Source of the DNA: Geosiphon pyriformis uo1
Taxonomy: Eukaryota > Fungi > Glomeromycota
DNA length: 64,000 bases
Direction of reading: 5' to 3'
Assembly: GCA_016748015.1 (NCBI GenBank)
Contig: JAAOMT010000011.1
Location: forward strand, 1-64,000
In this document: positions 1 through 64,000 of the stretch, piece after piece
Layout: the number at the start of each line of letters is the position of its first letter
Position numbering within the stretch: the first letter of the stretch is position 1
Notes under the pieces: model-generated
The model's database searches: none
Seen by the model: only the letters and a program-made list of their open reading frames with translations
What the model was told of the DNA's origin: nothing
Position numbers and translations under genes: made by a program

Positions 1-3000
1 CATAACAACATGGTAGTTTTCAAAGCTGGAGTTTGGGTTGATTTTTGGTAGTAAATGTCCAATAATTTCAGAGAAATTGGAGACTGTTTGGAATAATTCT
101 TGTTGAAAGATATTACTGTGAATAACTCCAATTTCTAAGTTATTTAATAAAACTATGGGGAAATTGTTGGGATTGTAAAAAGTAACTCTGATTTTTTTTG
201 TTCCTTCTGAAATATAAATATTTGGGATTAAGATATTATGTTCCAAGCAGATTTGTTTGTTGAACTTAAAAATTTGTTGTGTGGTTGTTGGCTTTTCACA
301 AGTGTAAATTTCAGGGTGTTCTCCAAAGAGTGAAATGGTAATTGGTTGTGGAAGTCATAAAATCTGGTGAGATTCTTTCTGTTTGTTGAGAGCTATGTTT
401 ACTGAAACTGTGAATCGTCCAGTTGAACCAAAACCTTGAGTTTCTTTTTCACTTTTTCCCAATAGTTTTCTTTGATTGACTAATTGTAAACCCAAAATGT
501 TGATTAAGAGTAAATAAATGGCTTGAGCAATTTTCTCGGCATGTTCAATCTTAAATGGCTTGTTAGTTTTGTTTTGGAGTATTATTGTTATGTCACCAGT
601 ATATCCAGCATCGATTATTTCTCCTCTGACATTGATTTTTTTGCTTGCCAGAAAGGACCAGGAGGTGATTTGAACCATTGCTCCTGGCGGAATTTTGAGA
701 GCAATTTTGAGGTTGATTTTTGTGAGAGATTTGGGTTTGAGAACAAAAGTATTCTTGTCTGGATATCTTAGGTCATATCCAGCATCAATTTCATGTGCTT
801 TTTCAGATTTTATTTCTTGTCCGTTGTTGTTAAAGTATTTAAGTTGTAAGGCAGGCTGATTTTTGATGAAATAGATGAATGTTGCTTCAATTTCTTCTGT
901 TGCTTTAGGTTCTTTAAATTCAATTTTGTTTTCATTGTTTTCACTGGGCAGGGGAATGCTAAGAGCATAGTATTCAGAGCATCATTGCTCATCACAAGGC
1001 ATTATGCATTTTTCACACAATTTAATGTTCATTTGCTCTAGCCGTTGGGCTTGAGCTTCTTTGGTCAGGTAAGTATGACTGGCAATTTGATAATATACTT
1101 TTACTTCATCTTCATAGTTGTATCTAGCAATTTCAAAGGTGTATGCAATGTATTCTGATTCTTTCATTTGACAAACATTTTCTTGAGTGGCTCTGTTAAT
1201 TAAAGCCATTGCTAGATCAAAATCATTTTGGCATTGTGAGGGTAATGGTACAGTTTGTTGAGGGCACTGTTGTAAGCAGCATCAAAAGGGGTTCCTCTTG
1301 TTACTTTTTCTGAGATTAAAAGGGTATATTGACATGTTTGATTACAGACTCCTCTTCTGAATGCAACATCAATCCAGTCACATTCATTAGGTAATTATTC
1401 TCTACAAGTCAAACAGGGTGTTCCATCCTATTTTCCACTTCTTTGACTAAGTGTTCCCATCATTCTCGGTGGCAGGATTTGCAATAGTAACAGGTATGGT
1501 TTCCGTATTCTTCCTCGGGTAAAATACAAGCTTCTATTGATGAGAGTTTCTTGTGGCAATCTTTGCATTTGAGTGGAATATAAGGATGTTGTTTTCATGG
1601 TTCTGGTTTTAAATAGGGGACATTCCATCTGGATGTCATTGGTTCTTTTGTTTCAAGAGAATTGTTTGTTGAAAAATACTGTTGTTCAGTTTCATCAGCC
1701 CAATTGGAGGTTGATTCAAGTGCCATAAATGTTTTGACTACAGGCTTTTCTTCCTTTTCTTCAAATTCGAAGACAGGGGCTTTCTCTGATTGTTTGTTGA
1801 ATGTACCACAAGTAGCAGGTACTCGGACATGTTGTCCTTAATAGGAGAGTTGTAATTCTTGAGTTTTCCAGTCTAATTTTGCATTGGCTTTTTGGAGCCA
1901 ATCATTTCTGACAAGGGCTTGATACTAAGGCACGTCCATTATAAGAACTTTGACTAGAATGGTGATTCCATCAAGAGTGAATGAAAAATTGTCAATTTCT
2001 CCTACTGGAGTCTTTTTCATGTTGTCGGCAATAACAATTACTATTTGAGCTGGTCGGTCAACATTTCTCTTTAACTGTTGCATTAACTGGTAGGTGATGA
2101 TGCTTCTAGCGGATCTACTGTCTAGGATCAAGTAAATTGCCTTTCCTTTAACTTCTGTTTTAGTGTACATAGCAGTGATTGCTTTTTGTTCATTGGTAGC
2201 TGCATTGCTAAGCAGGAATAGTGACTTATTTGCTTTGAACTCAAAAGAGAATATATCTGAAAGGTTGGCATTTTTAGCAATTCTGGCTGATAGGATTGTG
2301 GTAGAAGTATAAGAAGAGTTTTGTTGTCATGCTGCAGCTCTACCTTCCAAGAGTGCAGTATGGTGAAAATCCTGTTCTTCAGATATTATAAGATAGCTAG
2401 GTTGAGTATAATAATGGATGGGTCTTGGCTGAACTGGATTTCGGGGAACTAATTGGTTATTTGGGTTGATTTTATTGTTGTTTGTTGTGAATTGGTTTTG
2501 TGGTGCAAATTGGTTTTGTTGAACCAATCTTCAAGCAGGTACTTGGTAATATTGAATGGGTTGTCAATACTGTTGTTGCATTGGCTGTAGAACAGGTTAA
2601 TAGTAGTCGGTTTGATATTGTGGTCTTGGTAGATAGTAAGCTGGTGGTAGTGGTGGTTGGTAATAAGATTGTTGTAGCAAAGGGTAATGTTGATTACTCC
2701 TGTTTTGTTGGTCTCATTGTAGCTTTCTGCAATCTCTTTTTCAATGGCCAGAGATTCCATAGTAATGGCAATTCTGAGGCTGGTTATTAGAGGATGATAT
2801 GAAGTTGTTTTGATTCCGTCTTTGAGGTGGTTGATATCTTTGGGATTGCTGTTGTTGTTGGTTGGTGAAATAGTTTTCGACTTTCTTTATGAGTTGGTCA
2901 ATTTTTTCTTTAGCTGCTGAGCTGGTCTCTTCAATGGCTAAGTTCATGAGTTTTGTATGATTGGTTTCTTTCATGACCATTTCATATCTTTTTGCATGCT

Positions 3001-4207
3001 AAATGGCAGAGTTTAAATCTTCTGAAACATGTGGACAAACCTTTTTAATCAGTTTATACTTTAAACCAGTGATAAATTGATCCAAGATTTGAGCATCGGA
3101 ATAATAATCATTAGTTTCAAGTTGGTGAATTCATCTGAGAAGTTTGTTGAATTTCCCAATATAAGTTATGACAGATTTAAAAGGTTCTTGTTTAATATTG
3201 TAAAAACAATTTCAAAGTGTGATTGAGGTGTTGTTATTGGTGAATTGTTCTAAGAAGGCAGTTTTGAAAGCTGTCCAGTCATTAAAAGGGGTGGTCAAGT
3301 TTTCGAACCATTCATCTGCTGTTTCTTTAAGAAAGTAGGGAATTGTTCTTAACATTCTGGCAGCATTCCATCCATTTGCATCTCCAGCTTTAGTAACTTG
3401 GTTGAGCCATTCTTGGGGACTGGTCTCAATGTCTTCTCCATTAAATTCAGAGATTTTTGTAATGTATGCTGTCATTTTGTCTTCTTCGTTTTCACTGTCT
3501 ATTGATTCTTCTTCAGATATTTCAGAGTCGTTTTCTTCATTTGCTGCTGTCTCAGAGTGTTTACTTCAATTTTCAGCTAGAAAGTCAAGGAGATTGGAAC
3601 TAGTTTGAAGAGGTTCTTGTTGTCTGGTGGGACTTCTGGGTGATGTAAAATCTTCTAGTCTTGTAAATCAATTTAAGGGTAAATTAGGTGTTTGTGCTTG
3701 TGCAAATGAAGCTGAAAAAGGTGTGATAGTAAGTGAGAGTTTTGAACTGGTTTCTTGTTCAGGTGTTTGTAAGTGTTTGGCAGTTGTTTTTGGTAGTATT
3801 GGAGTATTTGGGGTGGTTTTTGAATATTGCTTCAATTTTTGTTTGCCTTTGTTGCTTGTTTCTGTCTCTGATTCAAAATCAATAGAGTATTGAGACTGCA
3901 CTGGATATGTTTTTTCACAGTACTTGATAATGTTAAAATTAAGTTTTTGAAAGTAAGTGACAAGTGTTTCACTGTTAAGGTCTTCAGTTCCCAACTGTGA
4001 ATAGTGTACTAAATTATTGTAAAGGTTGCTTCTAACTTCTGAGATATTGTAATTTCCAAAAAGATAATTGTTGATGCAGTTTTCAATGTATTAGTATACT
4101 GATTTCTTGACAACTTCAATTCCGTCTGGAATATTGAATCTTTGCTTGCAGTGGGTGTAAATTGATTGGTAATACTCTAGAGTTGTTGTGTCTGATGTGG
4201 TCGCCAC
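1..4207 (-). pseudogene. A1 gag-protease-Cys-rich-dUTPase polyprotein, disrupted
   Basis: ORF fragments 3668-3994, 3212-3475, 2741-2980, 1925-2170, 982-1209 and 355-678 are colinear with A4; many stops and frameshifts. Confidence 0.9.
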
Positions 4208-4252
4208 TTTGAAGTTGTTTTTGCTGTGTTGTTTCCATGGGAGAGCACCAAA

Positions 4253-5235
4253 TGTTATCAGAGGTTTTTGGTCTCTTCTTAGCTCTTGTATGTTTGTTGT
4301 AATGCTGTTAATTCACGACTATGGGAAGTGTTTGAATCTCCAATAACTGAATTTTATCTTCAAATTATCTTCTATAATTTGAACTATTGGGCTTATAAGT
4401 GGAATGGCCAATTCCATACTAGTTACTTGTGTAGTTACATTATAGTAAACATTAACTTTTTCCCAGGAATTGCTTGTCTGAAAGCTCACTAAAAATGTGT
4501 AGTTACTTTGCTGTGAAAGTCAACTCTTCTACAGGAATCTCATCTGTAGGCTACCCTAATGATTGTAATAAGAAAAGAAGAGAAAAATAAAAGAAATGTA
4601 AAAGAAATAGGATTTTATCAAGAGAAATGTTTTCTATTCAGGCCTGAAGTCACTAACAGTTTACTGAAATTGGTAGCTAATCAATTTCAAAATATTAATT
4701 GGGTTTTTGGGGATTTTCTAAATGCAATAATTTAAAGAATTTTGGTTTTTCGAATTATTTGATATTTTTTTTTTTTTGTGTGTGTAGAAATGGTTCTAAG
4801 TGATAAATCTAAAGTAAGATACATTTTCTCAAAGAGAGAAGCTCTTCTTTTATACAACTTGTCATAACACTATTCTATGAACTTGAACTTTGCTATTTTT
4901 TACAATTTCGCTGAACTAAAGATACATTTTGGCAAACTACAAGTTATTTCTGCAAACTATTAGATATTTTGGTGAACTATCAATTATTTCGGCGAATTTC
5001 TACAAATTTCAGCAAACTTTTTGAATGTTACATAGTTCGGAGTATTGCATGATTGATCATCACAATTAGGTTACATTTATGTTATGTGCAAATTGGGTTA
5101 TTAATTAACTGATAATTTTGGACATTTTGCTAATGTAATAAGTGATAATTTGAAATGATAATATATGCTAATTAACAATAGAAATTATAAAGATAATTTC
5201 ATGCTAAATAATATCTCTAATTTTGTCTGGTAACA
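4253..5235 (-). repeat. Family A LTR (5' LTR of A1)
   Basis: TGTTA...GTAACA termini; adjacent PBS; homologous to the other family A LTRs. Confidence 0.93.
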
Positions 5236-5477
5236 GCAGATAAAAAGTTTTCTTTTAGTGTCTACTTCAAAAGTTCTGGTAACTTATTCTCAGAGTGACT
5301 TCTTGTTTTTTTTCTATAGGGGTAATAGTTCTGAAAATTATTTATTACTGGGGCTGTGATTTCTTTCTGAATGTAATTGATTTGACTTCTATTAATCGTT
5401 ATGGATAAGTCAGGAAGTGTTTTCAAGGCTAATATTAATTTTTGGGATATTTGTTGAATATTTTGGAGAATAATCAT
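5236..5477 (-). pseudogene. A2 ORF3 N-terminal part, interrupted by A1
   Basis: MIILQNIQQISQKLILALKTLPDLSITIN, homologous to 45086-45793. Confidence 0.85.
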
Positions 5478-5631
5478 GATAAAATTGACTAATTAGTAAA
5501 AAGAGAGAATAAAGAAAAATATTTTTTTTGGGTCTGAAGTTTTATTTGTTTTTGGGTTTTGGGTGTTTTGTAATTATTTATTATTTTTGTCTTTTGTGTG
5601 TTATTAAAGATTATTGTAAAATTATGTTGAA

Positions 5632-7017
5632 TTAAGTGTTTAAGTTTGGTTGTTGTTCTATTATAATTATTGATTCTAAATTTCGGGGAATATCTTCAAG
5701 ATTAATTAAAGGGGAATGTGTATCAATTTGTGGAATTAATGGTTCAGGATTGTTTCTGGAATGATAGTGTTTCAATCTATCTCCATGTGCAACTTTTGTT
5801 AGTACTTTGTCATTAAGTCTTAACTTGTATGATCTATTGCCTAGAATTTCATGAATATAAAATGGTCCATCCTATTTGTTTTCAAATTTCCCATTCCATT
5901 GTTTTTCAGCCTTAGTTCTGTGTAAGAGAACTTTATTTCCTATTTTAAATTCATTGGTTATGGGTGATAATTTGTTGTCGTGTCTTTCTTTTTGTTAAGC
6001 TTGGGAACATTCAATATGAGTTGCTGCTATTCTTTTTTTTCCTTCCAGTGTACTAAGAAAAGTGTAGGCCCTTCTTTGGTGTGTTTTTTGCAAGTTTTCT
6101 TCATTAATTGGTTGCACAAGATATGTTTCTACTGTAAAATTAATTGGTAATGTTGCTGTTCTTCCATAAGTTAAATTAAATGGTGTGTGTTTCATAGTAT
6201 CTTGTTTTAGTGTTCTGTATGCTAGTAACACTGATGGAATAAAGATATCCCATTCTTGTTCAAAGTCTGTTAAGACTTTGGCTAGAGATTCACACAATGT
6301 TCTGTTGAAACATTCTACAAGTCCATTTGTTTAAGAGTGATAAGATGATGATAAAAGTCTTTTAACATTAAATTATTCACAAATTTCTTGTATCAAGTTG
6401 TTCACAAAATGTGTTCTTTGATCAAATAAAAGTTCAATTGGACATTCATGTCTACAGATAATGTCTTTATAGATGAAATTTGCTACTGATTTTGCATCTG
6501 CTCTTTGAATGGTTCTAGCTTCAGGCCATTTGGTAAGATAATCCACCGCAATTACAATATAACAATTTTCTTGGGTTGTGATAGGTAATGGTCTGACTAA
6601 ATCAATTCCAACTCTGTTAAAAGGTTGTTCAACTTTGATTGGATTTAAAAGTTCTGTGGGGTGAGTTTCTTCTCTTCTTTGACAACTATCACAAGATTCT
6701 ACATATTGTCGAATGTTTTTTTACATGTGAAGCCAAAAATAATGTTCAAGAGTTCTTTGAATTGTTCTATCTCTTCCCAAGTATGCTGAAGAAGAATCTG
6801 TGTGCATGTTGTATAGAATTGTTTCTTTTTTATTTTCCTGTATTAATCTGAGTAGTTGGTTTGGGTTTTTATGATTTTTGTAATAGATTTTGTTGTGGTA
6901 TATAAATTATTGTTTGGATTGGTGTTTTAATCGATGTTTTTCACTTGGATACCAATTTTTTGGCATGGTGAGAGTCTTCAAATAGTTTTTGATGTTGTTG
7001 TAGTTTTCTGGATCTAT
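5632..7017 (-). pseudogene. A2 integrase (separate ORF), disrupted
   Basis: HHCC remnant, YLTKWPEA, DQ.THF, GPF motif, NLE.IIIIEQ end; ORF 5995-6297. Confidence 0.88.
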
Positions 7018-7084
7018 TGTTGTTGATTTTGTTGTTTGTTCTGCTGTTAAGTTTGTTGGTGTTTTGTTGGTGTTGATGTTGATA

Positions 7085-10000
7085 TTAATATTGTCTCATT
7101 TTTAAGAGGCTATTAACATTGGTGTGTAGTTTTCCTGGTTTGTGATGTACAATGTATCTGTAGTCTGTTAAGAAGTCATTTCATTAAGACTGTTTGGCAT
7201 TTTGTTCAGTTTTCTTTTTATTAAGCCATTTGAGACCAATATTGTCAGTTATTATGTCAAATTCTTTTCTATTCTTCAGGTATTGTTGAAAGTATTTGAG
7301 AGCCCAGATGACTGCAGCAGCTTCCAATTCAGTTAAGCCATATTTGAGTTCTGTTGGCTTGAGTGTTCTGCTGGCATAGACAATAACTTGTTCCTGGCCA
7401 TTTTTATTCAATTGTGATAAAATGGCACCAAATGCTATGTGTAAAGCATCAATGGCTAATTGAAATTGTTTGTTGAAGTCTGGATAAGCAAGAACTGAGG
7501 CTGTTGTCAATTTTGTTTTGAGAGTTTCAAAAGCTTTTTGTTGTTTTTTAGTCTATTTGTATGGTACATTTTTGTTGGTAAGATAATTGAGTGGTTTGGC
7601 AATTTTTGAAAATTCTTTTATAAATTTTCAATAGTAAGAGGCTAATTCTACAAATCCTCGTAGTTCTGTGGTATTTCTGGAAGTTTAAAAGTTTTTGACA
7701 GCACTGATTGTTCCAGGATTTGGTTTGACTCCATTTTTGCTAACAATGTGTCTAAGGAAGATTAAGCTTGTTTTTCCAAAGTGACATTTTTCAATGTTTA
7801 ACTTCAATTCTGCTTTTTGTAATTATTGAAAAACTTCTCACAGGTAGATAAGATGAGTCTCAAAACTTGGTGAGTATACATCAGTGTTATCAAGATAGAC
7901 AACTACAGATTGCCACAAGAGTCTTTTATATACAACATCCATGAGTTACTGGAATGTTGCTGGTGTATTGCAGAGTCTAAAAGGCATAATATTGAACTCA
8001 TAGTTTCCTTCCTGAGTGGTAAATGCTGTTTTGGGTCGGTCTTTTGGGTCCATTTCGACTTGTCAGTATTCACTTTCTAAGTCTAAAGTTAAGAAGAACT
8101 TGGCTTTTTCTAGAGCATCTAGCATGTCATCAATTCTTGGAAGAGAGTAAGCATCTCCAATTGTCATACTGTTCAATTGACAATAGTTAACACAAATCTG
8201 AATTTTCCATTTTTCTTTTTGACAAGGACTACTGGTGAGGCCCAAGGACTTCTTAATGGTTAAATCAATCTGTTATTGAGCATTCTCTGGACTTTTTTTC
8301 TGATGAATTGGTAGCTGGCAGGTGACACTTTGTAAGCTTGCTGACGTTTTGGTGGAGCATCTCCTGTATGGATCTGATGTTGAACTATATCCGTTTTTCC
8401 CAGGTTATTGTTGTCTTTTGCAAATATATCTGCAAATTCAGCTATCAATTGTTTCAATTGTTTTTGTTGTTGAGGTTCTAAGGAACCCATGTTAATTCAA
8501 GAGAGTTTTTTTTTCCAAAAAGTGGTAGTTTTTAGTAGTGGGAATGATATTTGGATTTGAGAGTAGAATGTGCCTTACAATTTCGATAAAATTAGAAACA
8601 ATTTGAGGGTTTTCATCTTGAAAAATATTGCTGTGTATGATTCCAATCTCTAGTTTGTTTAATAAGACAATAGGGTAATTTTTGGGGTTGTAGAATGTAA
8701 CTCAAAATTTTTTCATTCCTTTGGGAATATAAATGTTTGGAATTGAGATTTCATGCTTCAAACAGATTTGTTCATTGGATTCAAAGATTTGTTGTGTAGT
8801 GGTGAGTTTTGAGCAAGTGTAAATTTCGTGATATTCTCCAAAAAGTGAAATGGTAATTGGCTGGGGAAGTTAAAGAATCTGGTGAGATTTATTTTGTGTA
8901 TTAAGAACTATGTTTATTGAAACTGTAAATTATCCAGTTGAACCAAAACCTTGAGTTCTTTTTTCACTTTTTTCTCAATTGTTCTTTGTTGTTTACTAAT
9001 TGTAAACCCGAAATGTTGATTAAGGGTAAGTAAATTGCTTGAGCAATTTTTTCAGCATGTTCAATTTTGAATGGTTTGTCTGTCTCATTCTGTAACATAA
9101 TGGTAATGTCTTTAGTGTATCCTGCATCTATAACTCCTCTTCTAACATTGATTCCTTTGCTTGCCAATGATGATCTGAAGGCAATTTGAACCATTGCTCC
9201 TGGTAGAATTTCAAGAGCAATTTTGAGATTGATTTTTGTTAAGGATTTTGGTTGAAAAACCAAAGTATCTTTTCCTGGATATCTTAGATCATATTCAGCA
9301 TCAATTTCGTGTGCTTTTTCTGGTCTGATTTCTTGGCCATGGTTGTTAAAATATTTAAGTTGTAGAGGTGGTTGCTTTTCAAGAAGATAGATAGGGGTGG
9401 TTGGTAGTTCTTCTACTAGTTCAGATACTCCAAATTTGATTTTATTTTCATCATTCTCATCTGGCAGAGGAATGCTAAGAGCATAACATTCTAAACACCA
9501 TTGGTCATCACAAGGCATAACACATTCTTTATACAATTGAATGTTCATTTGCTTTAATTGTTAAATTTGAGCTTTTTTGGTCGGATATGTGTGGCTTGCA
9601 ATTTGGTGGTAGGTTTCTACTTCATCTTCATAATCAAATCCAGCTAATTTCATAGTATACTCAATATATTCAGCTTTTTTCATTTGGCAGACATTTTCTT
9701 GGGTGGCTTCATTGATCAATGCCATTGCTAGGTCAAAAATCATTTCAGCATCATGAGGGTAGTGGTAAAGTTTATTAAAAGCACTATTGTATGCTGCATC
9801 AAATGGTGTTCCTCTTCTAATTTTTTCCAAAATTGATAGAGCATATTAACAGGTCTGATTACATACTCCTCTTCTCATTGCTACATCAATCCAATTGCAT
9901 TCTTCTGGTAGTCTTTCTCTATAAGTAAGACAAGGAGTTTTGTCTCATTTTCCACTTCTCTTTGGAAATCCAAATTGTTCTCTATGGCATGCCTTGCAGA

Positions 10001-12706
10001 AGTAGCAAGTACGAGTTTTGTATTCCTTTTCTGGGGAAATACAGGCTCTCATAGATGAAAACTTCTTTTTGCAATCTTTGCATTTTAGTGGAATGTATGG
10101 TGATTCTTTTCGTGGTTTTGGTGTGAAATATCTAACTTTCTTTCATCCTCTTGATTCTTCAAAAATCTCTTGTTCTGTTTCCTCAGCTCAATTGGATGGT
10201 GATCCAAGAGCCATGTAGGTTTTAGTGAATGGCATTTCTTTTTCTTCTTTAAATTTAAATACTAGAGCTTTTTCTGATCATTTGTTAAAGGTGCCACAGG
10301 TTGCAAGTACTATGGTATATTGTCCTTGGTATGAGATTTTAAGTTCTTGAGTTTCCCAGTTCAGATTTGCATTGGCCTTGAGAAGCCAATCATTTTCAAC
10401 TAAAGCTTGGTATTGGGGTGCATCCATAACAAGAACTTTAACTGGAATGGTGATTCCATCAATTGTAAAGGGGAAATCATTAATTTCTCCTACTGGAGTC
10501 TTCTTCATACCATCAGCTATAACAATAACTTTTGAGCTGGTCTGTCTATGTTTTATTTGAATTGTTGTATCAGCTGATAAGTGATGATACTTCCAGCCAA
10601 TTTACTATCTAAGATTAAACAAATGGGTTTTCTTTCTATTGTAGCTTCTGTATACATAGCAGTAATTGCTTTCTGTTTATTAACTGCTGCATTACTAAGC
10701 AGAAATGGTGATTCATTTGCTTCAAATTCAAATAGAAATATATTTGACAGATTGGCATTTTGGGCAATTTGAGCTAATAGAATGGTGTGGTTGGAAGGAT
10801 TTGATCTTGGTGCTGCAACTTCATCTTCAGAAAGTACAGTTTGTTGAAAATCCGATTCCTCTGGTATTGTAAGATAACTGGGTTGAGTGTGATAATGATT
10901 GGGTTTTTGCTGACCAAAATTTCGGGAAACCAACTGGTTATTTGGATTGATTCTGTTGTTGTTACTCTGCAATTGATTTTGGGGTGTGAATTAGTTATGT
11001 TGAACCAATCTTCTTGCTGGTACTTGATATTGTTGAATGGATGGTGTCTGATATGGCTGAATTGGTAAAGGTTGCTGATATTGTTGCTGCATTGGTTGTG
11101 GAGCTGGTAAATAGTAACTGTTTTGATTTTGTGGTCTTGGTGAATAATAGGTTGGTGGTGGAGATTGGTAATAAGATTGTTGTGGTGAAAAGTAATGTTA
11201 ATTACTCCTGTTTTGTTGGTCTTTTTGTAATTTCCTACAATCTCGTTTTCAGTGTTCTGAAATTCCACAATAATGACAATTTTGAGATTGGTTGTTGGAT
11301 GGTGATCCAAAATTGTTTTGGTTGTGTTATTGTGGAGGTTGATATCTTTGTGGTTGTTGTTGCTGTTGTTGTTGGTTTGTGAAGTAGCTTTCAACTTTTT
11401 TTGTGAGTTGGTCTATCTTTTTTTCAGCTGCTGAGCTGGTTTCTCCAATTGCAAGGTTTACAAGCTTGGTGTGATTTGTTTCTTCTATTGCTATTTCATA
11501 GCTTTTTGCATGTCTAATAACAGTTGCTAAGTCTGCTGGAGCATGTGGACAGACTTTCTTAATCAGTTTGTCTTTTAACTCTGCTATAAACTGATCTAGA
11601 ATTTGAGCATCAGAATAGTAGTCATTGGTTTCCAATTGTCAGATTCATTTAAGAAGTTTGTTAAATCTTCCAAGATAGGTCATAACAGTTTCAGATGTTT
11701 CTTGCTTGATATTGCAAAAGCGGTTTCTGAGAGTGATAGAGATATTGTTGTCAGTGAATTGTTGTAGAAAAGCATCTTTGAATGCTTGCCAGTTTTCAAA
11801 TGGTTCTTCTAAATTTTCAAACCATTCTCCTGCTGTTCTTTGGAGAAAGTAAGGAATTGCTTTAAGCATTCTTGCTACAATCCAACCATTTGCATCTCCT
11901 GCTTTTTGAACTTTGTCAAGCCATTCTTAAGGACTGGTATCATTATCTTCACCAGTGAATTCTGGAATTTTTGCAATGTAAGCAGTTGCCATTTCTTTTT
12001 TGTTTCCTGTAATTTCTTCTGGTTCTGATTCAGTTTCTTCACTTTCCAAGCTTTCTAAATGATTACTTTCGTTTTCCTGTAAGTAATCAATGATATTGGC
12101 ATTTGTTGATATTGGTTCTTGTTGTTGAGTAGGATTTCTAGATAACTGAAAATCTTCTGGTCTGAAAAAATGGTTAAGTGGTGAACTTGGTGTTTGTGGT
12201 TGAACAAGTGAAATTGAAAATAGTGTAATAAAAAGTAATTTGACACCGGTTCCTTGTTCAGGTGTTTGCAAGTGTTTGACAGTTGTCTTTAATAGTATTG
12301 GAGTGTTTGGAGTAGTTCTTGAGTATTGTTTTACTTTTTGTTTGCCTTTGTTGCTTGTCTCTGTTTCTAATTCAAAGTTAAAAGAGTATTTGGGCTGTAC
12401 TGGGTATTTTTCTTCACAGTACTCAATAATATTAAAATTAAGTTTTTGGAAGTAGGTAGCAAGTGTTTCACTGTTCAGGTCTTCTGTTTTTAATTGTGAA
12501 TAGTGCACTAAATTATTGTAGAAATTGCTTCTAACTTCTAAAATATTGTAGTTTCCAAAAAGATAATTGTTGATGTGATTTTCAATATATTAGTATACTG
12601 ATTTCTTAAAAACTTCAATTCCATCTGGGATGTTGAATCTTTGCTTGCAGTGGGTGTAAATTGACTAATGATACTCTAGAGTTGTTGTGTCTGGTGTGGT
12701 TGCCAC
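7085..12706 (-). pseudogene. A2 gag-PR-Cys-rich-dUTPase-RT-RNaseH, disrupted
   Basis: ORF fragments for capsid (11645-12508), protease (10278-10972), dUTPase (8964-9548), RT (LPRIDDMLD, YLDN) and RNase H (7184-7510). Confidence 0.9.
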
Positions 12707-12751
12707 TTTGAATTTGTTGTTGCTGTGTTATTTCTGTGGGGGGGCACCAAA

Positions 12752-13720
12752 TGTTACCAGAGGTTTTTGGTCTCTTTTCTTGAATGTTGTAAATGTCTGT
12801 TGGTTGCAAATTCACGTTTTCTAGAAGTAGTTAAATCTCCAATAACTGAATTTATCTTCAAATTATCTCCTATAATTTGAACTGCTGATCTTATAAGTAG
12901 AATGGCCAATTCCTTGCCAGTTACTTTATGTAGTTACATTGTAGTAAATGTCAACTCTTTCCCAGGAATTACTCATCTGGAAGCTCATTAAAAATGTGTA
13001 ATTATTTTGCTGTGAAAGTCAACTCTTCTACAAAAATCTTGTCTGTAGGCTACCCTAATGATTGTAATAAGAAAAAAAATAAAAATAAAAGAAATGTAAA
13101 AGAAATAGGATTTTATCAAGAGAAACGTTTTCTATCCAGGTCTGAAGTCACTAACAGTTTATTGAAATTGGTAGCTAATCAATTTCGAAATGTTAGTTGG
13201 GTTTTGGGAATTTTCCAAGTGCAATAATTAAAGAATTTGGTTTTTCGAATTATTTGATATTTATTTCTTTTTGTGTATATAGGAACGGTTCTAAGTGATA
13301 AATCTAAAGTAAGATACATTTTCTTGAAGAGAAAAGCTCTTCTTTTATATAACTTGTTGTAGTACTAGTCTATGAACTTGCACTTTTTCTCTTTGCTCAA
13401 ATTTTGGCAAACTAAAGATACATTTTGATGAACTACAAGTTATTTCACTGAACTATTGATTAATTTGAATAAACTATTCATAATTTCGGCGAATTTTTGT
13501 AAATTTCGGCAAATTTTAGAATATTACAAAGTTCAGGGTATTGTGTAATTTGATCATCTTACTTTCTGTTGTACTAATTGAATTATTAATTGAATCGTGA
13601 TATGTGATAAATTGATTAAATAATAAGTGATAATTTGGATTAATATTAATATGTTAATTACTGATAGAAATTATAAGGATAATTTCATGCTAATTAATAG
13701 CTAAAATTTTACTGGTAACA
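12752..13720 (-). repeat. Family A LTR (5' LTR of A2)
   Basis: TGTTAC...GTAACA termini, PBS adjacent. Confidence 0.93.
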
Positions 13721-14332
13721 TTGTAAGCAAGTGGTGCCTTCTCAGGATCAGATTCATTTGGCTAACATTTATAAGAAGAAGCAGGCTCCAGTTGTTCACC
13801 CAGTTTTTTTTAATAAGAAAACTTGGGCCCAAATTGCAGGTGGTTCTTCTTTTCATGCAATGTTGTCAGTTCCTTCTGGTATTGGTTCACTTTTAGGTGC
13901 AAAACTCTTGGTGATTGCCTCCAACTCTCTTGATAATTCTGGTTTGGCTGACTGTATAGCTTTTTTGGAGCACTCTGTAGAGCTTTTGTCAGATCAGGTT
14001 TCTGAGATTTTGAGGAAATTGAGCTTTGTGAAATTGGTGCCATTGTTATTTCCATCTTGTATCCCCTTTCAATTGTTATCTCTTCTTCATATTCAGCTCT
14101 GAATTTGGATATGGTTGTGGATAGTGTGGTGGTGCCTTTTTCTCCTTCTTCTCCAGTAACTGGTAATGTTGGCCCTGAACTAAGTTTGAGTAGTTCAAAG
14201 ATTCTTATTACCAAGATGGGTGGTTTGGAATCAAAAATGATGGCTCTGGAAGTTTCAATCAGCTCAGTATTAACGAGGTTGGACTCTTTGTGTTCTAATT
14301 TGGGTTTGTCAGCTCCTTCTCCTTCTCAATAA
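13721..14332 (+). pseudogene. LINE1 ORF1 C-terminal part
   Basis: ORFs 13731-14102 and 14057-14332 (coiled-coil-like end) lie directly before the endonuclease. Confidence 0.75.
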
Positions 14333-17300
14333 ATGATTTTGTTTGGAGAGTTGCTACTTGTAACATTAAGGGAATAAACAATTCTGCAAAACAGGAAGAT
14401 ATTGTTTGTTGGCATAAAAATATGAACAATTTGATTTCTATTGTTACTGAAACTAAGTTAAAAGACAAGATCTGTCCTTGGATCATAAATAAGTTTAGTG
14501 GTGTTTGGGTCTTCACTTCTGGGTTGGATTCTGGTCATATGGGCTCTGGTGTTGTGATTATTATAAACATTTCTCTGGTGCAACATGTGTGCAAAGTTTC
14601 TGAGGTGCCTGGTCGGCTTCTGTCTGTTAAGCTGCTCTTCAAGAATAAACTTTCCATGTCAATTTTGGGGCTATATGCTGGTGCTTTTTCAGTGGTTCAG
14701 TTCTCTTAGGCTGGTAAAATCAACTCGTTCATTGCTAAAACCATAAATGAAGTGTCTTTTGTTGTTCTTAGTGGAGATTTCAATAAAGACAGTGTGCATA
14801 AATGTGCTAGTTTTAAAAAGTGTCTTGATCTGGGGCTGGTCAATTCTCTGCTTGGTAGTCCAGTAGTGAAGGTTCTTACATAGAAAAATTCAAGAGGTGT
14901 GAAAAAGACAATTGATTACATATTGGTTTCTTCTAATTTGGTCAATACAGTTTTAGAATGCAGTATTGTGGATGTTAGTGAGTACTTTGACACTGATCAC
15001 CAAGCCATTTTTGTAATAGTAGGTCTGAGTGGTTTGTTGGATGTGCAGTTAAACTCTCTTCATAAGCAGGTTAATAAAAATTGTTGGAAGTTTGATTTCA
15101 AAGGTGCTGATAATAATAAGTAAGATAAATTTGAGAATGCCACGCTGGTCAATGCTGGAATGTTCTCTGATGAATTTGCTGTCACTGTCAAGTTCTCAGA
15201 TCTGGATGCTATGTGAGATGTTTTATGCAAAATAATGACTTTTTCGGCAAATGAGATATTTAGAAAAAAATGGTTCAAGGATTTTGATAGTTTTTACTAA
15301 AGTTTTTTTGAAGTTTCATAAGTTAAAGCTTTTGGTTTTGAAAATTATCAAGGTCTTTCGTGAAGGAAATGTCATTAGTTTTGTCTTTTTTATAGAGCAC
15401 TGAGACTCTATAGACAGTATCAAAGCCTTAGTTGTTCAGGATCTCATTGACTCTGATGCAGCTTCTAATTGTGTTCACTCTGCTCTCTCTGGTATTAGGA
15501 AGTCTTATTATGCATCCAAGCTTGCTGAATCTCTGGTAGCTAAGAAAGCAAACATTAGAGCTGCTATAGATAAAAGGATAGAAAGCTTTGAAATAAATAA
15601 GGGTCATACTATCAAAAATGTTCTGGAGTATTCTTTCCGCACAGTGGTTTTGGACCATCTGGTTGTTGATAATGAGCTTATTTTAGAGCCCAATTCAGTT
15701 AGATCTAAGGTGGATGTTATTATGGAAGGTTGGACCAGGAAGCGTGATGTAATTGCTAATGTCTCTAATGTTTGGTTTCGCCAATATTGGCTGTTAGATT
15801 ATGTTTTTGATAAAGCCTTTTCTGGTATAATGCATTCAGTTGAGCTTAGTAAGCTGCTTGATGTGATTTTTGATCTGTCTGATGGTAAAGCTGCTGGTTT
15901 TTTGGATATCACAAATAAGCTTTGGAAACATTGTGACAAATCAATTTTGGATATACTTTTAGTGTTTTTGAACTTTTGTTTATCTTGCAAATTAGTGCCT
16001 GGATCTTGGATAGAAGCTTGAGTCTCAATGATTCTTAAACCATATGAGTGAAAGGGTGTTCTCATGAATATCTGCTTTATAGCTTTGATCAAAACAGCTC
16101 ATAAGATTCTTTCCAAAATTCTTTCTAATAAGATTTCTTTGGCATACAGCATTTTCAATGTTCTTTATAGGGACAATTTTTCAGTTTTAAAGGGTATGAC
16201 AACTCAGTCTCCTATTTTTGCAGTTAGATCAGTGGTTAAAGATACATTAGAAAAGAATCAAAAACTCTGGCTGGTTTTGCAGAATATGTGGAAAGCATAC
16301 AATTTAGTTGGCTGAGAACATCTTGAGAAAAGTTTGGTCAGAATCAAGATGTACAACAGATTTATTCGGTTTTTTGGTAGTATTCATAAAAATTGTACCA
16401 ACAGGGTGATGACAGACTTTGAGTTGATGGATGGTTATTGTGTGCATGATAGTTTGGACCAAGGAGAAGTTTTTTCTCCTCTACTGTGTAAAGTCAAAAG
16501 ACAGGAAAGCATGTGTGGTTATAGATTAAGTTCTCATTTTATTTCAAAAAATGGGTGTGCTGAATCTCAGGCTAGACTTTCTTCTTTTTTTGTAGCTGGT
16601 GTTTTTGTTGATGATACAATTTGGGTTGGTAGTAGTTGGGCAGCTACTCAACATATTCTCGACGTAGCTAGTGAATTTTTTCAGATAAATGATATTTCTA
16701 TCAATAATAACAAAACAGTGGCCATTCTCATCAATAGCAAAATCAGCAATTCTTCTCTTTCTATCAATGGCTCACCAATCTTTATTGCCAAAAAGGGTGA
16801 ATCTCATCAATATTTGGATATCTTTCCCTTAACTGAGGGCCTATTAAAGCCTAGTTTGGTGAAGGCAAATTTGGATGTTTATTTTTTTACCAATCTGGTC
16901 CTGAAAAAGGCTGTCTCAGATAAGCAGTTCTTTATCTTATAGTTAGTTATAAAATGCAGTTTAGCATCATTTCTATTGGTATGTATAACAAGTGGAATGC
17001 TTTGATTCATAAAAACTTAAAGCTTAAGTCTGGCCTACATTTTGATTTTCCTAGTAATATGATTTATTACCTCTTCTTTTATGGTTTGAAGTCTTTCTTT
17101 CAAGTTCAGTCTGAGAACAAGATGGCCTCTCTTGTTAGTTTTGTAAACTTTGGTGGTATCTTGGATTGTTTGTTCTTTCACAGATCCCATGACTTGCAAG
17201 TTTTGTGCTGGCACTTTGTTTATCCATTGAGTTTTTCTGTTCATATTTGTGTCAGTGCTTCTAATAACTTTTTGGTGGGCATGGTTTATGTTGTTACTGG

Positions 17301-19958
17301 AGGTTTTTGGTCTCTTTTTTTCAATGTTGTTAATGTCTATTTGCTGTGAATTCACGTTTTTTGGATGTGGTTGAACCTCCAGTAACTGAATTTATCTTCA
17401 AATTATCTTTTATAATTTGAACTACTGGGCTTATAAGTGGAATGACCAATTCCATGCCAGTTACTTTGTATAGTTATGTTGTAGTAAACATCAACTCTTT
17501 TCCAGGAATTGCTTGTCTAGAAGCTCACTAAAATGTGTAGTTACTTTGCTGTGAAAGTCAACTCTTCTACAGGAATTCTCGTCTGTAGACTACCCAAATA
17601 ATTTATAATAAAAAAAGAAAGAAAATAAGAGAAATGTAAAAGAAAAAAATAAAACTAATAATTTATGAAAGTTGTTTCGGATCCAGGCCTGAAAGTGTTT
17701 TAACAGTCTACTGAAATTAGTAGCTAATCAATTTCAAAACTGTTAGTAGGAATTGGTTAATTTCAAGGGAAATAATTTAAGAATTTGGCTTTTCGAATTT
17801 ATTTGATATTTATTTTGTTTTTTTGTGTGTAAAGAATGATTCTAATTATTAAATCTGAAGTAAGATACATTTCCTCAAAGAGAGAAGCTCTTCTTTTATA
17901 CAACTTGTCATAACACTATTTTATGAACTTGAACTTTGCTATTTTCTATAATTTCACTGAACTAAAGATACATTTCAGCAAACTACAAGTTATTTCTACA
18001 AACTATTAGATATTTCGGCAAACTATCAATTATTTTGGCAAATTTCTTACAAATTTCGGCAAACTTTTTGAATGTTACATAGTTCAGGGTATTGCATGAT
18101 TGATTATTACAATTAGATTACATTTGTGTTATGTACAAATTGGATTATTAATTAAATGATAATTTCGGATATTTTGCTAATGTAGTAAGTGATAATTTTA
18201 ATAATAATATATGCTAATTAATGATAAGATTTATAAGGGTAATTTCATGCTAAACAATATCTTTAATTTTGTCTGGTAACAATGTTTTTCTTGATTGCAA
18301 TTTGTCTCTGGGTGGCTCTTTGGCCAATCTCTTTTGGTTTTGTGGTGAAGTCTTTATGTCTACTGTTCTGGGTGAGTTATAATTTCTCAGGTTTTTTTCT
18401 TCTCTTTGGTGGTATGGTATTGTCTTTGTGGATCAACTTGTGATCATCATGGTTCTGTCTTTGATTGGCACACCTTCAAGTATTGAAAGAAGTTGAACTT
18501 CTGTGGCCTTGTTCTTGAGTAGTTTAGGCTTTTTGTTGCATTTCTTAATAGTGGAAGTTCTTCTCTTATTCATCCTTTGTCTTTGGATGGTGTTAATTCT
18601 TTGAACATTTTCGAATCTCATGATTTTGTTTTTGTCTATGAATGTCTCTCACAAGTTGGTACTAACAGTTTGTTGGTGTATACAGATAGGTCTCTTAGTA
18701 GTCTGAACACAGCTGGCTGTAGAGCTGGTGCTGCTGCTTTTTTCAAAGACATTAATTTGGGTTTAGGTATTGGTGTGTCGGGTTTGATGTTGTCTACTTT
18801 GGTGGAGTTGCAGACTATTGTACTGGCTCTGGAGTGTGTCTTTTCAATGAGCTCTGTTAAATTGTTTTCAGATAGCCAATCTGCTCTGGATGCCTGTAGG
18901 TCAGAATTGGGTCTGGCATGTTTCAACTTTCATAATCAGTGTTAGGTAGAGCATTATCATATTGTCAATGTTATTCACAATAAGAATTTGAAGGTCAGCT
19001 GGCATAAGGTTAAAGGTTACTCTGGTTTTTTAGGGAATAAGTGCACTGATGCAATTGCTGGTAATGCTTCTCTCTTTAGTTGGCATCTTCCTTCTCACTT
19101 GGGTAAATGCTTTATAATGGCTGATGGTAGTGTTGTTTCAGGCAATTCTAGACATTTTGTCCATGATATTTATTGTTCAGTTTGTCATGCATGCTGTGAA
19201 GTTGGTTTTGGTTCCAGGTTTTTGGTAGACAGTTTGCTTTCTGAGGTTGATTGGCTCTATTCATCTTTGGTTTGGCACCCTGACTTGCACATGGCCACTG
19301 GTTTTACCAGCAAATTCTCGGCTAATGCACATACTTATTTCATGAAAGCTCTACACTACCAGCTGCCAGTTGCTGTTTAAAAGTGCCTTTATAATAGACT
19401 TTATCCAAGTGTTTTGTGCTTATATTGTGGTGATGTGGAGACATCAAATCATGTGTTCTCTTATAAGATTGATGATTCTGCTTGATGTCAGTTATTGGAA
19501 TCTTATGTGGACTCTTAGAAGACAATATCTGGTCTTTTTCATTCTTCTTTAAGCATATTACAACTGTTATCATTCTGTGTTTCTGACTCCTCTTTGTCTA
19601 TGACTCTTTATAAGAGTTTTGTTTTTGGTGGTTGGTTTTATGAGGCAGTCACCATCTTCAAGATTCCAAGATTGCTTGTTTGGAGATTGTCAAATTTGTG
19701 TACTCTTTTAGTTTTGCTTTTAGGAGTGATGTTTGGTTAGTTCGTGCTAAACATCATGCTTATATGGAGAAAAAAGGGTTGATTCTCTTTGATGGCTCGG
19801 TTCTCTTTTTGGTTTCTGGTTTGGCCTTAGGATTGTTGGCTGAAGTGGTCAAGTTGCTTGGCATTGCCAATGCTTTTGGTGTTTGTTTTGGCTTTCACAA
19901 ATCTTGTTTATTTTTTTCAGACATAGATAACTTAGTTTCAGTTCATATAGCTGCATAG
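14329..19958 (+). pseudogene. LINE1 ORF2 (APE endonuclease-RT-RNase H-zinc motif), disrupted
   Basis: Fragments 14422-14709, 14899-15123, 15644-16021, 16334-16942, 18577-18945, 18988-19380, 19680-19958; likely start ATA (ex-ATG) at 14329 overlaps the ORF1 stop. Confidence 0.9.
17292..18281 (-). repeat. Family A solo LTR with 4-bp TSD ATGT
   Basis: TGTTAC...GTAACA; ATGT at 17288-17291 and 18282-18285; LINE ORF2 resumes across it. Confidence 0.95.
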
Positions 19959-20099
19959 TGTTGTTCTGATTGGCCCAAGTGACTGGTCATATGTGGAAAA
20001 TACATAATTCATGCCTAGTATAAATTATTTCTTTGATATATAGCACTAGGTAGTGCTTGGACTTTACTCGTAAGCTAATAAAAAAAAAAAAACTTTAAA

Positions 20100-20640
20100 A
20101 AATTACTATCAGATATAAAAATAGGTTAAAAAAATTGTTTCTTGATTAATTTGGCTTTTTTAACTATTTAAATAACAATAAAAAAACAAAAGAAAAAAAT
20201 AATTTAATTATTAAATTTTTTATTAATTTAATATTTTTATTTTAATTTAACTTTAATTAAATATTTTTGGTATTTTTTTTATAAATATTATAATATAAAC
20301 TATTTTAAAAATATTAACAAATATTTATAATTTAAATATAAAATATTATAATTTATAAAATTTAGCACAATTTTTATAATTATAATAATATTTTTTATAA
20401 TTAATGTTTTAGTTTTCTATTGTAAATATACAATATAATATTATTAAGTAATTTTGAATGTTTTCTAAATAAGTATAATTAATTTTTAATATTAAATTAT
20501 TGTAATTTTAATATTAAAAAGTTTTTTATTAATACAAGTGTTTTTAAAAATATATTCTGTTTTAATTTTAAAATGGTTTAAATTTAATAAAATCTTTTTT
20601 AAGAACTATAAATAAAACAACTATAATTACAGCTAAAAAG
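20100..20640. other. Extremely AT-rich low-complexity border zone
   Basis: Almost devoid of G/C, between the LINE1 tail and the host island. Confidence 0.8.
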
Positions 20641-21254
20641 TTTTGTACCATTGGCTAGTGGAGTCGGCTGCGTCCTCCGATTTTTTATTTGACGACCAAA
20701 AAAAATTTTTTGCGAATGTCTGAGTTCGTGGCCAAAACTACAATAGATCAGTACTTTCAACAATAAAAGCTTTTACTTTTCTCGATGTAATTCTCTAATG
20801 CACAATTTGAACGGTCAAACGAGAAGGCAACAGGATGTCTTCAGACAGCGCTACAACCAACATTCACCAACATTTATGGAAGATAAGTTGTTTTTTGCTC
20901 GCCACAATAGATCGACAGTATTGAAGACATCCTAAGCTGGTACGCGGTACCTGCCACCGATGTTTGGAGCGCGAGAACGCAGAACTAGAGTGCAACTTGC
21001 CGCTGGTAGCTTATAGTATCTACGTCCTGCTGTCTCCCTTTCAGAATACTAGCTTTGCAAATAAATCGTTTTCCGTGTTAAGTTTATATGCAAAACAAAG
21101 CATACTCTTCATTATTTATCTCAAAATGAGCAACCTCCTACGTTATCAATTTTGCACCGAATTTTGCTTATTTTCGAGACTTTAAAAAATTACACAGTAG
21201 AAGGTATTGAATCCAATATAATGTTATATTCCTCCCAAAAAAATTGTACTAGCA

Positions 21255-22394
21255 ATGACAAAAACACAAATCTAAAACCACAGTTCCCACTCGTTCCATT
21301 AAGATGCAACGGAATTATCTACATTTCCTTAGAGCCTTCACCGTCTACGGGTGAAGATGTCTCTGCATTAGAACACAAAGTATGAACTGACTATTCCAAT
21401 CCAATCAATGTCAACAATAGTGCTCTTCAAAAATCAATATAGACAATTTGTCGCCGCAATCACCCCTATCCTCACCCCAATACGCGTACACAGTCAATCC
21501 ACCACCTGTTGGAAGATCTATAAGGATATATTGTAGATGCTGCTCATTCATCGCGTGAATCTATTTCAGCCTCCGTAAGTTTTTGTTTGTGATGATCAAA
21601 CAACTCACGCTAAAAAGGGAAAGACCGTTCTCAATGAGAACGAGCGTTTTGAAGCACTCAGGCATTGTAAATGGGCGGATGAAGCCATCGCACATGCTCC
21701 ATAGGTCATTGATCAAGAATTCTTGGACCGCCACCAAGAAATTTAAAAATTTAGATGGAAATATTAAAAAAAAGTTCTCAGAAGTATGAACTATAATGAT
21801 ATCGCTTTCTGATTATTGTCTTATTTTCTACTAATTATAAAATTAGCTTTCTTCAAAATTAATAATATTCTTCTATTTTCTTTCATTTATAGATTGACTA
21901 TGTGGCTCATGATTAATATGCGAGAAGAAATTTGGAGAAAGGGTGACTGCAAAGGAGCTGAATCTTGGATTTTTTAGGGTTAATTTTGTTTACTTGAAAA
22001 TCTTCTTTGAGTGCTGTAAGGCTCAAGATCTAATATATTTTTAATCCAGGAGCAATAAATTAATGTTAAAAGATCAATTTCCGATACTCGATTCTATCCA
22101 TCAAAATTGGCAGGCACCAAAATGAGTTAAGAAAGGATCTCTTCTAATTGAAAAATAATATACGTCAGAAGAGGTCAAGAAGTTGTACTAGGTTTTCCGG
22201 GATGTTTGGTGCTGAATCTGTTGTGGTATGTTCTTATTTTTTTTAAAATATAATCGATTGGAGATGACATTATCTCAATCATGTTTTTTATTCTTCAGGA
22301 TAAACTGTTTCGCCGATGATCTCAAAGCTCATTGAGGGATATCGGGAACTTAGAAGATTCGACCATTAATAATGAGATAAATACCTCCGATTGA
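21255..22394 (+). pseudogene. PCT1: Choline-phosphate cytidylyltransferase (PCT1/PCYT1-like) pseudogene, intron-containing, with stops and internal deletions
   Basis: Manual translation: YTVNPPPVGRSIRIYC (21487-21534); [50 protein letters not shown] (21585-21737); IDYVAHD* (21893-21916); YARRNLEKG/VTAKELN; MFGAESVV. Start and end approximate. Confidence 0.85.
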
Positions 22395-22895
22395 TCGAGT
22401 CTATCGGTTGGAAAGCCTCGAGGTTTTGTGAAGAGGGTCCTTTTGAAAGAAAAATAGGTTAATAAGGTGTTTTTGAGATCTGTACTAAGTTCGAGATTGG
22501 AATATGATTGCCAAACCTACAAATTACACAAATGTTTATTAATTCACTGCTTTTGTTTTATCATATACCGTTAGGTGTATTATTTAAATCCTAGGTGTTA
22601 ATTGGGATATTTTTTGAAGCTTTCTAAAGAAATCAAATGAACTATCTTTTTACATTTGTTGGGAAGTTTCAAATGTGGTAGGACAAATTTCTTATTCAGC
22701 ATACAAATATCTTTCATTTGGCAGTTGTCAAAGTTTTTTAGTAATTGTCATGGCAGACTTCTTTAATATCTTGTTTATTGTATTTCATTTTAAGAAAATC
22801 TTGGTGTGAAAATATTATACAATGCTATTCTATTTTACAAATTATTACAAGTTACTCAAAAAGGAGGACAGTTGAATTCGATGGAAAATATTAAA

Positions 22896-24944
22896 TTATA
22901 GTGAGAACTTGGGTTCATAAATAGGTACAACGTTACTTCCCATGTTCTTTTTTATGGGTGAAAGATTGGGAGATGTAGAGGATGCGCTCTTAGGAGAGCC
23001 TATTTGAAATTTGTGCTTTTTAAAAGAAAGGCTCAAAGAAGCTATTCAAAGAATAATTAGGTGTTAAAAGTGAATCCATGTGAAAACAACACAAGATACA
23101 GAGAAAAATAGATGAATTTACCGAGACCGTTGGCAACTTTGGAGTTTTTCTTTCGTTGCAGTTGTTTACCATTACGACTGTCCCCGTCATGTATTTTTTG
23201 TGCGTGACCCACTAGACACTCGATCATTTGATTATAAGTTTCCGAGTCCATCATAGTTTTTTCACGTTGATCAAGCCAAAACGTAAGAGCATCTGAAGTT
23301 TGTCGAGTAGAATCAAAAAGTTGCGTGACAAGAGATTTCAAATCGGAAATAGAAGAGGTTTTTAGCGTATCTATTAAGATAATTAACTTGAATTATTAAA
23401 AACATAGAATTGTAATCAAAAGATTTGTATATAATAACAGAAAAGCAAACCTTGGGATATAGAACATAATAATTTTACTTTATCTATATCAGATTGAGTC
23501 ATTAGCTTCGATAATGCTTCTGAACTAAAAGAAAATCCACCAGACGATTTATTATTTCTACGACTTTTTTGAGTAACGGGAAGTGACGTGGTGGACGCTG
23601 AATGAGGGCGAAAATGAGAGGCTTTGCGGGATGGCTGTGGGGATGACGATCGACTATTTGGAGTAGAAAAAGATCTTTTGCTTGATGGGGAGCGAGAACT
23701 GGAGACATTATTTCCGGTTTGTGTTAACATCCTCTATCGGTCAAAACCCAAAAAATGATTTAGGATTTTCCAATAATTATAAATTCCCCAATTTTACCCC
23801 AGCAATAAATTTCTCTTTTTTAAACACATTTTGATCAAGATTTTTATCAAACCTCATCTAAACCCTCTGCCGGAACTCCCAGAGAAACATAAAATTGTTT
23901 TCTAATGCTGGATTCCTTCCATGAAAAAGGAGCTAAATCTTGATCAGGAGCAAGATGGTGCAATATCTCGATGCTTGAATGAAAAAAATCAGCCGTTATT
24001 GGTAAAATAATCATCACTCTACAAAAGTGATTGCAATATCACAGAAAACTAAAATACCTTTCTGGGATGGATTTTAGTATTTTTTCCAAGTCAGCCCCAA
24101 TTTCTGAATCACTCCGTTTCAATACCTTTTTTTTTTTTTGTGACGCCAGACCTTTATTAACTTCCATATTAGCATTGCTTACTTTTAGATTTGTCTCATT
24201 ATCCAACTTTTGTGAAGTTGTTTGAATGTTTGATGCAGATGGAAATAATGTATCTAAAATCCCATTGAATTGGGAGATTATCGCCTCTGTACTTGAATTT
24301 GAATAATCTATAGCAGGCTGCTTTGAAAAAAATCGAAAATTAATATTTTTCTTGTTAATAATTTAATCAGATTTGAGACTTAGGAATCAGAATAATCGAT
24401 TGAGGAACCACAAATTGAACGTAGGTAAACCGTTAATGACCTACCAAATTTAATATATTATTAGGTTGGTCGACTCTACCATTTATATCTTGAATATTTA
24501 GAGGCATGGTACCGTGGTCTGATGTACTACCGCTTTCAAAGCCATTGGCGAATTGGACCAGTTCTTGGCATGAAGTATCAAGTTGAATCTTATTTTTTGC
24601 TGAAAAATCGAGTATATCTCCTTTTTCAATACTTGGCCCACTGCCAAAATCAGTAAATTCATCGAAATCACCAAATTCATCCCCATCGAACGAATTTTCT
24701 AACTGATTGGTGGTTGTAGCAAAAACAGTGAAATTATTCTCCTCACTATGATTGTGGCTATCTGTTTCCAAAGAATTTGTTTCATACAATTCAAATAAGT
24801 ATAAGAAATAGATGTGTAGATGAATGAGAATTATTGCGCTAGTAAAGTTAAGAAAATTAGATAACTCATTTTTACCGCCACCGGTTCTCAGATTTGCCAC
24901 TAAAGGACTAAAAGTAAACTACCTGTAGAGAGTTTTCCTTCCAT
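22896..24944 (-). CDS. LAA2/YBL010C (DUF5102)-like AP-1 clathrin adaptor accessory protein, 7 exons: 24923-24944, 24445-24761, 24058-24320, 23853-23973, 23451-23733, 23122-23370, 22896-23041
   Basis: GT-AG introns give one continuous frame. Acidic FGDFDEF motif (gamma-ear binding type), WKESSIRKQFYVSLGVP..LDE block and C-terminal WLDQRE..DSETYNQMIECLVGHAQK block, as in fungal DUF5102 proteins. Confidence 0.8.
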
Positions 24945-25249
24945 AGTTTTCAAGTTGTATAAGAGGAGTTGATTTGAGAGAAAATTCGTATTCTTTTAAA
25001 CATCTACCCAAAGTGTGAGTCGGTGGGAAGCGATATTTTTATTGTGAAGAATATTTAGTAAGCTTACCCAATTAAGGCCAATGGCATCTAAAATTAATGC
25101 TGTGGAATTCTGTTTTCATTAGTAATGCTTTGAATTAATGCAAGTTTTTTTGATTAACAAAGAGTTTAAGGCAAATTTAATTTAACATTTTGGTAAAAGG
25201 TCGTGTGATAAGAAAAAACAAACAGAGCGAGTTTGATTTTAATAATTAT

Positions 25250-26370
25250 ATTTGACATTATGTTTTATTTGTAATATTATAGTAATTAAGAAACTAACTA
25301 CCCAATAAGCTCTTTTAGTTGTTAAGCAACTTTTAATTGTTTTAGAAGCATCTTTTTTCTCTTTAATTAAAAGTTTTAAAAAACACACCAAAACAACTTT
25401 AGTGTTATTATAATAATTATCAAAAGTCTTAAAACTTTAAATATTAAACAAGTAGTTTTCTTTTGCTGTTACCACTTTTATTTTTTAAATAATTAAAGAC
25501 AATTAAACTTTAACAGCAAACTTCTTTGTAATTTTAAAAAAAAGTTTTTTTTTGGTATTTTTTAAACCACCAGTTCTGTGTTTTTAAAAACTTTAAACTT
25601 GTTACCAATATTAATAATAACAATTTGCTGCAATTTAGCTAAAAACAATAATGTTTTTTCTAATTTAAACAATAGTAACAACAATATATTTATTAAAATA
25701 AATACAAATAAATAAATACTTATGTTGTTTAATACAATTAGTTTTAACAAATTATTGTTTAATATTTATTAATATTTTATAAATTACATTAATTATTTAA
25801 TTAATTTAATATAATATTTAAAATTTTTTTATTAATTATTACAAATAATTTATATTAATTTACAAACATAATTAAAAATTATAATTAATTATTCAATAAG
25901 TTTTTTTTTCATTGATTTTTAAACTATTAAAAGCTAAAAATTAAAAAATATTTATTTATTTATTTAATTTTATATGTTTACTATTTTTTTTAATATCTTT
26001 TTATTTAAAAATTAATAGTAGTTAACAGTTTTATTAGAAATATATTTAAAAAAAAAACAACTTAAATATTAAAAAATTAAAAAATTTTATAAATTTTATA
26101 AATTATATGAATTAGCAAAAAAACAAAAAACAAATTAAGTTAAAATAAAAAAATTAAATAACAATTAATATTAATTTGTTTAAAAAACTAAAATTAAATC
26201 TAATTGTTTTTTATTTATATCTAACCAAATTAGTAAATTAATTTATAAAAAAAAACTTCTTTCTCTTTTACTTCCAAATAATTCTCAAAGAGTGCATTTT
26301 CTAAAAAAGAAGTTTTTTTTATTTTTTCTTTTTAAGTTTATATCAACATTTTTTTAACTAATAACCTCTT
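25250..26370. other. Extremely AT-rich border zone (includes the eroded LINE2 5' region)
   Basis: Near absence of G/C, especially 25750-26250. Confidence 0.75.
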
Positions 26371-26374
26371 TGTC

Positions 26375-27431
26375 ATGGATTTAAAAACTGCTTTTAACAG
26401 TGATATGTCTAAAAAAAAAGCACCTAAGGGTACTCTCTATGGTCCTGCTGGTGGTTTTTTCTCCCAAAAGAAAAAAGTGGTTCTTGGTAATATTAAACAT
26501 TCAAGTAATAAAAGAGACATTTTTTTAGTCAAACTTAGTTCTAGTGACATGTGCTTGAACATAGATAGTGAGTCTAGTTGTGGTGAGGACAATATAGTCA
26601 TAAAAAATGTTAACAGTGGATCTTTTTTAGACTCAGCAGCTACTACTCCTAAAGCAAAAAGAGTGAATTCTAACATGGTCTTTGGGTCCCCTCTTGGCTC
26701 CTTCAATTATGAAATAAAAGAAGAAGTAAAACTCCTTCCACTTCCTCTTGGTATTTCTTTGGAAAAAAATAGATAGATTCTAAAATTGTGAAAACTCCTG
26801 TGAAAGTTTCTGTTAGAAAGTCATTTGCTTTGAATATCAATCTTTTGGCAGTGAAAGACAAATCTGCTATAGCAAAGACTTAGTTTATTAGAAAAAATTT
26901 TTCAACAATCAATGATTTTGGGAGGGCCACTACTTCCTTAAAATTTGAAGGAATTATTCAATTAATGTTTACTTTTGAGGAGAGTTTGATTAAGGCTATA
27001 TCATTGGCCAATGAAAAGGGAATCATCATAAACAGCAATTTTAAAAAACAAGAAATTCATTCAGATCGGACTGTGGTCATCAAAGAAATTTCCATGAACA
27101 CACCAAAGGAAATGATCATTGTTGTTCTAGCTAAGTTTGGCGAAATTAAGTCAATCAAAATCCAACTTATTGGATTGTGGCAAAAAGCTGTGGTAGAATT
27201 TGCTGAAATATGTCAGGCTGTACAATTAGCTACTAAATAGTTCTTCTTGATTGGTAAAAATTCAGTGCGTGTAGTCATGACTGTAAATAATCATAAGACT
27301 TGGGCATCAAGAGATAGGTTCAGAGCATTGCTGTTTACTTTGCCAGTGGAAACAACTGCTTATAATTTGAGCACTCTTTTGGATGGGGCTGGTGGAAAAA
27401 CCTGTATCATTAATCGCTTGATGGATTCTGG
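26375..27431 (+). mobile_element. LINE2 5' portion (ORF1 with RRM-like domain), interrupted by family A element A3/A5
   Basis: MDLKTAFNSDMSKKKAPKG..., RTVVIKEISMNTPKEMI..LAKFGEIKSIKIQL..AVVEF; ends abruptly at the LTR at 27432 after CTGG. Confidence 0.8.
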
Positions 27432-28404
27432 TGTTACCAGAGGTTTTTGGTCTCTTTTCTTAAATGTTGTTAATGTTAATTTGCTGTGAATTCACATTTT
27501 CAGAAAGTAGTTGGACCTCCAGTAACTGAATTTATCTTCAAATTATCTCTTATAATTTGAACTGCTGGGCTTATAAGTGAAATGACCAATTCCTTACTAG
27601 TTACTTTATGTAATTACATTGTAGTAAATATCAACTCTTTCCCAAGAATTGCTTATCTGAAAGCTTACTAAAAATATGTAGTTACTTTGCTGTGAAAGTC
27701 AACTTTTCTACAGGAATCTTGTCTGTAGACTACTCTAATAATTATAATAAGAAAAGAAAAGAAAAATAAAAGAAATATAAAAGAAATAAAATTTTATCAA
27801 GGAAAACGTTTTCTATTCAGGCCTGGAATCACTAACAGATTATTGAAATTGGTAGCTAATCAATTTTAAAATGTTAGTTGTGTTAAGGAAATTTCAAGTA
27901 CAATAATTTAAGGATTTGGTTTTTTGAATATTTAATTTTTATTTGAATATGTAAAAAGTGATTTGTTCCAATTAAGATATCTAAAGTAAGATACTATGTT
28001 AAGATACTATAAAAAGATACATTTTCTTAAAGAGAGAAGTTTTTTTTTTATACAACTTGTTGTAGTACTAGTCTTTGAACTTGCACTTTTCTTTTTGCTA
28101 CAATTTGGGTAAACTAAAAATATATTTCGACAAACTCCAAGTTATTTTACTGAACTATTTGATTATTTCGGCCAATTTTTATTAATTTTGGTGAATTTTG
28201 ACTATGTTAAATGGTTCAAGGTATTGTGTAATTTGATCATCTTAATTTCTAAAGTACAAATCGGATTATTGATTAAGTAATAATATTTGATAATTTGATT
28301 AAATAATAAGTGATAATCGAAATGATAATAATATATGCTAATTAATAATAGGAATTATAAGGGTAATTTCATGCTAATTAATAATTAAAATTCTACTGGT
28401 AACA
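27432..28404 (-). repeat. Family A LTR (3' LTR of A3)
   Basis: Termini TGTTAC/GTAACA, adjacent PPT; shares diagnostic bases (CAGATTATTG, AGTTGTG) with the LTR at 63537. Confidence 0.93.
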
Positions 28405-29091
28405 TAATCTCTTCCTCAAGACTGAGCTCTGTCGAAATCCAAGCACTATTTGTGATGTTAAGATAGTGGTCCAAAATAATTGAAGTAATCTAATCTAAAA
28501 ATTGTTGAAATTTCAGTTCTGTGAGTTTTTCAATGTATTGAATCTTCATTGGATGGAGTATTAGATTTTGTAGAACATTTTCACAAGTATTGAATAAATC
28601 ATAGAATTTAAATGCTGCTCTAAGTTTGTAGCGAGTGTTTATTGGTCCAGCTGCTGTCTTGAATTCATTGTGAATTTGTTTTTATATAGCTTTAGGAGTA
28701 ATGTTGGTTGCTTCAAGTTCCAGTTTTCGTTCATAAAGTGTTTTTCCAATATGAAAATATCTATATATAAGAGTATGTTTATTGTTCTGTTCATTGAGGA
28801 ATAGTAGAAGTTTTTGTTATATTGTGATATTTGGTGGAATGTCAATAGGGACAATTAAAAGGTTTTCTTTTAGTGCTTGCTTCAAAAGTTCTATTAATCT
28901 ATTTCCAGAGTGACCTTTTGTTTTTCTTCTATAAGGGTGATAGTTCTGAGAATTATTTACTATTAGGACTGTAATTTCTTTCTGAATGTAATTAATTTGA
29001 CTTCCATTAATTATTATAGATAAGTCAGGAAGTGTTTTTAAAGCTAACATTAATTTTTGGAATATTTGTTGGATATTCGGGGAATAATCAT
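28385..29091 (-). pseudogene. A3 ORF3, disrupted
   Basis: ORF 28817-29116 NIQQIFQKLMLALKTLPDL, homologous to the A4 ORF3. Confidence 0.85.
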
Positions 29092-29257
29092 GATAAAAAT
29101 GATTAATTAAAAACAAAATTTGAAAAGAATAAAGAAAATTATTTTTTGGGTATAGGGTTTTTATTTGTTTTTGGGTTTAAATATTTCTTTGTAATTATTT
29201 ACTATTTTTGATTTATGTTTTGTGGGTTAAAAAAAATTATTGTAAAATTATGTTGAA

Positions 29258-30643
29258 TTAAGTGTTCAAGTTTGGCTGTTTTTCTATTATAATTATTGGT
29301 TCTAAATTTCGTAGAATATCTTTAGAATTAACTAAAAGGGAATGTGTACCAATTTGTGGAATTAATGGTTCAGAATTGTTTCTGGAATGATAGTGTTTCA
29401 ATCTATCTCCATGTGCAACTTTTGCTAGTACTTTGTTATCAAGTCTTAACTTGTATGATCCATTGTCTAGAATTTCGTGAATATAAAATGGTTCATCCCA
29501 TTTGTTTTCAAATTTTCCACTCCATTGTTTTTCAGTTTTAGTTTTGTATAAGAGAACTTTATTTCCAATTTTAAATTCATTGGTCATGGGTGGTAATTTG
29601 TTGTCATATCTTTCTTTTTGTTGAGCTTGGAAATGTTCAATTTGAGTTGCTGCTATCTTTTTTTTTCTTTCCAGTATACTAAAAAGAGTGTAGGCTCTTC
29701 TTTGGAGTGTTTTTTGAAAGTTCTCTTCATTAATTGATTGCACAAGATATGTTTCTACTGTAAAATTAATTGGTAATGTTGCTGTTCTTCCATAAGTTAA
29801 ATTAAATGGTGTGTGTTTCATAGTATCTTGTTTTAGTGTTCTGTATACTAGTAACACTGATGGAATAAAAATATTCCATTCCTGCTTAAAGTCTGTTAAG
29901 ACTTTGGCTAAAGATTCACACAATGTTTTGTTGAAACATTCTACAAGTCTATTTGTTTAAGGGTGATAAAATAATAATAGAGGTCTTTTGACATTGAATT
30001 GTTCACAAATTTCTTGTATCAAGTTGTTTACAAAATGTGTTCCTTGATCAGATAAGAGTTTAATTGGGCATCCATGTCTACAAATAATGTTTTTATAGAT
30101 GAAATTTGCTACTAATTTTGTATTTGTTCTTTAGATGGCTCTAGTTTCAGGCCATTTGGTAAAATAATCTACTGCAACTACAATATAACAATTTCCTTGA
30201 GTTGTGATAAGTAATGGTCTGATTAAATCAATTTCAACTCTGTCAAAAGGTTGTCCAACTTTGATTGAATTTAAAGGTTCTGTGAGATGAGTTCCTTCTC
30301 TTCTTTGACAACTATCACAAGATTCTATATATTATCGAATGTTTTTTTGCATTTGAGACCAAAAGTAATGTTCAAGAGTTCTTTGTATTGTTCCATCTTT
30401 TCCTAAGTGTGCTGAAGAAGGATCTGTATACATGTTGTATAAGATTGTTTCTTTTTTATTTTCTTGTATTAATCTAAGTGGTTGGTTTGAATTTCTGCAA
30501 TTTTTGTAATAGATTTTGTTGTGATGTATGAAATATTGTTTGAATTGGTGTTGTAATCGATGTTTTTCATTTGGAGACCAATTTTTTGGCATAGTAAGAG
30601 TCTCCAAATAATTTTTAATATTGTTGTAATTTTTAGGATCTAT
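29258..30643 (-). pseudogene. A3 integrase, disrupted
   Basis: ORFs 30332-30607 (HHCC region) and 29258-29923 (TPFNLTYG, KW.EPFY, HGDRLKHY). Confidence 0.88.
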
Positions 30644-30937
30644 TATTGTTTGGTTATTGTGTTGGTAGATTGGTAAATTGTGGTGGGTTTTGTTGTTGAT
30701 GTTAATCTTGTTTCATTCTTGAAAGGCTATCAACATTGGTGTGTAGTTTTCCTGGTTTATGGTGTACAATATATTTGTAGTCTGCTAAAAAATCATTCCA
30801 TCAAAACTGTTTGGCACTTTGTTCAGTTTTCTTTTTGTTGAGCCATTTGAGGCCAATATTGTCAGTTATGATGTTAAATTCTTTTCTATTCTTTAGGTAT
30901 TGTTGAAAGTGTTTGAGAGCCCAAATGACTACAGCAG

Positions 30938-31333
30938 TGTTACGAGTAAACTTGGTGGATATGGGAAATAATAATATTTGGTGCTCTCAATTATTAATGA
31001 TGCATCTTCTGCATAATTCTGTTGACTTAGTCTTAATTATCAGTCTCTGAAGGTCTATTCCTGGATGTGAATTTACCTATTGAGTTTTTTTGTTATAAGG
31101 CACAGAGTTTGTCTTCCATTGATTGCAACATTTTTTATAGATGTGAGCTTTTTTCTCCAAGCTAACAAGCACAGTTGTTAGGATCTGGCATTGTCTTTTT
31201 GCCCTTCTGGTAAGCTAACAAGATAACATTAATATCCAAAACTTAGGGGGAGCTTCCTTCTTTTACCAGGCTATTACGAAGTCTATTCCCAGACAGTTAA
31301 TTTTACTATGTTGCCATTCCACAAAAAAATAAG

Positions 31334-31367
<34 letters not shown>

Positions 31368-31957
31368 AAAGATAAATTAGTAATGTCAATTGCCATAATC
31401 AAGAGTGATTAGACCAAATTGTTAATCATTTGAGGTGGTTATGCTAAGAGCATCTGTCCTAAAACAAAGGTATGAAATAAGAGTTAATTCATGTAAATTC
31501 TACAAAGTTTGAGAACATGAATTCATGATTCTGATTTCTTTAATAATTGGTTTATTTCAAAAGATGAAATAGAGAAGATAATAAATGATAAAAGAGTATA
31601 AATATTTGATTCTTGTTTAGAGGTTCATATCTTATCTGTCTCTTTTTTTAACTTCTATTCCTACTTGCTTTTATACATTCTTTTGGTTTTACAGGATTGC
31701 TTTCAATTGTCTTGCTATCACTAGCTATTGCTTTGTTATTTCTGTTATTGCTTCGTTTTTCTACATTATCACTAGTTATTTTATATTATAATATGTTATC
31801 TGATGTTATTACATGTTATTCTGTATTATTCTGCGTTATAACATGTTATCCTACATTATAATGCATTATCCAACATTATTGTGTGCTATTCTGTGTTATG
31901 TCACATTTTGGTCACATTTTTTTATAACTTTGAATCGGTTTTTCTACTTGAGTAACA
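30938..31957 (-). repeat. Family B 3' LTR (1020 bp; A32 tract at 31334-31365; short TGTTA/TTC repeats about 31720-31900)
   Basis: TGTTAC...GTAACA; PPT AAGAGAGGGATAA adjacent. Confidence 0.92.
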
Positions 31958-31972
31958 TTATCCCTCTCTTTT

Positions 31973-32707
31973 TTAGAATTGAGCTTCTGCGAAATTGTAT
32001 ATATCTATTCCTATGTCTTTATTTGTGTAATGTTCAATGATTGCATTGAGTATTGTTTTTTGTAGGTTTTCGAACTGTTGATTGGTAATTCATTCTATGT
32101 TGTTAACTGTTATTGTCTTTATCAATCCATACAACAGTATATTTGGACAATGTTGGAAAGCGACGTATAGTTGGTATGCTGTTTTGTAATATAGAGTCAG
32201 ATTGTTTTTCCCTATGAACTTTTCTACTTGTTGTATTGCTTTTTTATTGAACGTTTTCTGGCTGAAGTCTTCATATGGTGTTTTCAAGTCAAGTTGTTCT
32301 CCAATTTTGTAGAACCAATATGCTGGAAAAAGTTTTTCTTTCCATTCCTGGGCATTGTCAGGTGTCCACTCCTTTGTTTCAGGGAGTTCAGTTTCATGAG
32401 CTAAAGCTTCTTTTATTTCTTTGAGCTCAGGGACCAAGTATCTTCTTTTGTAACCTTTTTTTTGTTCTTTGCCTCTTTCTTCTCTACCTTCTGCCCGAAG
32501 GCAATTTTTTCTCCAACATTGTCTTTCGGGTGGTGGGTAGAAGAGGGAACGTTTAGTTTTAATTGAACTCTCATCCTCCCTTCTTCTGCTCTTATCTTTG
32601 TACCATATTTCTTTTTTATCAATTGTTATTTCTATCTGAGCAGGAGATTTTTGAATTGTTTCAAATAATTGTTTAGATAATTTTAAAATTTGATCTGAAA
32701 AGTCCAT
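31973..32707 (-). pseudogene. Family B ORF3 (unknown protein), frameshifted near the C-terminus
   Basis: MDFSDQILKLSKQLFETIQ..IEITIDKKEIWY..FYKIGEQL..AYQLYVAF; lies between integrase and PPT. Confidence 0.82.
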
Positions 32708-32787
32708 GTTGAAATTTCTATCATTTATTGCTGCTTTTTGGATGCTATATATATTTGAATTCCCCAATTTAATTTGCTGCCCATTGT

Positions 32788-34155
32788 CTATATTTCAATG
32801 ATGATGATTGGTTCCAAATTTCATGGTATATCTTCTGGTCTGATTAATGAAATTTGTGTTCCTAGTTGAAGTACTAATGACAATGATCTCTGTTTTGCAT
32901 GATAAATTTTTAACCGATTTCCATGTGCTACTTTTATTAAAATCCTGTCTTTCAATTATAGTTTGTAAGCTCCATTTCCTAAAGCTTTGTGTATATGGAA
33001 TGGACTGTCCTACTTTGGATCAAACTTTCCACTCCACTGTTTCTTAGCTTTTGTATGATATAACAGTACCTGGTTTCCAATCTTGAATTCCATTGGTTGT
33101 TCAGACAGGCAATCATCATGTCTTTCCTTTTGCTATTTTTGAACATTACTAATATTATCAGCTGCTGTTCTTTGGTTGTTTTCTAATGTCTCCATTAGCT
33201 GGTACATTCTTTGGTATAAAGTAGCTTCAAAATTCTCTTTTGTGATTGTTTCTGTTGGGTAAAACAATATTTTTTGTTCGATAGATAACATCACTTTTCT
33301 TTTATAGACTAGTTCAAATGGTGTGAATTGTGTTGTATTTTGTTTTAGTGTTCAGTATACAAAGAGTACTGAAGATATGAATAAGTCTCATTCTTGTTTG
33401 TTCTCTTGACTTATTTTTGCTAGTGCTTCACAAAGTGTTCGGTTAAACTATTCTACCAGTCCATTTGTTTGTAAGTAGTATGGTGATGATAGAGGATGTT
33501 TTATACCAAACCATTGACTTAATTTTATTAGCGTATTATTGACAAAATGTGTTCCTTGGTCAGATAGCAATTCTTTTGGGCATCCATGTCTGCAAATTAG
33601 ATCTTGGTGTATGAATTTGGCTACTGTTTTGGTGTCAGCTACTTGGATTGCTCTAGCTTCTGGCCATTTTGTAAGATAGTCTACAGCTACAATGATGTAC
33701 TGATTTTCTTTGGATGTAATTGAAAAAGAACCAACCAAATCAATCCTAATTCTATCAAATGAATTTCCAACTGGAATGGGTCAAAGTGGTTCTGTTGATC
33801 TTGCTCCTCCTCTTCGCTAGCATGTGTCATAATTAAGCACGTATTCAAAAATTTCTTTGTATATTGTTGGCCAATAGTATAAATTTAGTGTTCTTTTAAG
33901 GGTAGCATCTTTGTTAAAGTGTCCTGATATCAGATCTGAGTGCATGCTATATAGTATAGTTTTTTTTTCACTGTCCTTGATTAGTTGTTGTGGGGTGGAA
34001 TGGTTTTAGCATTTTCATCAATATAGTTGGTTGTCTTAAATAAAATAATTTTGGGCTTGTTTTCATATGATACTTTGTTTCTGTTGAGATAATATCTCCT
34101 TGAAACGTAGTGTCGATAGGTACTGATGTAGTCATTGATAAGTAAGTGTGTTCAT
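32788..34155 (-). pseudogene. Family B integrase (separate ORF), disrupted
   Basis: ATG at 34155; VDYLTKWPEA, LSDQGTHF, QTNGLVE; NLEPIIIIEI end. Confidence 0.88.
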
Positions 34156-34165
34156 GAGTCTGGGA

Positions 34166-36868
34166 TTAGGTTTGTGACATTCTTGACAAACTGTCGGCAT
34201 TGGTGTTCTTGGATTCTTCCTTGTAATAGATTTTGAATGAGAATTGTTGCAAATAAGTACTCCATCTTGCATATTTTTTTTCTAGTTGTGAATTGTTGAA
34301 TAACCAAATAAGTCCTTTGTGATTAGTATATAGGTCAAATAGTTGACTGAGGTAATGTTTCCAAGTCTGTACAGCCCAATAAATGGCAAAACATTCCAGA
34401 TCTGTTGTGCTGTAATTCTTTTCTGCTGGGCTCATGCTGCGACTGGCATAGACAACTGAATGTTCTCTATTGTCTAGTCTTATCTGTGATAAGACTGCTT
34501 CTAGAGCATTTTTTAAGGCGTTTATAGTGACAATGAACTATTTAGTGAAATCTGGATAAATCAGGATTGGGGATGTAATCAATTGCTGCTTGAGATAATC
34601 AAATGCCTTCTGTTGATCTTTTTTTCACAAGTATGGTACATATTTGGACAACAAATAATGAAGTGGTTTTGTGATGTTTGAGAAACCTTTGACAAATTGA
34701 TGATAATATCCTGCCAATCCTAAAAATCCTCATAATTCTCTAAGGTTGATTAGAGCTGGAAAATCCTTGACTTTTTAGACCTTATCTAGATTGGGTTTGA
34801 CTCTGTCTTTGCCAATTACATGTCCTAGAAATTTTAACTTGGTTTTTTCAAAGAAGCATTTATCAGGGTTGAGTTTCAATCTGGTATTATAAAAGCATTC
34901 AAAGATTTGTTATAGATAGAACAAATGATCATCAAACATTTCAGAGAAGACATTGGTGTTATCTAGATATACTACAACTGATTTCCACAGGATTCTTTTG
35001 TATATGATATCCATGAGGTGCTAGAACGTGGCAGGAGCATTACAGAGTCCAAAAGGCATTATGTTAAACTCGAAGTTTCTGTTTTGAGTGGTAAATGCTG
35101 TTTTTTCTTTGTCTTTGGGGTTCATTTCAACTTGCCAATAACCACTTGCTAGATTTAATGATGAGAACCATTTTTTTTTTCCTAGATTGTCCAGAATTTT
35201 CTGGATGAGGAGAGTGGAATAACTATCTCCTTGTGTAACACTATTTAGTTTTCGGTAATCTATGCAGAATCGTACTTTTCCATTTTTCTTTGTAACTAAT
35301 ACCACTGGAGAGAATTAAGGGCTTAATAATTTTTTAATCAGTCTGTTGTCAAGCATTCATTGTACTTCCTGTTTAATCAGATTATTACCAGATAGGAGTA
35401 CATAGTAAGCTTGTTGCTTAATCAGTTAAGCATTTTCTGTATCAATCTGATGCTTCACAATGTTGGTGCGTCCGAACTTATTTTTGCTGGCAAAAACATT
35501 GGCATACTAATTCAGAAGGACTTTGAGTTGCATTTGTTGCAGGGTATTTAAGTTTTCTAAATTCAATTTATTGATCTCTTCTAATATAAACAAATAACTT
35601 TCTTTTGGCAAATTCCATACTTGTGAGGTAATGTCACAAAATAAGAATAATTGTGTGAAATCTGAAATGGACTGTGGTTTGTCAGGATTCTGAATATCTG
35701 CAGATATGGAACTGATGAGGATTCCTTTGGGGATTTCAATGACATCTTCTGTTAGGTTGTAGATGGGGATTTTGAAGTGTTTATGGGCTTTGGCCGGTAG
35801 GTATAGATTAGCAACATCAGTTAGAGAACAGATTTCAGGACTGGCTTCGAATAACAGGGCTTGATCTTGGATCTTTTAATTCACCTTGAAGATGTATTGT
35901 CAGTATGGAGGAATGAAGATGATAATATCAATGTAGATAAATTCTACCTGGTCACTGTCTTCTTCCATGAAATTAACTGGTATGTTTCCTCTTCCACTTG
36001 ATCCAAATCTGTTGATTCCTTAAGCAGTGAGACCTAATTCTTCTCAGGTTGTTACTGGTGTCAATTAGGGTATTTTGACTAGAGGTAGGAAGATAGCTTG
36101 AGCAATTTTTTCTTGTGATTCTATTTTGTAAGGTCTGTCTGAATTGTTCTGTAGCATCACAATAATGTTCTCCATATAACCGGCATTGATGATTCTTCTT
36201 TTTACGTTGATTTTTTTCTTGGCTAGACTAAATCGAGAGGCAACTTGTATCATTGTACTAACAGGAATTTCTAATGCTATCTTAAGATCTATTTTTACAA
36301 AGGAATATGGGGCTATAATGATGGATGATTGTCCAGGGTATTATAGATCAAAACCAGCATTGGTGTTATGTGCTCTTTTGAAACAGATTCCTTTTTCATT
36401 GTCACTGTACTATTTTAATTTTAATTCTTTGGATAGGTTGGAATATGCGAGGTACTGCTCTGTTTCAGTAGCTTCATTAGACTCTTGAAACAACATGTCC
36501 TTAACTATTAACTTGGCTTCTTCTTCAGGTTTTGGTAGCTTGTCAATAGAGTGTAATATTTTTGGTAGTGGATTGAACATAAGATCACATTTATTACAAT
36601 ACTGGAAATGGCAAGGGATTAGGCAATGATCACATAATTTCATGTTTAGGTCAGCTAGTTTTTGTTCTTGTTCTTCTCAGGTCAGAGCCAATTCTTGGTA
36701 ATAATCTTGAAATGCATCCGGGTCATCAGTGAAAAAATTTTTGGTAATGTAATCGGGTCCTTTATATTCAAATACAAATGGGTTTTCTTTGATTTCTCAT
36801 ATTTTGCTGAGTGTAGTACCTTCAGATTTGGCACTTGCCATCCCCCATATTTCATGTTTGTCATACGG
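34166..36868 (-). pseudogene. Family B pol: end of Cys-rich domain, dUTPase, RT, RNase H
   Basis: LCDHCLIPCHFQYCNKC; IINAGY..KIAQAI; FCIDYRKLN..MPFGLCNAPATF; NADSLSR. Confidence 0.9.
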
Positions 36869-37880
36869 TGTTACCAGTAGAATTTTAGCTATTAATTAGC
36901 ATGAAATTACCCTTATAATTCCTATAATTCATTAGTATATTAATATCATTTCAAATTATCATTTATTATTTAATCAATTATCACATATCATGATTCAATT
37001 AAAATAATCTAATTAGTATAACAGAAAGTAAGATGATCAAATTACACAATACCCTGAACTTTGTAACATTCAAAAATTTGCCAAAATTTACAGAAATTTG
37101 CCGAAATTTATAAAAAATTTGCCAAAATTTACAGAAATTCGCTGAAATTATGAATAGTTCACCCAAATTAATCAATAGTTCAGCAAAATAACTTGTAGTT
37201 CATCAAAATGTATCTTTAGTTTGCTGGAATTTGGGCAAAGAGAAAAAGTGCAAGTTCATAAACTAGTACTACAACAAGTTGTATAAAAGAAGAGCTTTTC
37301 TCTTCTGGAAAATGTATCTTACTTTAGATTTATCTCTTAAAACTGTTCCTATACACACAAAAAAAAATAAATATCAAATAATTCAAAAAAACAAATTTTT
37401 TAATTATTGTACTTGGAAAATCCCCAAAACCCAACTAACATTTCGAAATTGATTAGCTACTAATTTCAGTAAACTGTTAGTGACTCCAGGTCTGGATAGA
37501 AAACGTTTCTCTTAACAAAATTTTATTTCTTTTATATTTCTTTTATTTTCTTTTATTTTTCTTATTACAATCATTAAAGTAGCCTACAGACAAGATTCCT
37601 GTAGAAGAGTTGACTTTCACAGCAAAGTAACTACACATTTTTAGTGAGCTTCCAGACAAACAATTCCTGGGAAAAAGTTGACGTTTACTACAACATAACT
37701 ACATAAAGTAACTGGCAAGGAATTGGCCATTCCACTTATAAGCCCAGCAGTTCAAATTATAGAAGATAATTTGAAGATAAATTTAGTTATTGGAGGTTCA
37801 GCTACTTCCTGAAAACGTGAATTCACAGTAGATCAACATTACCAACATTTAAGAAAAGAGACCAAAAACCTCTGGTAATA
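36869..37880 (+). repeat. A4 5' LTR (1012 bp)
   Basis: Direct repeat of 45774-46785; terminal CA mutated to TA. Confidence 0.95.
37074..37150 (+). repeat. Tandem 21-bp repeat AAATTYGCCGAAATTTACAGA (about 4 copies) in the LTR
   Basis: Directly visible; also at about 45979-46055. Confidence 0.85.
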
Positions 37881-37882
37881 TT

Positions 37883-37892
37883 TGGTGCTCTC
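37883..37892 (+). promoter_or_regulatory. Primer binding site TGGTGCTCTC
   Basis: 2 nt after the LTR; complementary to a tRNA 3' end ..GAGAGCACCA; shared with families B and C. Confidence 0.85.
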
Positions 37893-37925
37893 CCACAGAA
37901 ATAACACAGCAACAACAAATTCAAA

Positions 37926-40900
37926 GTGGCAATCACACCAGACACAGCAACTCTAGAATATTACCAGTCAATTTACACCCACTACAAGCAAAGATTCAAC
38001 ATTCCAGACGGAATTGAAATTGTAAAGAAATCAGTATACCAATATATTGAAAACCACATCAACAATTATCTTTTTGGAAACTACAACATTTCAGAAGTTA
38101 GAAGCAACCTCTACAATAATTTAGTGCATTATTCACATTTGGGAACAGAAGACCTGAACAGTGAAACACTTGCTACCTACTTTCAAGAACTTAATTTTAA
38201 TATTATTAAGTATTGTGAAGAAAAATACCCAGTACAGTCTAAATACTCTTTTGACTTTGAATCAGAGACAGAAACAAGCAATAAAGGCAAACAAAGATTG
38301 AAGCAATACTCAAGAACCACTCCAAACACTCCAACACTACAAAAGACAACTGCCAAACACTTGCAAACATCTGAACAAGGAACCAGTGTCAAATTACCAC
38401 TTTCTATTATACCATTTCCAATTTCACTTGTTCAACCACAAACACCAAGTTCACCACTTAGCCGTTTCTCCAGACCAGAAGATTTTCAGTCACCTAGAAA
38501 TCCTACTCAACAGCAGGAACCAATATCAACAAGTGCCAATATCATTGATTACTTACAGAAAAACGAAAGTAATCACTCAGAAAGCTTGGAAAGTAAAGAA
38601 ACTGAATCAAAACCAGAAGAAATTCCAGAAAATGAAGAAGAAATGGCAACTGCTTACATTGCAAAAATCCCAGAATTCACTGGTGAAGACAATGATACCA
38701 GTCCCCAAGAATGGCTTGACAAAGTTCAAAAAGCAGGAGATGCAAATGGTTGGATTGCAGCAAGAATGCTCAAAGCAATTCCCTACTTTCTCCAAGAAAC
38801 AGCAGGAGAATAGTTTGAAAATTTAGAAGAACCATTTGAAAACTGGCAAGCATTCAAAGATGTTTTTCTACAACAATTCACTAACAACAATACCTCTATC
38901 CCTCTCAGAAACCGCTTTCACAATATCAAACAAGAAACATCTGAATCTGTTATGACCTATCTTGGAAGATTTAACAAACTTCTCAGATGAATCCGACAAT
39001 TGGAAACCAATGACTACTATTCTGATGCTCAAATTCTGGATCAGTTTATAGCAGGGTTAAAAGACAAACTGATTAAGAAAGTCCGTCCACATGCTCCAGC
39101 AGACTTAGCAACTCCTATTAAACATGCAAAGAGCTATGAAATGGCAATAGAAAAAGCAAACCACACCAAACTTGTCAACCTAGCTATTGAAAAAACCAGC
39201 TCAGCAGCTGAAAAAAAAATAGACCAACTTACAAAGAAAGTTGAAAACTACTTTACAAACCAACAACAACAGCAACAATCACAAAGATATCAACCACTAC
39301 AATGATGTAACCAAAACAATTTTGGTTACCCATCTAACAACCAACTTCAAAATTGTCATTATTGTGGAATTTCAGGACACTGAAAACAAGATTGCAGAAA
39401 ATTGCAAAGAGACCAACAAAACAGGAGTAATCAATGTTATTCTTTATCACAACCATCTTATTACCAACCTCCACCACCAATTTATTATTTATCAAGACCA
39501 CAAAATTAAAACAATTATTATCTACCAGCTCCACAACCAATACAGCAACAATATTAGCAACTTTTACCAATTCAGCAATATCAAACACCATCTATTCAAC
39601 AATATCAAATACCAGCCAGAAGATTGGTTCAACATAACCAATTCACATCCCAAAATCAATTTCAGAATAATAACAACAGAATTAATCCAAATAACCAGTT
39701 GGTTTCCCAAAATTTGGGCCAGCAAAGACCCAATCACTATCACACTCAACCCAGTTATCTTACAATACCAGAGGAATCGGATTTTCAACAAACTGCACTT
39801 TCTAAAGGTAAAATTGCAGCACCAAGATCAAACTCTTCTAACCACACTATTCCCTCAGCTCAAATTGCCCAAAATGCTAATCTGTCAGATATATTTCCAT
39901 TTGAATTTGAGGCAAATGAATCACCATTTCTGCTTAGTAATGCAGCAGTCAATGAACAGAAAGCAATTACTGCCATGTACACAGAAACTACAGTGGAAGG
40001 AAAACCCATTCGCTTAATCTTAGATAGTGGATCAGCTGGAAGTATTATCACTTACCAGCTGATGCAACAACTTAAACGAAATGTAGACAGACCAGCTCAA
40101 ACAGTTATTGTTACAGCTGATAGTATGAAGAAGACTCCAGTAGGAGAAATTTATGATTTCCCTTTTTCAATTGATGGAATCACCATTCCAGTTAAAGTTC
40201 TTGTTATGGATGCACCCCAATACCAAGCTCTAGTCGGAAATGATTGGCTTCACAAGACCAATGCAAACCTGAACTGGGAAACTCAAGAACTTAAAATTTC
40301 ATACCAAGGACAATATACCATAGTATTTGCAACCTGTGGTATCTTTAACAAATGATCAGAAAAAGCTCCAGTATTTGAATTTGAAGAGGAGAAAGAAATG
40401 CCACTTACTGAAACCTACATGGCTCTTGGATCAACATCCAATTGGGCTGAAGAAACCAAACAAGAGATTTTCGAAGAATCAAGGGGATGGAAGAAAGTTA
40501 GATATTCTACACCAGAACCACAGAAACAACCACTCTATATTCCACTCAAATGCAAAGATTGCAACAAAAAACTTTCATCAATGGTGCCATGTATTTCTCC
40601 AGAAGAGGAATATAAAACTTGTACCTGTTACTTTTGCAAAGCATGCCATAGAAAACAATTTGGATCTCCAAAAAGAAGTAGAAAATGGGACAACACACCT
40701 TGCCTTACATGTGGAGAAATACTACCAGAAGAATGCAATTGGATTGATGTAGCAATGAGAGGAGGAGTATGTGATCAAACCTGTCAATATGCTCTATCAA
40801 TTTCGGAAAAAGTCAGAAGAGGAACACCATTTGATGCAGCATACAACAGTGCTCTCAATAAACTTTACCACTACCCTCATGATGCTGAAATGATTTTTGA

Positions 40901-43533
40901 CCTAGCAATGGCATTAATCAATGGAGCCACTCAAGAAGATGTCCACCAAATGAAAGAAGCTGAATATATTGAGTACATCATGGAATTAGCTGGATTTGAT
41001 TATGAAGATGAAGTAGAAACCTACCACCAAATTGCAAGCCACACATATCCGACCAAAGAAGCTCAAATTCAACAATTAGAGCAAATGAACATTCAATTGT
41101 GTAAAGAATGTGTTATGCCTTGTGATGACCAATGGTGTTTAGAATGTTATGCTCTTAGCATTTCTCAGCCAGATGAAAATGATGAAAATGAAATCGAATT
41201 TGGAGTATTTGAACAAGTAGAAGAACTACCAACCACTTCCATCTATCTTCTTGAAAAGCAACCACCTCTACAACTTAAATATTTTGACAACCATGGCCAA
41301 GGAATCAGACCAGAAAAAGCACACGAAATTGATGCTAGATATGACTTGAGATATCCAGGAAAAGATACTTTGATTCTCCAACCAAAGTCTTTGACAAAAA
41401 TCAATCTAAAAATTGCTCTTGAAATTCCACCAGGAGCAATGGTTCAAATTGCCTCCAGATTATCATTGGCAAGCAAAGGAATCAATATTAGAGGAGGAGT
41501 TATAGATGCAGGATACATTGGAGACATTACTATTATGTTACAAAATGAGACAGACAAACCATTCAAAATTGAACATGCTGAAAAAATTGCTCAAGCAATT
41601 TACTTACCCTTAATCAACATTTCGGGTTTACAATCAGTAAACAACAGAGAACAATTGGGAAAAAGTGAAAGAGAAACTCAAGGTTTTGGTTCAACTGGAC
41701 GATTTACAGTTCCAGTAAACATAGTTCTTAATACACAAAATGAATCTCACCAGATTCTTCAACTTCCTCAGCCAATTACCATTTCATTTTTTGGAGAACA
41801 TCACGAAATTTACACTTGCTCAAAACCCAAATCTTTGAATCCAATGAACAAATCTGTTTGAAGCATGAAATATCAGTTCCAAACATTTATATTCCCAAAG
41901 GAATGAAAAAATTTTGAGTTACATTTTACAACCCCAATAATTACCCTATTGTTTTATTAAACAAATTAAAAATTAGAATCATACACAGCAATATCTTTCA
42001 AGATGAAAACTCTCAAATTGTCTCTAATTTTATCGAAATTATAAAGCACACTCTACTCCCAAATCCAAATATCATTCCCACTACTGAAAACTACCACTTG
42101 TTGGAAGAAAAACTCTCTTGAATCAATATAGGTCCCTTAGAACCTCAACAACAAAGACAATTGAAACAATTGATAGCTGAATTTGCAGACATATTTGCAA
42201 AAGACAACAATGACTTGGGAAAAACAGACATTGTTCAACATCAGATCCATACAGGAGATGCTCTACCAAAACGTCAACAAGCTTATTAAGTGCCACCTGC
42301 CAGCCACCAATTTATTAGAGAAGAGGTCCAAAGAATGCTCAATAACGGATTGATTCAACCATCAAGAAGTCCTTGGGCCTCACCAGTAGTTTTGGTTAAA
42401 AAGAAAAACAGAAAAATTAGATTCTGTGTTGATTATAGACAACTGAATAGTGTTACAATTGGAGATGCCTACCCTCTTTCAAAAATTGATAACATGCTAG
42501 ATGCTCTGGGAAAAGCCAAGTTTTTTTCAACTTTAGACCTGGAAAGTGAATACTGGCAAGTCGAAATGGACCCAAAAGATAGACCCAAAACAGCATTTAC
42601 CACTCAAGGAAGAAATTATGAGTTTAATGTTATGCCTTTTGGACTCTGCAATGCACCAGCAACATTTCAGCGATTTATGGATGTTGTCTATGAAGGGTTT
42701 TTGTGGCAATCAGTAGTTGTTTATCTTGATGATACTAATGTATACTCACCAAGCTTTGAAGTCTATCTCATTCACCTGCGAGAAGTTTTTCAATGATTAC
42801 AGAAAGCAGAATTAAAGTTAAATATTGAGAAATGTCACTTTGGAAAAACAAGTTTGATCTTTCTTGGACACATAGTTAATAAAGATGGAATCAAACCAAA
42901 TTCAAGAACAATCAATACTGTCAAAAACTTTCAAACTCCAGAAATACTACAGAACTAAGAAGATTTGTGGGATTAGCCTCTTACTATCGAAAATTCATAA
43001 AAGGATTCTCAGAAATTGCCAAACCACTCAATTATCTTACCAACAAAAACGTATCCTACAAATAGACTGAAGAACAACAAAAAGCTTTTGAAATTCTCAA
43101 AACAAAATTGACAACAGCCCCAATTCTTGCTTACCCAGACTTCAACAAACAATTCCAATTAGCTACTGATGCCTCACACATAGCATTTGGTGCTATCTTA
43201 TCACAATTGGATAAAAATGGCCAAGAACAAGTTATTGCCTATGCCAGCAGAACATTTAAGCCAACAGAACTCAAATATGGCTCAACTGAATTAGAAGCTG
43301 CTGCAGTTATTTGGGCTCTTAAACATTTTCAACAATATCTGAAAAATGAAAAAGAATTTGACATAATAACGGACAACATTGGCCTCAAATGGCTCAATAA
43401 AAAGAAAACTGAACAAAGTGCCAAACAATCTCAATGGAATGACTTCCTAGCAGACTACAGATATATTGTACACCACAAACCAGAAAAACTACATACCAAT
43501 GTTGATAGCCTTTCAAGAATGAGACAAGATTAG
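37926..43533 (+). pseudogene. A4 gag (N-domain, capsid, CCHC knuckle)-protease-Cys-rich domain-dUTPase-RT-RNase H polyprotein, with stops and frameshifts
   Basis: ORFs 37926, 39000, 39624 and 40398 share one frame; ILDSGSAGS; dUTPase motifs YDL, GVIDAGY.G, KIAQAI, GFGSTG; RT YLDD; RH ATDAS..ELEAAAV..NVDSLSR. Confidence 0.93.
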
Positions 43534-43590
43534 TACCAACAACAATTCCACCACAACTTACTAACTTACCAACAAAATAACCAAACAAGA

Positions 43591-44942
43591 ATGGATTCCA
43601 GAAACTACAGCAATCTTAAAATTATTTGGAGACCCTTACCATGCCAGAAAACTGGTCTCCAAGTGAAAAATACCGCTTACAACACTAATCAAAACAATAT
43701 TTCATACACCAGAACAAAATTTATTATAAAAATCACAGAAAACCAAACCAGCCATTCAGATTAGTACAAGAGAATGAAAAAGAAACAATTTTATACAACA
43801 TGCACACAGATCCGTTTTCAGCACACTTGGGAAAAGAGAGAACAATTCAAAGAACCTTTGAACATTATTTTTGGCCTCACATGCAAAAAGACATTTGACA
43901 ATATGTAAAATTTTGTGATAACTGCCAAAGAAGAGGAGGAACTCGCCCCACAGAACTTTTAAATCCAATCAAAGTTGGACAACCTTTTGACAGAGTTGGA
44001 ATTGATTTAGTCAGACCATTACTTATCACAACCCAAGGAAATCGTTATATTGTAGTTGCAGTGGATTATCTTACCAAATGGCCTGAAGCTAGAGCCATCC
44101 AAAAAGCAGATGCAAAATCAGTAGCAAAATTCATCTATGAAGACATTATCTGTAGACATGAATGCCCAATTGAACTCTTATTTAATCAAGGAACACATTT
44201 TGTGAACAACTTGATACAAGAAATTTGTAAACGGTTCAATGTCAAAAGATTTCTATCATCACCTTATCACCCTCAAACAAATAGACTTGTAGAACGTTTC
44301 AACAGAACATTGTGTGAATCTTTAGCCAAAGTCTCAACAGACTTTGAACAAGAATAGGATATCTTTATTCCATCAGTGTTACTAGCATACAGAACACTAA
44401 AACAAGATACTATGAAACACACACCATTTGATCTTACTTATGGAAAGACAGCAACATTACCAATTAATTTCACAGTGGAAACATACCCAGTGCAACCAAT
44501 CAATAAAGAAAACTTTCAAGAGACACTTCAAAGAAGAGCCTACACTCTTCTTAGTACACTGGAAGAAAAAAGAAGAATAGCAACAGCTCATATTGAACAT
44601 TCCCAAGCTCAACAAAAAGAAAGACATGACAACAAATTATCATCTATTACCAACGAATTTAAAGTTGAAAATAAAGTTCTCTTACACAGAACAAAGGCTG
44701 AAAAACAATGGAGTGGGAAATTTGAAAAGNNNNNNNNNNNNNNNNNNNNNNNNNNNNNNNNNNNNNNNNNNNNNNNNNNNNNNNNNNNNNNNNNNNNNNN
44801 NNNNNNNNNNNNNNNNNNNNNNNNNNNNNNNNNNNNNATTCCACAAATTGGTACACATTCCCCTTTAATTAATCCTGAAGATATTCCCCGAAATTTAGAA
44901 CCAATAATTATAATAGAACAACAACCAAACTTGAACACTTAA
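43591..44942 (+). pseudogene. A4 integrase (separate ORF after the RNase H stop), disrupted; no chromodomain
   Basis: ATG at 43591; H..H..CDNC, IDLV, QGTHF, VERFNRTL, TPFDLTYG. Confidence 0.9.
44730..44837. other. Assembly gap (108 N)
   Basis: Run of n. Confidence 1.
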
Positions 44943-45085
44943 ATTTTACAATAATTCTCTACTAAAAACACAAAGACAAAAATAGTAAATAATTACAAAA
45001 CACCCAAACCCAAAAACAAATAAAAACCCCATATCCAAAAAATAATTTTCTTTATTCTCTCTTTTCATAATTAGTCAATTTTATC

Positions 45086-45793
45086 ATAATTATTCCTCGA
45101 AATATTCAACAAATATTCCAAAAATTAATGTTAGCCTTGAAAACACTTCCTGACTTATCTATAACGATTGATGGAAGTCAAATTAAATACATTCAGAAAA
45201 AAACCACAGCCCCAGTAGCAAATCATTTACAGAACTATCACCTCTATAAAAGAGAAACAAAAAGTCACTCTGAGAATAGATTACCAAAACTTTTGAAGCA
45301 GGCACTAGAAGAAAATCTGCTAATTGCCTCTATTAACATTCCACCAAATGCTACAATGCAACAAAAACTATTACTACTTCTTAATGAACAGAACAATGAA
45401 CACACCCTTATCTATAGATACTTTCAAATTGGAAAAACACTTTATAAACGAAAACTGGAACTTGAAGCAACAAATCTCACTCCTGAAGTTATACAAAAAC
45501 AAATCTACAATAAATTCAAAACAGCAGCTGGACCAACAAACACTTGCTACAAACTTAGAGCAGCTTTTAGACTTTATGATTTGTTTAATACTTGTGAAAA
45601 TGTTCTACAAAATCCAATACTGCAATCAATGAAAGTCCAATACATTGGCAAACTCACAGAACTGAAATTTCAACAATTTTCAGACCAGATTACTTCAATC
45701 ATTTTAGATCACTATCTCAATATTACAGATAGTGTTTGGACTTTGACGGAGCTCAGTCTTGAGGAGGAGATTATGTTACCAATAGAATTTTAG
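45086..45793 (+). CDS. A4 ORF3, unknown protein of about 235 aa in the env position; frame open, start ATA here (ATG in A2/A3)
   Basis: Stop-free 221 aa from 45128 plus 14 upstream codons; runs through the PPT into the LTR; homologs in A2, A3, B and C. Confidence 0.75.
   Translation: MIIPRNIQQIFQKLMLALKTLPDLSITIDGSQIKYIQKKTTAPVANHLQNYHLYKRETKSHSENRLPKLLKQALEENLLIASINIPPNATMQQKLLLLLNEQNNEHTLIYRYFQIGKTLYKRKLELEATNLTPEVIQKQIYNKFKTAAGPTNTCYKLRAAFRLYDLFNTCENVLQNPILQSMKVQYIGKLTELKFQQFSDQITSIILDHYLNITDSVWTLTELSLEEEIMLPIEF
45761..45770 (+). other. Polypurine tract GAGGAGGAGA
   Basis: 3 nt before the 3'LTR. Confidence 0.85.
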
Positions 45794-46785
45794 CTATTAA
45801 TTAGCATGAAATTACCCTTATAATTCCTATAATTCATTAGTATATTAATATTATTTCAAATTATCATTTATTATTTAATTAATTATCACATATCACGATT
45901 CAATTAAAATAATCTAATTAGTATAACAGAAAGTAAGATAATCAAATTACACAATACCCTGAACTTTGTAACATTCAAAAATTTGCCGAAATTTACAGAA
46001 ATTTGCCGAAATTTATAAGAAATTCGCCGAAATTTACAGAAATTTGCCGAAATTATGAATAGTTTACCCAAATTAATCAATAGTTCAGCAAAATAACTTG
46101 AAGTTCATCAAAATGTATCTTTAGTTTGCTGGAATTTGGGCAAAGAGAAAAAGGGCAAGTTCATAAACTAGTACTACAACAAGTTGTATAAAAGAAGAGT
46201 TTTTCTCTTCTGAAAAATGTATCTTACTTTAGATTTATCTCTTAAAACCGTTCCTATACACACAAAAAGAAATAAATATCAAATAATTCAAAAAACCAAA
46301 TTCTTTAATTATTGTACTTGGAAAATCCCCAAAACCCAACTAACATTTCGAAATTGATTAGCTACCAATTTCAGTAAACTGTTAGTGACTCCAGGCCTGG
46401 ATAGAAAACGTTTCTCTTGACAAAATTCTATTTCTTTTACATTTCTTTTATTTTCTTTTATTTTTCTTATTACAATCATTAGGGTAGCCTACAGACGAGA
46501 TTCCTGTAGAAGAGTTGACTTTCACAGCAAAGTAACTACACATTTTTAGTGAGCTTTCAGATGAGCAATTCCTGAGAAAGAGTTGACGTTTACTACAATG
46601 TAACTACATAAAGTAACTAGCAAGGAATTGGCCATTCTACTTATAAGCCCAGCAGTTCAAATTATAGGAGATAATTTGAAGATAAATTCAGTTATTGGAG
46701 GTTCAGCTACTTCCTGAAAACGTGAATTCACAGTAGATCAACATTACCAACATTTAAGAAAAGAGACCAAAAACCTCCAGTAACA
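45774..46785 (+). repeat. A4 3' LTR
   Basis: TGTTAC...GTAACA; direct repeat of 36869-37880. Confidence 0.95.
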
Positions 46786-48635
46786 ACAGATAACCATCCA
46801 ATCTACTGAGAGCTTGTCTCCAAGCAGCTTTGATCGGAGTTTCTTTTTGTATCCAATTATTAATCAAGATGGTATATTGACACATTTTGTCACATGTCTC
46901 TTCTTTGCCAGATACATCATTCCAGAATCCTTTATCTAGCAGGATCTCACCACAGACAAGACATGGTGTACTGTTCCATTTGCCTTGTCGTTTCGGTTTT
47001 CCGAATTTTTCTATTATATATGGTCTGCAATAGTATTTTATGGTAGTTGGCTATTTTTTGTTGTCTCTAATATATGCGCCCATAGTAAATAACTTCTTTC
47101 CACAATCGACACATATTAGTCTTGGAGGTTGGTAAAATAGATTTCTTTGGTCCAAAGTTACATATCCTATTGATGATAATTGGGGCTCTTCTTCAGCTCT
47201 GCCTTTTCTTTTTTCTTCCCAGGTTGGTGGTGGGGGTAGTTCAGTTTGATAGTCATCCATTCATGAAATCTGATAGGTCTTGATGGTTGGTGGCAGTAGT
47301 GTGTCTTCGAATTCAATAAGGGGTTCCTTGGTACATTGGATTTTAAAGTGTCTGCACATAGCTGAGACTTAGGCATGCTGTCTGTTGAATGTGAGTTGAA
47401 GTTCTTGGGTGTTCCAGTCGAGAGTAGTGTTGACTTTTGACAACCAATTGTTTTCTACTAGAGCTTAATATTAAGTAGCTTCTATGACAAATACTTTGGT
47501 AGGAATCTGAATTCCATTAATTTTGAAGAGGAAGTTGTTAATTTTTCTTATTGGGGTTTTTGTGTTTCCATCTGCCATAATAATCCAGGTGGTAGCAGCA
47601 TGGTCTACTCAGTGACCTAGTTGGTCTATGAGCTGCTTTGTAATTATGCTACCGGCTGATCTACTATTCAGAATTAACTTAATGTTTATTCTTCCAACTC
47701 TGGCATCAGTATATAGGTCTGTTATTGGTTTATCTTGATTGATGGCTGCTCCACTAAAAAGACTATGGGTGTTCAAATTATCAATGTCAAAAAGAAATAT
47801 GGCAGTTAGAGTGGTGTCCTCAGTAATAGTGGCTGGTGGGATGTTGCTTTTTGTTTGCTTGAAAGGTTGGAAGATTTGTTCTACATCTTTTTCTTCCATA
47901 GGTGTAGATTTATCAAAACCCTGGTCTTCTGTGAGACTAAAATAAGAAGCTTGATTCGAGTATTCAGTTGGTGTTGGTTGAGATTGGGCAGGACCATAAA
48001 GAATTGGTTGAGACAGTTCACTGCTGGTTTGTGCCTAATTGTTGTTGAGATTCCTCCATCCCTGATTATAGTCTATAGCTCGAGGTCTGGGCTGACTATA
48101 AGGAGAAGTTTGATAGTGGGGGATTGCTTGTGTTATTGATGATGGTTAATAATAATTCTGGGGTGGTGGTTGAATATACGGGACTTGTTGTGCATATTGA
48201 GATGGTTGATTTTAAGGTATGGGATATTGGGATATCATGCTTTGCTAATATTTTGGTTGCTGATATTGGTTTCCTTGATTTTGGTCCATGATCTTTTTTC
48301 TGCAGTTCCACACAATGTGTCCAGATTTCTGGCAGTAGTAACAGTTGTAGAGATCAGTTCTCCAAAGTTGTTGCTGTTGTTGACAGTTCTGTTGCTGCAA
48401 GTATCTGTTGTTGTTATTTTCTCTCTGTTGTGGTGGTTGATAGGTTCCTGTAGTTCTGGCTAAGAATCCCTTAATTTTCTGAGTTAGTTTTTCACTCAAT
48501 TGGGTTATTTTTGCATCAATGTCCGAGGTTCTATTAATGGCTAAATTAATGGCTTGAGTATGATTTGCTTCTTGTTCTGCAGACTCAAAATTATAAGTGA
48601 GAGCAATAGTGTCTTGTAAATTGGTCGGATGGTGG
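46786..48635 (-). pseudogene. Family B gag C-half, zinc knuckle, protease and first part of the Cys-rich domain
   Basis: CYYCQKSGHIVWNC; LILNSRSAGS; LICVDCGKKL. Confidence 0.88.
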
Positions 48636-49296
48636 TGTTACAGGTGACAAGTTCTGGTGTTGAATTAAATAACAACCCATAACTTGGTGCTCAAAAAGCT
48701 ATTTTCGTTGATGATGTTCTGAAAGTGTTGTATTTGAAAGTTTTGATGGAGTCTTTTGTATAATAGACAGAGATTCAATAGTTGTTTTATTCAAGCTTCC
48801 CAGACTCGCAAGTCTGTTAATTTTTTTCTTGGCTTGGTGGCCAGCAATCCTCTGATAAGTAATCCGTATCTTCTGTACATGTTCTATCTACTCACAAGAG
48901 TCTTTTACCAGACAATTCTTGACGTCAGTAATCAGCACTTTTAATTAATGGGTTAGTGCACAATAACAAAATCACAGAAAATAAAGAAAATAAAGAAATC
49001 TAAAGAAATAAGCCAAGGTGATTTGTAGATTAGTATCCCGTCAATAGCTGTGATCAAGAGTTATTGTTCTAGTGTAGTTAAGTATCAATTACTATCAACA
49101 TGAAGTGTTGATAGTGGAGAGTGGATTGAGATATGAAATAATTATTTATTTGATGATTGTGTTTCTAGACTAAAAATTCTGTGGTATTAATTTCTCTGAG
49201 AGGAATCCTGGAATTCCACATTTACTATATCTACCTCTGATTGGCTAATATCTACTGACTAATAATACTATATTTTCTTATATTCTATGAGTAACA
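48636..49296 (-). repeat. Family C 3' LTR (661 bp)
   Basis: TGTTAC...GTAACA; repeat of 57737-58321. Confidence 0.93.
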
Positions 49297-49310
49297 TTAT
49301 TCCCTTCTTT

Positions 49311-49940
49311 TTAATATTAAGCTCCATCAAAATCTAATTCTTTTAATTCTCCCTCTTGAATTATTTCTTGAACTTTTTTTTCGAGTATTACTTATGTTAT
49401 TTGACTTTGTAATTCTTCAAATTGGACATTGGTCATTTTTCCTAATTGATTACTCGTAACTGTATCCATTGCTGTGTTGAGTAAGATTTCTGGTCAGTCT
49501 TGAAATCCTATATATAGCTGGTAAATGGCTCGAGCTTGTGTGGTTAGATTGTTTTTTCTCACAAATTGTTCTAGTTGTCTCAGTATTGTTGTGTCAAATA
49601 ACCATTTTGTTTTGTCAGTGTATAAATTCTGGATATTTATGTGTTGTCCCAAGTAGAAATAACAATAGTTTTTCAGAAATTTTTGCATCCACCAAGTCCA
49701 AGTTTCTCTGATAAGATCTTAGTGTAATCTGACTATTTGTTGTTTGTTTATGGCCAATTTTATTTTGGTCATGATCTTGTTAACAACATTTTCAAGTCTT
49801 TTCTGTGCTTTGTGTTGTGGTATCTTTGCCATATTTTTGTAACAAATGGTTTGTTAATTGATTGTAATTTCTATTTCTTGGTGTTGGATCAATTGAAAGA
49901 GTTGTTGTGCTAGTGAGTGGATGTTGTTGGTTATTTCCAT
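49311..49940 (-). pseudogene. Family C ORF3, disrupted
   Basis: MEITNNIHSLAQQLFQLIQHQEIEITIN..YFYLGQHI..AIYQLYIGF..LGKMTNVQF. Confidence 0.8.
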
Positions 49941-49975
49941 TTTTCTGGTATCTTTTGTCATATCAACTATGTCTT

Positions 49976-51376
49976 TATATACTCTTTTGTTGTTTAATTT
50001 TACGTGTTTGGTCTAATAATTATAATTGGTTCCCAGTCTTGTGGAATCTTATTTGGTTGGACTAGTATTCTTTGTACTCCCAGTTGTGGAATGTTATTGG
50101 TAAATGCTGATGCTATTTGGTGATATGGTTTTAATTGATCACCATGTGCTGCTTTGTCTAAAATTCTGTTGTCCAGTCTTAATTTGTAAGCTCCATTTCC
50201 TAGAATTTTTTCTATGTGAAATAGTTCATTCTATTTGGGGTCAAATTTTCCACTCTATTGTTTTTCTGCTTTAGTATAATGTAAAAGTACTTTGTCTTCA
50301 ATCTTGAATTCAACTGGTTTGTCTGGTAGTTGGTTATCATGCCTCTCTTTTTGTTTCTCTTGTGCCTTTTTAATGTTATCAGCTGCTTTTCATCACTTGT
50401 TTTCTAGAGTTTCCATTAAATTATATGTTCTTCTTAGTAACATTTCCTAAGAATTGTCTACAGTTATTGGTTCTGTTGGATAAGTGTTGACTTCTATCTC
50501 AACTGGTAGTGTTGCTGTTCTACTGTATACTAATTCAAATGGTGTTGCTTGTATAGTGTCTTGTTTCATTGTCTGATATGCCAATAATATGGATTGTATA
50601 AACAAATCCCATTTATCTTGGTTTTTTTGGCTGAGTTTTGCTATTGCTTCACATAATGTTCTATTAAATCTTTCAACTAATCCATTGGTTTGTGAATGGT
50701 ATGGTGATGATAGTGGTCTCTTAATTCCGAATCTTTGGCTTAGTTCTGCTAATATTCTATTCACAAAATGAGTTCCTTGGTTTGATAATAGTTCTTTTGG
50801 ACTTCCATGTCGACAAATCAAATCTTGATGGACGAATTCGGCAACAGATTCTGCATCTGCTCTTTGAATTGCTTTTACCTCTGGCCATTTAGTAAGATAG
50901 TCCATAGCTACTGCTATGTATCTGTTTTCTCTGCTGGTGATTATTAATGGTCCAACTAAATCAATTCCAATATAGTCGAATGATTGTCCCACTTTGATTG
51001 GTCTTAATGGTTCACTGAGTCTTGTTTTTTTTTTTCACTGACAAGCATCACAATTTTGTACATATTGTATGATGTCTGGATACATTGATGGCCAATAGTA
51101 TCTCTTTCTGGTTCTTTCTATAGTTGCTTCTTTATGAAAATGTCCTGCAGTTGGATCTGAGTGCATGTTGAACAGTATTGTTTCTTTCTCTGGTTCTGTA
51201 ATTACTCTGGTTAGCTGATCTGAATCTTTTCTATTTTTCCGATAAAGTATATTTTGGTGGGTAATAAAATATTTGGATTGTTGTTTGATCCTCTTTTGTT
51301 CTGGTTGAGATAATTTCTCCTTGAACTGTTAAGTATCTATATAATGTTGAAGTTGTTGATATTTTTGTGTGTTCAT
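49976..51376 (-). pseudogene. Family C integrase (separate ORF), disrupted
   Basis: ATG at 51376; GIDLVGP, NQGTHF, GLVERFNRTL (50447-50992). Confidence 0.88.
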
Positions 51377-51437
51377 CTTTTGTTATATTTTTGTGAGTAT
51401 TGTTTTGGTTTTGTTATATTTTTGGGTTGAAATATCC

Positions 51438-54400
51438 TTAGATTTGTCTCATTTGTAATAAACCATCAGTATTTCCATTGTCTTTTTCCTTTTTATAATG
51501 TATAGTATAATTATATGATGCAAGTACCATTTTTCATCTTGACTGTTTTTCATCTCCAAATTCTTGTTTTTGGAGTGATGTTAATCCTTTGTGATCTGTG
51601 TATACTTCAAACTTCTGGCTTAAGTATTTTTTCCATTTTATGACTGCCCAATATATTGCTAAGTGTTCTTGTTCCGGTGTTCCATAGTTCTTTTTGGCTG
51701 GTGTTAGACCTTGGCTGGCATATGCTACTGGATGTTCTCTGCTGTCTGGTTCTCTCTGAGATAGTACTGCCCCCAATGCTTGGCCAGATGCATCGGTGGT
51801 GATGATAAATGGTTTGCTGTGATCTGAATAGATCAGTACTGGAGCTTAGATGAGCTTTCTTTTCAGAATATCAAAAGCTTCTTGTTGACTTTCTGTCCAT
51901 TTATATTTTGTATTTTTGTTTTGCAGCTGGTTGAGTGGCTGTGCTATCTTGGAGAAGTTCTGAATAAAACATCGATAGTAGTTGGCAAATCCCAAGAATG
52001 ATTTCAGTTCTGTTATATTGGTCAGCACTGGAAAGTTCTTTACTATTTCTATTTTCTCTGGATCCATTTTGATGCCATCTTTGCTGACTATATGTCCCAA
52101 GAATTTTAGTTCTGTCTTGCTGAAGAAGCACTTTGTTGCATTTAACTTTAATCCTGCTCTTTTTAGTCTTTCAAACACTTGTTGAAGATGATAAAAATAA
52201 TCATCAAACATTTTTAAGAATACATTGGTGTCATCCAAGTATACAACTACTGATTTCCATAATAAACCAGTATAAATAATTTCCATTAACCATTGGAAAG
52301 TGGCTGGAGCATTGGTTAAGCCAAATGGCATTACTTCAAATTCGAAATTTCCTTCTCTAGTAGTGAATGCCATCTTTTCTTTGTCGGCTGGATTCATGGC
52401 TACTTGTCAGTAACCACTATCTAAGTCTAATGTTGAGAACCATTTGTTCCTGCCGAAAGCGTCGAATAATTCCTGTATTCATGGAGTTGGATAACTGTCT
52501 CCATGAGTTACATTATTGAGTTTCCTGTAGTCCACACAAAATCGGATTTTTCCATTCTTTTTATAGACCAGTACTACTGGTGACAACTATGAGCTCATTA
52601 ATGGTTGAATTAGCCTATTGTCAAGCATTCAGTTTATCTCTTGACAAATGATCTCATGGCTGGCTAGTGGTACTCTGTATGCTCGCTGTTTGATTGGCAT
52701 TGCATTTCTAGTCTTGATTTAATGTTGGATGATGTCAGTTCTGCCAAATTTGTTTTTGCTGGCAAAGATGTCATTGAAATTGTTGAGTAACATCCTGAGC
52801 TGTATACGTTGTAGTGAGTTTAGATTTCCTATGTTCATTTGTTCCAATTGTTCTGGTTGGAGCAAATAATATTTGTCTTGTCCATAGATTGTTTGTGATG
52901 TGATGTTGACATATTCACAAAGTTGTAGAAAGTCTGGAATGGGGTTTGGTGATTGGTTTTCTATTTCTGTGGTTAAATATCCGATGGTGGTTCCTTCTGG
53001 TATGTTGATAACATTGCCAGTGTTGTTGTAGATGGGAATTTTTATGTGGTTATAGCTTTTGGCTGATATGTGGAGATTGATCAGTCCAATCTCTCCTGAT
53101 TTACAAAGATTTGCTTCAGCTTCAAAAATCTGTTCTTGCTCCTTTTTTTTTCTTTCTATTGCTAGCATATACTGGCTATATGATGGAATAGAAATAGCTT
53201 GACTGGTTGAGATAATTTCTCCTTGGCCAACAATTTCTTCCTCCACCATATTAACTAGTATATCTATTCTACTCATTGATTCAAATTCCTGTATCTCTCT
53301 TGCTGTTATCGCTAATTCTTCCCTGTTTCCCACTGACACTAATTAAGCTATTTTAACCAGAGATAGGAATATTGCCTGTGTTATCTTTTTGTTTGGCTCT
53401 ATTATATAGGCTTTTTCTGAGTCGTTTTGTAGCATAGCAATGATATTTCCTACATATTCTGTGTCAATTATTCCTCCTCTGATGTTTATCTCTCTTTTTA
53501 CTAAACTACTCCTAGATGCTAATTAAACCATTGTTGTTGCTGAAATTTCCAGTGCTATTTTCAAATCAATGCAGGTGTGCAAATATGATTCCAATTTGAT
53601 GGCATCTTTTCCTGGATATCTCAGATCAAATCTGGCATCAGTATCATGCACATGTTCTGGCATAATACCTTCATTATTATTGCTAAACCATTTCAGTTTT
53701 TGTTCCTTGGTGAGGTCAAGAAGTGCAATATATTGTTCATAATTTGAGTCGGAATTTGAATCTGAGTTGATATTATTGTCATTGTCATTGCCATTTTGAA
53801 TGAAGCTGGAACCATTATTCTCGTCGTCATTGTTGTTGAAGTTTGAATCAGAATTGAACGATGATTCCAACTCCGATGTGCAGCTGCTGATTGGTTCTTT
53901 CTTTTCGGGGATCATGTAGATCATGCATGGTGGTGGATTGTAAATGAGGTCACAATCATCACAATATTCAAAGTCACTGAAAATTAAACAATGGCAACAC
54001 AGTCTTGTATTCAACTGTGCTAGCCATTGTTCTTGCTTCTCTCTAGTGAGTGCTAAGTTTTGGTAGTGTTCATAGAACTCTTCTGGTTCTAGGGAATTTA
54101 TGACTGGCTCTGTGTCCCAGTCAAGCTTGATGGGTTCTGGTGGGTTGTTCTTGATCTCTCTGATCTCTTCGGGTGTTACTCTTTCTATTTTGGTGATTGC
54201 CATTCTCCAAATTTTGTCATCGTCATGTGGACAACTGTCCAGTCACTGCATGGCTCTTTTTCAAACTGTTTCTATTGGGGTTCCTTTTTTTACCCAGTCG
54301 TTTATTAGAATTGTGTATTGACATGACACGTCACATGTTCCTCTATGTCTTGGAATGTTATTCCATATCTCTTTATCTAGCAAGATCTCCTCACAAACAA

Positions 54401-57400
54401 GACAAGGTTGGTTATTCCATTTTTCTTGTCTCTTTGGTTATCCAAAGCATTCAAGTATGCATGAATGACAGTAGAACTTTGTTGCGGTGTGGTATTCCTC
54501 ATTGTCGCCACAACATGCACCCATTGATGACAGTTTCTTGCCACAATCAATGCATACAAGCCTTGGTCATCGATAATCAGATTGTTGTGGAGTGTGGTGG
54601 GTGTAGGAATTATAAATGGTGGCAGTTGGTGGCATTACTTCTTCCTTTTCTTTTCCTTTTCCTTTATCTTCTTTCTATTCCCAACTTAAGGCTTCTTCTT
54701 GTTCATTGTCAGACCAAGTCAGATTGTCAGTTTCTCAGGTAAATTCGTTTGTTTGCTTTTCTTTCCTGTTGTTGTCCCAAGAGAGTATGGGTGGCAGTTT
54801 ATTGTGCTTTTCATCAGCCCACAATACTTGGTAGGCTTCTCAGGTAGATTTTGGTTTCTCTTTCTTGAAGTTGATTAGTGGTGCAATGGTGTTGGTAGTC
54901 TTGAAGTGGTCACACATTGCTGATATGTGCATGTGTCATCTGTTTTGGCTGAGTTGTAGCTTTTGTGTGTTCCAGTCCAGAGTGGCATTCGTCTTGGACA
55001 GCCAGTTATTACCAACTAGAGTTTGGTATTGGGTGGCTTCCATGATGAGTACTTTGATTGGTACTATGATGTCATTAATTTCAATTGGTAAGTCATCGAT
55101 TTCACCAATTGGAGTCTTGGTCACTCCATTAGCTGTGATGATTCTGGCGCTGACAGTTTGATTAACTCAGTGACCTAATTGATCTATGAATTGTCGTGTG
55201 ATGATGCTGTCTGCTGAACCACTGTCAAGAATTAGTTTGATGGGATGGCCATCAATTTTCGCATCAGTGTACATGGCAGTAATTGGCTTTTCTTCTAGTG
55301 CAGCTCCACTGAATAATAGTGTGGTTAACAGTTCCTTGAGTTCAAATGGAAAAATGGCATCCAGAGATTCGTCTTCCGTGATTGTGGCAGATGGAATGTT
55401 GCTGGCTGGTGTTTGTTCGAGTTCCCAGTTGTTGGGTGTGGTGTTTTCTGGAGTAACCAGGAGACTTAAATAGTTTTGGGAATTCGGGTTTTGGGTGGCA
55501 CCTGTACCCAAATTCCGAGAACAGAGTCCTGAGTTTTGGTGAAAAGAGTTGGAAATCAGTTGATGAACAACCATTGCCAATCTCCAATTTTGAGCAATTC
55601 TGGATCTTGGGTTTCCTGATGTCATCATAGCAGAGTTTTGGAGCAGTGTTTGGATTGATGGTTGAGACTGATAAATTATTTAGAACTGTGGCTAATAAAT
55701 TACTAGAGGCTGCTGTTGATAAATTGCTGATGGTTGCAGTTGATAAACTGGAGGTTAATATATTGGTGGTTGATAGATTGGTTGCTGCGTCATTGGCAGA
55801 TAAGTATTTTGATATTGGTCTTGATCTTGATTTGGGTAATGATTCAGAGTTTGGAACTGGCAATTGGGATTTCTGTATTGATTTCCTGATCGTTGGTTGC
55901 TATAAGTATGGCAATTAACTTGAATATGGTCTTGTTTACCACAGTTGTGGCAGACATGTGTTTCTGGCTGCCACGACTGACTAGGTGCTACAAATGATGA
56001 TGGACGTGACTGATTTTGAAAACGATTTATGTTTCCTGAATTATTGTGTCATTGTGGTGGTTGATATATGGCGCAATTGTCAGCTAAGTATCTCTCTAAT
56101 TTCTGATTAATTGACTTACTAAATTGTTTCAATTTGGAATCCAATTCAGATGATCCATTCATAACTAGGTTTACTGCTTGGGCGTGATTGGCTTCTAACT
56201 CAGCTGTTTCAAAATCTCTGGCATGTGTAACTGTGATAAGGAGGTCAACTGGATGCATTGAGCATACTCGCTGAAGGAGGTTACTGTACAAACCTCTAAT
56301 AAATTGGTTCAAAATCTGTGGCACTGTAAAATAGTCAGCTTGAATTGCTTGGATCTGGCACAGGTTTCTATGGAAGCGTCCCAAGTAAGTGGTGACTGCT
56401 TCAGTCTCTTCTTGTTTGATGGTGGTGAAGAGATTAGCTAATTTGTTGATACTATTATTGTTACTGAAATATCTTAAGAATTCCGTCTTGAAGTTGTTAA
56501 AGGTTTGGGGTTTAACAGCTAGACTTTGATATCATGCATCCATGGTGTCTCTTAGAAAGTATGGGATGGCTTGAAGTGCTTGGGCATCATTCCATCTATT
56601 CGCAGTGATGGCTTTCTCTACATCATTCAGCCATACTTGCGTGTCATCCTTTTCACTGGTAAAGTTGTTAAGTTTTGTGATTGGTGCATAGGCCATTGGG
56701 TCTAAGTTGGGTTGTTGTGGTGGCTGTTGAAGCAGTTGTTGTTGTACTGGTTGTTGGGATGGTAGTTGAAATGGCTGCTGTATGGGTTTGGCTATTGGAT
56801 TAATTGGTGGTTGATTGATGACAATTACTGGAGGTAAGTTTTGCTGATTAATTAATTTGGAGTTTGGATTGTTCTGCCTTTGATGATTCAGAGTTTTGAT
56901 TTCTGAATTTTTTAGATTTAGATTTTGCTGAATTTGAATGTTCAAAGTTCCAAATTCCAGGTTTTCAAGGATCAGGTTTTGGTAAGTAAATTTTTGATAT
57001 TCCGATTCTTCTTTCTCTTCTTCTTCAGATAGTTTTCACGGAGTAGTGGTTCCAAAGTCTGGTTGAGATGGTGGTGATCGAATTCCTGATGGTGTAGGTA
57101 ATCATAAGTTAAATTTTTCTAAGTATTCACCATATGGTCTTAGTAAGTCTGTTTTCTCTTGTTTACTTTGAAATGGAAATCTTCCAAATACTAATGTCAC
57201 ATTTGATGTGGATGTGTCTGTAGATGTAATATTAATGGCACTTCTGGGTGTATAGTGGTATGATGGATTAGTTGGAGATTCGACTCTTGTTTTCTTCCAA
57301 GTGGGTGGTTGTATCCTTTTAGGTATTACTGCTGGTGTTTGTAGTTTTTCTTTGCCTTTACTAGCATATATAATTGGATATCTTTGTTGGGTGTGATGTT

Positions 57401-57674
57401 CAATTTCTTTGTTGATCTCAGTAATAATAGATGCAAAATTATAATTTGTTGGTAGGTTGGTGTTTTGAATTAATTCTCTATAAAAAGTTTCCCTTGCTGA
57501 TTCCGTATTCACTGGTGTTCCTAACAAAGAGGAAATCTTTTCATTAACATAGAAATTGAAGGCTGATTTGATGGATATATGATTGTGGTTTAATCCCAAG
57601 TATTGATAATAGTGTTGAAATAAAAATTTTGTGAATCCTAAATGGTTTGCTCTTATATTTTTTGATTCTGCCAC
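51438..57674 (-). pseudogene. Family C gag-PR-Cys-rich-dUTPase-RT-RNase H, disrupted
   Basis: MAYAPITKL capsid, CHNCGKQ knuckle, ILDSGSA, LCCHCL..YCDDC, DARFDL, YLDD (51846-52397), RH 51534-51776. Confidence 0.9.
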
Positions 57675-57718
57675 TTTTGGATGGTGTTTGTTGGTGCTGG
57701 TTCTCTGTAGGATTATAT

Positions 57719-57734
57719 CTCACAGAGAGCACCA
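57719..57734 (-). promoter_or_regulatory. PBS TGGTGCTCTCTGTGAG (probably elongator tRNA-Met)
   Basis: The complement CTCACAGAGAGCACCA fits a T-stem CTCAC plus acceptor strand as in eukaryotic elongator tRNA-Met. Confidence 0.65.
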
Positions 57735-57736
57735 AA

Positions 57737-58321
57737 TGTTACAAGTGACAAGTTCTGGTGTTGAATTAAATAACAACCCATAACTTGGTGCTCAAAAAGC
57801 TATTTCTGTTAATAATGTTCTAAAAGTGTTGTATCTGAAGGTTTTGATGGAGTCCTTTGTATAATAGACAGAAATTCAATAGTTGTTTTATCTGTAGCTT
57901 TCCAGATTTGCAAATCTGTCAATTTTTTTCTCGGCTTGGTAGCCAGCAATTCTCTGGTAAGTAATCCATATCTTCTGTACATGTCCTACCCACTTGCAAA
58001 GGTCTTTTACCAAGCAATCTTTGACATCAGTAATCAGCGCTTTTAATCAATGGATTAGTGCACAATAACAAAATCACAGAAAATAAAGAAAATAAAGAAA
58101 TCTAAAGAAATAAGCCAAGGTGATTTGCAGATTAGTATCCCATTAATAGCCATGATCAAGAGCTATTGTTCCAGTGTGGTTAAGTATCAATTACTATCAA
58201 CATGAAATCCTGCAATTCTTCTGAGAGGAATTCTGGAATTTCACATTTACTATGTCTACTTCTGATTGGCTAATATCTACTGACTAATAATACTATATTT
58301 TTCTATATTCTATGAGTAACA
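57737..58321 (-). repeat. Family C 5' LTR (585 bp)
   Basis: Matches 48636-49296 apart from an internal indel. Confidence 0.93.
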
Positions 58322-59565
58322 GTGGGGTCTTATAGATCTTAAAATACTACTCCACAATCTTTTAATGAATTGATTAAGAACTTGCACCATGATGTAGTAG
58401 TCTCTTTTGATAGCTAATATTTAATGAAGGATTTAATTGAATTGTCTGAAATAAGTAGTTACTGCTTCATGATCTTTTTGTTTAATTATACTGAATTGAT
58501 TCTGCAATCAGATTAAAGTATTGGGATCGCAAAAGTATCATAGAAAGATGAGCTTAAAGGTATTAAAGTTGGTTGGTTTTTCTGTAAGACTTTGATATTA
58601 CAAATTTGTGATTCCAGTTAGAAAGAATGGCAGCACTTGAATAGCTTTGTTATCATTCTAGTTGTTGGCAGTGATTGCTTTCTCAGCTTTCGCAATCCAC
58701 AAATATGCGTTATCTTCTTCACTGGAGAATTTTTCTAATTTGGCAATATCTTGATAAGCCATAATCTGGTGGGTAGGTAGAGTCTTATTGATTGATGCTG
58801 GGGGTTTAGTGTTTGCATACTAGAGTGTTCTCCTAGTGCTAATTCTGGTTGTTTTTCTTTGTTAATTTTCCCAATAGGCTGGAGAATAGCTGTTTTTTCA
58901 GAGGAGGTGGTTGATGATTCAGTCAATGGTTGAGTTGGCAGTGGTTCTCATGTCAATGTATTTCCGTCTGTTTTGTTAAGTGTTGGGGTGAGATTTCCAA
59001 ACAATGATCCATATTCTCCTAATGATTTGGTCTAACTATGTTGATTCCAAAAGTGTGGATTTCCAGGAGTTCATGGTGTTTCCAACTGGGTTTCCAAAGG
59101 TGGGTTGAATACAATTCTACTTTGAGGTGTCTGATGGTATGATGGAGTTGTTGAAGAAAAGACCTTTGGTTTCTTGTTGACCATGAATTTGTCTTGGGCA
59201 GTTGTGAAATTATTGGATCTGTACTTGTATTTCTCCAGATCAGATTCTACTGGTTGTTGTACTTGAAAAAATTGTTTTGTCAAGTAGTATTTAATGTCCA
59301 TATCGACTATGCGTAGAGTTTTAGTGATCACTTGAGTAGTGGTAGTTATTGAGTATCTTAGTAAGCTTTGATGGATTTGTTCTCCAAGTTTTTCTGTGTT
59401 CATTGTGCAGCCTAACAAGCAATTGATTTTTGCATTGATATAGTTGCAAAAGTCACTTTCTGCAATGGTGGTTTCTGCTGGTATTCATAGATCTTTTCAA
59501 AAGTATTGAAATAGTGCTCTTCTATATGAGGAATGGTTCTTTCCTATTGTTCTAATAGTTGTCAC
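58322..59565 (-). pseudogene. Family B gag N-terminal part
   Basis: MAYQDIAKLEKFSSEED capsid start; N-domain FCNYINAKINCLLG. Confidence 0.85.
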
Positions 59566-59626
59566 TTTTGTGTATCTCTAGGGTGCTCTGTCTCTGTGGA
59601 TTTATAACCTTACAAAGAGCACCAAA

Positions 59627-59876
59627 TGTTATGGGTAAACTTGATGGGTATGAGAAATAGTAATGTTTGATGCTCTCAATTATTAATGATGCATCTTCTG
59701 CATAATTCTGTTGGCTTAGTCTTAATTATCAGTCTCTGAAGGTTTATTCTTGGATGTGAATTTACCTGTTAAGTTCTTTTGTTATAAGACACAGAGTTTG
59801 TCTTCCGTCAATTGCAACATTTTCTATAGATGTGAACTTTTTTCTCTGAGCTAACAAGCACAGTCATTAGGGTCTG
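59627..59876 (-). repeat. Family B 5' LTR remnant (250 bp, PBS-proximal end)
   Basis: Matches 30938-31187, then joins the family A dUTPase at TCTG. Confidence 0.9.
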
Positions 59877-62800
59877 TAATATGATGATAATGTTTTCAGT
59901 ATATTCTGCATCTATGATTCCTCCTCTAATGTTGATTCCTTTGTTTGCCAATGATAATCTGAATGCAATTTGAACCATTGCTTCAAGTGGAATTTCAAGA
60001 GCAATTTTTAGATTGATTCTTGTCAATAACTTTGGTTGGAGAACCAAAGTATCTTTTCTTGGATATTTTAGATCATATCTAGCATTAATCTCATATGCTT
60101 TTTTTGGTCTAATTCTTTGGCCATAGTTGTCGAAATATTTAAGTTGTAGAGGTGGTTGATTTTCAAGAAGATAAATGGGAGTGGTTGGTAGTTCTTCTAC
60201 TAGTTCAAATACTCCAAATTCGATTTCATTTTCATCATTTTCATCTGGCAGGGGAATGCTAAGAGCATAGCATTCTAAACACCATTGGTCATCATAAGGC
60301 ATAACACATTCTTTACATAGTTGAATATTCATTTGCTTCAATTGTTGAATTTGAGCTTCTTTGGTTGGATATATATGACTTGTAATTTGGTGGTAGGTTT
60401 CTACTTTATCTTTATAATCAAATCCAGCTAATTCTATGGTGTACTCAATATATTCAGCTTCTTTTATTTGGTGGACATCACCTTGGGTGGTTTCATTGAT
60501 TAATACCATAGCTAAGTCAAATATCATTTCAGCATCATAAGGGTAATGGTAGAGTTTATTAAGAGCACTGTTGTATGCTGCATCAAATAGTGTTCCTCTT
60601 CTGAATTTTTCCGAAATTGATAGAGCATATTGGCAGATTTGATCACATACTCCTCCTCTCATTGCAACATCAATCCAGTTGTATTCTTCTGATAGCATAT
60701 CTCTACATGTAAGACAAGGAGTGTTGTCCCATTTTCTACTTCTTTTTGGAAATCTAAATCGTTTTCTATGGCATGCTTTGCAAAAGTAGCAAGTGCAAGT
60801 TTCATATTCCTCTTCTGAGAAAATACAGGCTCTCATAAATGAAAGCTTCTTTTTGCAATCTTTGCATTTTAGTGGAATGTATGGTGGTTTTTTTTGTGGT
60901 TTTGGTGTGGAATATCTAACTTTCTTCCATTTTCTTGATTCTTCAAAAATCTCTTGTTCTGTTTCCTCAGCCCAATTGGATGTTAATCCAAGAGCCATGT
61001 AGGTTTCAGTGAATGACATTTCTTTCTCCTCTTTAAATTCAAATACTGGGGCTTTATCTGATCATTTGTTGAAAGTTCTATAAATAGCAGGTATTATAGT
61101 ATATTGTCCTTAGTAGGAGATTTTTAGTTCCTGAGTTTCCCAGTCTAAGTTTGCATTGGCCTTAAAAAGCCAATCATTTTCGACCAGAGCTTGGTATTGG
61201 GATGCATCTATGACTAGAACTTTGACTAAAATAGTAATTCCATTAATAATGAATAGAAAATTGTCAATTTCTCCTACTGGTGTCTTTTTTATACCATCTG
61301 CTATAACAATTACAGTTTGGGCTGGTTTGTCAACAGTTCTTTGAAGCTATTGTATTAACTGGTAGATAATAATACTTCCAGCTAATCTATTGTTTAGAAT
61401 TAATTGGATGGGTTTTCTTTCTACTGTAATTTCAGTGTACATGACAGTGATAGTTTTTTGCTCATTAATTACTGCATTGCTAAGCAAAAATGGTAATTCA
61501 TTTGCTTCAAATTTGAATGGGAATATATCTGAAAGGTTGGTATTTTGGGCGATTTGGGCTGATAGAATAGTGTTGTTGGAAGGATTTAATCTTGGTGCTG
61601 CAACTTTACCTTCAGAAAGTGCAGTTTGTTAAAAATCCGATCCTTTTGGCATTGTAAGGTAACTGGGTTGAGTGTGATAGTGGTTGGGTCTTTGCTGACC
61701 AGAATTTCGGGGAACCAACTGGTTATTTAGATTAATTCTGTTGTTATTATTCTAAAATTGATTTTGGGATGTGAATTGGTTATGTTGAACCAATCTTCTG
61801 GCTGGTATTTGATATTGTTGAGTGGATGGTGTTTGATATTGCTGAATTGGTAAAAGTTGCTAATATTGTTGCTGTATTGGTTGTAGAGCTGGTGGATAAT
61901 AATTGTTTTAATTTTGTGGTCTTGATAAATAATAAATTGGTGGTGGAGGTTGGTAATAAGATGGTTGTGGTAAAGAATAACATTGATTACTCCTGTTTTG
62001 TTGGTCTCTTTGCAATTTTCTGCAATCTTGTTTTCAGTGTCCTGGAATTCCACAATAATGACAATTTTGAGGTTGGTTGTTAGATGGTGAACCAAAATTG
62101 TTTTGGTTACATCGTTGTAGTGGTTGATATCTTTGTGATTGTTGCTGTTGTTGTTGGTTTGTAAAGTAGTTTTCAACTTTCTTTGTAAGTTGGTCTATTT
62201 TTTTTTCAGCTGCTGAGCTGGTTTTTTCAATAGCTAGGTTGACAAGTTTGGTGTGGTTTGCTTCTTCCATTGCCATTTCATAGTTCTTTGCATGTCTAAT
62301 GGCAGTTGTCAAGTCTTTTGGAGCATGTGGACAGACTTTCTTAATGAGTTTGTCTTTTAATCTTGCTATAAACTGATCCAAAATCTGGGCATCAGAATAG
62401 TAATCATTGGTTTCCAATTGTCGAATTTGTCGAAAAAGTTTGTTGAATCTTCTAAGATAGGTCATGACAGTTTCGGATATTTCTTGTTTGATATTGCAAA
62501 AGTGATTGTAGAGAGTGATAGAGATGTTGTTGTTAGTGAATTGTTGTAAAAAAGCATCTTTGATTGCTTGCCAGTTTTCAAATGGTTCTCCTAAGTTTTC
62601 AAATCATTCTTCTACTATTTCTTGGAGAAAGTATGGAATTGCTTTAAGCATTCTTGCTGCATTCTAATCATTTGTATCTCCTGCTTTTTGAACTTTGTCA
62701 AGCCATTCTTGAGAACTGGTATCATTATCTTCACTAGTAAATTCTGGAATCTTTGCAATATAAGCAGTTGCCATTTCTTCTTTGTTTTTTGTGATTCTTT

Positions 62801-64000
62801 CTTGTTCTGATTCAGTTTTTTTACTTTCCAAGTTTTCTGAATGATCACTTTCGTTTTTCTGTAAGTATTCAATAATATTGGTGCTTGTTGATATGGGTTC
62901 TTGCTGTTGAGTAGGATTTCTAGGTGACTGAAAATCTTCTGGTCTGGAGAAACAGTTAAGTAGTAAATTTGGTGTTTGTGATTGAGCAAGTGAAATTGGA
63001 AATAATATAATAGAAAGTAGTAATTTGACACTGGTTCCTTGTTCAGATGTTTGTAAGTGTTTGGCAGTTGTTTTTGGTAGTATTGGAGTGTTTGGAGTGG
63101 TTCTTGAGTGTTGTTTTGGTTTTTGTTTGCCTTTGTTGCTTGTTTCTGTTTTTGATTCAAAGTCAAGAGAGTATTAAGACTGTACTAAGTATTTTTTTTC
63201 ACAATATTCAATAATTTTAAAATTAAGTTCTTGGAAGTAGATAGCAAGTGTTTCACTGTTCAGGTCTTCTGTTCCCAATTGTGAATAGTACACTAAATTA
63301 TTGTAGAGATTGCTTCTAACTTCTAAAATGTTGTAGTTTCCAAAAAGATAATTGTTGATACAGTTTTCAATATATTGGTATACTGATTTCTTGACAACTT
63401 CAATTCTGTCTGGAATGTTGAATTTTTGCTTGCTGTGGGTGTAAATTGATTGATAATACTCTAGAGTTGCTGTGTCTGATGTAATCACCACTTTGAATTT
63501 GTTGTTGCTGTGTTATTTCTATGAGAGAGCACCAAATGTTACTGGAGGTTTTTGGTCTCTTTTCTTGAATGTTGTTAATGTTGATTTGCTGTGAATTCAC
63601 GTTTTCAAGAAGTAGTTGGACCTCTAGTAACTGAATTTATTTTCAAATTATCTCCTATAATTTGAATTGTTGGACTTATAAGTGGAATGACCAATTCCTT
63701 GCCAGTTACTTTATGTAGTTACATTGTAGTAAACATCAACTCTTTTCCAGGAATTGCTCATCTGAAAGCTCACTAAAAATGTGTAGTTACTTTGCTGTGA
63801 AAGTCAACTCTTCTACAGGAATCTTGTCTGTAAGCTACTCTAATGATTATGATAAGAAAAGAAAAGAAAAATATAAAAAATATAAAAAAAATAAAATTTT
63901 ATCAAGGGAAACGTTTTCTATCTAGGCCTGGAGTCACTAACAGATTATTGAAATTGGTAGCTAATCAATTTCAAAATGTTAGTTGTGATGAAGGAATTTC
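59873..64000 (-). mobile_element. Family A copy A5 (5' half: 5'LTR, gag, protease, Cys-rich domain, part of dUTPase), probably the same element as A3
   Basis: LTR from 63537, PBS 63525-63534; ORFs 63174-63491, 62034-62465 and 59808-61019. Confidence 0.9.
63537..64000 (-). repeat. Family A LTR (5' LTR of A5), runs off the window
   Basis: TGTTAC start after the PBS; homologous to 27432 onward. Confidence 0.92.

Follow-up and report, generated by a model that had tools for sequence, protein, structure and literature searches.

Several integrases that leave 4-bp target duplications have been described. PFV integrase has the consensus VYRB, with YR use up about 63% over a 22% background, and PFV and gammaretroviral integrases have in common a YR centre and avoidance of T at the first position (PMC4422553). 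In Drosophila, the Ty3/gypsy integrases of the ZAM subgroup target CGCG (CGCGCg), a specificity which resides in the integrase (PMC2527525, PMC5408687; no occurrence of methylation in the ZAM integrase paper), and the gypsy, Idefix and 412 clades have clade-specific palindromic targets, which are AT-rich (TATA, ATAT; PMC3276498). The plant elements Galadriel, Phygy and Bryco produce 4-bp duplications with a GC-rich centre, nested and non-nested, and AT-rich outer bases (PMC6911290, with no occurrence of CpG, and methylation likewise outside its analysis). Fungal chromoviruses (Tcn1-like, Tcn12) show the Ty3/gypsy domain order, and some fungal elements carry a dUTPase between protease and RT (PMC2864245, PMC9942834).

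Here, seven LTR insertion sites from three families (A, B and C) were analysed in a window of 64,000 nucleotides of Geosiphon pyriformis (contig JAAOMT010000011.1, positions 1 to 64,000). They shared with PFV and gammaretroviral integrases the 4-bp duplication, the YR centre and the avoidance of T, but differed from PFV, with its rise of about 63%, in that 7/7 centres were YR in these fungal retrotransposons, with an apparent CG weighting. The YR/VYRB pattern is a likeness in mode of action, not kinship. A Ty3/gypsy integrase, a CG-containing target and a 4-bp duplication were shared with the ZAM subgroup, whose CGCG repeat is near-strict, whereas here the outer bases varied and TG and CA were accepted; not one of the seven sites could be read over its four bases as CGCG or a simple decay product of it. 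ZAM is also a three-ORF errantivirus with a third-ORF envelope, whereas the extra ORF found here encoded a 240-aa helical protein with no family or fold match. Targets were GC-rich in an AT-rich genome, unlike those of gypsy, Idefix and 412, which likewise leave 4-bp duplications; the GC-rich centre was shared with the plant elements, whose AT-rich outer bases were not. The dUTPase position of some fungal elements was seen in the full-length element A4, but fungal chromoviruses have reported 5-bp duplications (SM-Tcn1, Tcn12), as opposed to 4 bp and no chromodomain here. On balance, we favour a graded preference, in which the integrases of these Ty3/gypsy elements make YR-centred 4-bp duplications, with CG chosen well above TG or CA, and TA least.

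Anatomy of the elements

Families A, B and C were non-chromodomain Ty3/gypsy families: the domain order gag, protease, RT, RNase H, integrase was found by Pfam along A4 and C, and TG...CA LTRs, the TGGTGCTC primer site, a purine tract and the short duplication were all read directly. A4 (36869..46785, forward strand; LTRs 36869-37880 and 45774-46785) contained gag, protease, dUTPase, RT, RNase H, integrase and an extra ORF (Pfam matches for the known domains), and its LTRs diverged by 4.2% (40 transitions and 3 transversions). Element C (48636..58321, reverse strand; LTRs 48636-49296 and 57737-58321; gag, protease, RT and integrase matches) lay within the B gag and showed 9.1% LTR divergence. 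The A3 5' LTR began at 63537 and continued past the window end, the A3 pair diverging by 8.0% over 463 nt. A remnant of the B 5' LTR (59627..59876, reverse strand), which adjoined the B primer-binding site, was truncated by a deletion that fused it to the A3 internal region, and diverged by 10% over 250 nt from the B 3' LTR. Position 59627 was ruled out as an eighth insertion, since it marks the edge of the B 5' LTR that faces the primer site.

No chromodomain was found in 18 peptides behind the A, B and C integrase cores (E up to 0.5; copies decayed), in agreement with the original prediction; the sole match in this search was a weak one to SH3_Tf2-1 (E 0.002). No env was found in these elements. 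The closest named integrases were Rhizophagus proteins (61-65% identity), and PFV integrase was the best solved-structure match to the element C integrase core (E 1.7e-13). Related elements were not found in viral contigs or in one metagenome, scanned with an LTR/primer-site pattern (72 matches in the metagenome): matches to the proteins of the elements were absent from the 191 pattern loci, and among all 195 loci scanned there were 3, all distant integrases.

The extra ORF (45071..45793, forward strand; 240 aa) lay between the A4 integrase and 3' LTR, and open frames were present at the equivalent position in B and C. Examined as a possible targeting module, it matched no Pfam family, and gave weak Atlas matches with low recognition and structure models of pLDDT 41 and 64; a Foldseek search of PDB and viral structures at E 0.001 brought up nothing similar.

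Insertion sites and base preferences

Duplications were two-sided at three of the seven sites, and 4 bp long at all three. A4 was flanked by ACGG on the left (36865..36868, forward strand; CG centre, host element B, host codon CCG) and ACAG on the right (46786..46789, forward strand; CA centre, the decay product of CG). Element C was flanked by GTGG on both sides (48632..48635 and 58322..58325, forward strand), the left centre being bases 1-2 of a host Arg codon column in the host-family alignment. A solo LTR of the A family (17292..18281, reverse strand), inserted in a LINE, was flanked by ATGT (17288-17291 and 18282-18285). The other four sites had one-sided flanks, all on the reverse strand: GCAG (5236-5239) beside the A1 5' LTR (4253..5239, LTR 4253-5235; host element A2), TTGT (13721-13724) beside the A2 5' LTR (12752..13724, LTR 12752-13720; host LINE ORF1), CTGG (27428-27431) beside the A3 3' LTR (27428..28404, LTR 27432-28404; host LINE ORF1) and GCAG (30934-30937) beside the B 3' LTR (30934..31957, LTR 30938-31957; host A3 RNase H region). 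Every flank and LTR end of the original prediction was found in place, as were the differing centres of the two A4 copies, and all seven hosts were indeed transposons. The proteins of the host elements matched G. pyriformis proteins.

The central steps were CG at one site (in a single copy), TG at four and CA at two, so that the claim of a CG, TG or CA centre and never TA was true of all seven (P=2e-6 against random sites). Given the known YR rule, however, the absence of TA had P=0.065, and by itself is a weak argument; it is weaker still since decay of CA/TG to TA has raised the TA share of present transposon DNA. At least one CG in seven had P=0.15 under the same rule. VYRB fitted 6/7 sites, and the outer duplication bases were G or C in 9/14 (P=0.019) and T-type in 1/14 (P=0.028). 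A base preference three positions outside the duplication, expected because Thr occupies the PFV Ala188 position, did not stand out clearly by eye (5/10 flanks).

Six junctions outside the window were also read. None had a TA centre and five showed some CpG signature, which is soft evidence. Two were contig junctions on the A4 3' LTR (GCAT and TTGG, among the 12 listed of 345 loose ends), and TTGG could be an LTR-to-LTR joint with a 5-base loss instead of an insertion. The other four were junction-crossing proteins, predicted gene models with one to thirteen paralogs each, in three of which the third base was fixed as G (35% expected); the centre was not fixed at the P0131 junction, where the present reading could be TA.

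CpG decay and ancestry of the targets

CpG loss between twin LTRs was 3-5 times faster than loss in other C contexts (14/32 CpGs decayed in the A4 pair vs. 0.08-0.12 for other C contexts), and matched TG/TG duplications can thus derive from CG. Ancestry was scored at 5/7 window sites, the hosts of A3 and the solo LTR having too few close paralogs; the reading of Arg/Cys/His columns in paralogous host proteins uncovers CG targets masked by decay. CG was read directly in the left copy of the A4 target. The C target column contained Arg, Cys, His or Tyr in 58/69 rows (R19 C25 H9 Y5). At the A2 target, Cys in the window was aligned with His (4), Gly (2) and Ile (1) in seven collinear paralogs, none with Arg, and the column pattern suggests that this target is probably a decayed CGT. 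The remaining two sites showed no CpG ancestry. Opposite the A1 target, GCAG, the two further copies of its host in the window read GCAA and ACAA, and its Ala residue was kept in 4/4 same-subfamily proteins; the B target, GCAG, recurred unchanged in both further window copies of its host, its ancestry being based on these three copies.

The CpG-derived share of CG, TG and CA steps was 28/168 (about 17%) in the B gag and 4-7% in the A family. With the 17% measured in the B gag and assumed for LINE hosts, three CpG-derived targets had P about 0.005 and four about 0.0008. The proposal that these integrases cut at NCGN stood as an enrichment of CG-centred targets; in its strict form it found no support at A1 and B, whose ancestral centre was probably CA, an outcome that the original prediction had named as refuting it. 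In a rough likelihood calculation, for which the parameters were assumed, the values were 0.083 with CG weighted 20-fold, 0.0028 with CG unweighted and 0.014 with CG as the sole target.

Under the graded preference, the integrase would bend its target at the central step, like foamy virus integrase, and would read a GC-rich, VYRB-like 4-mer with CG as the optimum; later C-to-T decay would convert most CG centres to TG or CA. Tolerance of methyl-CG by the integrase, though no more than tolerance, is probable: the hosts here are transposons, and in the related Rhizophagus irregularis transposons carry CG methylation.

Alternative explanations

An ordinary YR preference, in which any flexible YR step is used and both the CpG-derived targets and the missing TA are small-sample chance, seems unlikely. 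Published 4-bp duplications follow the rule of a YR centre (PMC4422553), the chance levels for no TA and for at least one CG are compatible with it, and 2/5 scored sites lacked CpG derivation; but three or four CpG-derived targets would be rare at the 17% background, the third base was G in 3/3 protein junctions fixing that base, and the likelihood was about 30-fold under that of the graded model.

It is also doubtful that methylated CG attracts the integrase, or the extra protein encoded behind it, so that new copies land in silenced repeats without a chromodomain. A CpG-retaining island (20001..26376; CpG observed/expected 0.70-1.09 vs. 0.08-0.32 elsewhere; 117 CGs vs. 309 in the rest of the window; no Rfam match) was free of LTR insertions, and all seven sites lay in CpG-decayed transposons. 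The island holds 11-27% of the window CG. In R. irregularis, transposons are highly CG-methylated and genes little (bioRxiv 2021.03.30.436303), and C methylation gave an alpharetroviral integrase strong target preferences in vitro (Kitamura 1992, as cited in PMC11054761). A methylation-blind CG preference would moreover be expected to pull insertions towards CG-rich genes, opposed by selection. The empty island of the original prediction was seen, but not beyond chance (P=0.48 by length, 0.11-0.44 by CG share). With transposons making up about 90% of the window, nested sites are to be expected, and purifying selection against gene insertions also predicts an empty island. Two targets were probably CA/TG at insertion, and searches of the integrase tail and the extra ORF yielded no family or fold of methyl readers.

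Strict NCGN cutting, in which every target was CG when inserted and TG or CA centres are later decay, is very improbable: all sites were CG or one transition away, decay is fast and the TG/TG pair of C sits on an ancestral CpG, but the A1 and B targets were CA in 3/3 window copies, a CpG should lie hidden in about 1% of unvarying CA/TG columns (an estimate from column patterns), the corresponding Ala-to-Thr change at the A1 target was absent from the four subfamily proteins, and the likelihood was about 6-fold under that of the graded model.

Significance

Precedents for CG-linked targeting are the CGCG of ZAM, the GC-centred plant 4-bp duplications and methyl-enhanced retroviral integration in vitro; no description of target preferences of LTR elements in arbuscular-mycorrhizal-type fungi was found in the papers searched. 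LTR sequence is reported to make up 41.2% of the G. pyriformis genome (PMC11952901), and thousands of insertion sites should therefore exist for tabulation. Since transposon CpGs decay fast and genes retain theirs, a methylation-blind CG integrase would be led to genes, and a methyl-sensing one to dead repeats. There is a slim chance that the integrase of this lineage prefers methylated CG, and so settles in methylated repeats and leaves CG-rich genes alone with no chromodomain to guide it; if true, such cutting would be a DNA-level counterpart of chromovirus targeting and could help explain the LTR load of about 41%.

Flanking 4-mers at the seven insertion sites

All seven LTR ends and flanks described in the original prediction were re-found exactly as written. 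Two-sided 4-bp target duplications were present at three sites: ACGG/ACAG for A4 (a copy of the Ty3/gypsy family A), GTGG/GTGG for the family C element, and ATGT/ATGT for a family A solo LTR; the other four of the seven (A1, A2 and A3, also family A, and the family B element) had one-sided flanks. Every centre was CG, TG or CA (7/7, P=2e-6 vs. random sites), with step frequencies in the window transposon DNA of 0.5% (CG), 7.4% (TG), 7.4% (CA) and 7.3% (TA). Integration was staggered by 4 bp around a pyrimidine-purine (YR) step, in line with the rule published for duplications of this length (PMC4422553). Under this rule, the absence of TA in seven sites had P=0.065 and the presence of at least one CG P=0.15, so the reported pattern, taken alone, did not go beyond what was known. 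Outer bases, with both strands folded, were G or C at 9 of 14 positions (P=0.019) and T-type at 1 of 14 (P=0.028). VYRB, the target consensus of foamy virus integrase, fitted 6 of the 7 sites, and this integrase was the best solved-structure match to the element C integrase core.

Ancestry of the targets in their host families

Host ancestry was a more telling test, because CG targets predict a CpG site at the homologous position of the host family. CG was still present at the A4 target. The centre of the C target was placed at bases 1-2 of a codon in B gag. Among the 69 aligned rows, this column reads Cys (25), Arg (19), His (9) or Tyr (5), the remaining 11 coming mostly from gene models that are out of register; this is the pattern left by a CGY codon in decay. 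At the A2 target, Cys in the window vs. His 4, Gly 2, Ile 1 and Arg 0 among 7 LINE paralogs (11 aligned, 4 left out as out of register) points to an ancestral CGT. For A1, the homologous bases were GCAA and ACAA in the remaining two window copies; Ala was retained in 4/4 same-subfamily proteins (17 rows aligned), and the Thr expected from opposite-strand decay was absent from these four. For B, GCAG was found in each of the remaining two window copies. Among the five sites scored, CG or CpG ancestry was present at A4 and C, probable at A2 and not detectable at A1 and B, both of which fall in the CpG-poor host, family A.

CpG-derived positions made up 28 of 168 scored CG/TG/CA positions in B gag and 4-7% in family A (three-copy alignments). 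Three CpG-derived targets at a 17% background have P about 0.005, and a rough model in which survival and concordance were set by assumption gave likelihoods of 0.0028 with no CG weight, 0.067-0.083 with 10- to 20-fold weight and 0.014 with strict CG. An ordinary YR preference, compatible with the P values obtained under the YR rule, is on these figures an unlikely explanation of the sites. Strict NCGN cutting, as originally proposed, with every target CG at insertion, is very improbable given its likelihood and the lack of detectable CpG ancestry at A1 and B.

CpG decay between twin LTRs

C in CpG differed between twin LTRs at 14/32 positions in A4 and 11/18 in C, and C in non-CpG contexts at frequencies of 0.08-0.12 and 0.16-0.27, respectively (context assignment is approximate). 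Because CpG decays faster between twin LTRs, same-direction decay of both CG duplications to TG/TG is plausible for element C (about one in four or five, by estimate). C-to-T change outside CpG was also frequent, and CA/TG-to-TA differences were common among copies. Between the A4 twin LTRs (36869-37880 and 45774-46785), 40 transitions and 3 transversions were counted; CpG showed the strongest C-to-T change, yet it also reached 8-12% in CpA, CpC and CpT, so LTR divergence probably overstates element age.

Junctions beyond the window

Contigs of runs X1-X3 aligned to the A4 3' LTR yielded two outside junctions. In X2, the LTR end continued as GCAT in one low-depth contig. In X1, a contig passed from LTR position 46776 via TTGG into an LTR start, at a place where the reference has CCAG and the window copies CCAG or CTGG; its host bases would derive from an ancestral CCGG, but the same sequence would arise if two LTRs met head to tail with 5 bases lost.

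Two sets of proteins, 94 named and 38 unnamed, were screened for frames crossing an LTR end, and each contributed two host junctions. P0131 left a B LTR into a LINE column that reads Pro (7), Leu (4) or Ser (2) across 13 other proteins, a composition that fits C-CG-G; P0133 entered a B LTR at G-N-G-T (Ile instead of Val in 3/3 paralogs); P0222 and P0233 each left an A LTR, the former at A-Y-G-T and the latter at C-N-G-A (Lys instead of Glu in its sole close paralog). The third base was G in all three junctions that fixed it. With predicted proteins and small paralog counts, these junctions lend soft support to a CG preference. Overall, a TA centre was seen in 0/13 junctions (one could still read TA).

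Structure of the transposon nest

The window (33% G+C) consists of nested families A, B and C together with LINEs. CpG observed/expected was 0.70-1.09 in the island at 20-26 kb vs. 0.08-0.32 in the remainder; the island has minus-strand frames (e.g. 23057-24918) and is flanked by very AT-rich tracts (20060-20640 and 25200-26376), the right-hand one running on into a LINE ORF1. The A3 3' LTR (27432) and the LTR start at 63537 belong to a single element (LTR divergence 8.0%), into which B inserted, followed later by C and A4 into B (9.1% and 4.2%). Most of the B 5' LTR was removed by deletion: the remnant (59627-59876) ends after 250 nt and abuts the A3 internal region, and the deletion took about 1.75 kb of A3 along with the end of the B LTR.

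The closest named relatives of the integrase were Rhizophagus proteins, and Geosiphon pyriformis was the name on 18/18 matches to a LINE peptide and 76/76 to a B gag peptide (one of them at 98% identity), which makes this fungus the most likely source of the window. In these two protein sets, many “hypothetical proteins” annotated in this species were pieces of degenerate LINEs or gypsy elements, in some cases fused across an LTR end, and may inflate gene and transposon-in-exon counts.

The three families shared a primer-binding start (37881-37900, 57720-57736, 59610-59626) and TGTTAC/GTAACA ends, despite pol DNA only about 64-68% alike. Family A had a dUTPase domain between protease and RT (40356-41861, E 1.5e-19), a placement known from some fungal elements (PMC2864245).

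Comparison with known elements

CG-containing targets, as proposed here, are described for the Drosophila ZAM subgroup (PMC2527525, PMC5408687); TATA or ATAT serves as the target in other gypsy clades of Drosophila (PMC3276498), and in plants the centre of 4-bp duplications is GC-rich (PMC6911290). Tcn12 makes 5-bp duplications (PMC9942834), unlike the 4 bp of the window elements. Target preferences of Glomeromycotina LTR elements were not found in the literature covered, which included few subscription papers; supplements (e.g. PMC11952901) or repeat databases could list duplications.

Target choice and methylation

A graded CG preference is the reading we consider probable, at moderate confidence. 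The integrase would kink the target at the central step, weighting CG over TG/CA and these over TA within a GC-rich 4-mer, and subsequent decay would conceal most CG centres; the target is likely CG-weighted, not CG-exclusive.

A response of this CG preference to the methyl group itself is doubtful. C methylation created strong targets for an alpharetroviral integrase in vitro (PMC11054761, citing Kitamura 1992), and Rhizophagus irregularis has CG methylation on transposons, absent from most genes (bioRxiv 2021.03.30.436303); CpG decay suggests methylation in Geosiphon pyriformis. The predicted lack of a chromodomain was borne out in all 18 peptides downstream of the integrases. The gene island was indeed empty (0/7 insertions; 117 CG vs. 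309 in the remainder), but as a signal this was weak (P 0.11-0.48, selection against genic insertions not yet included). Open frames lie between integrase and 3' LTR in all three families (45071-45793, 32090-32794, 49450-50012), that of family A (45071-45793) encoding a 240-aa helical protein. The extra ORF, with 38 relatives among representative proteins and a helical, partly confident predicted structure, appears to offer no methyl reader, because family and fold searches gave no match. Methyl-CG-directed retrotransposon integration in vivo was not found in the literature covered, which held few subscription papers; if true here, it would be a striking mechanism.

What the first reader, a model, noticed from the sequence alone, without database searches (positions are those of the whole stretch)
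36869..46785. A complex Ty3/Gypsy architecture shared by three divergent families
Seen: A, B and C have dissimilar LTR bodies and divergent proteins but the same unusual layout. It runs: extra N-terminal Gag domain, capsid, knuckle, protease, Cys-rich domain of about 250-300 aa, dUTPase, RT-RNaseH, STOP, separate integrase ORF, third ORF, PPT. Established: typical fungal Ty3/Gypsy elements have gag plus one PR-RT-RH-IN(-chromo) pol. Inference: a distinct lineage with several accessory modules, closer to a complex retrovirus in organisation.
Basis: partly seen in the sequence, partly recalled or inferred. Interest (0 to 1): 0.85.

Follow-up and report, generated by a model that had tools for sequence, protein, structure and literature searches.

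The report
Three-gene fungal retrotransposon, stand-alone integrase
Three decayed jumping-gene families in what is likely a soil fungus share an unusual three-gene layout, with integrase as its own gene behind a real stop codon and a third gene of no known family; intact relatives in soil DNA keep this layout and many add a conserved, predicted RNA fold just before the integrase start, so these elements likely control integrase separately from reverse transcriptase.

Summary
The layout is real in A, B and C: one frame for Gag-N, capsid, knuckle, protease, Cys-rich domain, dUTPase, RT and RNase H; a stop three codons after the RNase H end; integrase with its own ATG; a homologous third ORF running into the PPT. 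The stop is not decay: family-A copies in the one DNA run holding them read TAA. All 30 of 80 soil-metagenome loci that show RNase H upstream also stop there, in all three relative frames. The host is likely Geosiphon pyriformis. A, B and C are one clade, so this is one inherited design. The Cys-rich domain and dUTPase are local additions; split integrase plus ORF3 are lineage-wide. New here: a covarying ~40-nt RNA motif, with no Rfam match, before the integrase ATG in 38 of 60 relatives (absent from A/B/C), and a TATA box before ORF3 (16 of 26; 2.5 expected). Likely mechanism: reinitiation for integrase, internal promoter for ORF3; no RNA data tested this. ORF3 is helical, not Env. This scan noted the split integrase before on other DNA. 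I found no paper describing it, but could not search Repbase, GyDB or REXdb.

The parts
36869..37880 (+). A 5' LTR (TGTTAC...GTAATA; TATA and AATAAA inside)
37883..37898 (+). A primer-binding site TGGTGCTCTC..., same first 10 nt in B and C; tRNA not identified
37938..38252 (+). N-terminal Gag domain, homologous in A/B/C, no Pfam hit
   Evidence: dN/dS 0.11 A vs A'
38631..39197 (+). capsid (Retrotrans_gag, Ty3_capsid)
39354..39395 (+). CCHC zinc knuckle
   Evidence: sequence
39954..40295 (+). aspartic protease (DSG)
40533..41177 (+). Cys-rich domain, no Pfam or Atlas hit, under purifying selection
   Evidence: dN/dS 0.13 A vs A'
41310..41699 (+). dUTPase
   Evidence: Pfam E 5.6e-19
41700..42120 (+). 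unassigned linker domain between dUTPase and RT (frame break in this copy)
42395..43530 (+). RT and RNase H (frame break in this copy near 42935)
43531..43533 (+). conserved stop ending ORF1 (TAG here, TAA in about 99% of laid depth)
43591..44942 (+). ORF2: stand-alone integrase with own ATG (HHCC, DDE core, GPF/SH3-like C-terminus, no chromodomain); N gap at 44730-44837
45086..45793 (+). ORF3: helical protein of no known family; start codon decayed to ATA here (ATG in A2/A3); runs through the PPT into the LTR
45761..45770 (+). polypurine tract
45774..46785 (+). A 3' LTR
48636..58321 (-). family C element: LTRs 58321-57737 and 49296-48636, TSD CCAC, ORF1 to stop 51440-51438, integrase from ATG 51376, ORF3 from about 49940 with TATA 41 nt upstream
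30938..59876 (-). family B element, split by C and A: 5' LTR remnant 59876-59627, stop 34168-34166, integrase from ATG 34155, ORF3 32707-31972 with TATA 46 nt upstream, 3' LTR 31957-30938
5241..13720 (-). A2, second family-A copy (89%), 3' end missing
62..5235 (-). A', diverged A subfamily (77%), runs off the window
27432..30937 (-). A3 3' part; its 5' part lies at 59877-64000 and B sits between the two
17292..18281 (-). solo LTR of the A group, TSD ACAT

Best explanation
A, B and C are decayed families of one Ty3/Gypsy-type LTR retrotransposon lineage, likely in Geosiphon pyriformis, built as three genes: a Gag-protease-Cys-rich-dUTPase-RT-RNase H frame that ends at a conserved stop, an integrase gene with its own ATG that is likely translated by ribosomes re-initiating after that stop, and a helical ORF3 protein that is likely made from an internal TATA promoter. 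SHOWN: the three-gene anatomy; the ancestral stop; the integrase ATG; purifying selection on the accessory domains; the same anatomy in intact relatives; a covarying RNA motif before the integrase ATG in one subclade. INFERRED: the LTR transcript gives Gag-Pol(-IN) in one frame, which the protease cuts. Some terminating ribosomes stay on the RNA, scan an AUG-poor spacer (10-61 nt in A/B/C) and start integrase at a strong-context AUG, so integrase amount is set independently of RT and it must enter the particle by binding, not as part of Pol. The subclade motif would tune that start. ORF3 would come from a short internal transcript that shares the 3' LTR poly(A) site and acts as a non-structural helper; its target is unknown. 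dUTPase likely limits uracil in the cDNA (established role in retroviruses); the Cys-rich domain likely binds zinc.
For: Stop at the same place in 5 of 5 window copies. In the run holding family A the only change of 3% or more at the stop is G>A (TAA, 94,314 of 94,985 depth), and none is listed at the ATG. 30 of 30 metagenome loci with RNase H upstream have a stop before integrase; relative frames 0/+1/+2 = 8/9/13; the fused viral-collection locus L001 is correctly read as fused. A at -3 in 56 of 60 integrase starts against 123 of 394 internal ATGs. 6 of 30 overlap within 11 nt as ATGA, TAATG or ATGnnTAA, the patterns of termination-reinitiation in caliciviruses and fungal victoriviruses (PMC3542737, passages). 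17 of 22 spacers are ATG-free against 7.3 expected, 0 of 500 shuffles. TATA box 41-91 nt before ORF3 in 16 of 26 relatives (mean 2.5; 0 of 300) and in B and C, but only 8 of 53 before integrase (mean 3.6; 9 of 300). In L033 and L055 the TATA follows ORF3 more than 1 kb away from integrase. dN/dS is 0.09-0.17 for ORF1 domains A vs A' and 0.09-0.28 for six ORF3 pairs in relatives, against a neutral median near 0.5. Motif: 96.5% of cells paired, 10 of 14 pairs with two-sided changes, 0 of 500 shuffles, slid controls 26-46% paired.
Against: No RNA run holds the stretch, so neither transcript nor translation was observed. Most spacers are 60-140 nt; L012 has 371 nt with 7 ATGs and L065 overlaps by 145 nt, which fits simple reinitiation poorly. 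UGGGA (TURBS motif 1) lies before the stop in only 3 of 30 relatives and in neither A nor B; C's check was one base off. The motif ends 3 nt before the AUG in 20 of 39 cases and would have to melt. ATG-poor spacers and strong context fit a subgenomic mRNA equally well. A lacks the ORF3 TATA; 6 of the 14 TATA boxes checked lie inside integrase codons, and the loci are related, partly near-identical. ORF3 dN/dS is only borderline for A vs A3 (0.27) and 1.56 over 75 codons for A vs A2. The link between the long and short ORF3 is remote (hhalign probability 64%, E 7e-5). Three relatives with genuinely fused RT-integrase fall beside or inside the clade (P0315, P0318, P0316).
Confidence: 0.55

Rival explanations
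1. Same three genes, but integrase comes from its own message or by internal entry: a subgenomic RNA (internal start, splice or nuclease-trimmed) or the structured motif loading ribosomes directly at the AUG, independent of ORF1 translation.
For: Spacers of 62-115 nt in motif-bearing elements and one of 371 nt. The motif is fixed to the AUG (0-15 nt in 38 of 39), not to the stop. In L077 the same motif sits after the PBS before an ATG, where no upstream ORF is seen. Strong start context.
Against: No clear TATA excess before integrase (8 of 53). No conserved splice acceptor by eye in 57 upstream regions. Tight stop/start overlaps in 6 of 30. A, B and C have no motif.
Confidence: 0.33
2. A programmed frameshift, readthrough or splice joins RNase H to integrase, so the working protein is an ordinary Pol.
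For: Integrase is in the +1 frame in A2, A3, B and C. Five Rhizophagus clarus and Cetraspora gene models are annotated as fused.
Against: A itself is in frame 0. Relatives use all three frames with spacers from -145 to +371 nt, leaving aside the stop-broken L033. Many have 190-400 extra residues after RNase H. The conserved Met has its own start context. The five gene models all lose the RNase H C-terminal motif and the first integrase residues, as expected of predicted introns that bridge a stop.
Confidence: 0.08
3. The stop and the extra ORFs are products of mutational decay in dead copies.
For: The copies carry many C>T-derived stops (26 X in C's 2054-codon frame counting the terminal stop; 39 of 42 LTR differences are transitions).
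Against: Identical stop position in three families; TAA family-wide; the same layout in intact relatives; 201 ORF3 protein clusters; purifying selection.
Confidence: 0.01

Closest known systems
Ty3/Gypsy (Metaviridae) LTR retrotransposons, e.g. yeast Ty3; single-ORF DGLT-A of Dictyostelium (PMC5911963, passages)
   Same: LTRs, PBS, PPT, capsid, CCHC knuckle, order PR-RT-RH-IN; Gag and Pol in one frame as in DGLT-A
   Different: Integrase is a separate gene behind a stop; a third ORF precedes the PPT; extra Gag-N and Cys-rich domains
dUTPase-bearing fungal Gypsy elements: PosPlaTy3-5 (Postia), Tmt1 (Tuber), Phanerochaete elements (PMC2864245 and PMC6431247, passages)
   Same: dUTPase between protease and RT
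   Different: The passages seen mention no split integrase or Cys-rich domain; the surveyed elements are chromodomain types, while A/B/C have no chromodomain
YPYY-motif integrases: Athila/Tat-related groups with Gypsy-1-I_RO (Rhizopus) and DGLT-A, and Ginger1 transposases (Bao et al. 2010, PMC2836005, passages)
   Same: An N-terminal segment before the zinc finger that resembles YPYY by eye; GPY/F; TGTTA ends; 4-bp TSD, ACGG in A, a Ginger1-type site; long integrase matches include fern polyproteins with an extra RNase H domain
   Different: Ginger1 has TIRs and no RT; I could not see whether Gypsy-1_RO has a split integrase; no tree against those sequences was possible
Caulimovirus gene expression (TAV from the 19S RNA drives reinitiation) and victorivirus stop-restart (PMC3542737, passages)
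   Same: Works-like analogy: consecutive ORFs on one reverse-transcribed RNA, a last ORF with its own promoter, AUGA/UAAUG overlaps
   Different: No sequence or fold link to TAV was found; these elements have LTRs and integrase
Errantivirus/retrovirus env third ORFs
   Same: A third ORF between integrase and the 3' LTR
   Different: ORF3 is 140-270 aa with no transmembrane segment in A, B or C and is predicted almost all helical

Membership tests
Ty3/Gypsy superfamily (broad) | LTRs with TG...CA ends, TSD, PBS and PPT | tested here: met
Ty3/Gypsy superfamily (broad) | RVT_1-type RT with gene order PR-RT-RH-IN | tested here: met
Ty3/Gypsy superfamily (broad) | Integrase with HHCC, DDE core and GPY/F | tested here: met
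   (GPF seen in A2; it falls in the N gap in A)
Ty3/Gypsy superfamily (broad) | RT placement in a named clade (GyDB, REXdb, Repbase) | not testable with these tools
   no reference sets held; the tree uses database proteins only
Canonical Gag + single Pol organisation | Integrase is part of the Pol polyprotein | tested here: not met
Chromoviruses | Chromodomain at the integrase C-terminus | tested here: not met
   no Chromo hit on A, B or C integrase; short tail after the SH3-like part
env-bearing errantivirus/retrovirus | Third ORF is a membrane glycoprotein | tested here: not met
   maximum 19-residue hydropathy 1.10, 1.05 and 0.43 for A, B, C; helical model
YPYY group (Gypsy-1_RO, DGLT-A, Athila/Tat-related) | YPYY motif before the zinc finger | tested here: inconclusive
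   similar pattern by eye; the paper's alignment was not seen
Ginger1 | TIR element without RT | tested here: not met
   LTRs and RT present
Ginger1 | 4-bp TSD CCGG or CCGT/ACGG | tested here: inconclusive
   4-bp TSD in 3 of 3 complete insertions, A = ACGG/ACAG; all 10 flanks read (7 insertions) centre on CG, CA or TG; outer bases vary; no chance control run
dUTPase-bearing Tmt1/PosPlaTy3-5 type | dUTPase between PR and RT | tested here: met
dUTPase-bearing Tmt1/PosPlaTy3-5 type | Common ancestry of RT or dUTPase with those elements | not tested
   their sequences were not held
Known RNA family for the pre-integrase motif | Rfam covariance-model match | tested here: inconclusive
   8 motif-bearing loci scanned at E<=5: no hit on the motif
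Known fold for ORF3 | Structural match to a solved or viral protein | tested here: inconclusive
   best Z 4.5 for both models, no Foldseek hit at E<=0.001

The most novel reading that the evidence does not exclude
This is an undescribed, Glomeromycota-centred clade of polycistronic LTR retrotransposons that run a pararetrovirus-like programme: ORF3, a new helical fold made from its own internal promoter, is a TAV-like trans-activator that licenses integrase translation behind the stop, in one subclade through a new ~40-nt RNA element at the integrase AUG. Integration would then be a separately switched step, and the stand-alone YPYY-type integrase with CpG-centred 4-bp targets would be a living model for the step between Gypsy elements and Ginger1 DNA transposons.
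Probability: 0.15. Interest if true: 0.9.

Novelty: new variant of a known kind. Interest (0 to 1): 0.7.

Why it matters
LTR retroelements normally deliver integrase as part of Pol, which fixes its ratio to RT and packages it. A widespread lineage that makes integrase as a free protein must solve its translation and packaging differently. The intact relatives give direct test material: a 40-nt covarying RNA motif, a TATA-driven third gene under strong selection and a confident ORF3 model with no structural match. It also puts an anatomy on the LTR burst reported for G. pyriformis (41.2% of the genome, PMC11952901, passage) and suggests that thousands of annotated 'hypothetical proteins' there, and fused RT-IN gene models in other mycorrhizal fungi, are transposon pieces.

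Tried and rejected
No whole genome was held for this window, so no genome-wide copy census. No RNA holder was listed, which is no evidence on expression. One homolog search was lost to a wrong reading frame. ORF3: no Pfam family, no PDB sequence hit, no fold match for the long model (pLDDT 75) or the short model (pLDDT 95). An Atlas look-alike to closterovirus coat protein (score 0.92, 150 shared features, recognition below threshold) had no support from the folds and was dropped. Cys-rich domain: no Pfam or Atlas hit; not folded. Motif: no Rfam match; exact degenerate pattern absent from the viral and prokaryote collections; best window score E 0.17, not before any integrase. By eye it did not fit hammerhead, IRE or tRNA box consensus (recalled). 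A TACTAAC branch-like word before A's integrase ATG is not kept in A2, A3, B or C. The careful IQ-TREE search did not finish; support values come from the quick tree. Its 53 rows include 28 of the 120 long proteins, picked by me. Literature searches with no description of the lineage.
Full report
WHAT IS THERE. The window is a stack of nested, C>T-decayed LTR elements (CpG observed/expected 0.25). A (36869-46785, +) is complete: LTRs of about 1012 bp, 95.8% identical (42 differences, 39 transitions), TSD ACGG/ACAG, PBS and PPT. C (48636-58321, -, TSD CCAC) and A both sit inside B (59876 to 30938, -), which sits inside another A-family copy (A3). A2, A' and a solo LTR complete the set. All three families share the PBS start TGGTGCTCTC and the ends TGTTAC...GTAACA, but their LTR bodies are unrelated apart from short low-complexity patches. 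ORF3 of A matched 201 protein clusters; all 120 listed are Geosiphon pyriformis hypothetical proteins, best 91%, so the host is likely that species.

Pfam places capsid, protease, dUTPase, RT, RNase H and integrase in that order in A and C, and the last four in B. C keeps Gag to RNase H in one frame of 2053 codons; intact relatives do likewise (L018 1612 aa, L042 1849 aa). The Gag-N domain, Cys-rich domain and ORF3 are each homologous across A, B and C. Between A and the diverged A' copy, dN/dS is 0.11 (Gag-N), 0.13 (Cys-rich) and 0.17 (dUTPase), like capsid (0.12) and protease (0.09). Simulated neutral decay with this transition bias gives about 0.5, lower 2.5% bound 0.23-0.33. For ORF3 the window evidence is weaker (0.27 A vs A3; 1.56 over 75 codons A vs A2), but six pairs of intact relatives give 0.09-0.28, and a seventh pair was saturated.

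THE STOP IS ANCESTRAL. It lies three codons after the RNase H end in all five window copies that hold it. Among 718 contigs of the one run that holds family A, the only change of 3% or more in the stop codon is TAG to TAA (99% of depth), and none is listed in the integrase ATG (that run may be the window's own source). An integrase profile returned the best 80 of 142 confirmed soil-metagenome loci. In the 30 that show RNase H upstream, 30 have a stop before integrase; relative frames are 8/9/13 for 0/+1/+2, and spacers run from -145 to +371 nt, leaving aside L033, which has premature stops. Integrase starts have A at -3 in 56 of 60 and G at +4 in 51 of 60, against 123 and 139 of 394 internal ATGs. 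This excludes a shared frameshift or readthrough. The loci were chosen by integrase patterns and several are near-identical, so 30 is not 30 independent events.

HOW FAR THE DESIGN REACHES. Of 37 loci with 500 nt or more after integrase, 28 carry a short (~140-aa) ORF3 family; five of these were not in the training alignment. L030 carries the long form. The short-ORF3 profile scores eight long ORF3s, including A's and B's, above all 200 shuffles, while P0160, P0152 and C's ORF3 fall among the shuffles; hhalign gives probability 64%. The two AlphaFold models share the same order of core helices. I take them as remote homologs. Neither model has a structural match, and A, B and C have no membrane segment. 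Long ORF3s also occur in unnamed metagenome records with the same PPT-derived tail (P0160, P0166). No metagenome locus has the Cys-rich domain or dUTPase; many instead carry a different Cys/His extension after RNase H, and L065 a NUDIX domain. In a quick RT-RH tree of 53 rows, A, A2, B and C form one clade (SH-aLRT 99). They lie in a 28-row group (94) with all split loci and R. clarus and Cetraspora gene models. Two genuinely fused proteins (P0315, P0318) are sisters to it (95), and one fused long-branch protein (P0316) is nested (96). So the split likely arose once in or near this clade, with a possible re-fusion; the tree has no bootstrap and no named reference clades. All five Glomeromycota 'fused' models that hold RNase H lack its C-terminal motif and the integrase start, which I read as annotation bridging the stop (inference).

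TWO CIS-SIGNALS. First, 38 of 60 loci with an integrase start and enough upstream DNA carry a ~40-nt motif: GGUGAAAG-C-NNAA-G, then a stem with a CA-NNG-UG-A loop, closed by GCC. Two more loci match weakly. On 35 aligned copies, 96.5% of cells pair and 10 of 14 pairs change on both sides; 0 of 500 shuffles reach this, and slid controls pair 26-46%. The structure was derived from these sequences, and the shuffles ignore kinship. It ends 0-15 nt before the next ATG in 38 of 39 cases, 3 nt in 20. It has no Rfam match and is absent from A, B and C, whose leaders are plain A/C-rich. In L077 it lies after the PBS, before an ATG at the contig end. Second, a TATA box lies 43-91 nt before ORF3 in 16 of 26 relatives (2.5 expected) and 41-46 nt before it in C and B, not A; before integrase there is little excess. 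Eight of 14 checked boxes are in non-coding DNA.

MECHANISM. I favour reinitiation for integrase (0.55). Six of 30 junctions are tight overlaps of the AUGA, UAAUG or AUGnnUAA type described for stop-restart (PMC3542737, passages); B's gap is 10 nt; 17 of 22 longer spacers are ATG-free against 7.3 expected. A subgenomic message or motif-driven internal entry is a close rival (0.33): the motif tracks the AUG, long spacers exist and a TURBS word is rare. The two modes may coexist in different subclades. ORF3 likely has its own transcript. Its role is unknown; a TAV-like reinitiation helper is the boldest reading, by analogy only. No RNA data were available.

WHAT IS KNOWN. dUTPase between protease and RT in fungal Gypsy elements is published (PMC2864245 and PMC6431247, passages). 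YPYY integrases, 4-bp CCGG/ACGG targets and Gypsy-1_RO are in Bao et al. (PMC2836005, passages). A survey of mycorrhizal transposons reports the LTR burst but has no occurrence of 'integrase' in its main text (PMC11952901, passages); PMC3248453 and PMC5911963 (passages) describe no split integrase. Eight searches (listings only for papers not named here) found no description of this lineage. The G. pyriformis genome paper, Repbase, GyDB, REXdb and the supplements of the papers above (not read) may hold one. Earlier notes of this scan reported the split integrase on other DNA and in this genome, and the CpG-centred TSDs. My seven insertions agree with the latter: all 10 flanks centre on CG, CA or TG.

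VERDICT. Observation confirmed; interpretation partly supported; a new variant of Ty3/Gypsy organisation; interest 0.7.

Noticed in passing
L013:4464-4500, L026:295-331 and 36 other loci; L077:3112-3149: Covarying ~40-nt RNA motif with no Rfam match just before the integrase ATG. In L077 it lies about 240 nt after the PBS, before an ATG at the contig end, possibly the gag start. Absent from the window.
   Followed up: yes
L018:4345-5163, L042:4601-5821, L068:5669-6505: 190-400-residue extension after RNase H in the motif subclade, ending in a Cys/His-rich segment with no Pfam hit; unrelated to the window's Cys-rich domain.
   Followed up: partly
L065:74-2968: NUDIX domain before the protease in a split-integrase relative (E 7.5e-9); a second nucleotide-pool enzyme in this lineage.
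   Followed up: no
L003:1671-2024, L005:2855-3208, L077:1018-1386: A fourth small ORF (117-122 aa) between integrase and ORF3 in one subgroup; no Pfam hit for L005's.
   Followed up: no
   Followed up: partly
window 13721-17290, 18282-19960 and 26336-27420 (+): Decayed non-LTR-type element(s) with endonuclease-, RT- and RNase H-like stretches seen in translation only, interrupted by the solo LTR and by A3.
   Followed up: no
window 20000-26300: Non-repeated stretch with very AT-rich ends and broken Ser-rich reading frames on the minus strand near 23000-24900; possibly a host gene with introns.
   Followed up: no
P0311, P0314, P0322, P0337, P0312: Rhizophagus clarus and Cetraspora gene models join RT to integrase while dropping the RNase H C-terminal motif; likely annotation artefacts over the same stop.
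   Followed up: partly
P0254 (cluster of L006 integrase): One member is labelled as from an archaeal metagenome-assembled genome; probably a mis-binned eukaryotic contig.
   Followed up: no
L001:951-8111: Conventional fused Gag-Pol with an in-frame Env-like C-terminal region in a viral-collection contig; used as the fused control.
   Followed up: no

Follow-up and report, generated by a model that had tools for sequence, protein, structure and literature searches.

A soluble accessory protein with a selected core in the env position of Geosiphon pyriformis LTR retrotransposons

The ORF3 gene that follows pol in LTR retrotransposons of the fungus Geosiphon pyriformis encodes an old, co-inherited and soluble accessory protein whose core is under selection. 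ORF3 is a real protein family that appears not to have been described before and that occupies a known kind of slot. Here we set out the evidence for the family, its inheritance, its selection and its predicted structure, and we weigh the functions that it may serve.

Results

ORF3 in the window

The window, by which we mean the whole 64,000-nucleotide stretch of DNA that was analysed (positions 1-64000), is a nest of decayed LTR elements that have inserted into one another. A six-frame search of the window with a profile of ORF3 relatives found exactly five copies of ORF3, in the same places as the original prediction of a real ORF3 in the env position, and the sole other row returned had an E value of 0.27. 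The matches to family A lie at 45086-45790 (E 2e-97), 28388-29083 (E 1e-90) and 5217-5477 (E 4e-23), and are referred to as the 45k, 28k and 5k copies; family B is matched at 31970-32707 (E 2e-59) and family C at 49317-49940 (E 3e-64). These copies are mutated relics (Table 1). Stops are present in the 28k, 5k, B and C copies, the 45k copy being the exception, and the 5k ORF3 is interrupted by a nested insertion, another A-like element whose LTR begins at 5235.

The interval 45071-45793 is open from stop to stop for 240 codons. The codon at 45086 is ATA in the 45k copy and ATG in both of the other A copies, and the first in-frame ATG of the 45k ORF3 is at 45128. ORF3 had been placed between integrase and the polypurine tract (PPT), and this is so in families B and C, where it terminates just upstream of the PPT; in family A, the frame crosses the PPT and terminates 20 nucleotides into the 3' LTR. 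The protein is basic (median pI 9.1 in 70 ORF3 sequences) and 25% of its residues are Leu or Ile. It had been called Lys/Gln-rich, a description that is only moderately apt (Lys 8.5%, Gln 8.1%). No transmembrane stretch had been expected and, in agreement, none of the 70 sequences has a 19-residue window with a hydrophobicity of at least 1.6 (the maximum is 1.50; one 74-amino-acid fragment was left out of this set). A hydrophobic N-terminal core is also absent, as judged by hydropathy alone.

Table 1. Positions of ORF3 copies, parts of the ORF3 protein and features of element A in the window
Feature	Position	Strand	Remarks
5' LTR, element A	36869..37880	+	TG...TA ends
Primer-binding-site-like TGG motif	37883..37894	+	directly after 5' LTR
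Broken gag region	37905..39550	+	putative, from position and likeness to protein P0203
Broken pol	39954..44942	+	protease, Cys-rich stretch, dUTPase, RT, RNase H, integrase; N gap 44730-44837
A/C-rich spacer, pol stop to ORF3	44943..45085	+	without ATG
Pyrimidine tract and TAG, candidate splice acceptor	45046..45074	+	TAG 45072-45074, 11 nt before ORF3 start
ORF3, element A	45086..45793	+	235 codons
N-terminal module, predicted helix and beta-hairpin (ITI..I.Y)	45086..45200	+	residues 5-37; pLDDT 52-63
Predicted disordered basic linker	45200..45270	+	model residues 39-61
Conserved core, predicted helical (Y.YF.IG..L; G.TN; RLY..F; IG.LT...F)	45401..45730	+	about residues 70-210; pLDDT about 83-94
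PPT, element A	45761..45770	+	doubles as EEEI codons of ORF3
3' LTR, element A	45774..46785	+	TG...CA ends
ORF3 copy, family A	28385..29091	-	78% protein identity; three stops and a frameshift near start
ORF3 N-terminal fragment, family A	5236..5477	-	carries stops
ORF3, family B	31973..32707	-	one internal stop
ORF3, family C	49317..49940	-	four internal stops

The host element

Element A, which carries the 45k copy, is 9.9 kb long, lies on the plus strand and has LTRs that are 95.8% identical over 1010 nucleotides. The order of its pol domains, its paired LTRs, its primer-binding-site-like motif and its PPT show that it is a Ty3/gypsy-type LTR retrotransposon: the Pfam matches on 39558-44354 run from protease through RT and RNase H to integrase, with a dUTPase between protease and RT. 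No Pfam match to gag was obtained on the pieces of the window that were scanned. The C-terminal ends of integrase in A (28k copy) and in the metagenome contig L001 likewise had no match to a chromodomain, a chromovirus trait, and both stop shortly after a weak SH3_Tf2-1 match. Element A is depleted in CpG (observed/expected 0.22), and the differences between copies are almost all transitions.

The dUTPase domain of this fungal gypsy-type element occupies 41310-41699 (+; E 1.5e-19). Between it and the protease is a Cys-rich stretch of about 315 residues with several CxxC pairs (40356-41300, +), copies of which are found at 60117-61061, 9333-10277 and 53952-54605 (-). This stretch has no Pfam match at E 0.01 and is 35% identical to its family C counterpart; it may be an unnamed zinc-binding domain. 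Elsewhere in the window, 13719-17349 (+) contains open frames, one of them with a weak RT match (E 7e-4), and no ORF3 match.

Range and inheritance of the family

The A protein has 201 homologues, and all of the 120 matches that were listed are hypothetical proteins of G. pyriformis; the B protein has 41, all from Geosiphon, one of which matches 86% of the query with 100% identity. On this evidence, the window most probably derives from G. pyriformis. When 1.84 billion representative proteins were searched with an HMM, 82 matches were obtained. Seventeen of these, together with three relatives from a further search, were traced to their source, and of the 20, 14 are Geosiphon proteins and 6 are metagenome proteins. 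The relatives fall into eight groups, five from Geosiphon (A-E) and three from metagenomes (M1-M3), and the family includes at least these. The top match for M2 in the Atlas is a 98-member cluster, mostly from Mucoromycota (0.94, 176 features), which is a lead to a wider range.

When independent alignments of each group were compared by hhalign, with reversed controls below 1%, the probabilities were 93.5% for A-B, 99.9% for B-C, 93.6% for A-D, 99.0% for A-M1, 98.5% for A-M2 and 89.7% for B-M3. The direct A-C and A-E comparisons are weak (19.7% and 0.6%), so the linkage of these groups runs through B and D. Profile similarity among the three families of the window is thus present, with the direct A-C value as its weak side, and all four motifs that had been called alignable do align across families.

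ORF3 follows integrase in the same slot in A, B, C and L001, and the order in L001 (integrase, a 316-nucleotide spacer, ORF3 of group M2, PPT, TGTTACC) repeats the layout of A. The integrase DNA of these four is 61-70% identical between groups. In the integrase tree (six sequences, four lineages) A and L001 are separated from B and C with a support of 100, and the ORF3 profiles split in the same way (A-M2 98.5% and B-C 99.9%, A-B 93.5%). In the sequence L002, a 137-codon open frame (398-811) with no Pfam match lies directly upstream of an ORF3 homologue, and this lineage may have a further extra gene.

Selection on the core

The 45k and 28k copies have a dN/dS of 0.36 over the whole of ORF3 (p 5e-5) and of 0.16 over the core (108 codons, p 5e-7, from this one pair of copies). 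The first 99 codons give 0.74, and comparisons of the N-terminal part with the 5k fragment give 1.77 and 1.03, none of which is significant; shifted-frame controls on the 45k and 28k pair give 1.6 and 1.4. In 2000 neutral simulations, with mutation rates taken from the LTRs and the synonymous share as the statistic, the observed share was reached by two runs for the core, by seven for the whole ORF and by 741 for the N-terminal part. The integrase control (two pairs, a third being discarded because it was out of frame) had dN/dS values of 0.57 and 0.36, which are within the neutral simulation (1375/2000 and 254/2000). At the protein level, subgroups A1 (29 proteins) and A2 (39 proteins) differ at 20 of 110 core positions and at 40 of 105 N-terminal positions (p 0.0014). 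On the basis of one DNA pair and this protein pattern, purifying selection is demonstrated for the core only. The accessory protein had been expected to be under selection: this is upheld for the core, where dN/dS is far below 1, and not for the N-terminal part, where it is near 1.

The synonymous excess in ORF3 (45101-45790) is clearer than that in integrase (43899-44729) in the same two copies. This contrast could reflect recombination between sublineages, or selection that acted on ORF3 once the element had inserted.

Predicted structure and conserved residues

We modelled P0003, a relative that is 85% identical to the protein of the window, with AlphaFold and a diverse alignment of 53 rows. 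The mean pLDDT is 72.9, compared with 53.5 for a poor earlier model. The core is predicted to be helical with confidence (pLDDT 80-94, about 90), in keeping with the helical look attributed to the protein at the outset, and the tail after it is loose. The N-terminal module has an amphipathic helix and keeps its pattern across families. Besides hydrophobic positions, the conserved residues are N152, F167 and the basic positions 150, 158 and 162, in a turn and the helix 153-167; K or R is the family majority at position 162 in seven of eight groups, at 150 in six and at 158 in five.

In the linker, positions 56 and 59 are basic in 6/7 family majorities. A PY followed by K or R is found there in 39 of 68 A proteins and in all of the M1 (2/2), M2 (2/2) and D (3/3) proteins; the 45k copy has HLYKR in its place, and the motif is absent from C (0/5), E (0/1), M3 (0/3) and three of four B proteins. 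The strict PY pattern occurs in 31 of 68 real A proteins compared with 24% of shuffles. Together, the PY and the basic residues resemble the PY-NLS consensus, and the linker is a candidate nuclear localisation signal. The tail has a net charge of -5 or lower in 5 of 10 proteins examined and is missing from M3; in A, M1 and M2 its composition is partly dictated by the overlapping PPT. No catalytic motif was recognised in ORF3, and a homodimer prediction run without an alignment gave no verdict (score 0.00).

Searches for known families and folds

Pfam returned no family at E 0.1 for the window ORF3s of A and B, and its scans gave no match to an env family, a host family or an RNA-binding family. 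The best E values from PDB sequence searches with ORF3 were 0.6 and 0.11. With the P0003 model, Foldseek found no match at E 0.001 in the PDB or in BFVD, so that neither Pfam nor these structure searches linked ORF3 to a known env or host domain, as the original prediction had anticipated; an uncharacterised phage protein was a weak match (probability 0.82, E 0.2). VIA-align of the same model against 48,161 chains reached a best Z of 5.1, which is within the chance range, and fold searches with the first model (pLDDT 53.5) found nothing. These null results come from whole-protein models only and are no proof of a new fold. Viral contigs held no relative of the ORF3 alignment or of the protein P0227, and tblastn against plasmids gave just three records at E 3-5.

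Three candidate relationships were not upheld. PHROGs family phrog_23683 (10/53 members, best E 4e-4) and NCBIfam FtsQ (20/53 members, 16 bits against a cut-off of 366) gave weak, family-A-biased matches. The third is DUF1016_N (PF17761), which in bacterial YhcG nucleases forms a mainly helical domain at the N-terminus (PMC1189080); it was matched below threshold by 11 of 71 members, all of family A (best E 0.0028), and its motif spacing is akin to that of ORF3 (Y..IG..L/I ... G ... RxFY/RLY). The protein P0046 scored 14.1 bits against a Pfam gathering score of 32.8, and hhalign with 86 YhcG N-termini gave 0.09-0.92% for the eight ORF3 groups and 0.13-0.18% for reversed profiles, both profiles being shallow (Neff <4).

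Candidate splice acceptor and expression

The pyrimidine tract and TAG that precede ORF3 are one of four such sites on the sense strand of element A. Family A had been described as having a pyrimidine tract and TTAG at this point, which is true of the 45k and 5k copies; in the 28k copy, AA replaces AG. In B and C, a YAG that lacks a pyrimidine tract stands 10 and 4 nucleotides before the ATG, and TATA-like runs lie about 40-45 nucleotides upstream of the ATG. L001 has no YAG within 260 nucleotides and no counterpart of the tract. Judging from these signals, expression of ORF3 by splicing or from an internal promoter is possible. At 46440-46482 in the 3' LTR, and at the equivalent place in the 5' LTR, a long run of pyrimidines that ends with TAG lies downstream of a TATA-like box (at about 46186), and could mark a leader intron.

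Discussion

Proposed function of ORF3

We tentatively propose, at somewhat less than even confidence, that ORF3 is a nuclear nucleic-acid-binding regulator that acts on the LTR of its own element. Its protein would be made from an mRNA of its own, spliced or transcribed from an internal promoter, and would be imported into the nucleus through the basic linker. There, the basic turn and helix (G-K-T-N...R-L-Y) would contact DNA, and the tail, which is often acidic, would recruit host factors, so that transcription from the LTR is switched on or sustained against host silencing; the protein could also act in trans on sister copies. In the related fungus Rhizophagus, as described in 10.1101/2021.03.30.436303, transposable elements are methylated and small RNAs are made from Gypsy elements. 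These observations, with the CpG depletion and transition-dominated divergence of element A, make host silencing a plausible pressure. The narrower reading, in which ORF3 has a new fold and acts in trans on its own LTRs to counter silencing or to transactivate them, is more doubtful.

An RNA-binding protein or a partner of integrase fits the same features equally well as a DNA-binding regulator. ORF3 might bind the RNA of the element or small RNAs, and so suppress RNAi, mediate the export of unspliced RNA or assist packaging. We consider this unlikely, although a basic, soluble, helical protein would suit such a role, Gypsy elements are small-RNA targets in Rhizophagus according to the study cited above, and a plant additional ORF with a DRBM-like structure has been proposed to modulate RNA silencing (PMC11728184). 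The Pfam scans, as reported, returned no RNA-binding family, and a weak lead to an Atlas closterovirus coat-protein cluster (0.92 and 0.93; 148 and 156 of 256 features) falls below the level of 170 features that most true family matches reach. We would give similarly low odds to a role in integration targeting or in the nuclear import of integrase, with ORF3 substituting in trans for a chromodomain. The integrases of A and L001, which have only the weak SH3_Tf2-1 match, the nesting of the elements in the window and the parallel grouping of ORF3 and integrase all accord with that role, as do likenesses to the CHD1 C-terminal domain (Z 5.0, rmsd 3.0, 80 aligned) and to Orc6 (Z 5.1, rmsd 5.6, 83 aligned), both within the chance range. 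However, nesting is to be expected in a genome of which 41% is LTR sequence (PMC11952901), and co-inheritance is to be expected whatever the function.

Two further readings are largely excluded. An env-like role, in the membrane or in entry, for a protein translated from a spliced mRNA would account for the env slot and for the acceptor-like site before ORF3 in two of three A copies, but it is hard to reconcile with a basic protein of about 230 amino acids that has no transmembrane-like window in any of the 70 sequences, begins with an amphipathic helix and a hairpin and matches no env family; we hold it to be very improbable. We give equally little weight to the possibility that ORF3 was captured as a fragment of a host gene, or arose as a by-product, and does nothing for the element: stops in all window copies but one and a near-neutral N-terminal part in the compared copies would be in order, yet the frame and motifs have been kept across families that share only 61-70% identity in integrase DNA, the core is under selection and no host family is matched. 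That the answer is something other than any of these readings is improbable, if less so than the last two.

Relationship to known systems

The nef gene of HIV and the tas/bel genes of foamy viruses are small non-structural genes located 3' of pol. Family A ORF3 resembles nef in overlapping the PPT and U3, and Tas, a nuclear LTR transactivator, is our working analogy for ORF3. No link in sequence or structure from ORF3 to nef or tas was found, and the element has no env. VANC is a transposon-encoded accessory protein that protects its own family from silencing. Among the systems named in PMC11728184 are the VANC anti-silencing proteins of Arabidopsis VANDAL DNA transposons; these belong to another class of transposon and another kingdom, no homology to ORF3 was found, and the likeness is proposed as an analogy only.

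Closer in position are the sense additional ORFs between pol and the 3' LTR (aORFs-3S) that are known in plants (PMC7264820, PMC11728184). ORF3 is likewise a sense ORF in the slot between pol and the 3' LTR and is present across copies (201 and 41 homologues). As far as these sources describe them, the aORFs-3S share with ORF3 the slot and strand, the presence in most copies of a family, the lack of a known homologue and an unproven function, and some of the plant proteins are nuclear. Unlike them, ORF3 is fungal (Glomeromycotina), is common to several deeply split families and overlaps the PPT and the start of the LTR in family A and two metagenome groups; unlike their env-like members, it has no transmembrane segment. 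LTR retrotransposons of bdelloid rotifers, as described in PMC5408684, also combine a non-env ORF3 in the env position with a dUTPase, but those ORF3s are enzymes (a GDSL esterase and a DEDDy exonuclease) with no significant departure from neutrality, whereas the Geosiphon ORF3 matches no enzyme and its core is selected. The literature searched holds no description of the ORF3 family; the Geosiphon genome papers and their supplements were outside that search, and a mention there is possible.

Significance

The function of most additional ORFs of LTR retrotransposons is unknown. ORF3 is a small protein with a confidently predicted fold. Public protein sets contain dozens of its open copies, deeply split families share it and its core is selected; it is therefore directly testable. 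Well over a hundred of the 'hypothetical proteins' in the annotation of G. pyriformis are copies of it. LTR sequence makes up 41.2% of the Geosiphon genome (PMC11952901). If ORF3 does act in anti-silencing or transactivation, fungal retroelements would have in it an equivalent of VANC or Tas, and it would be easier to explain how LTR elements came to fill about 41% of the genome in the face of methylation and small-RNA defences. Should ORF3 prove to be a nuclear regulator, it would be an accessory protein through which fungal retroelements are controlled, and it could be a driver of the spread of LTR sequence in Geosiphon.
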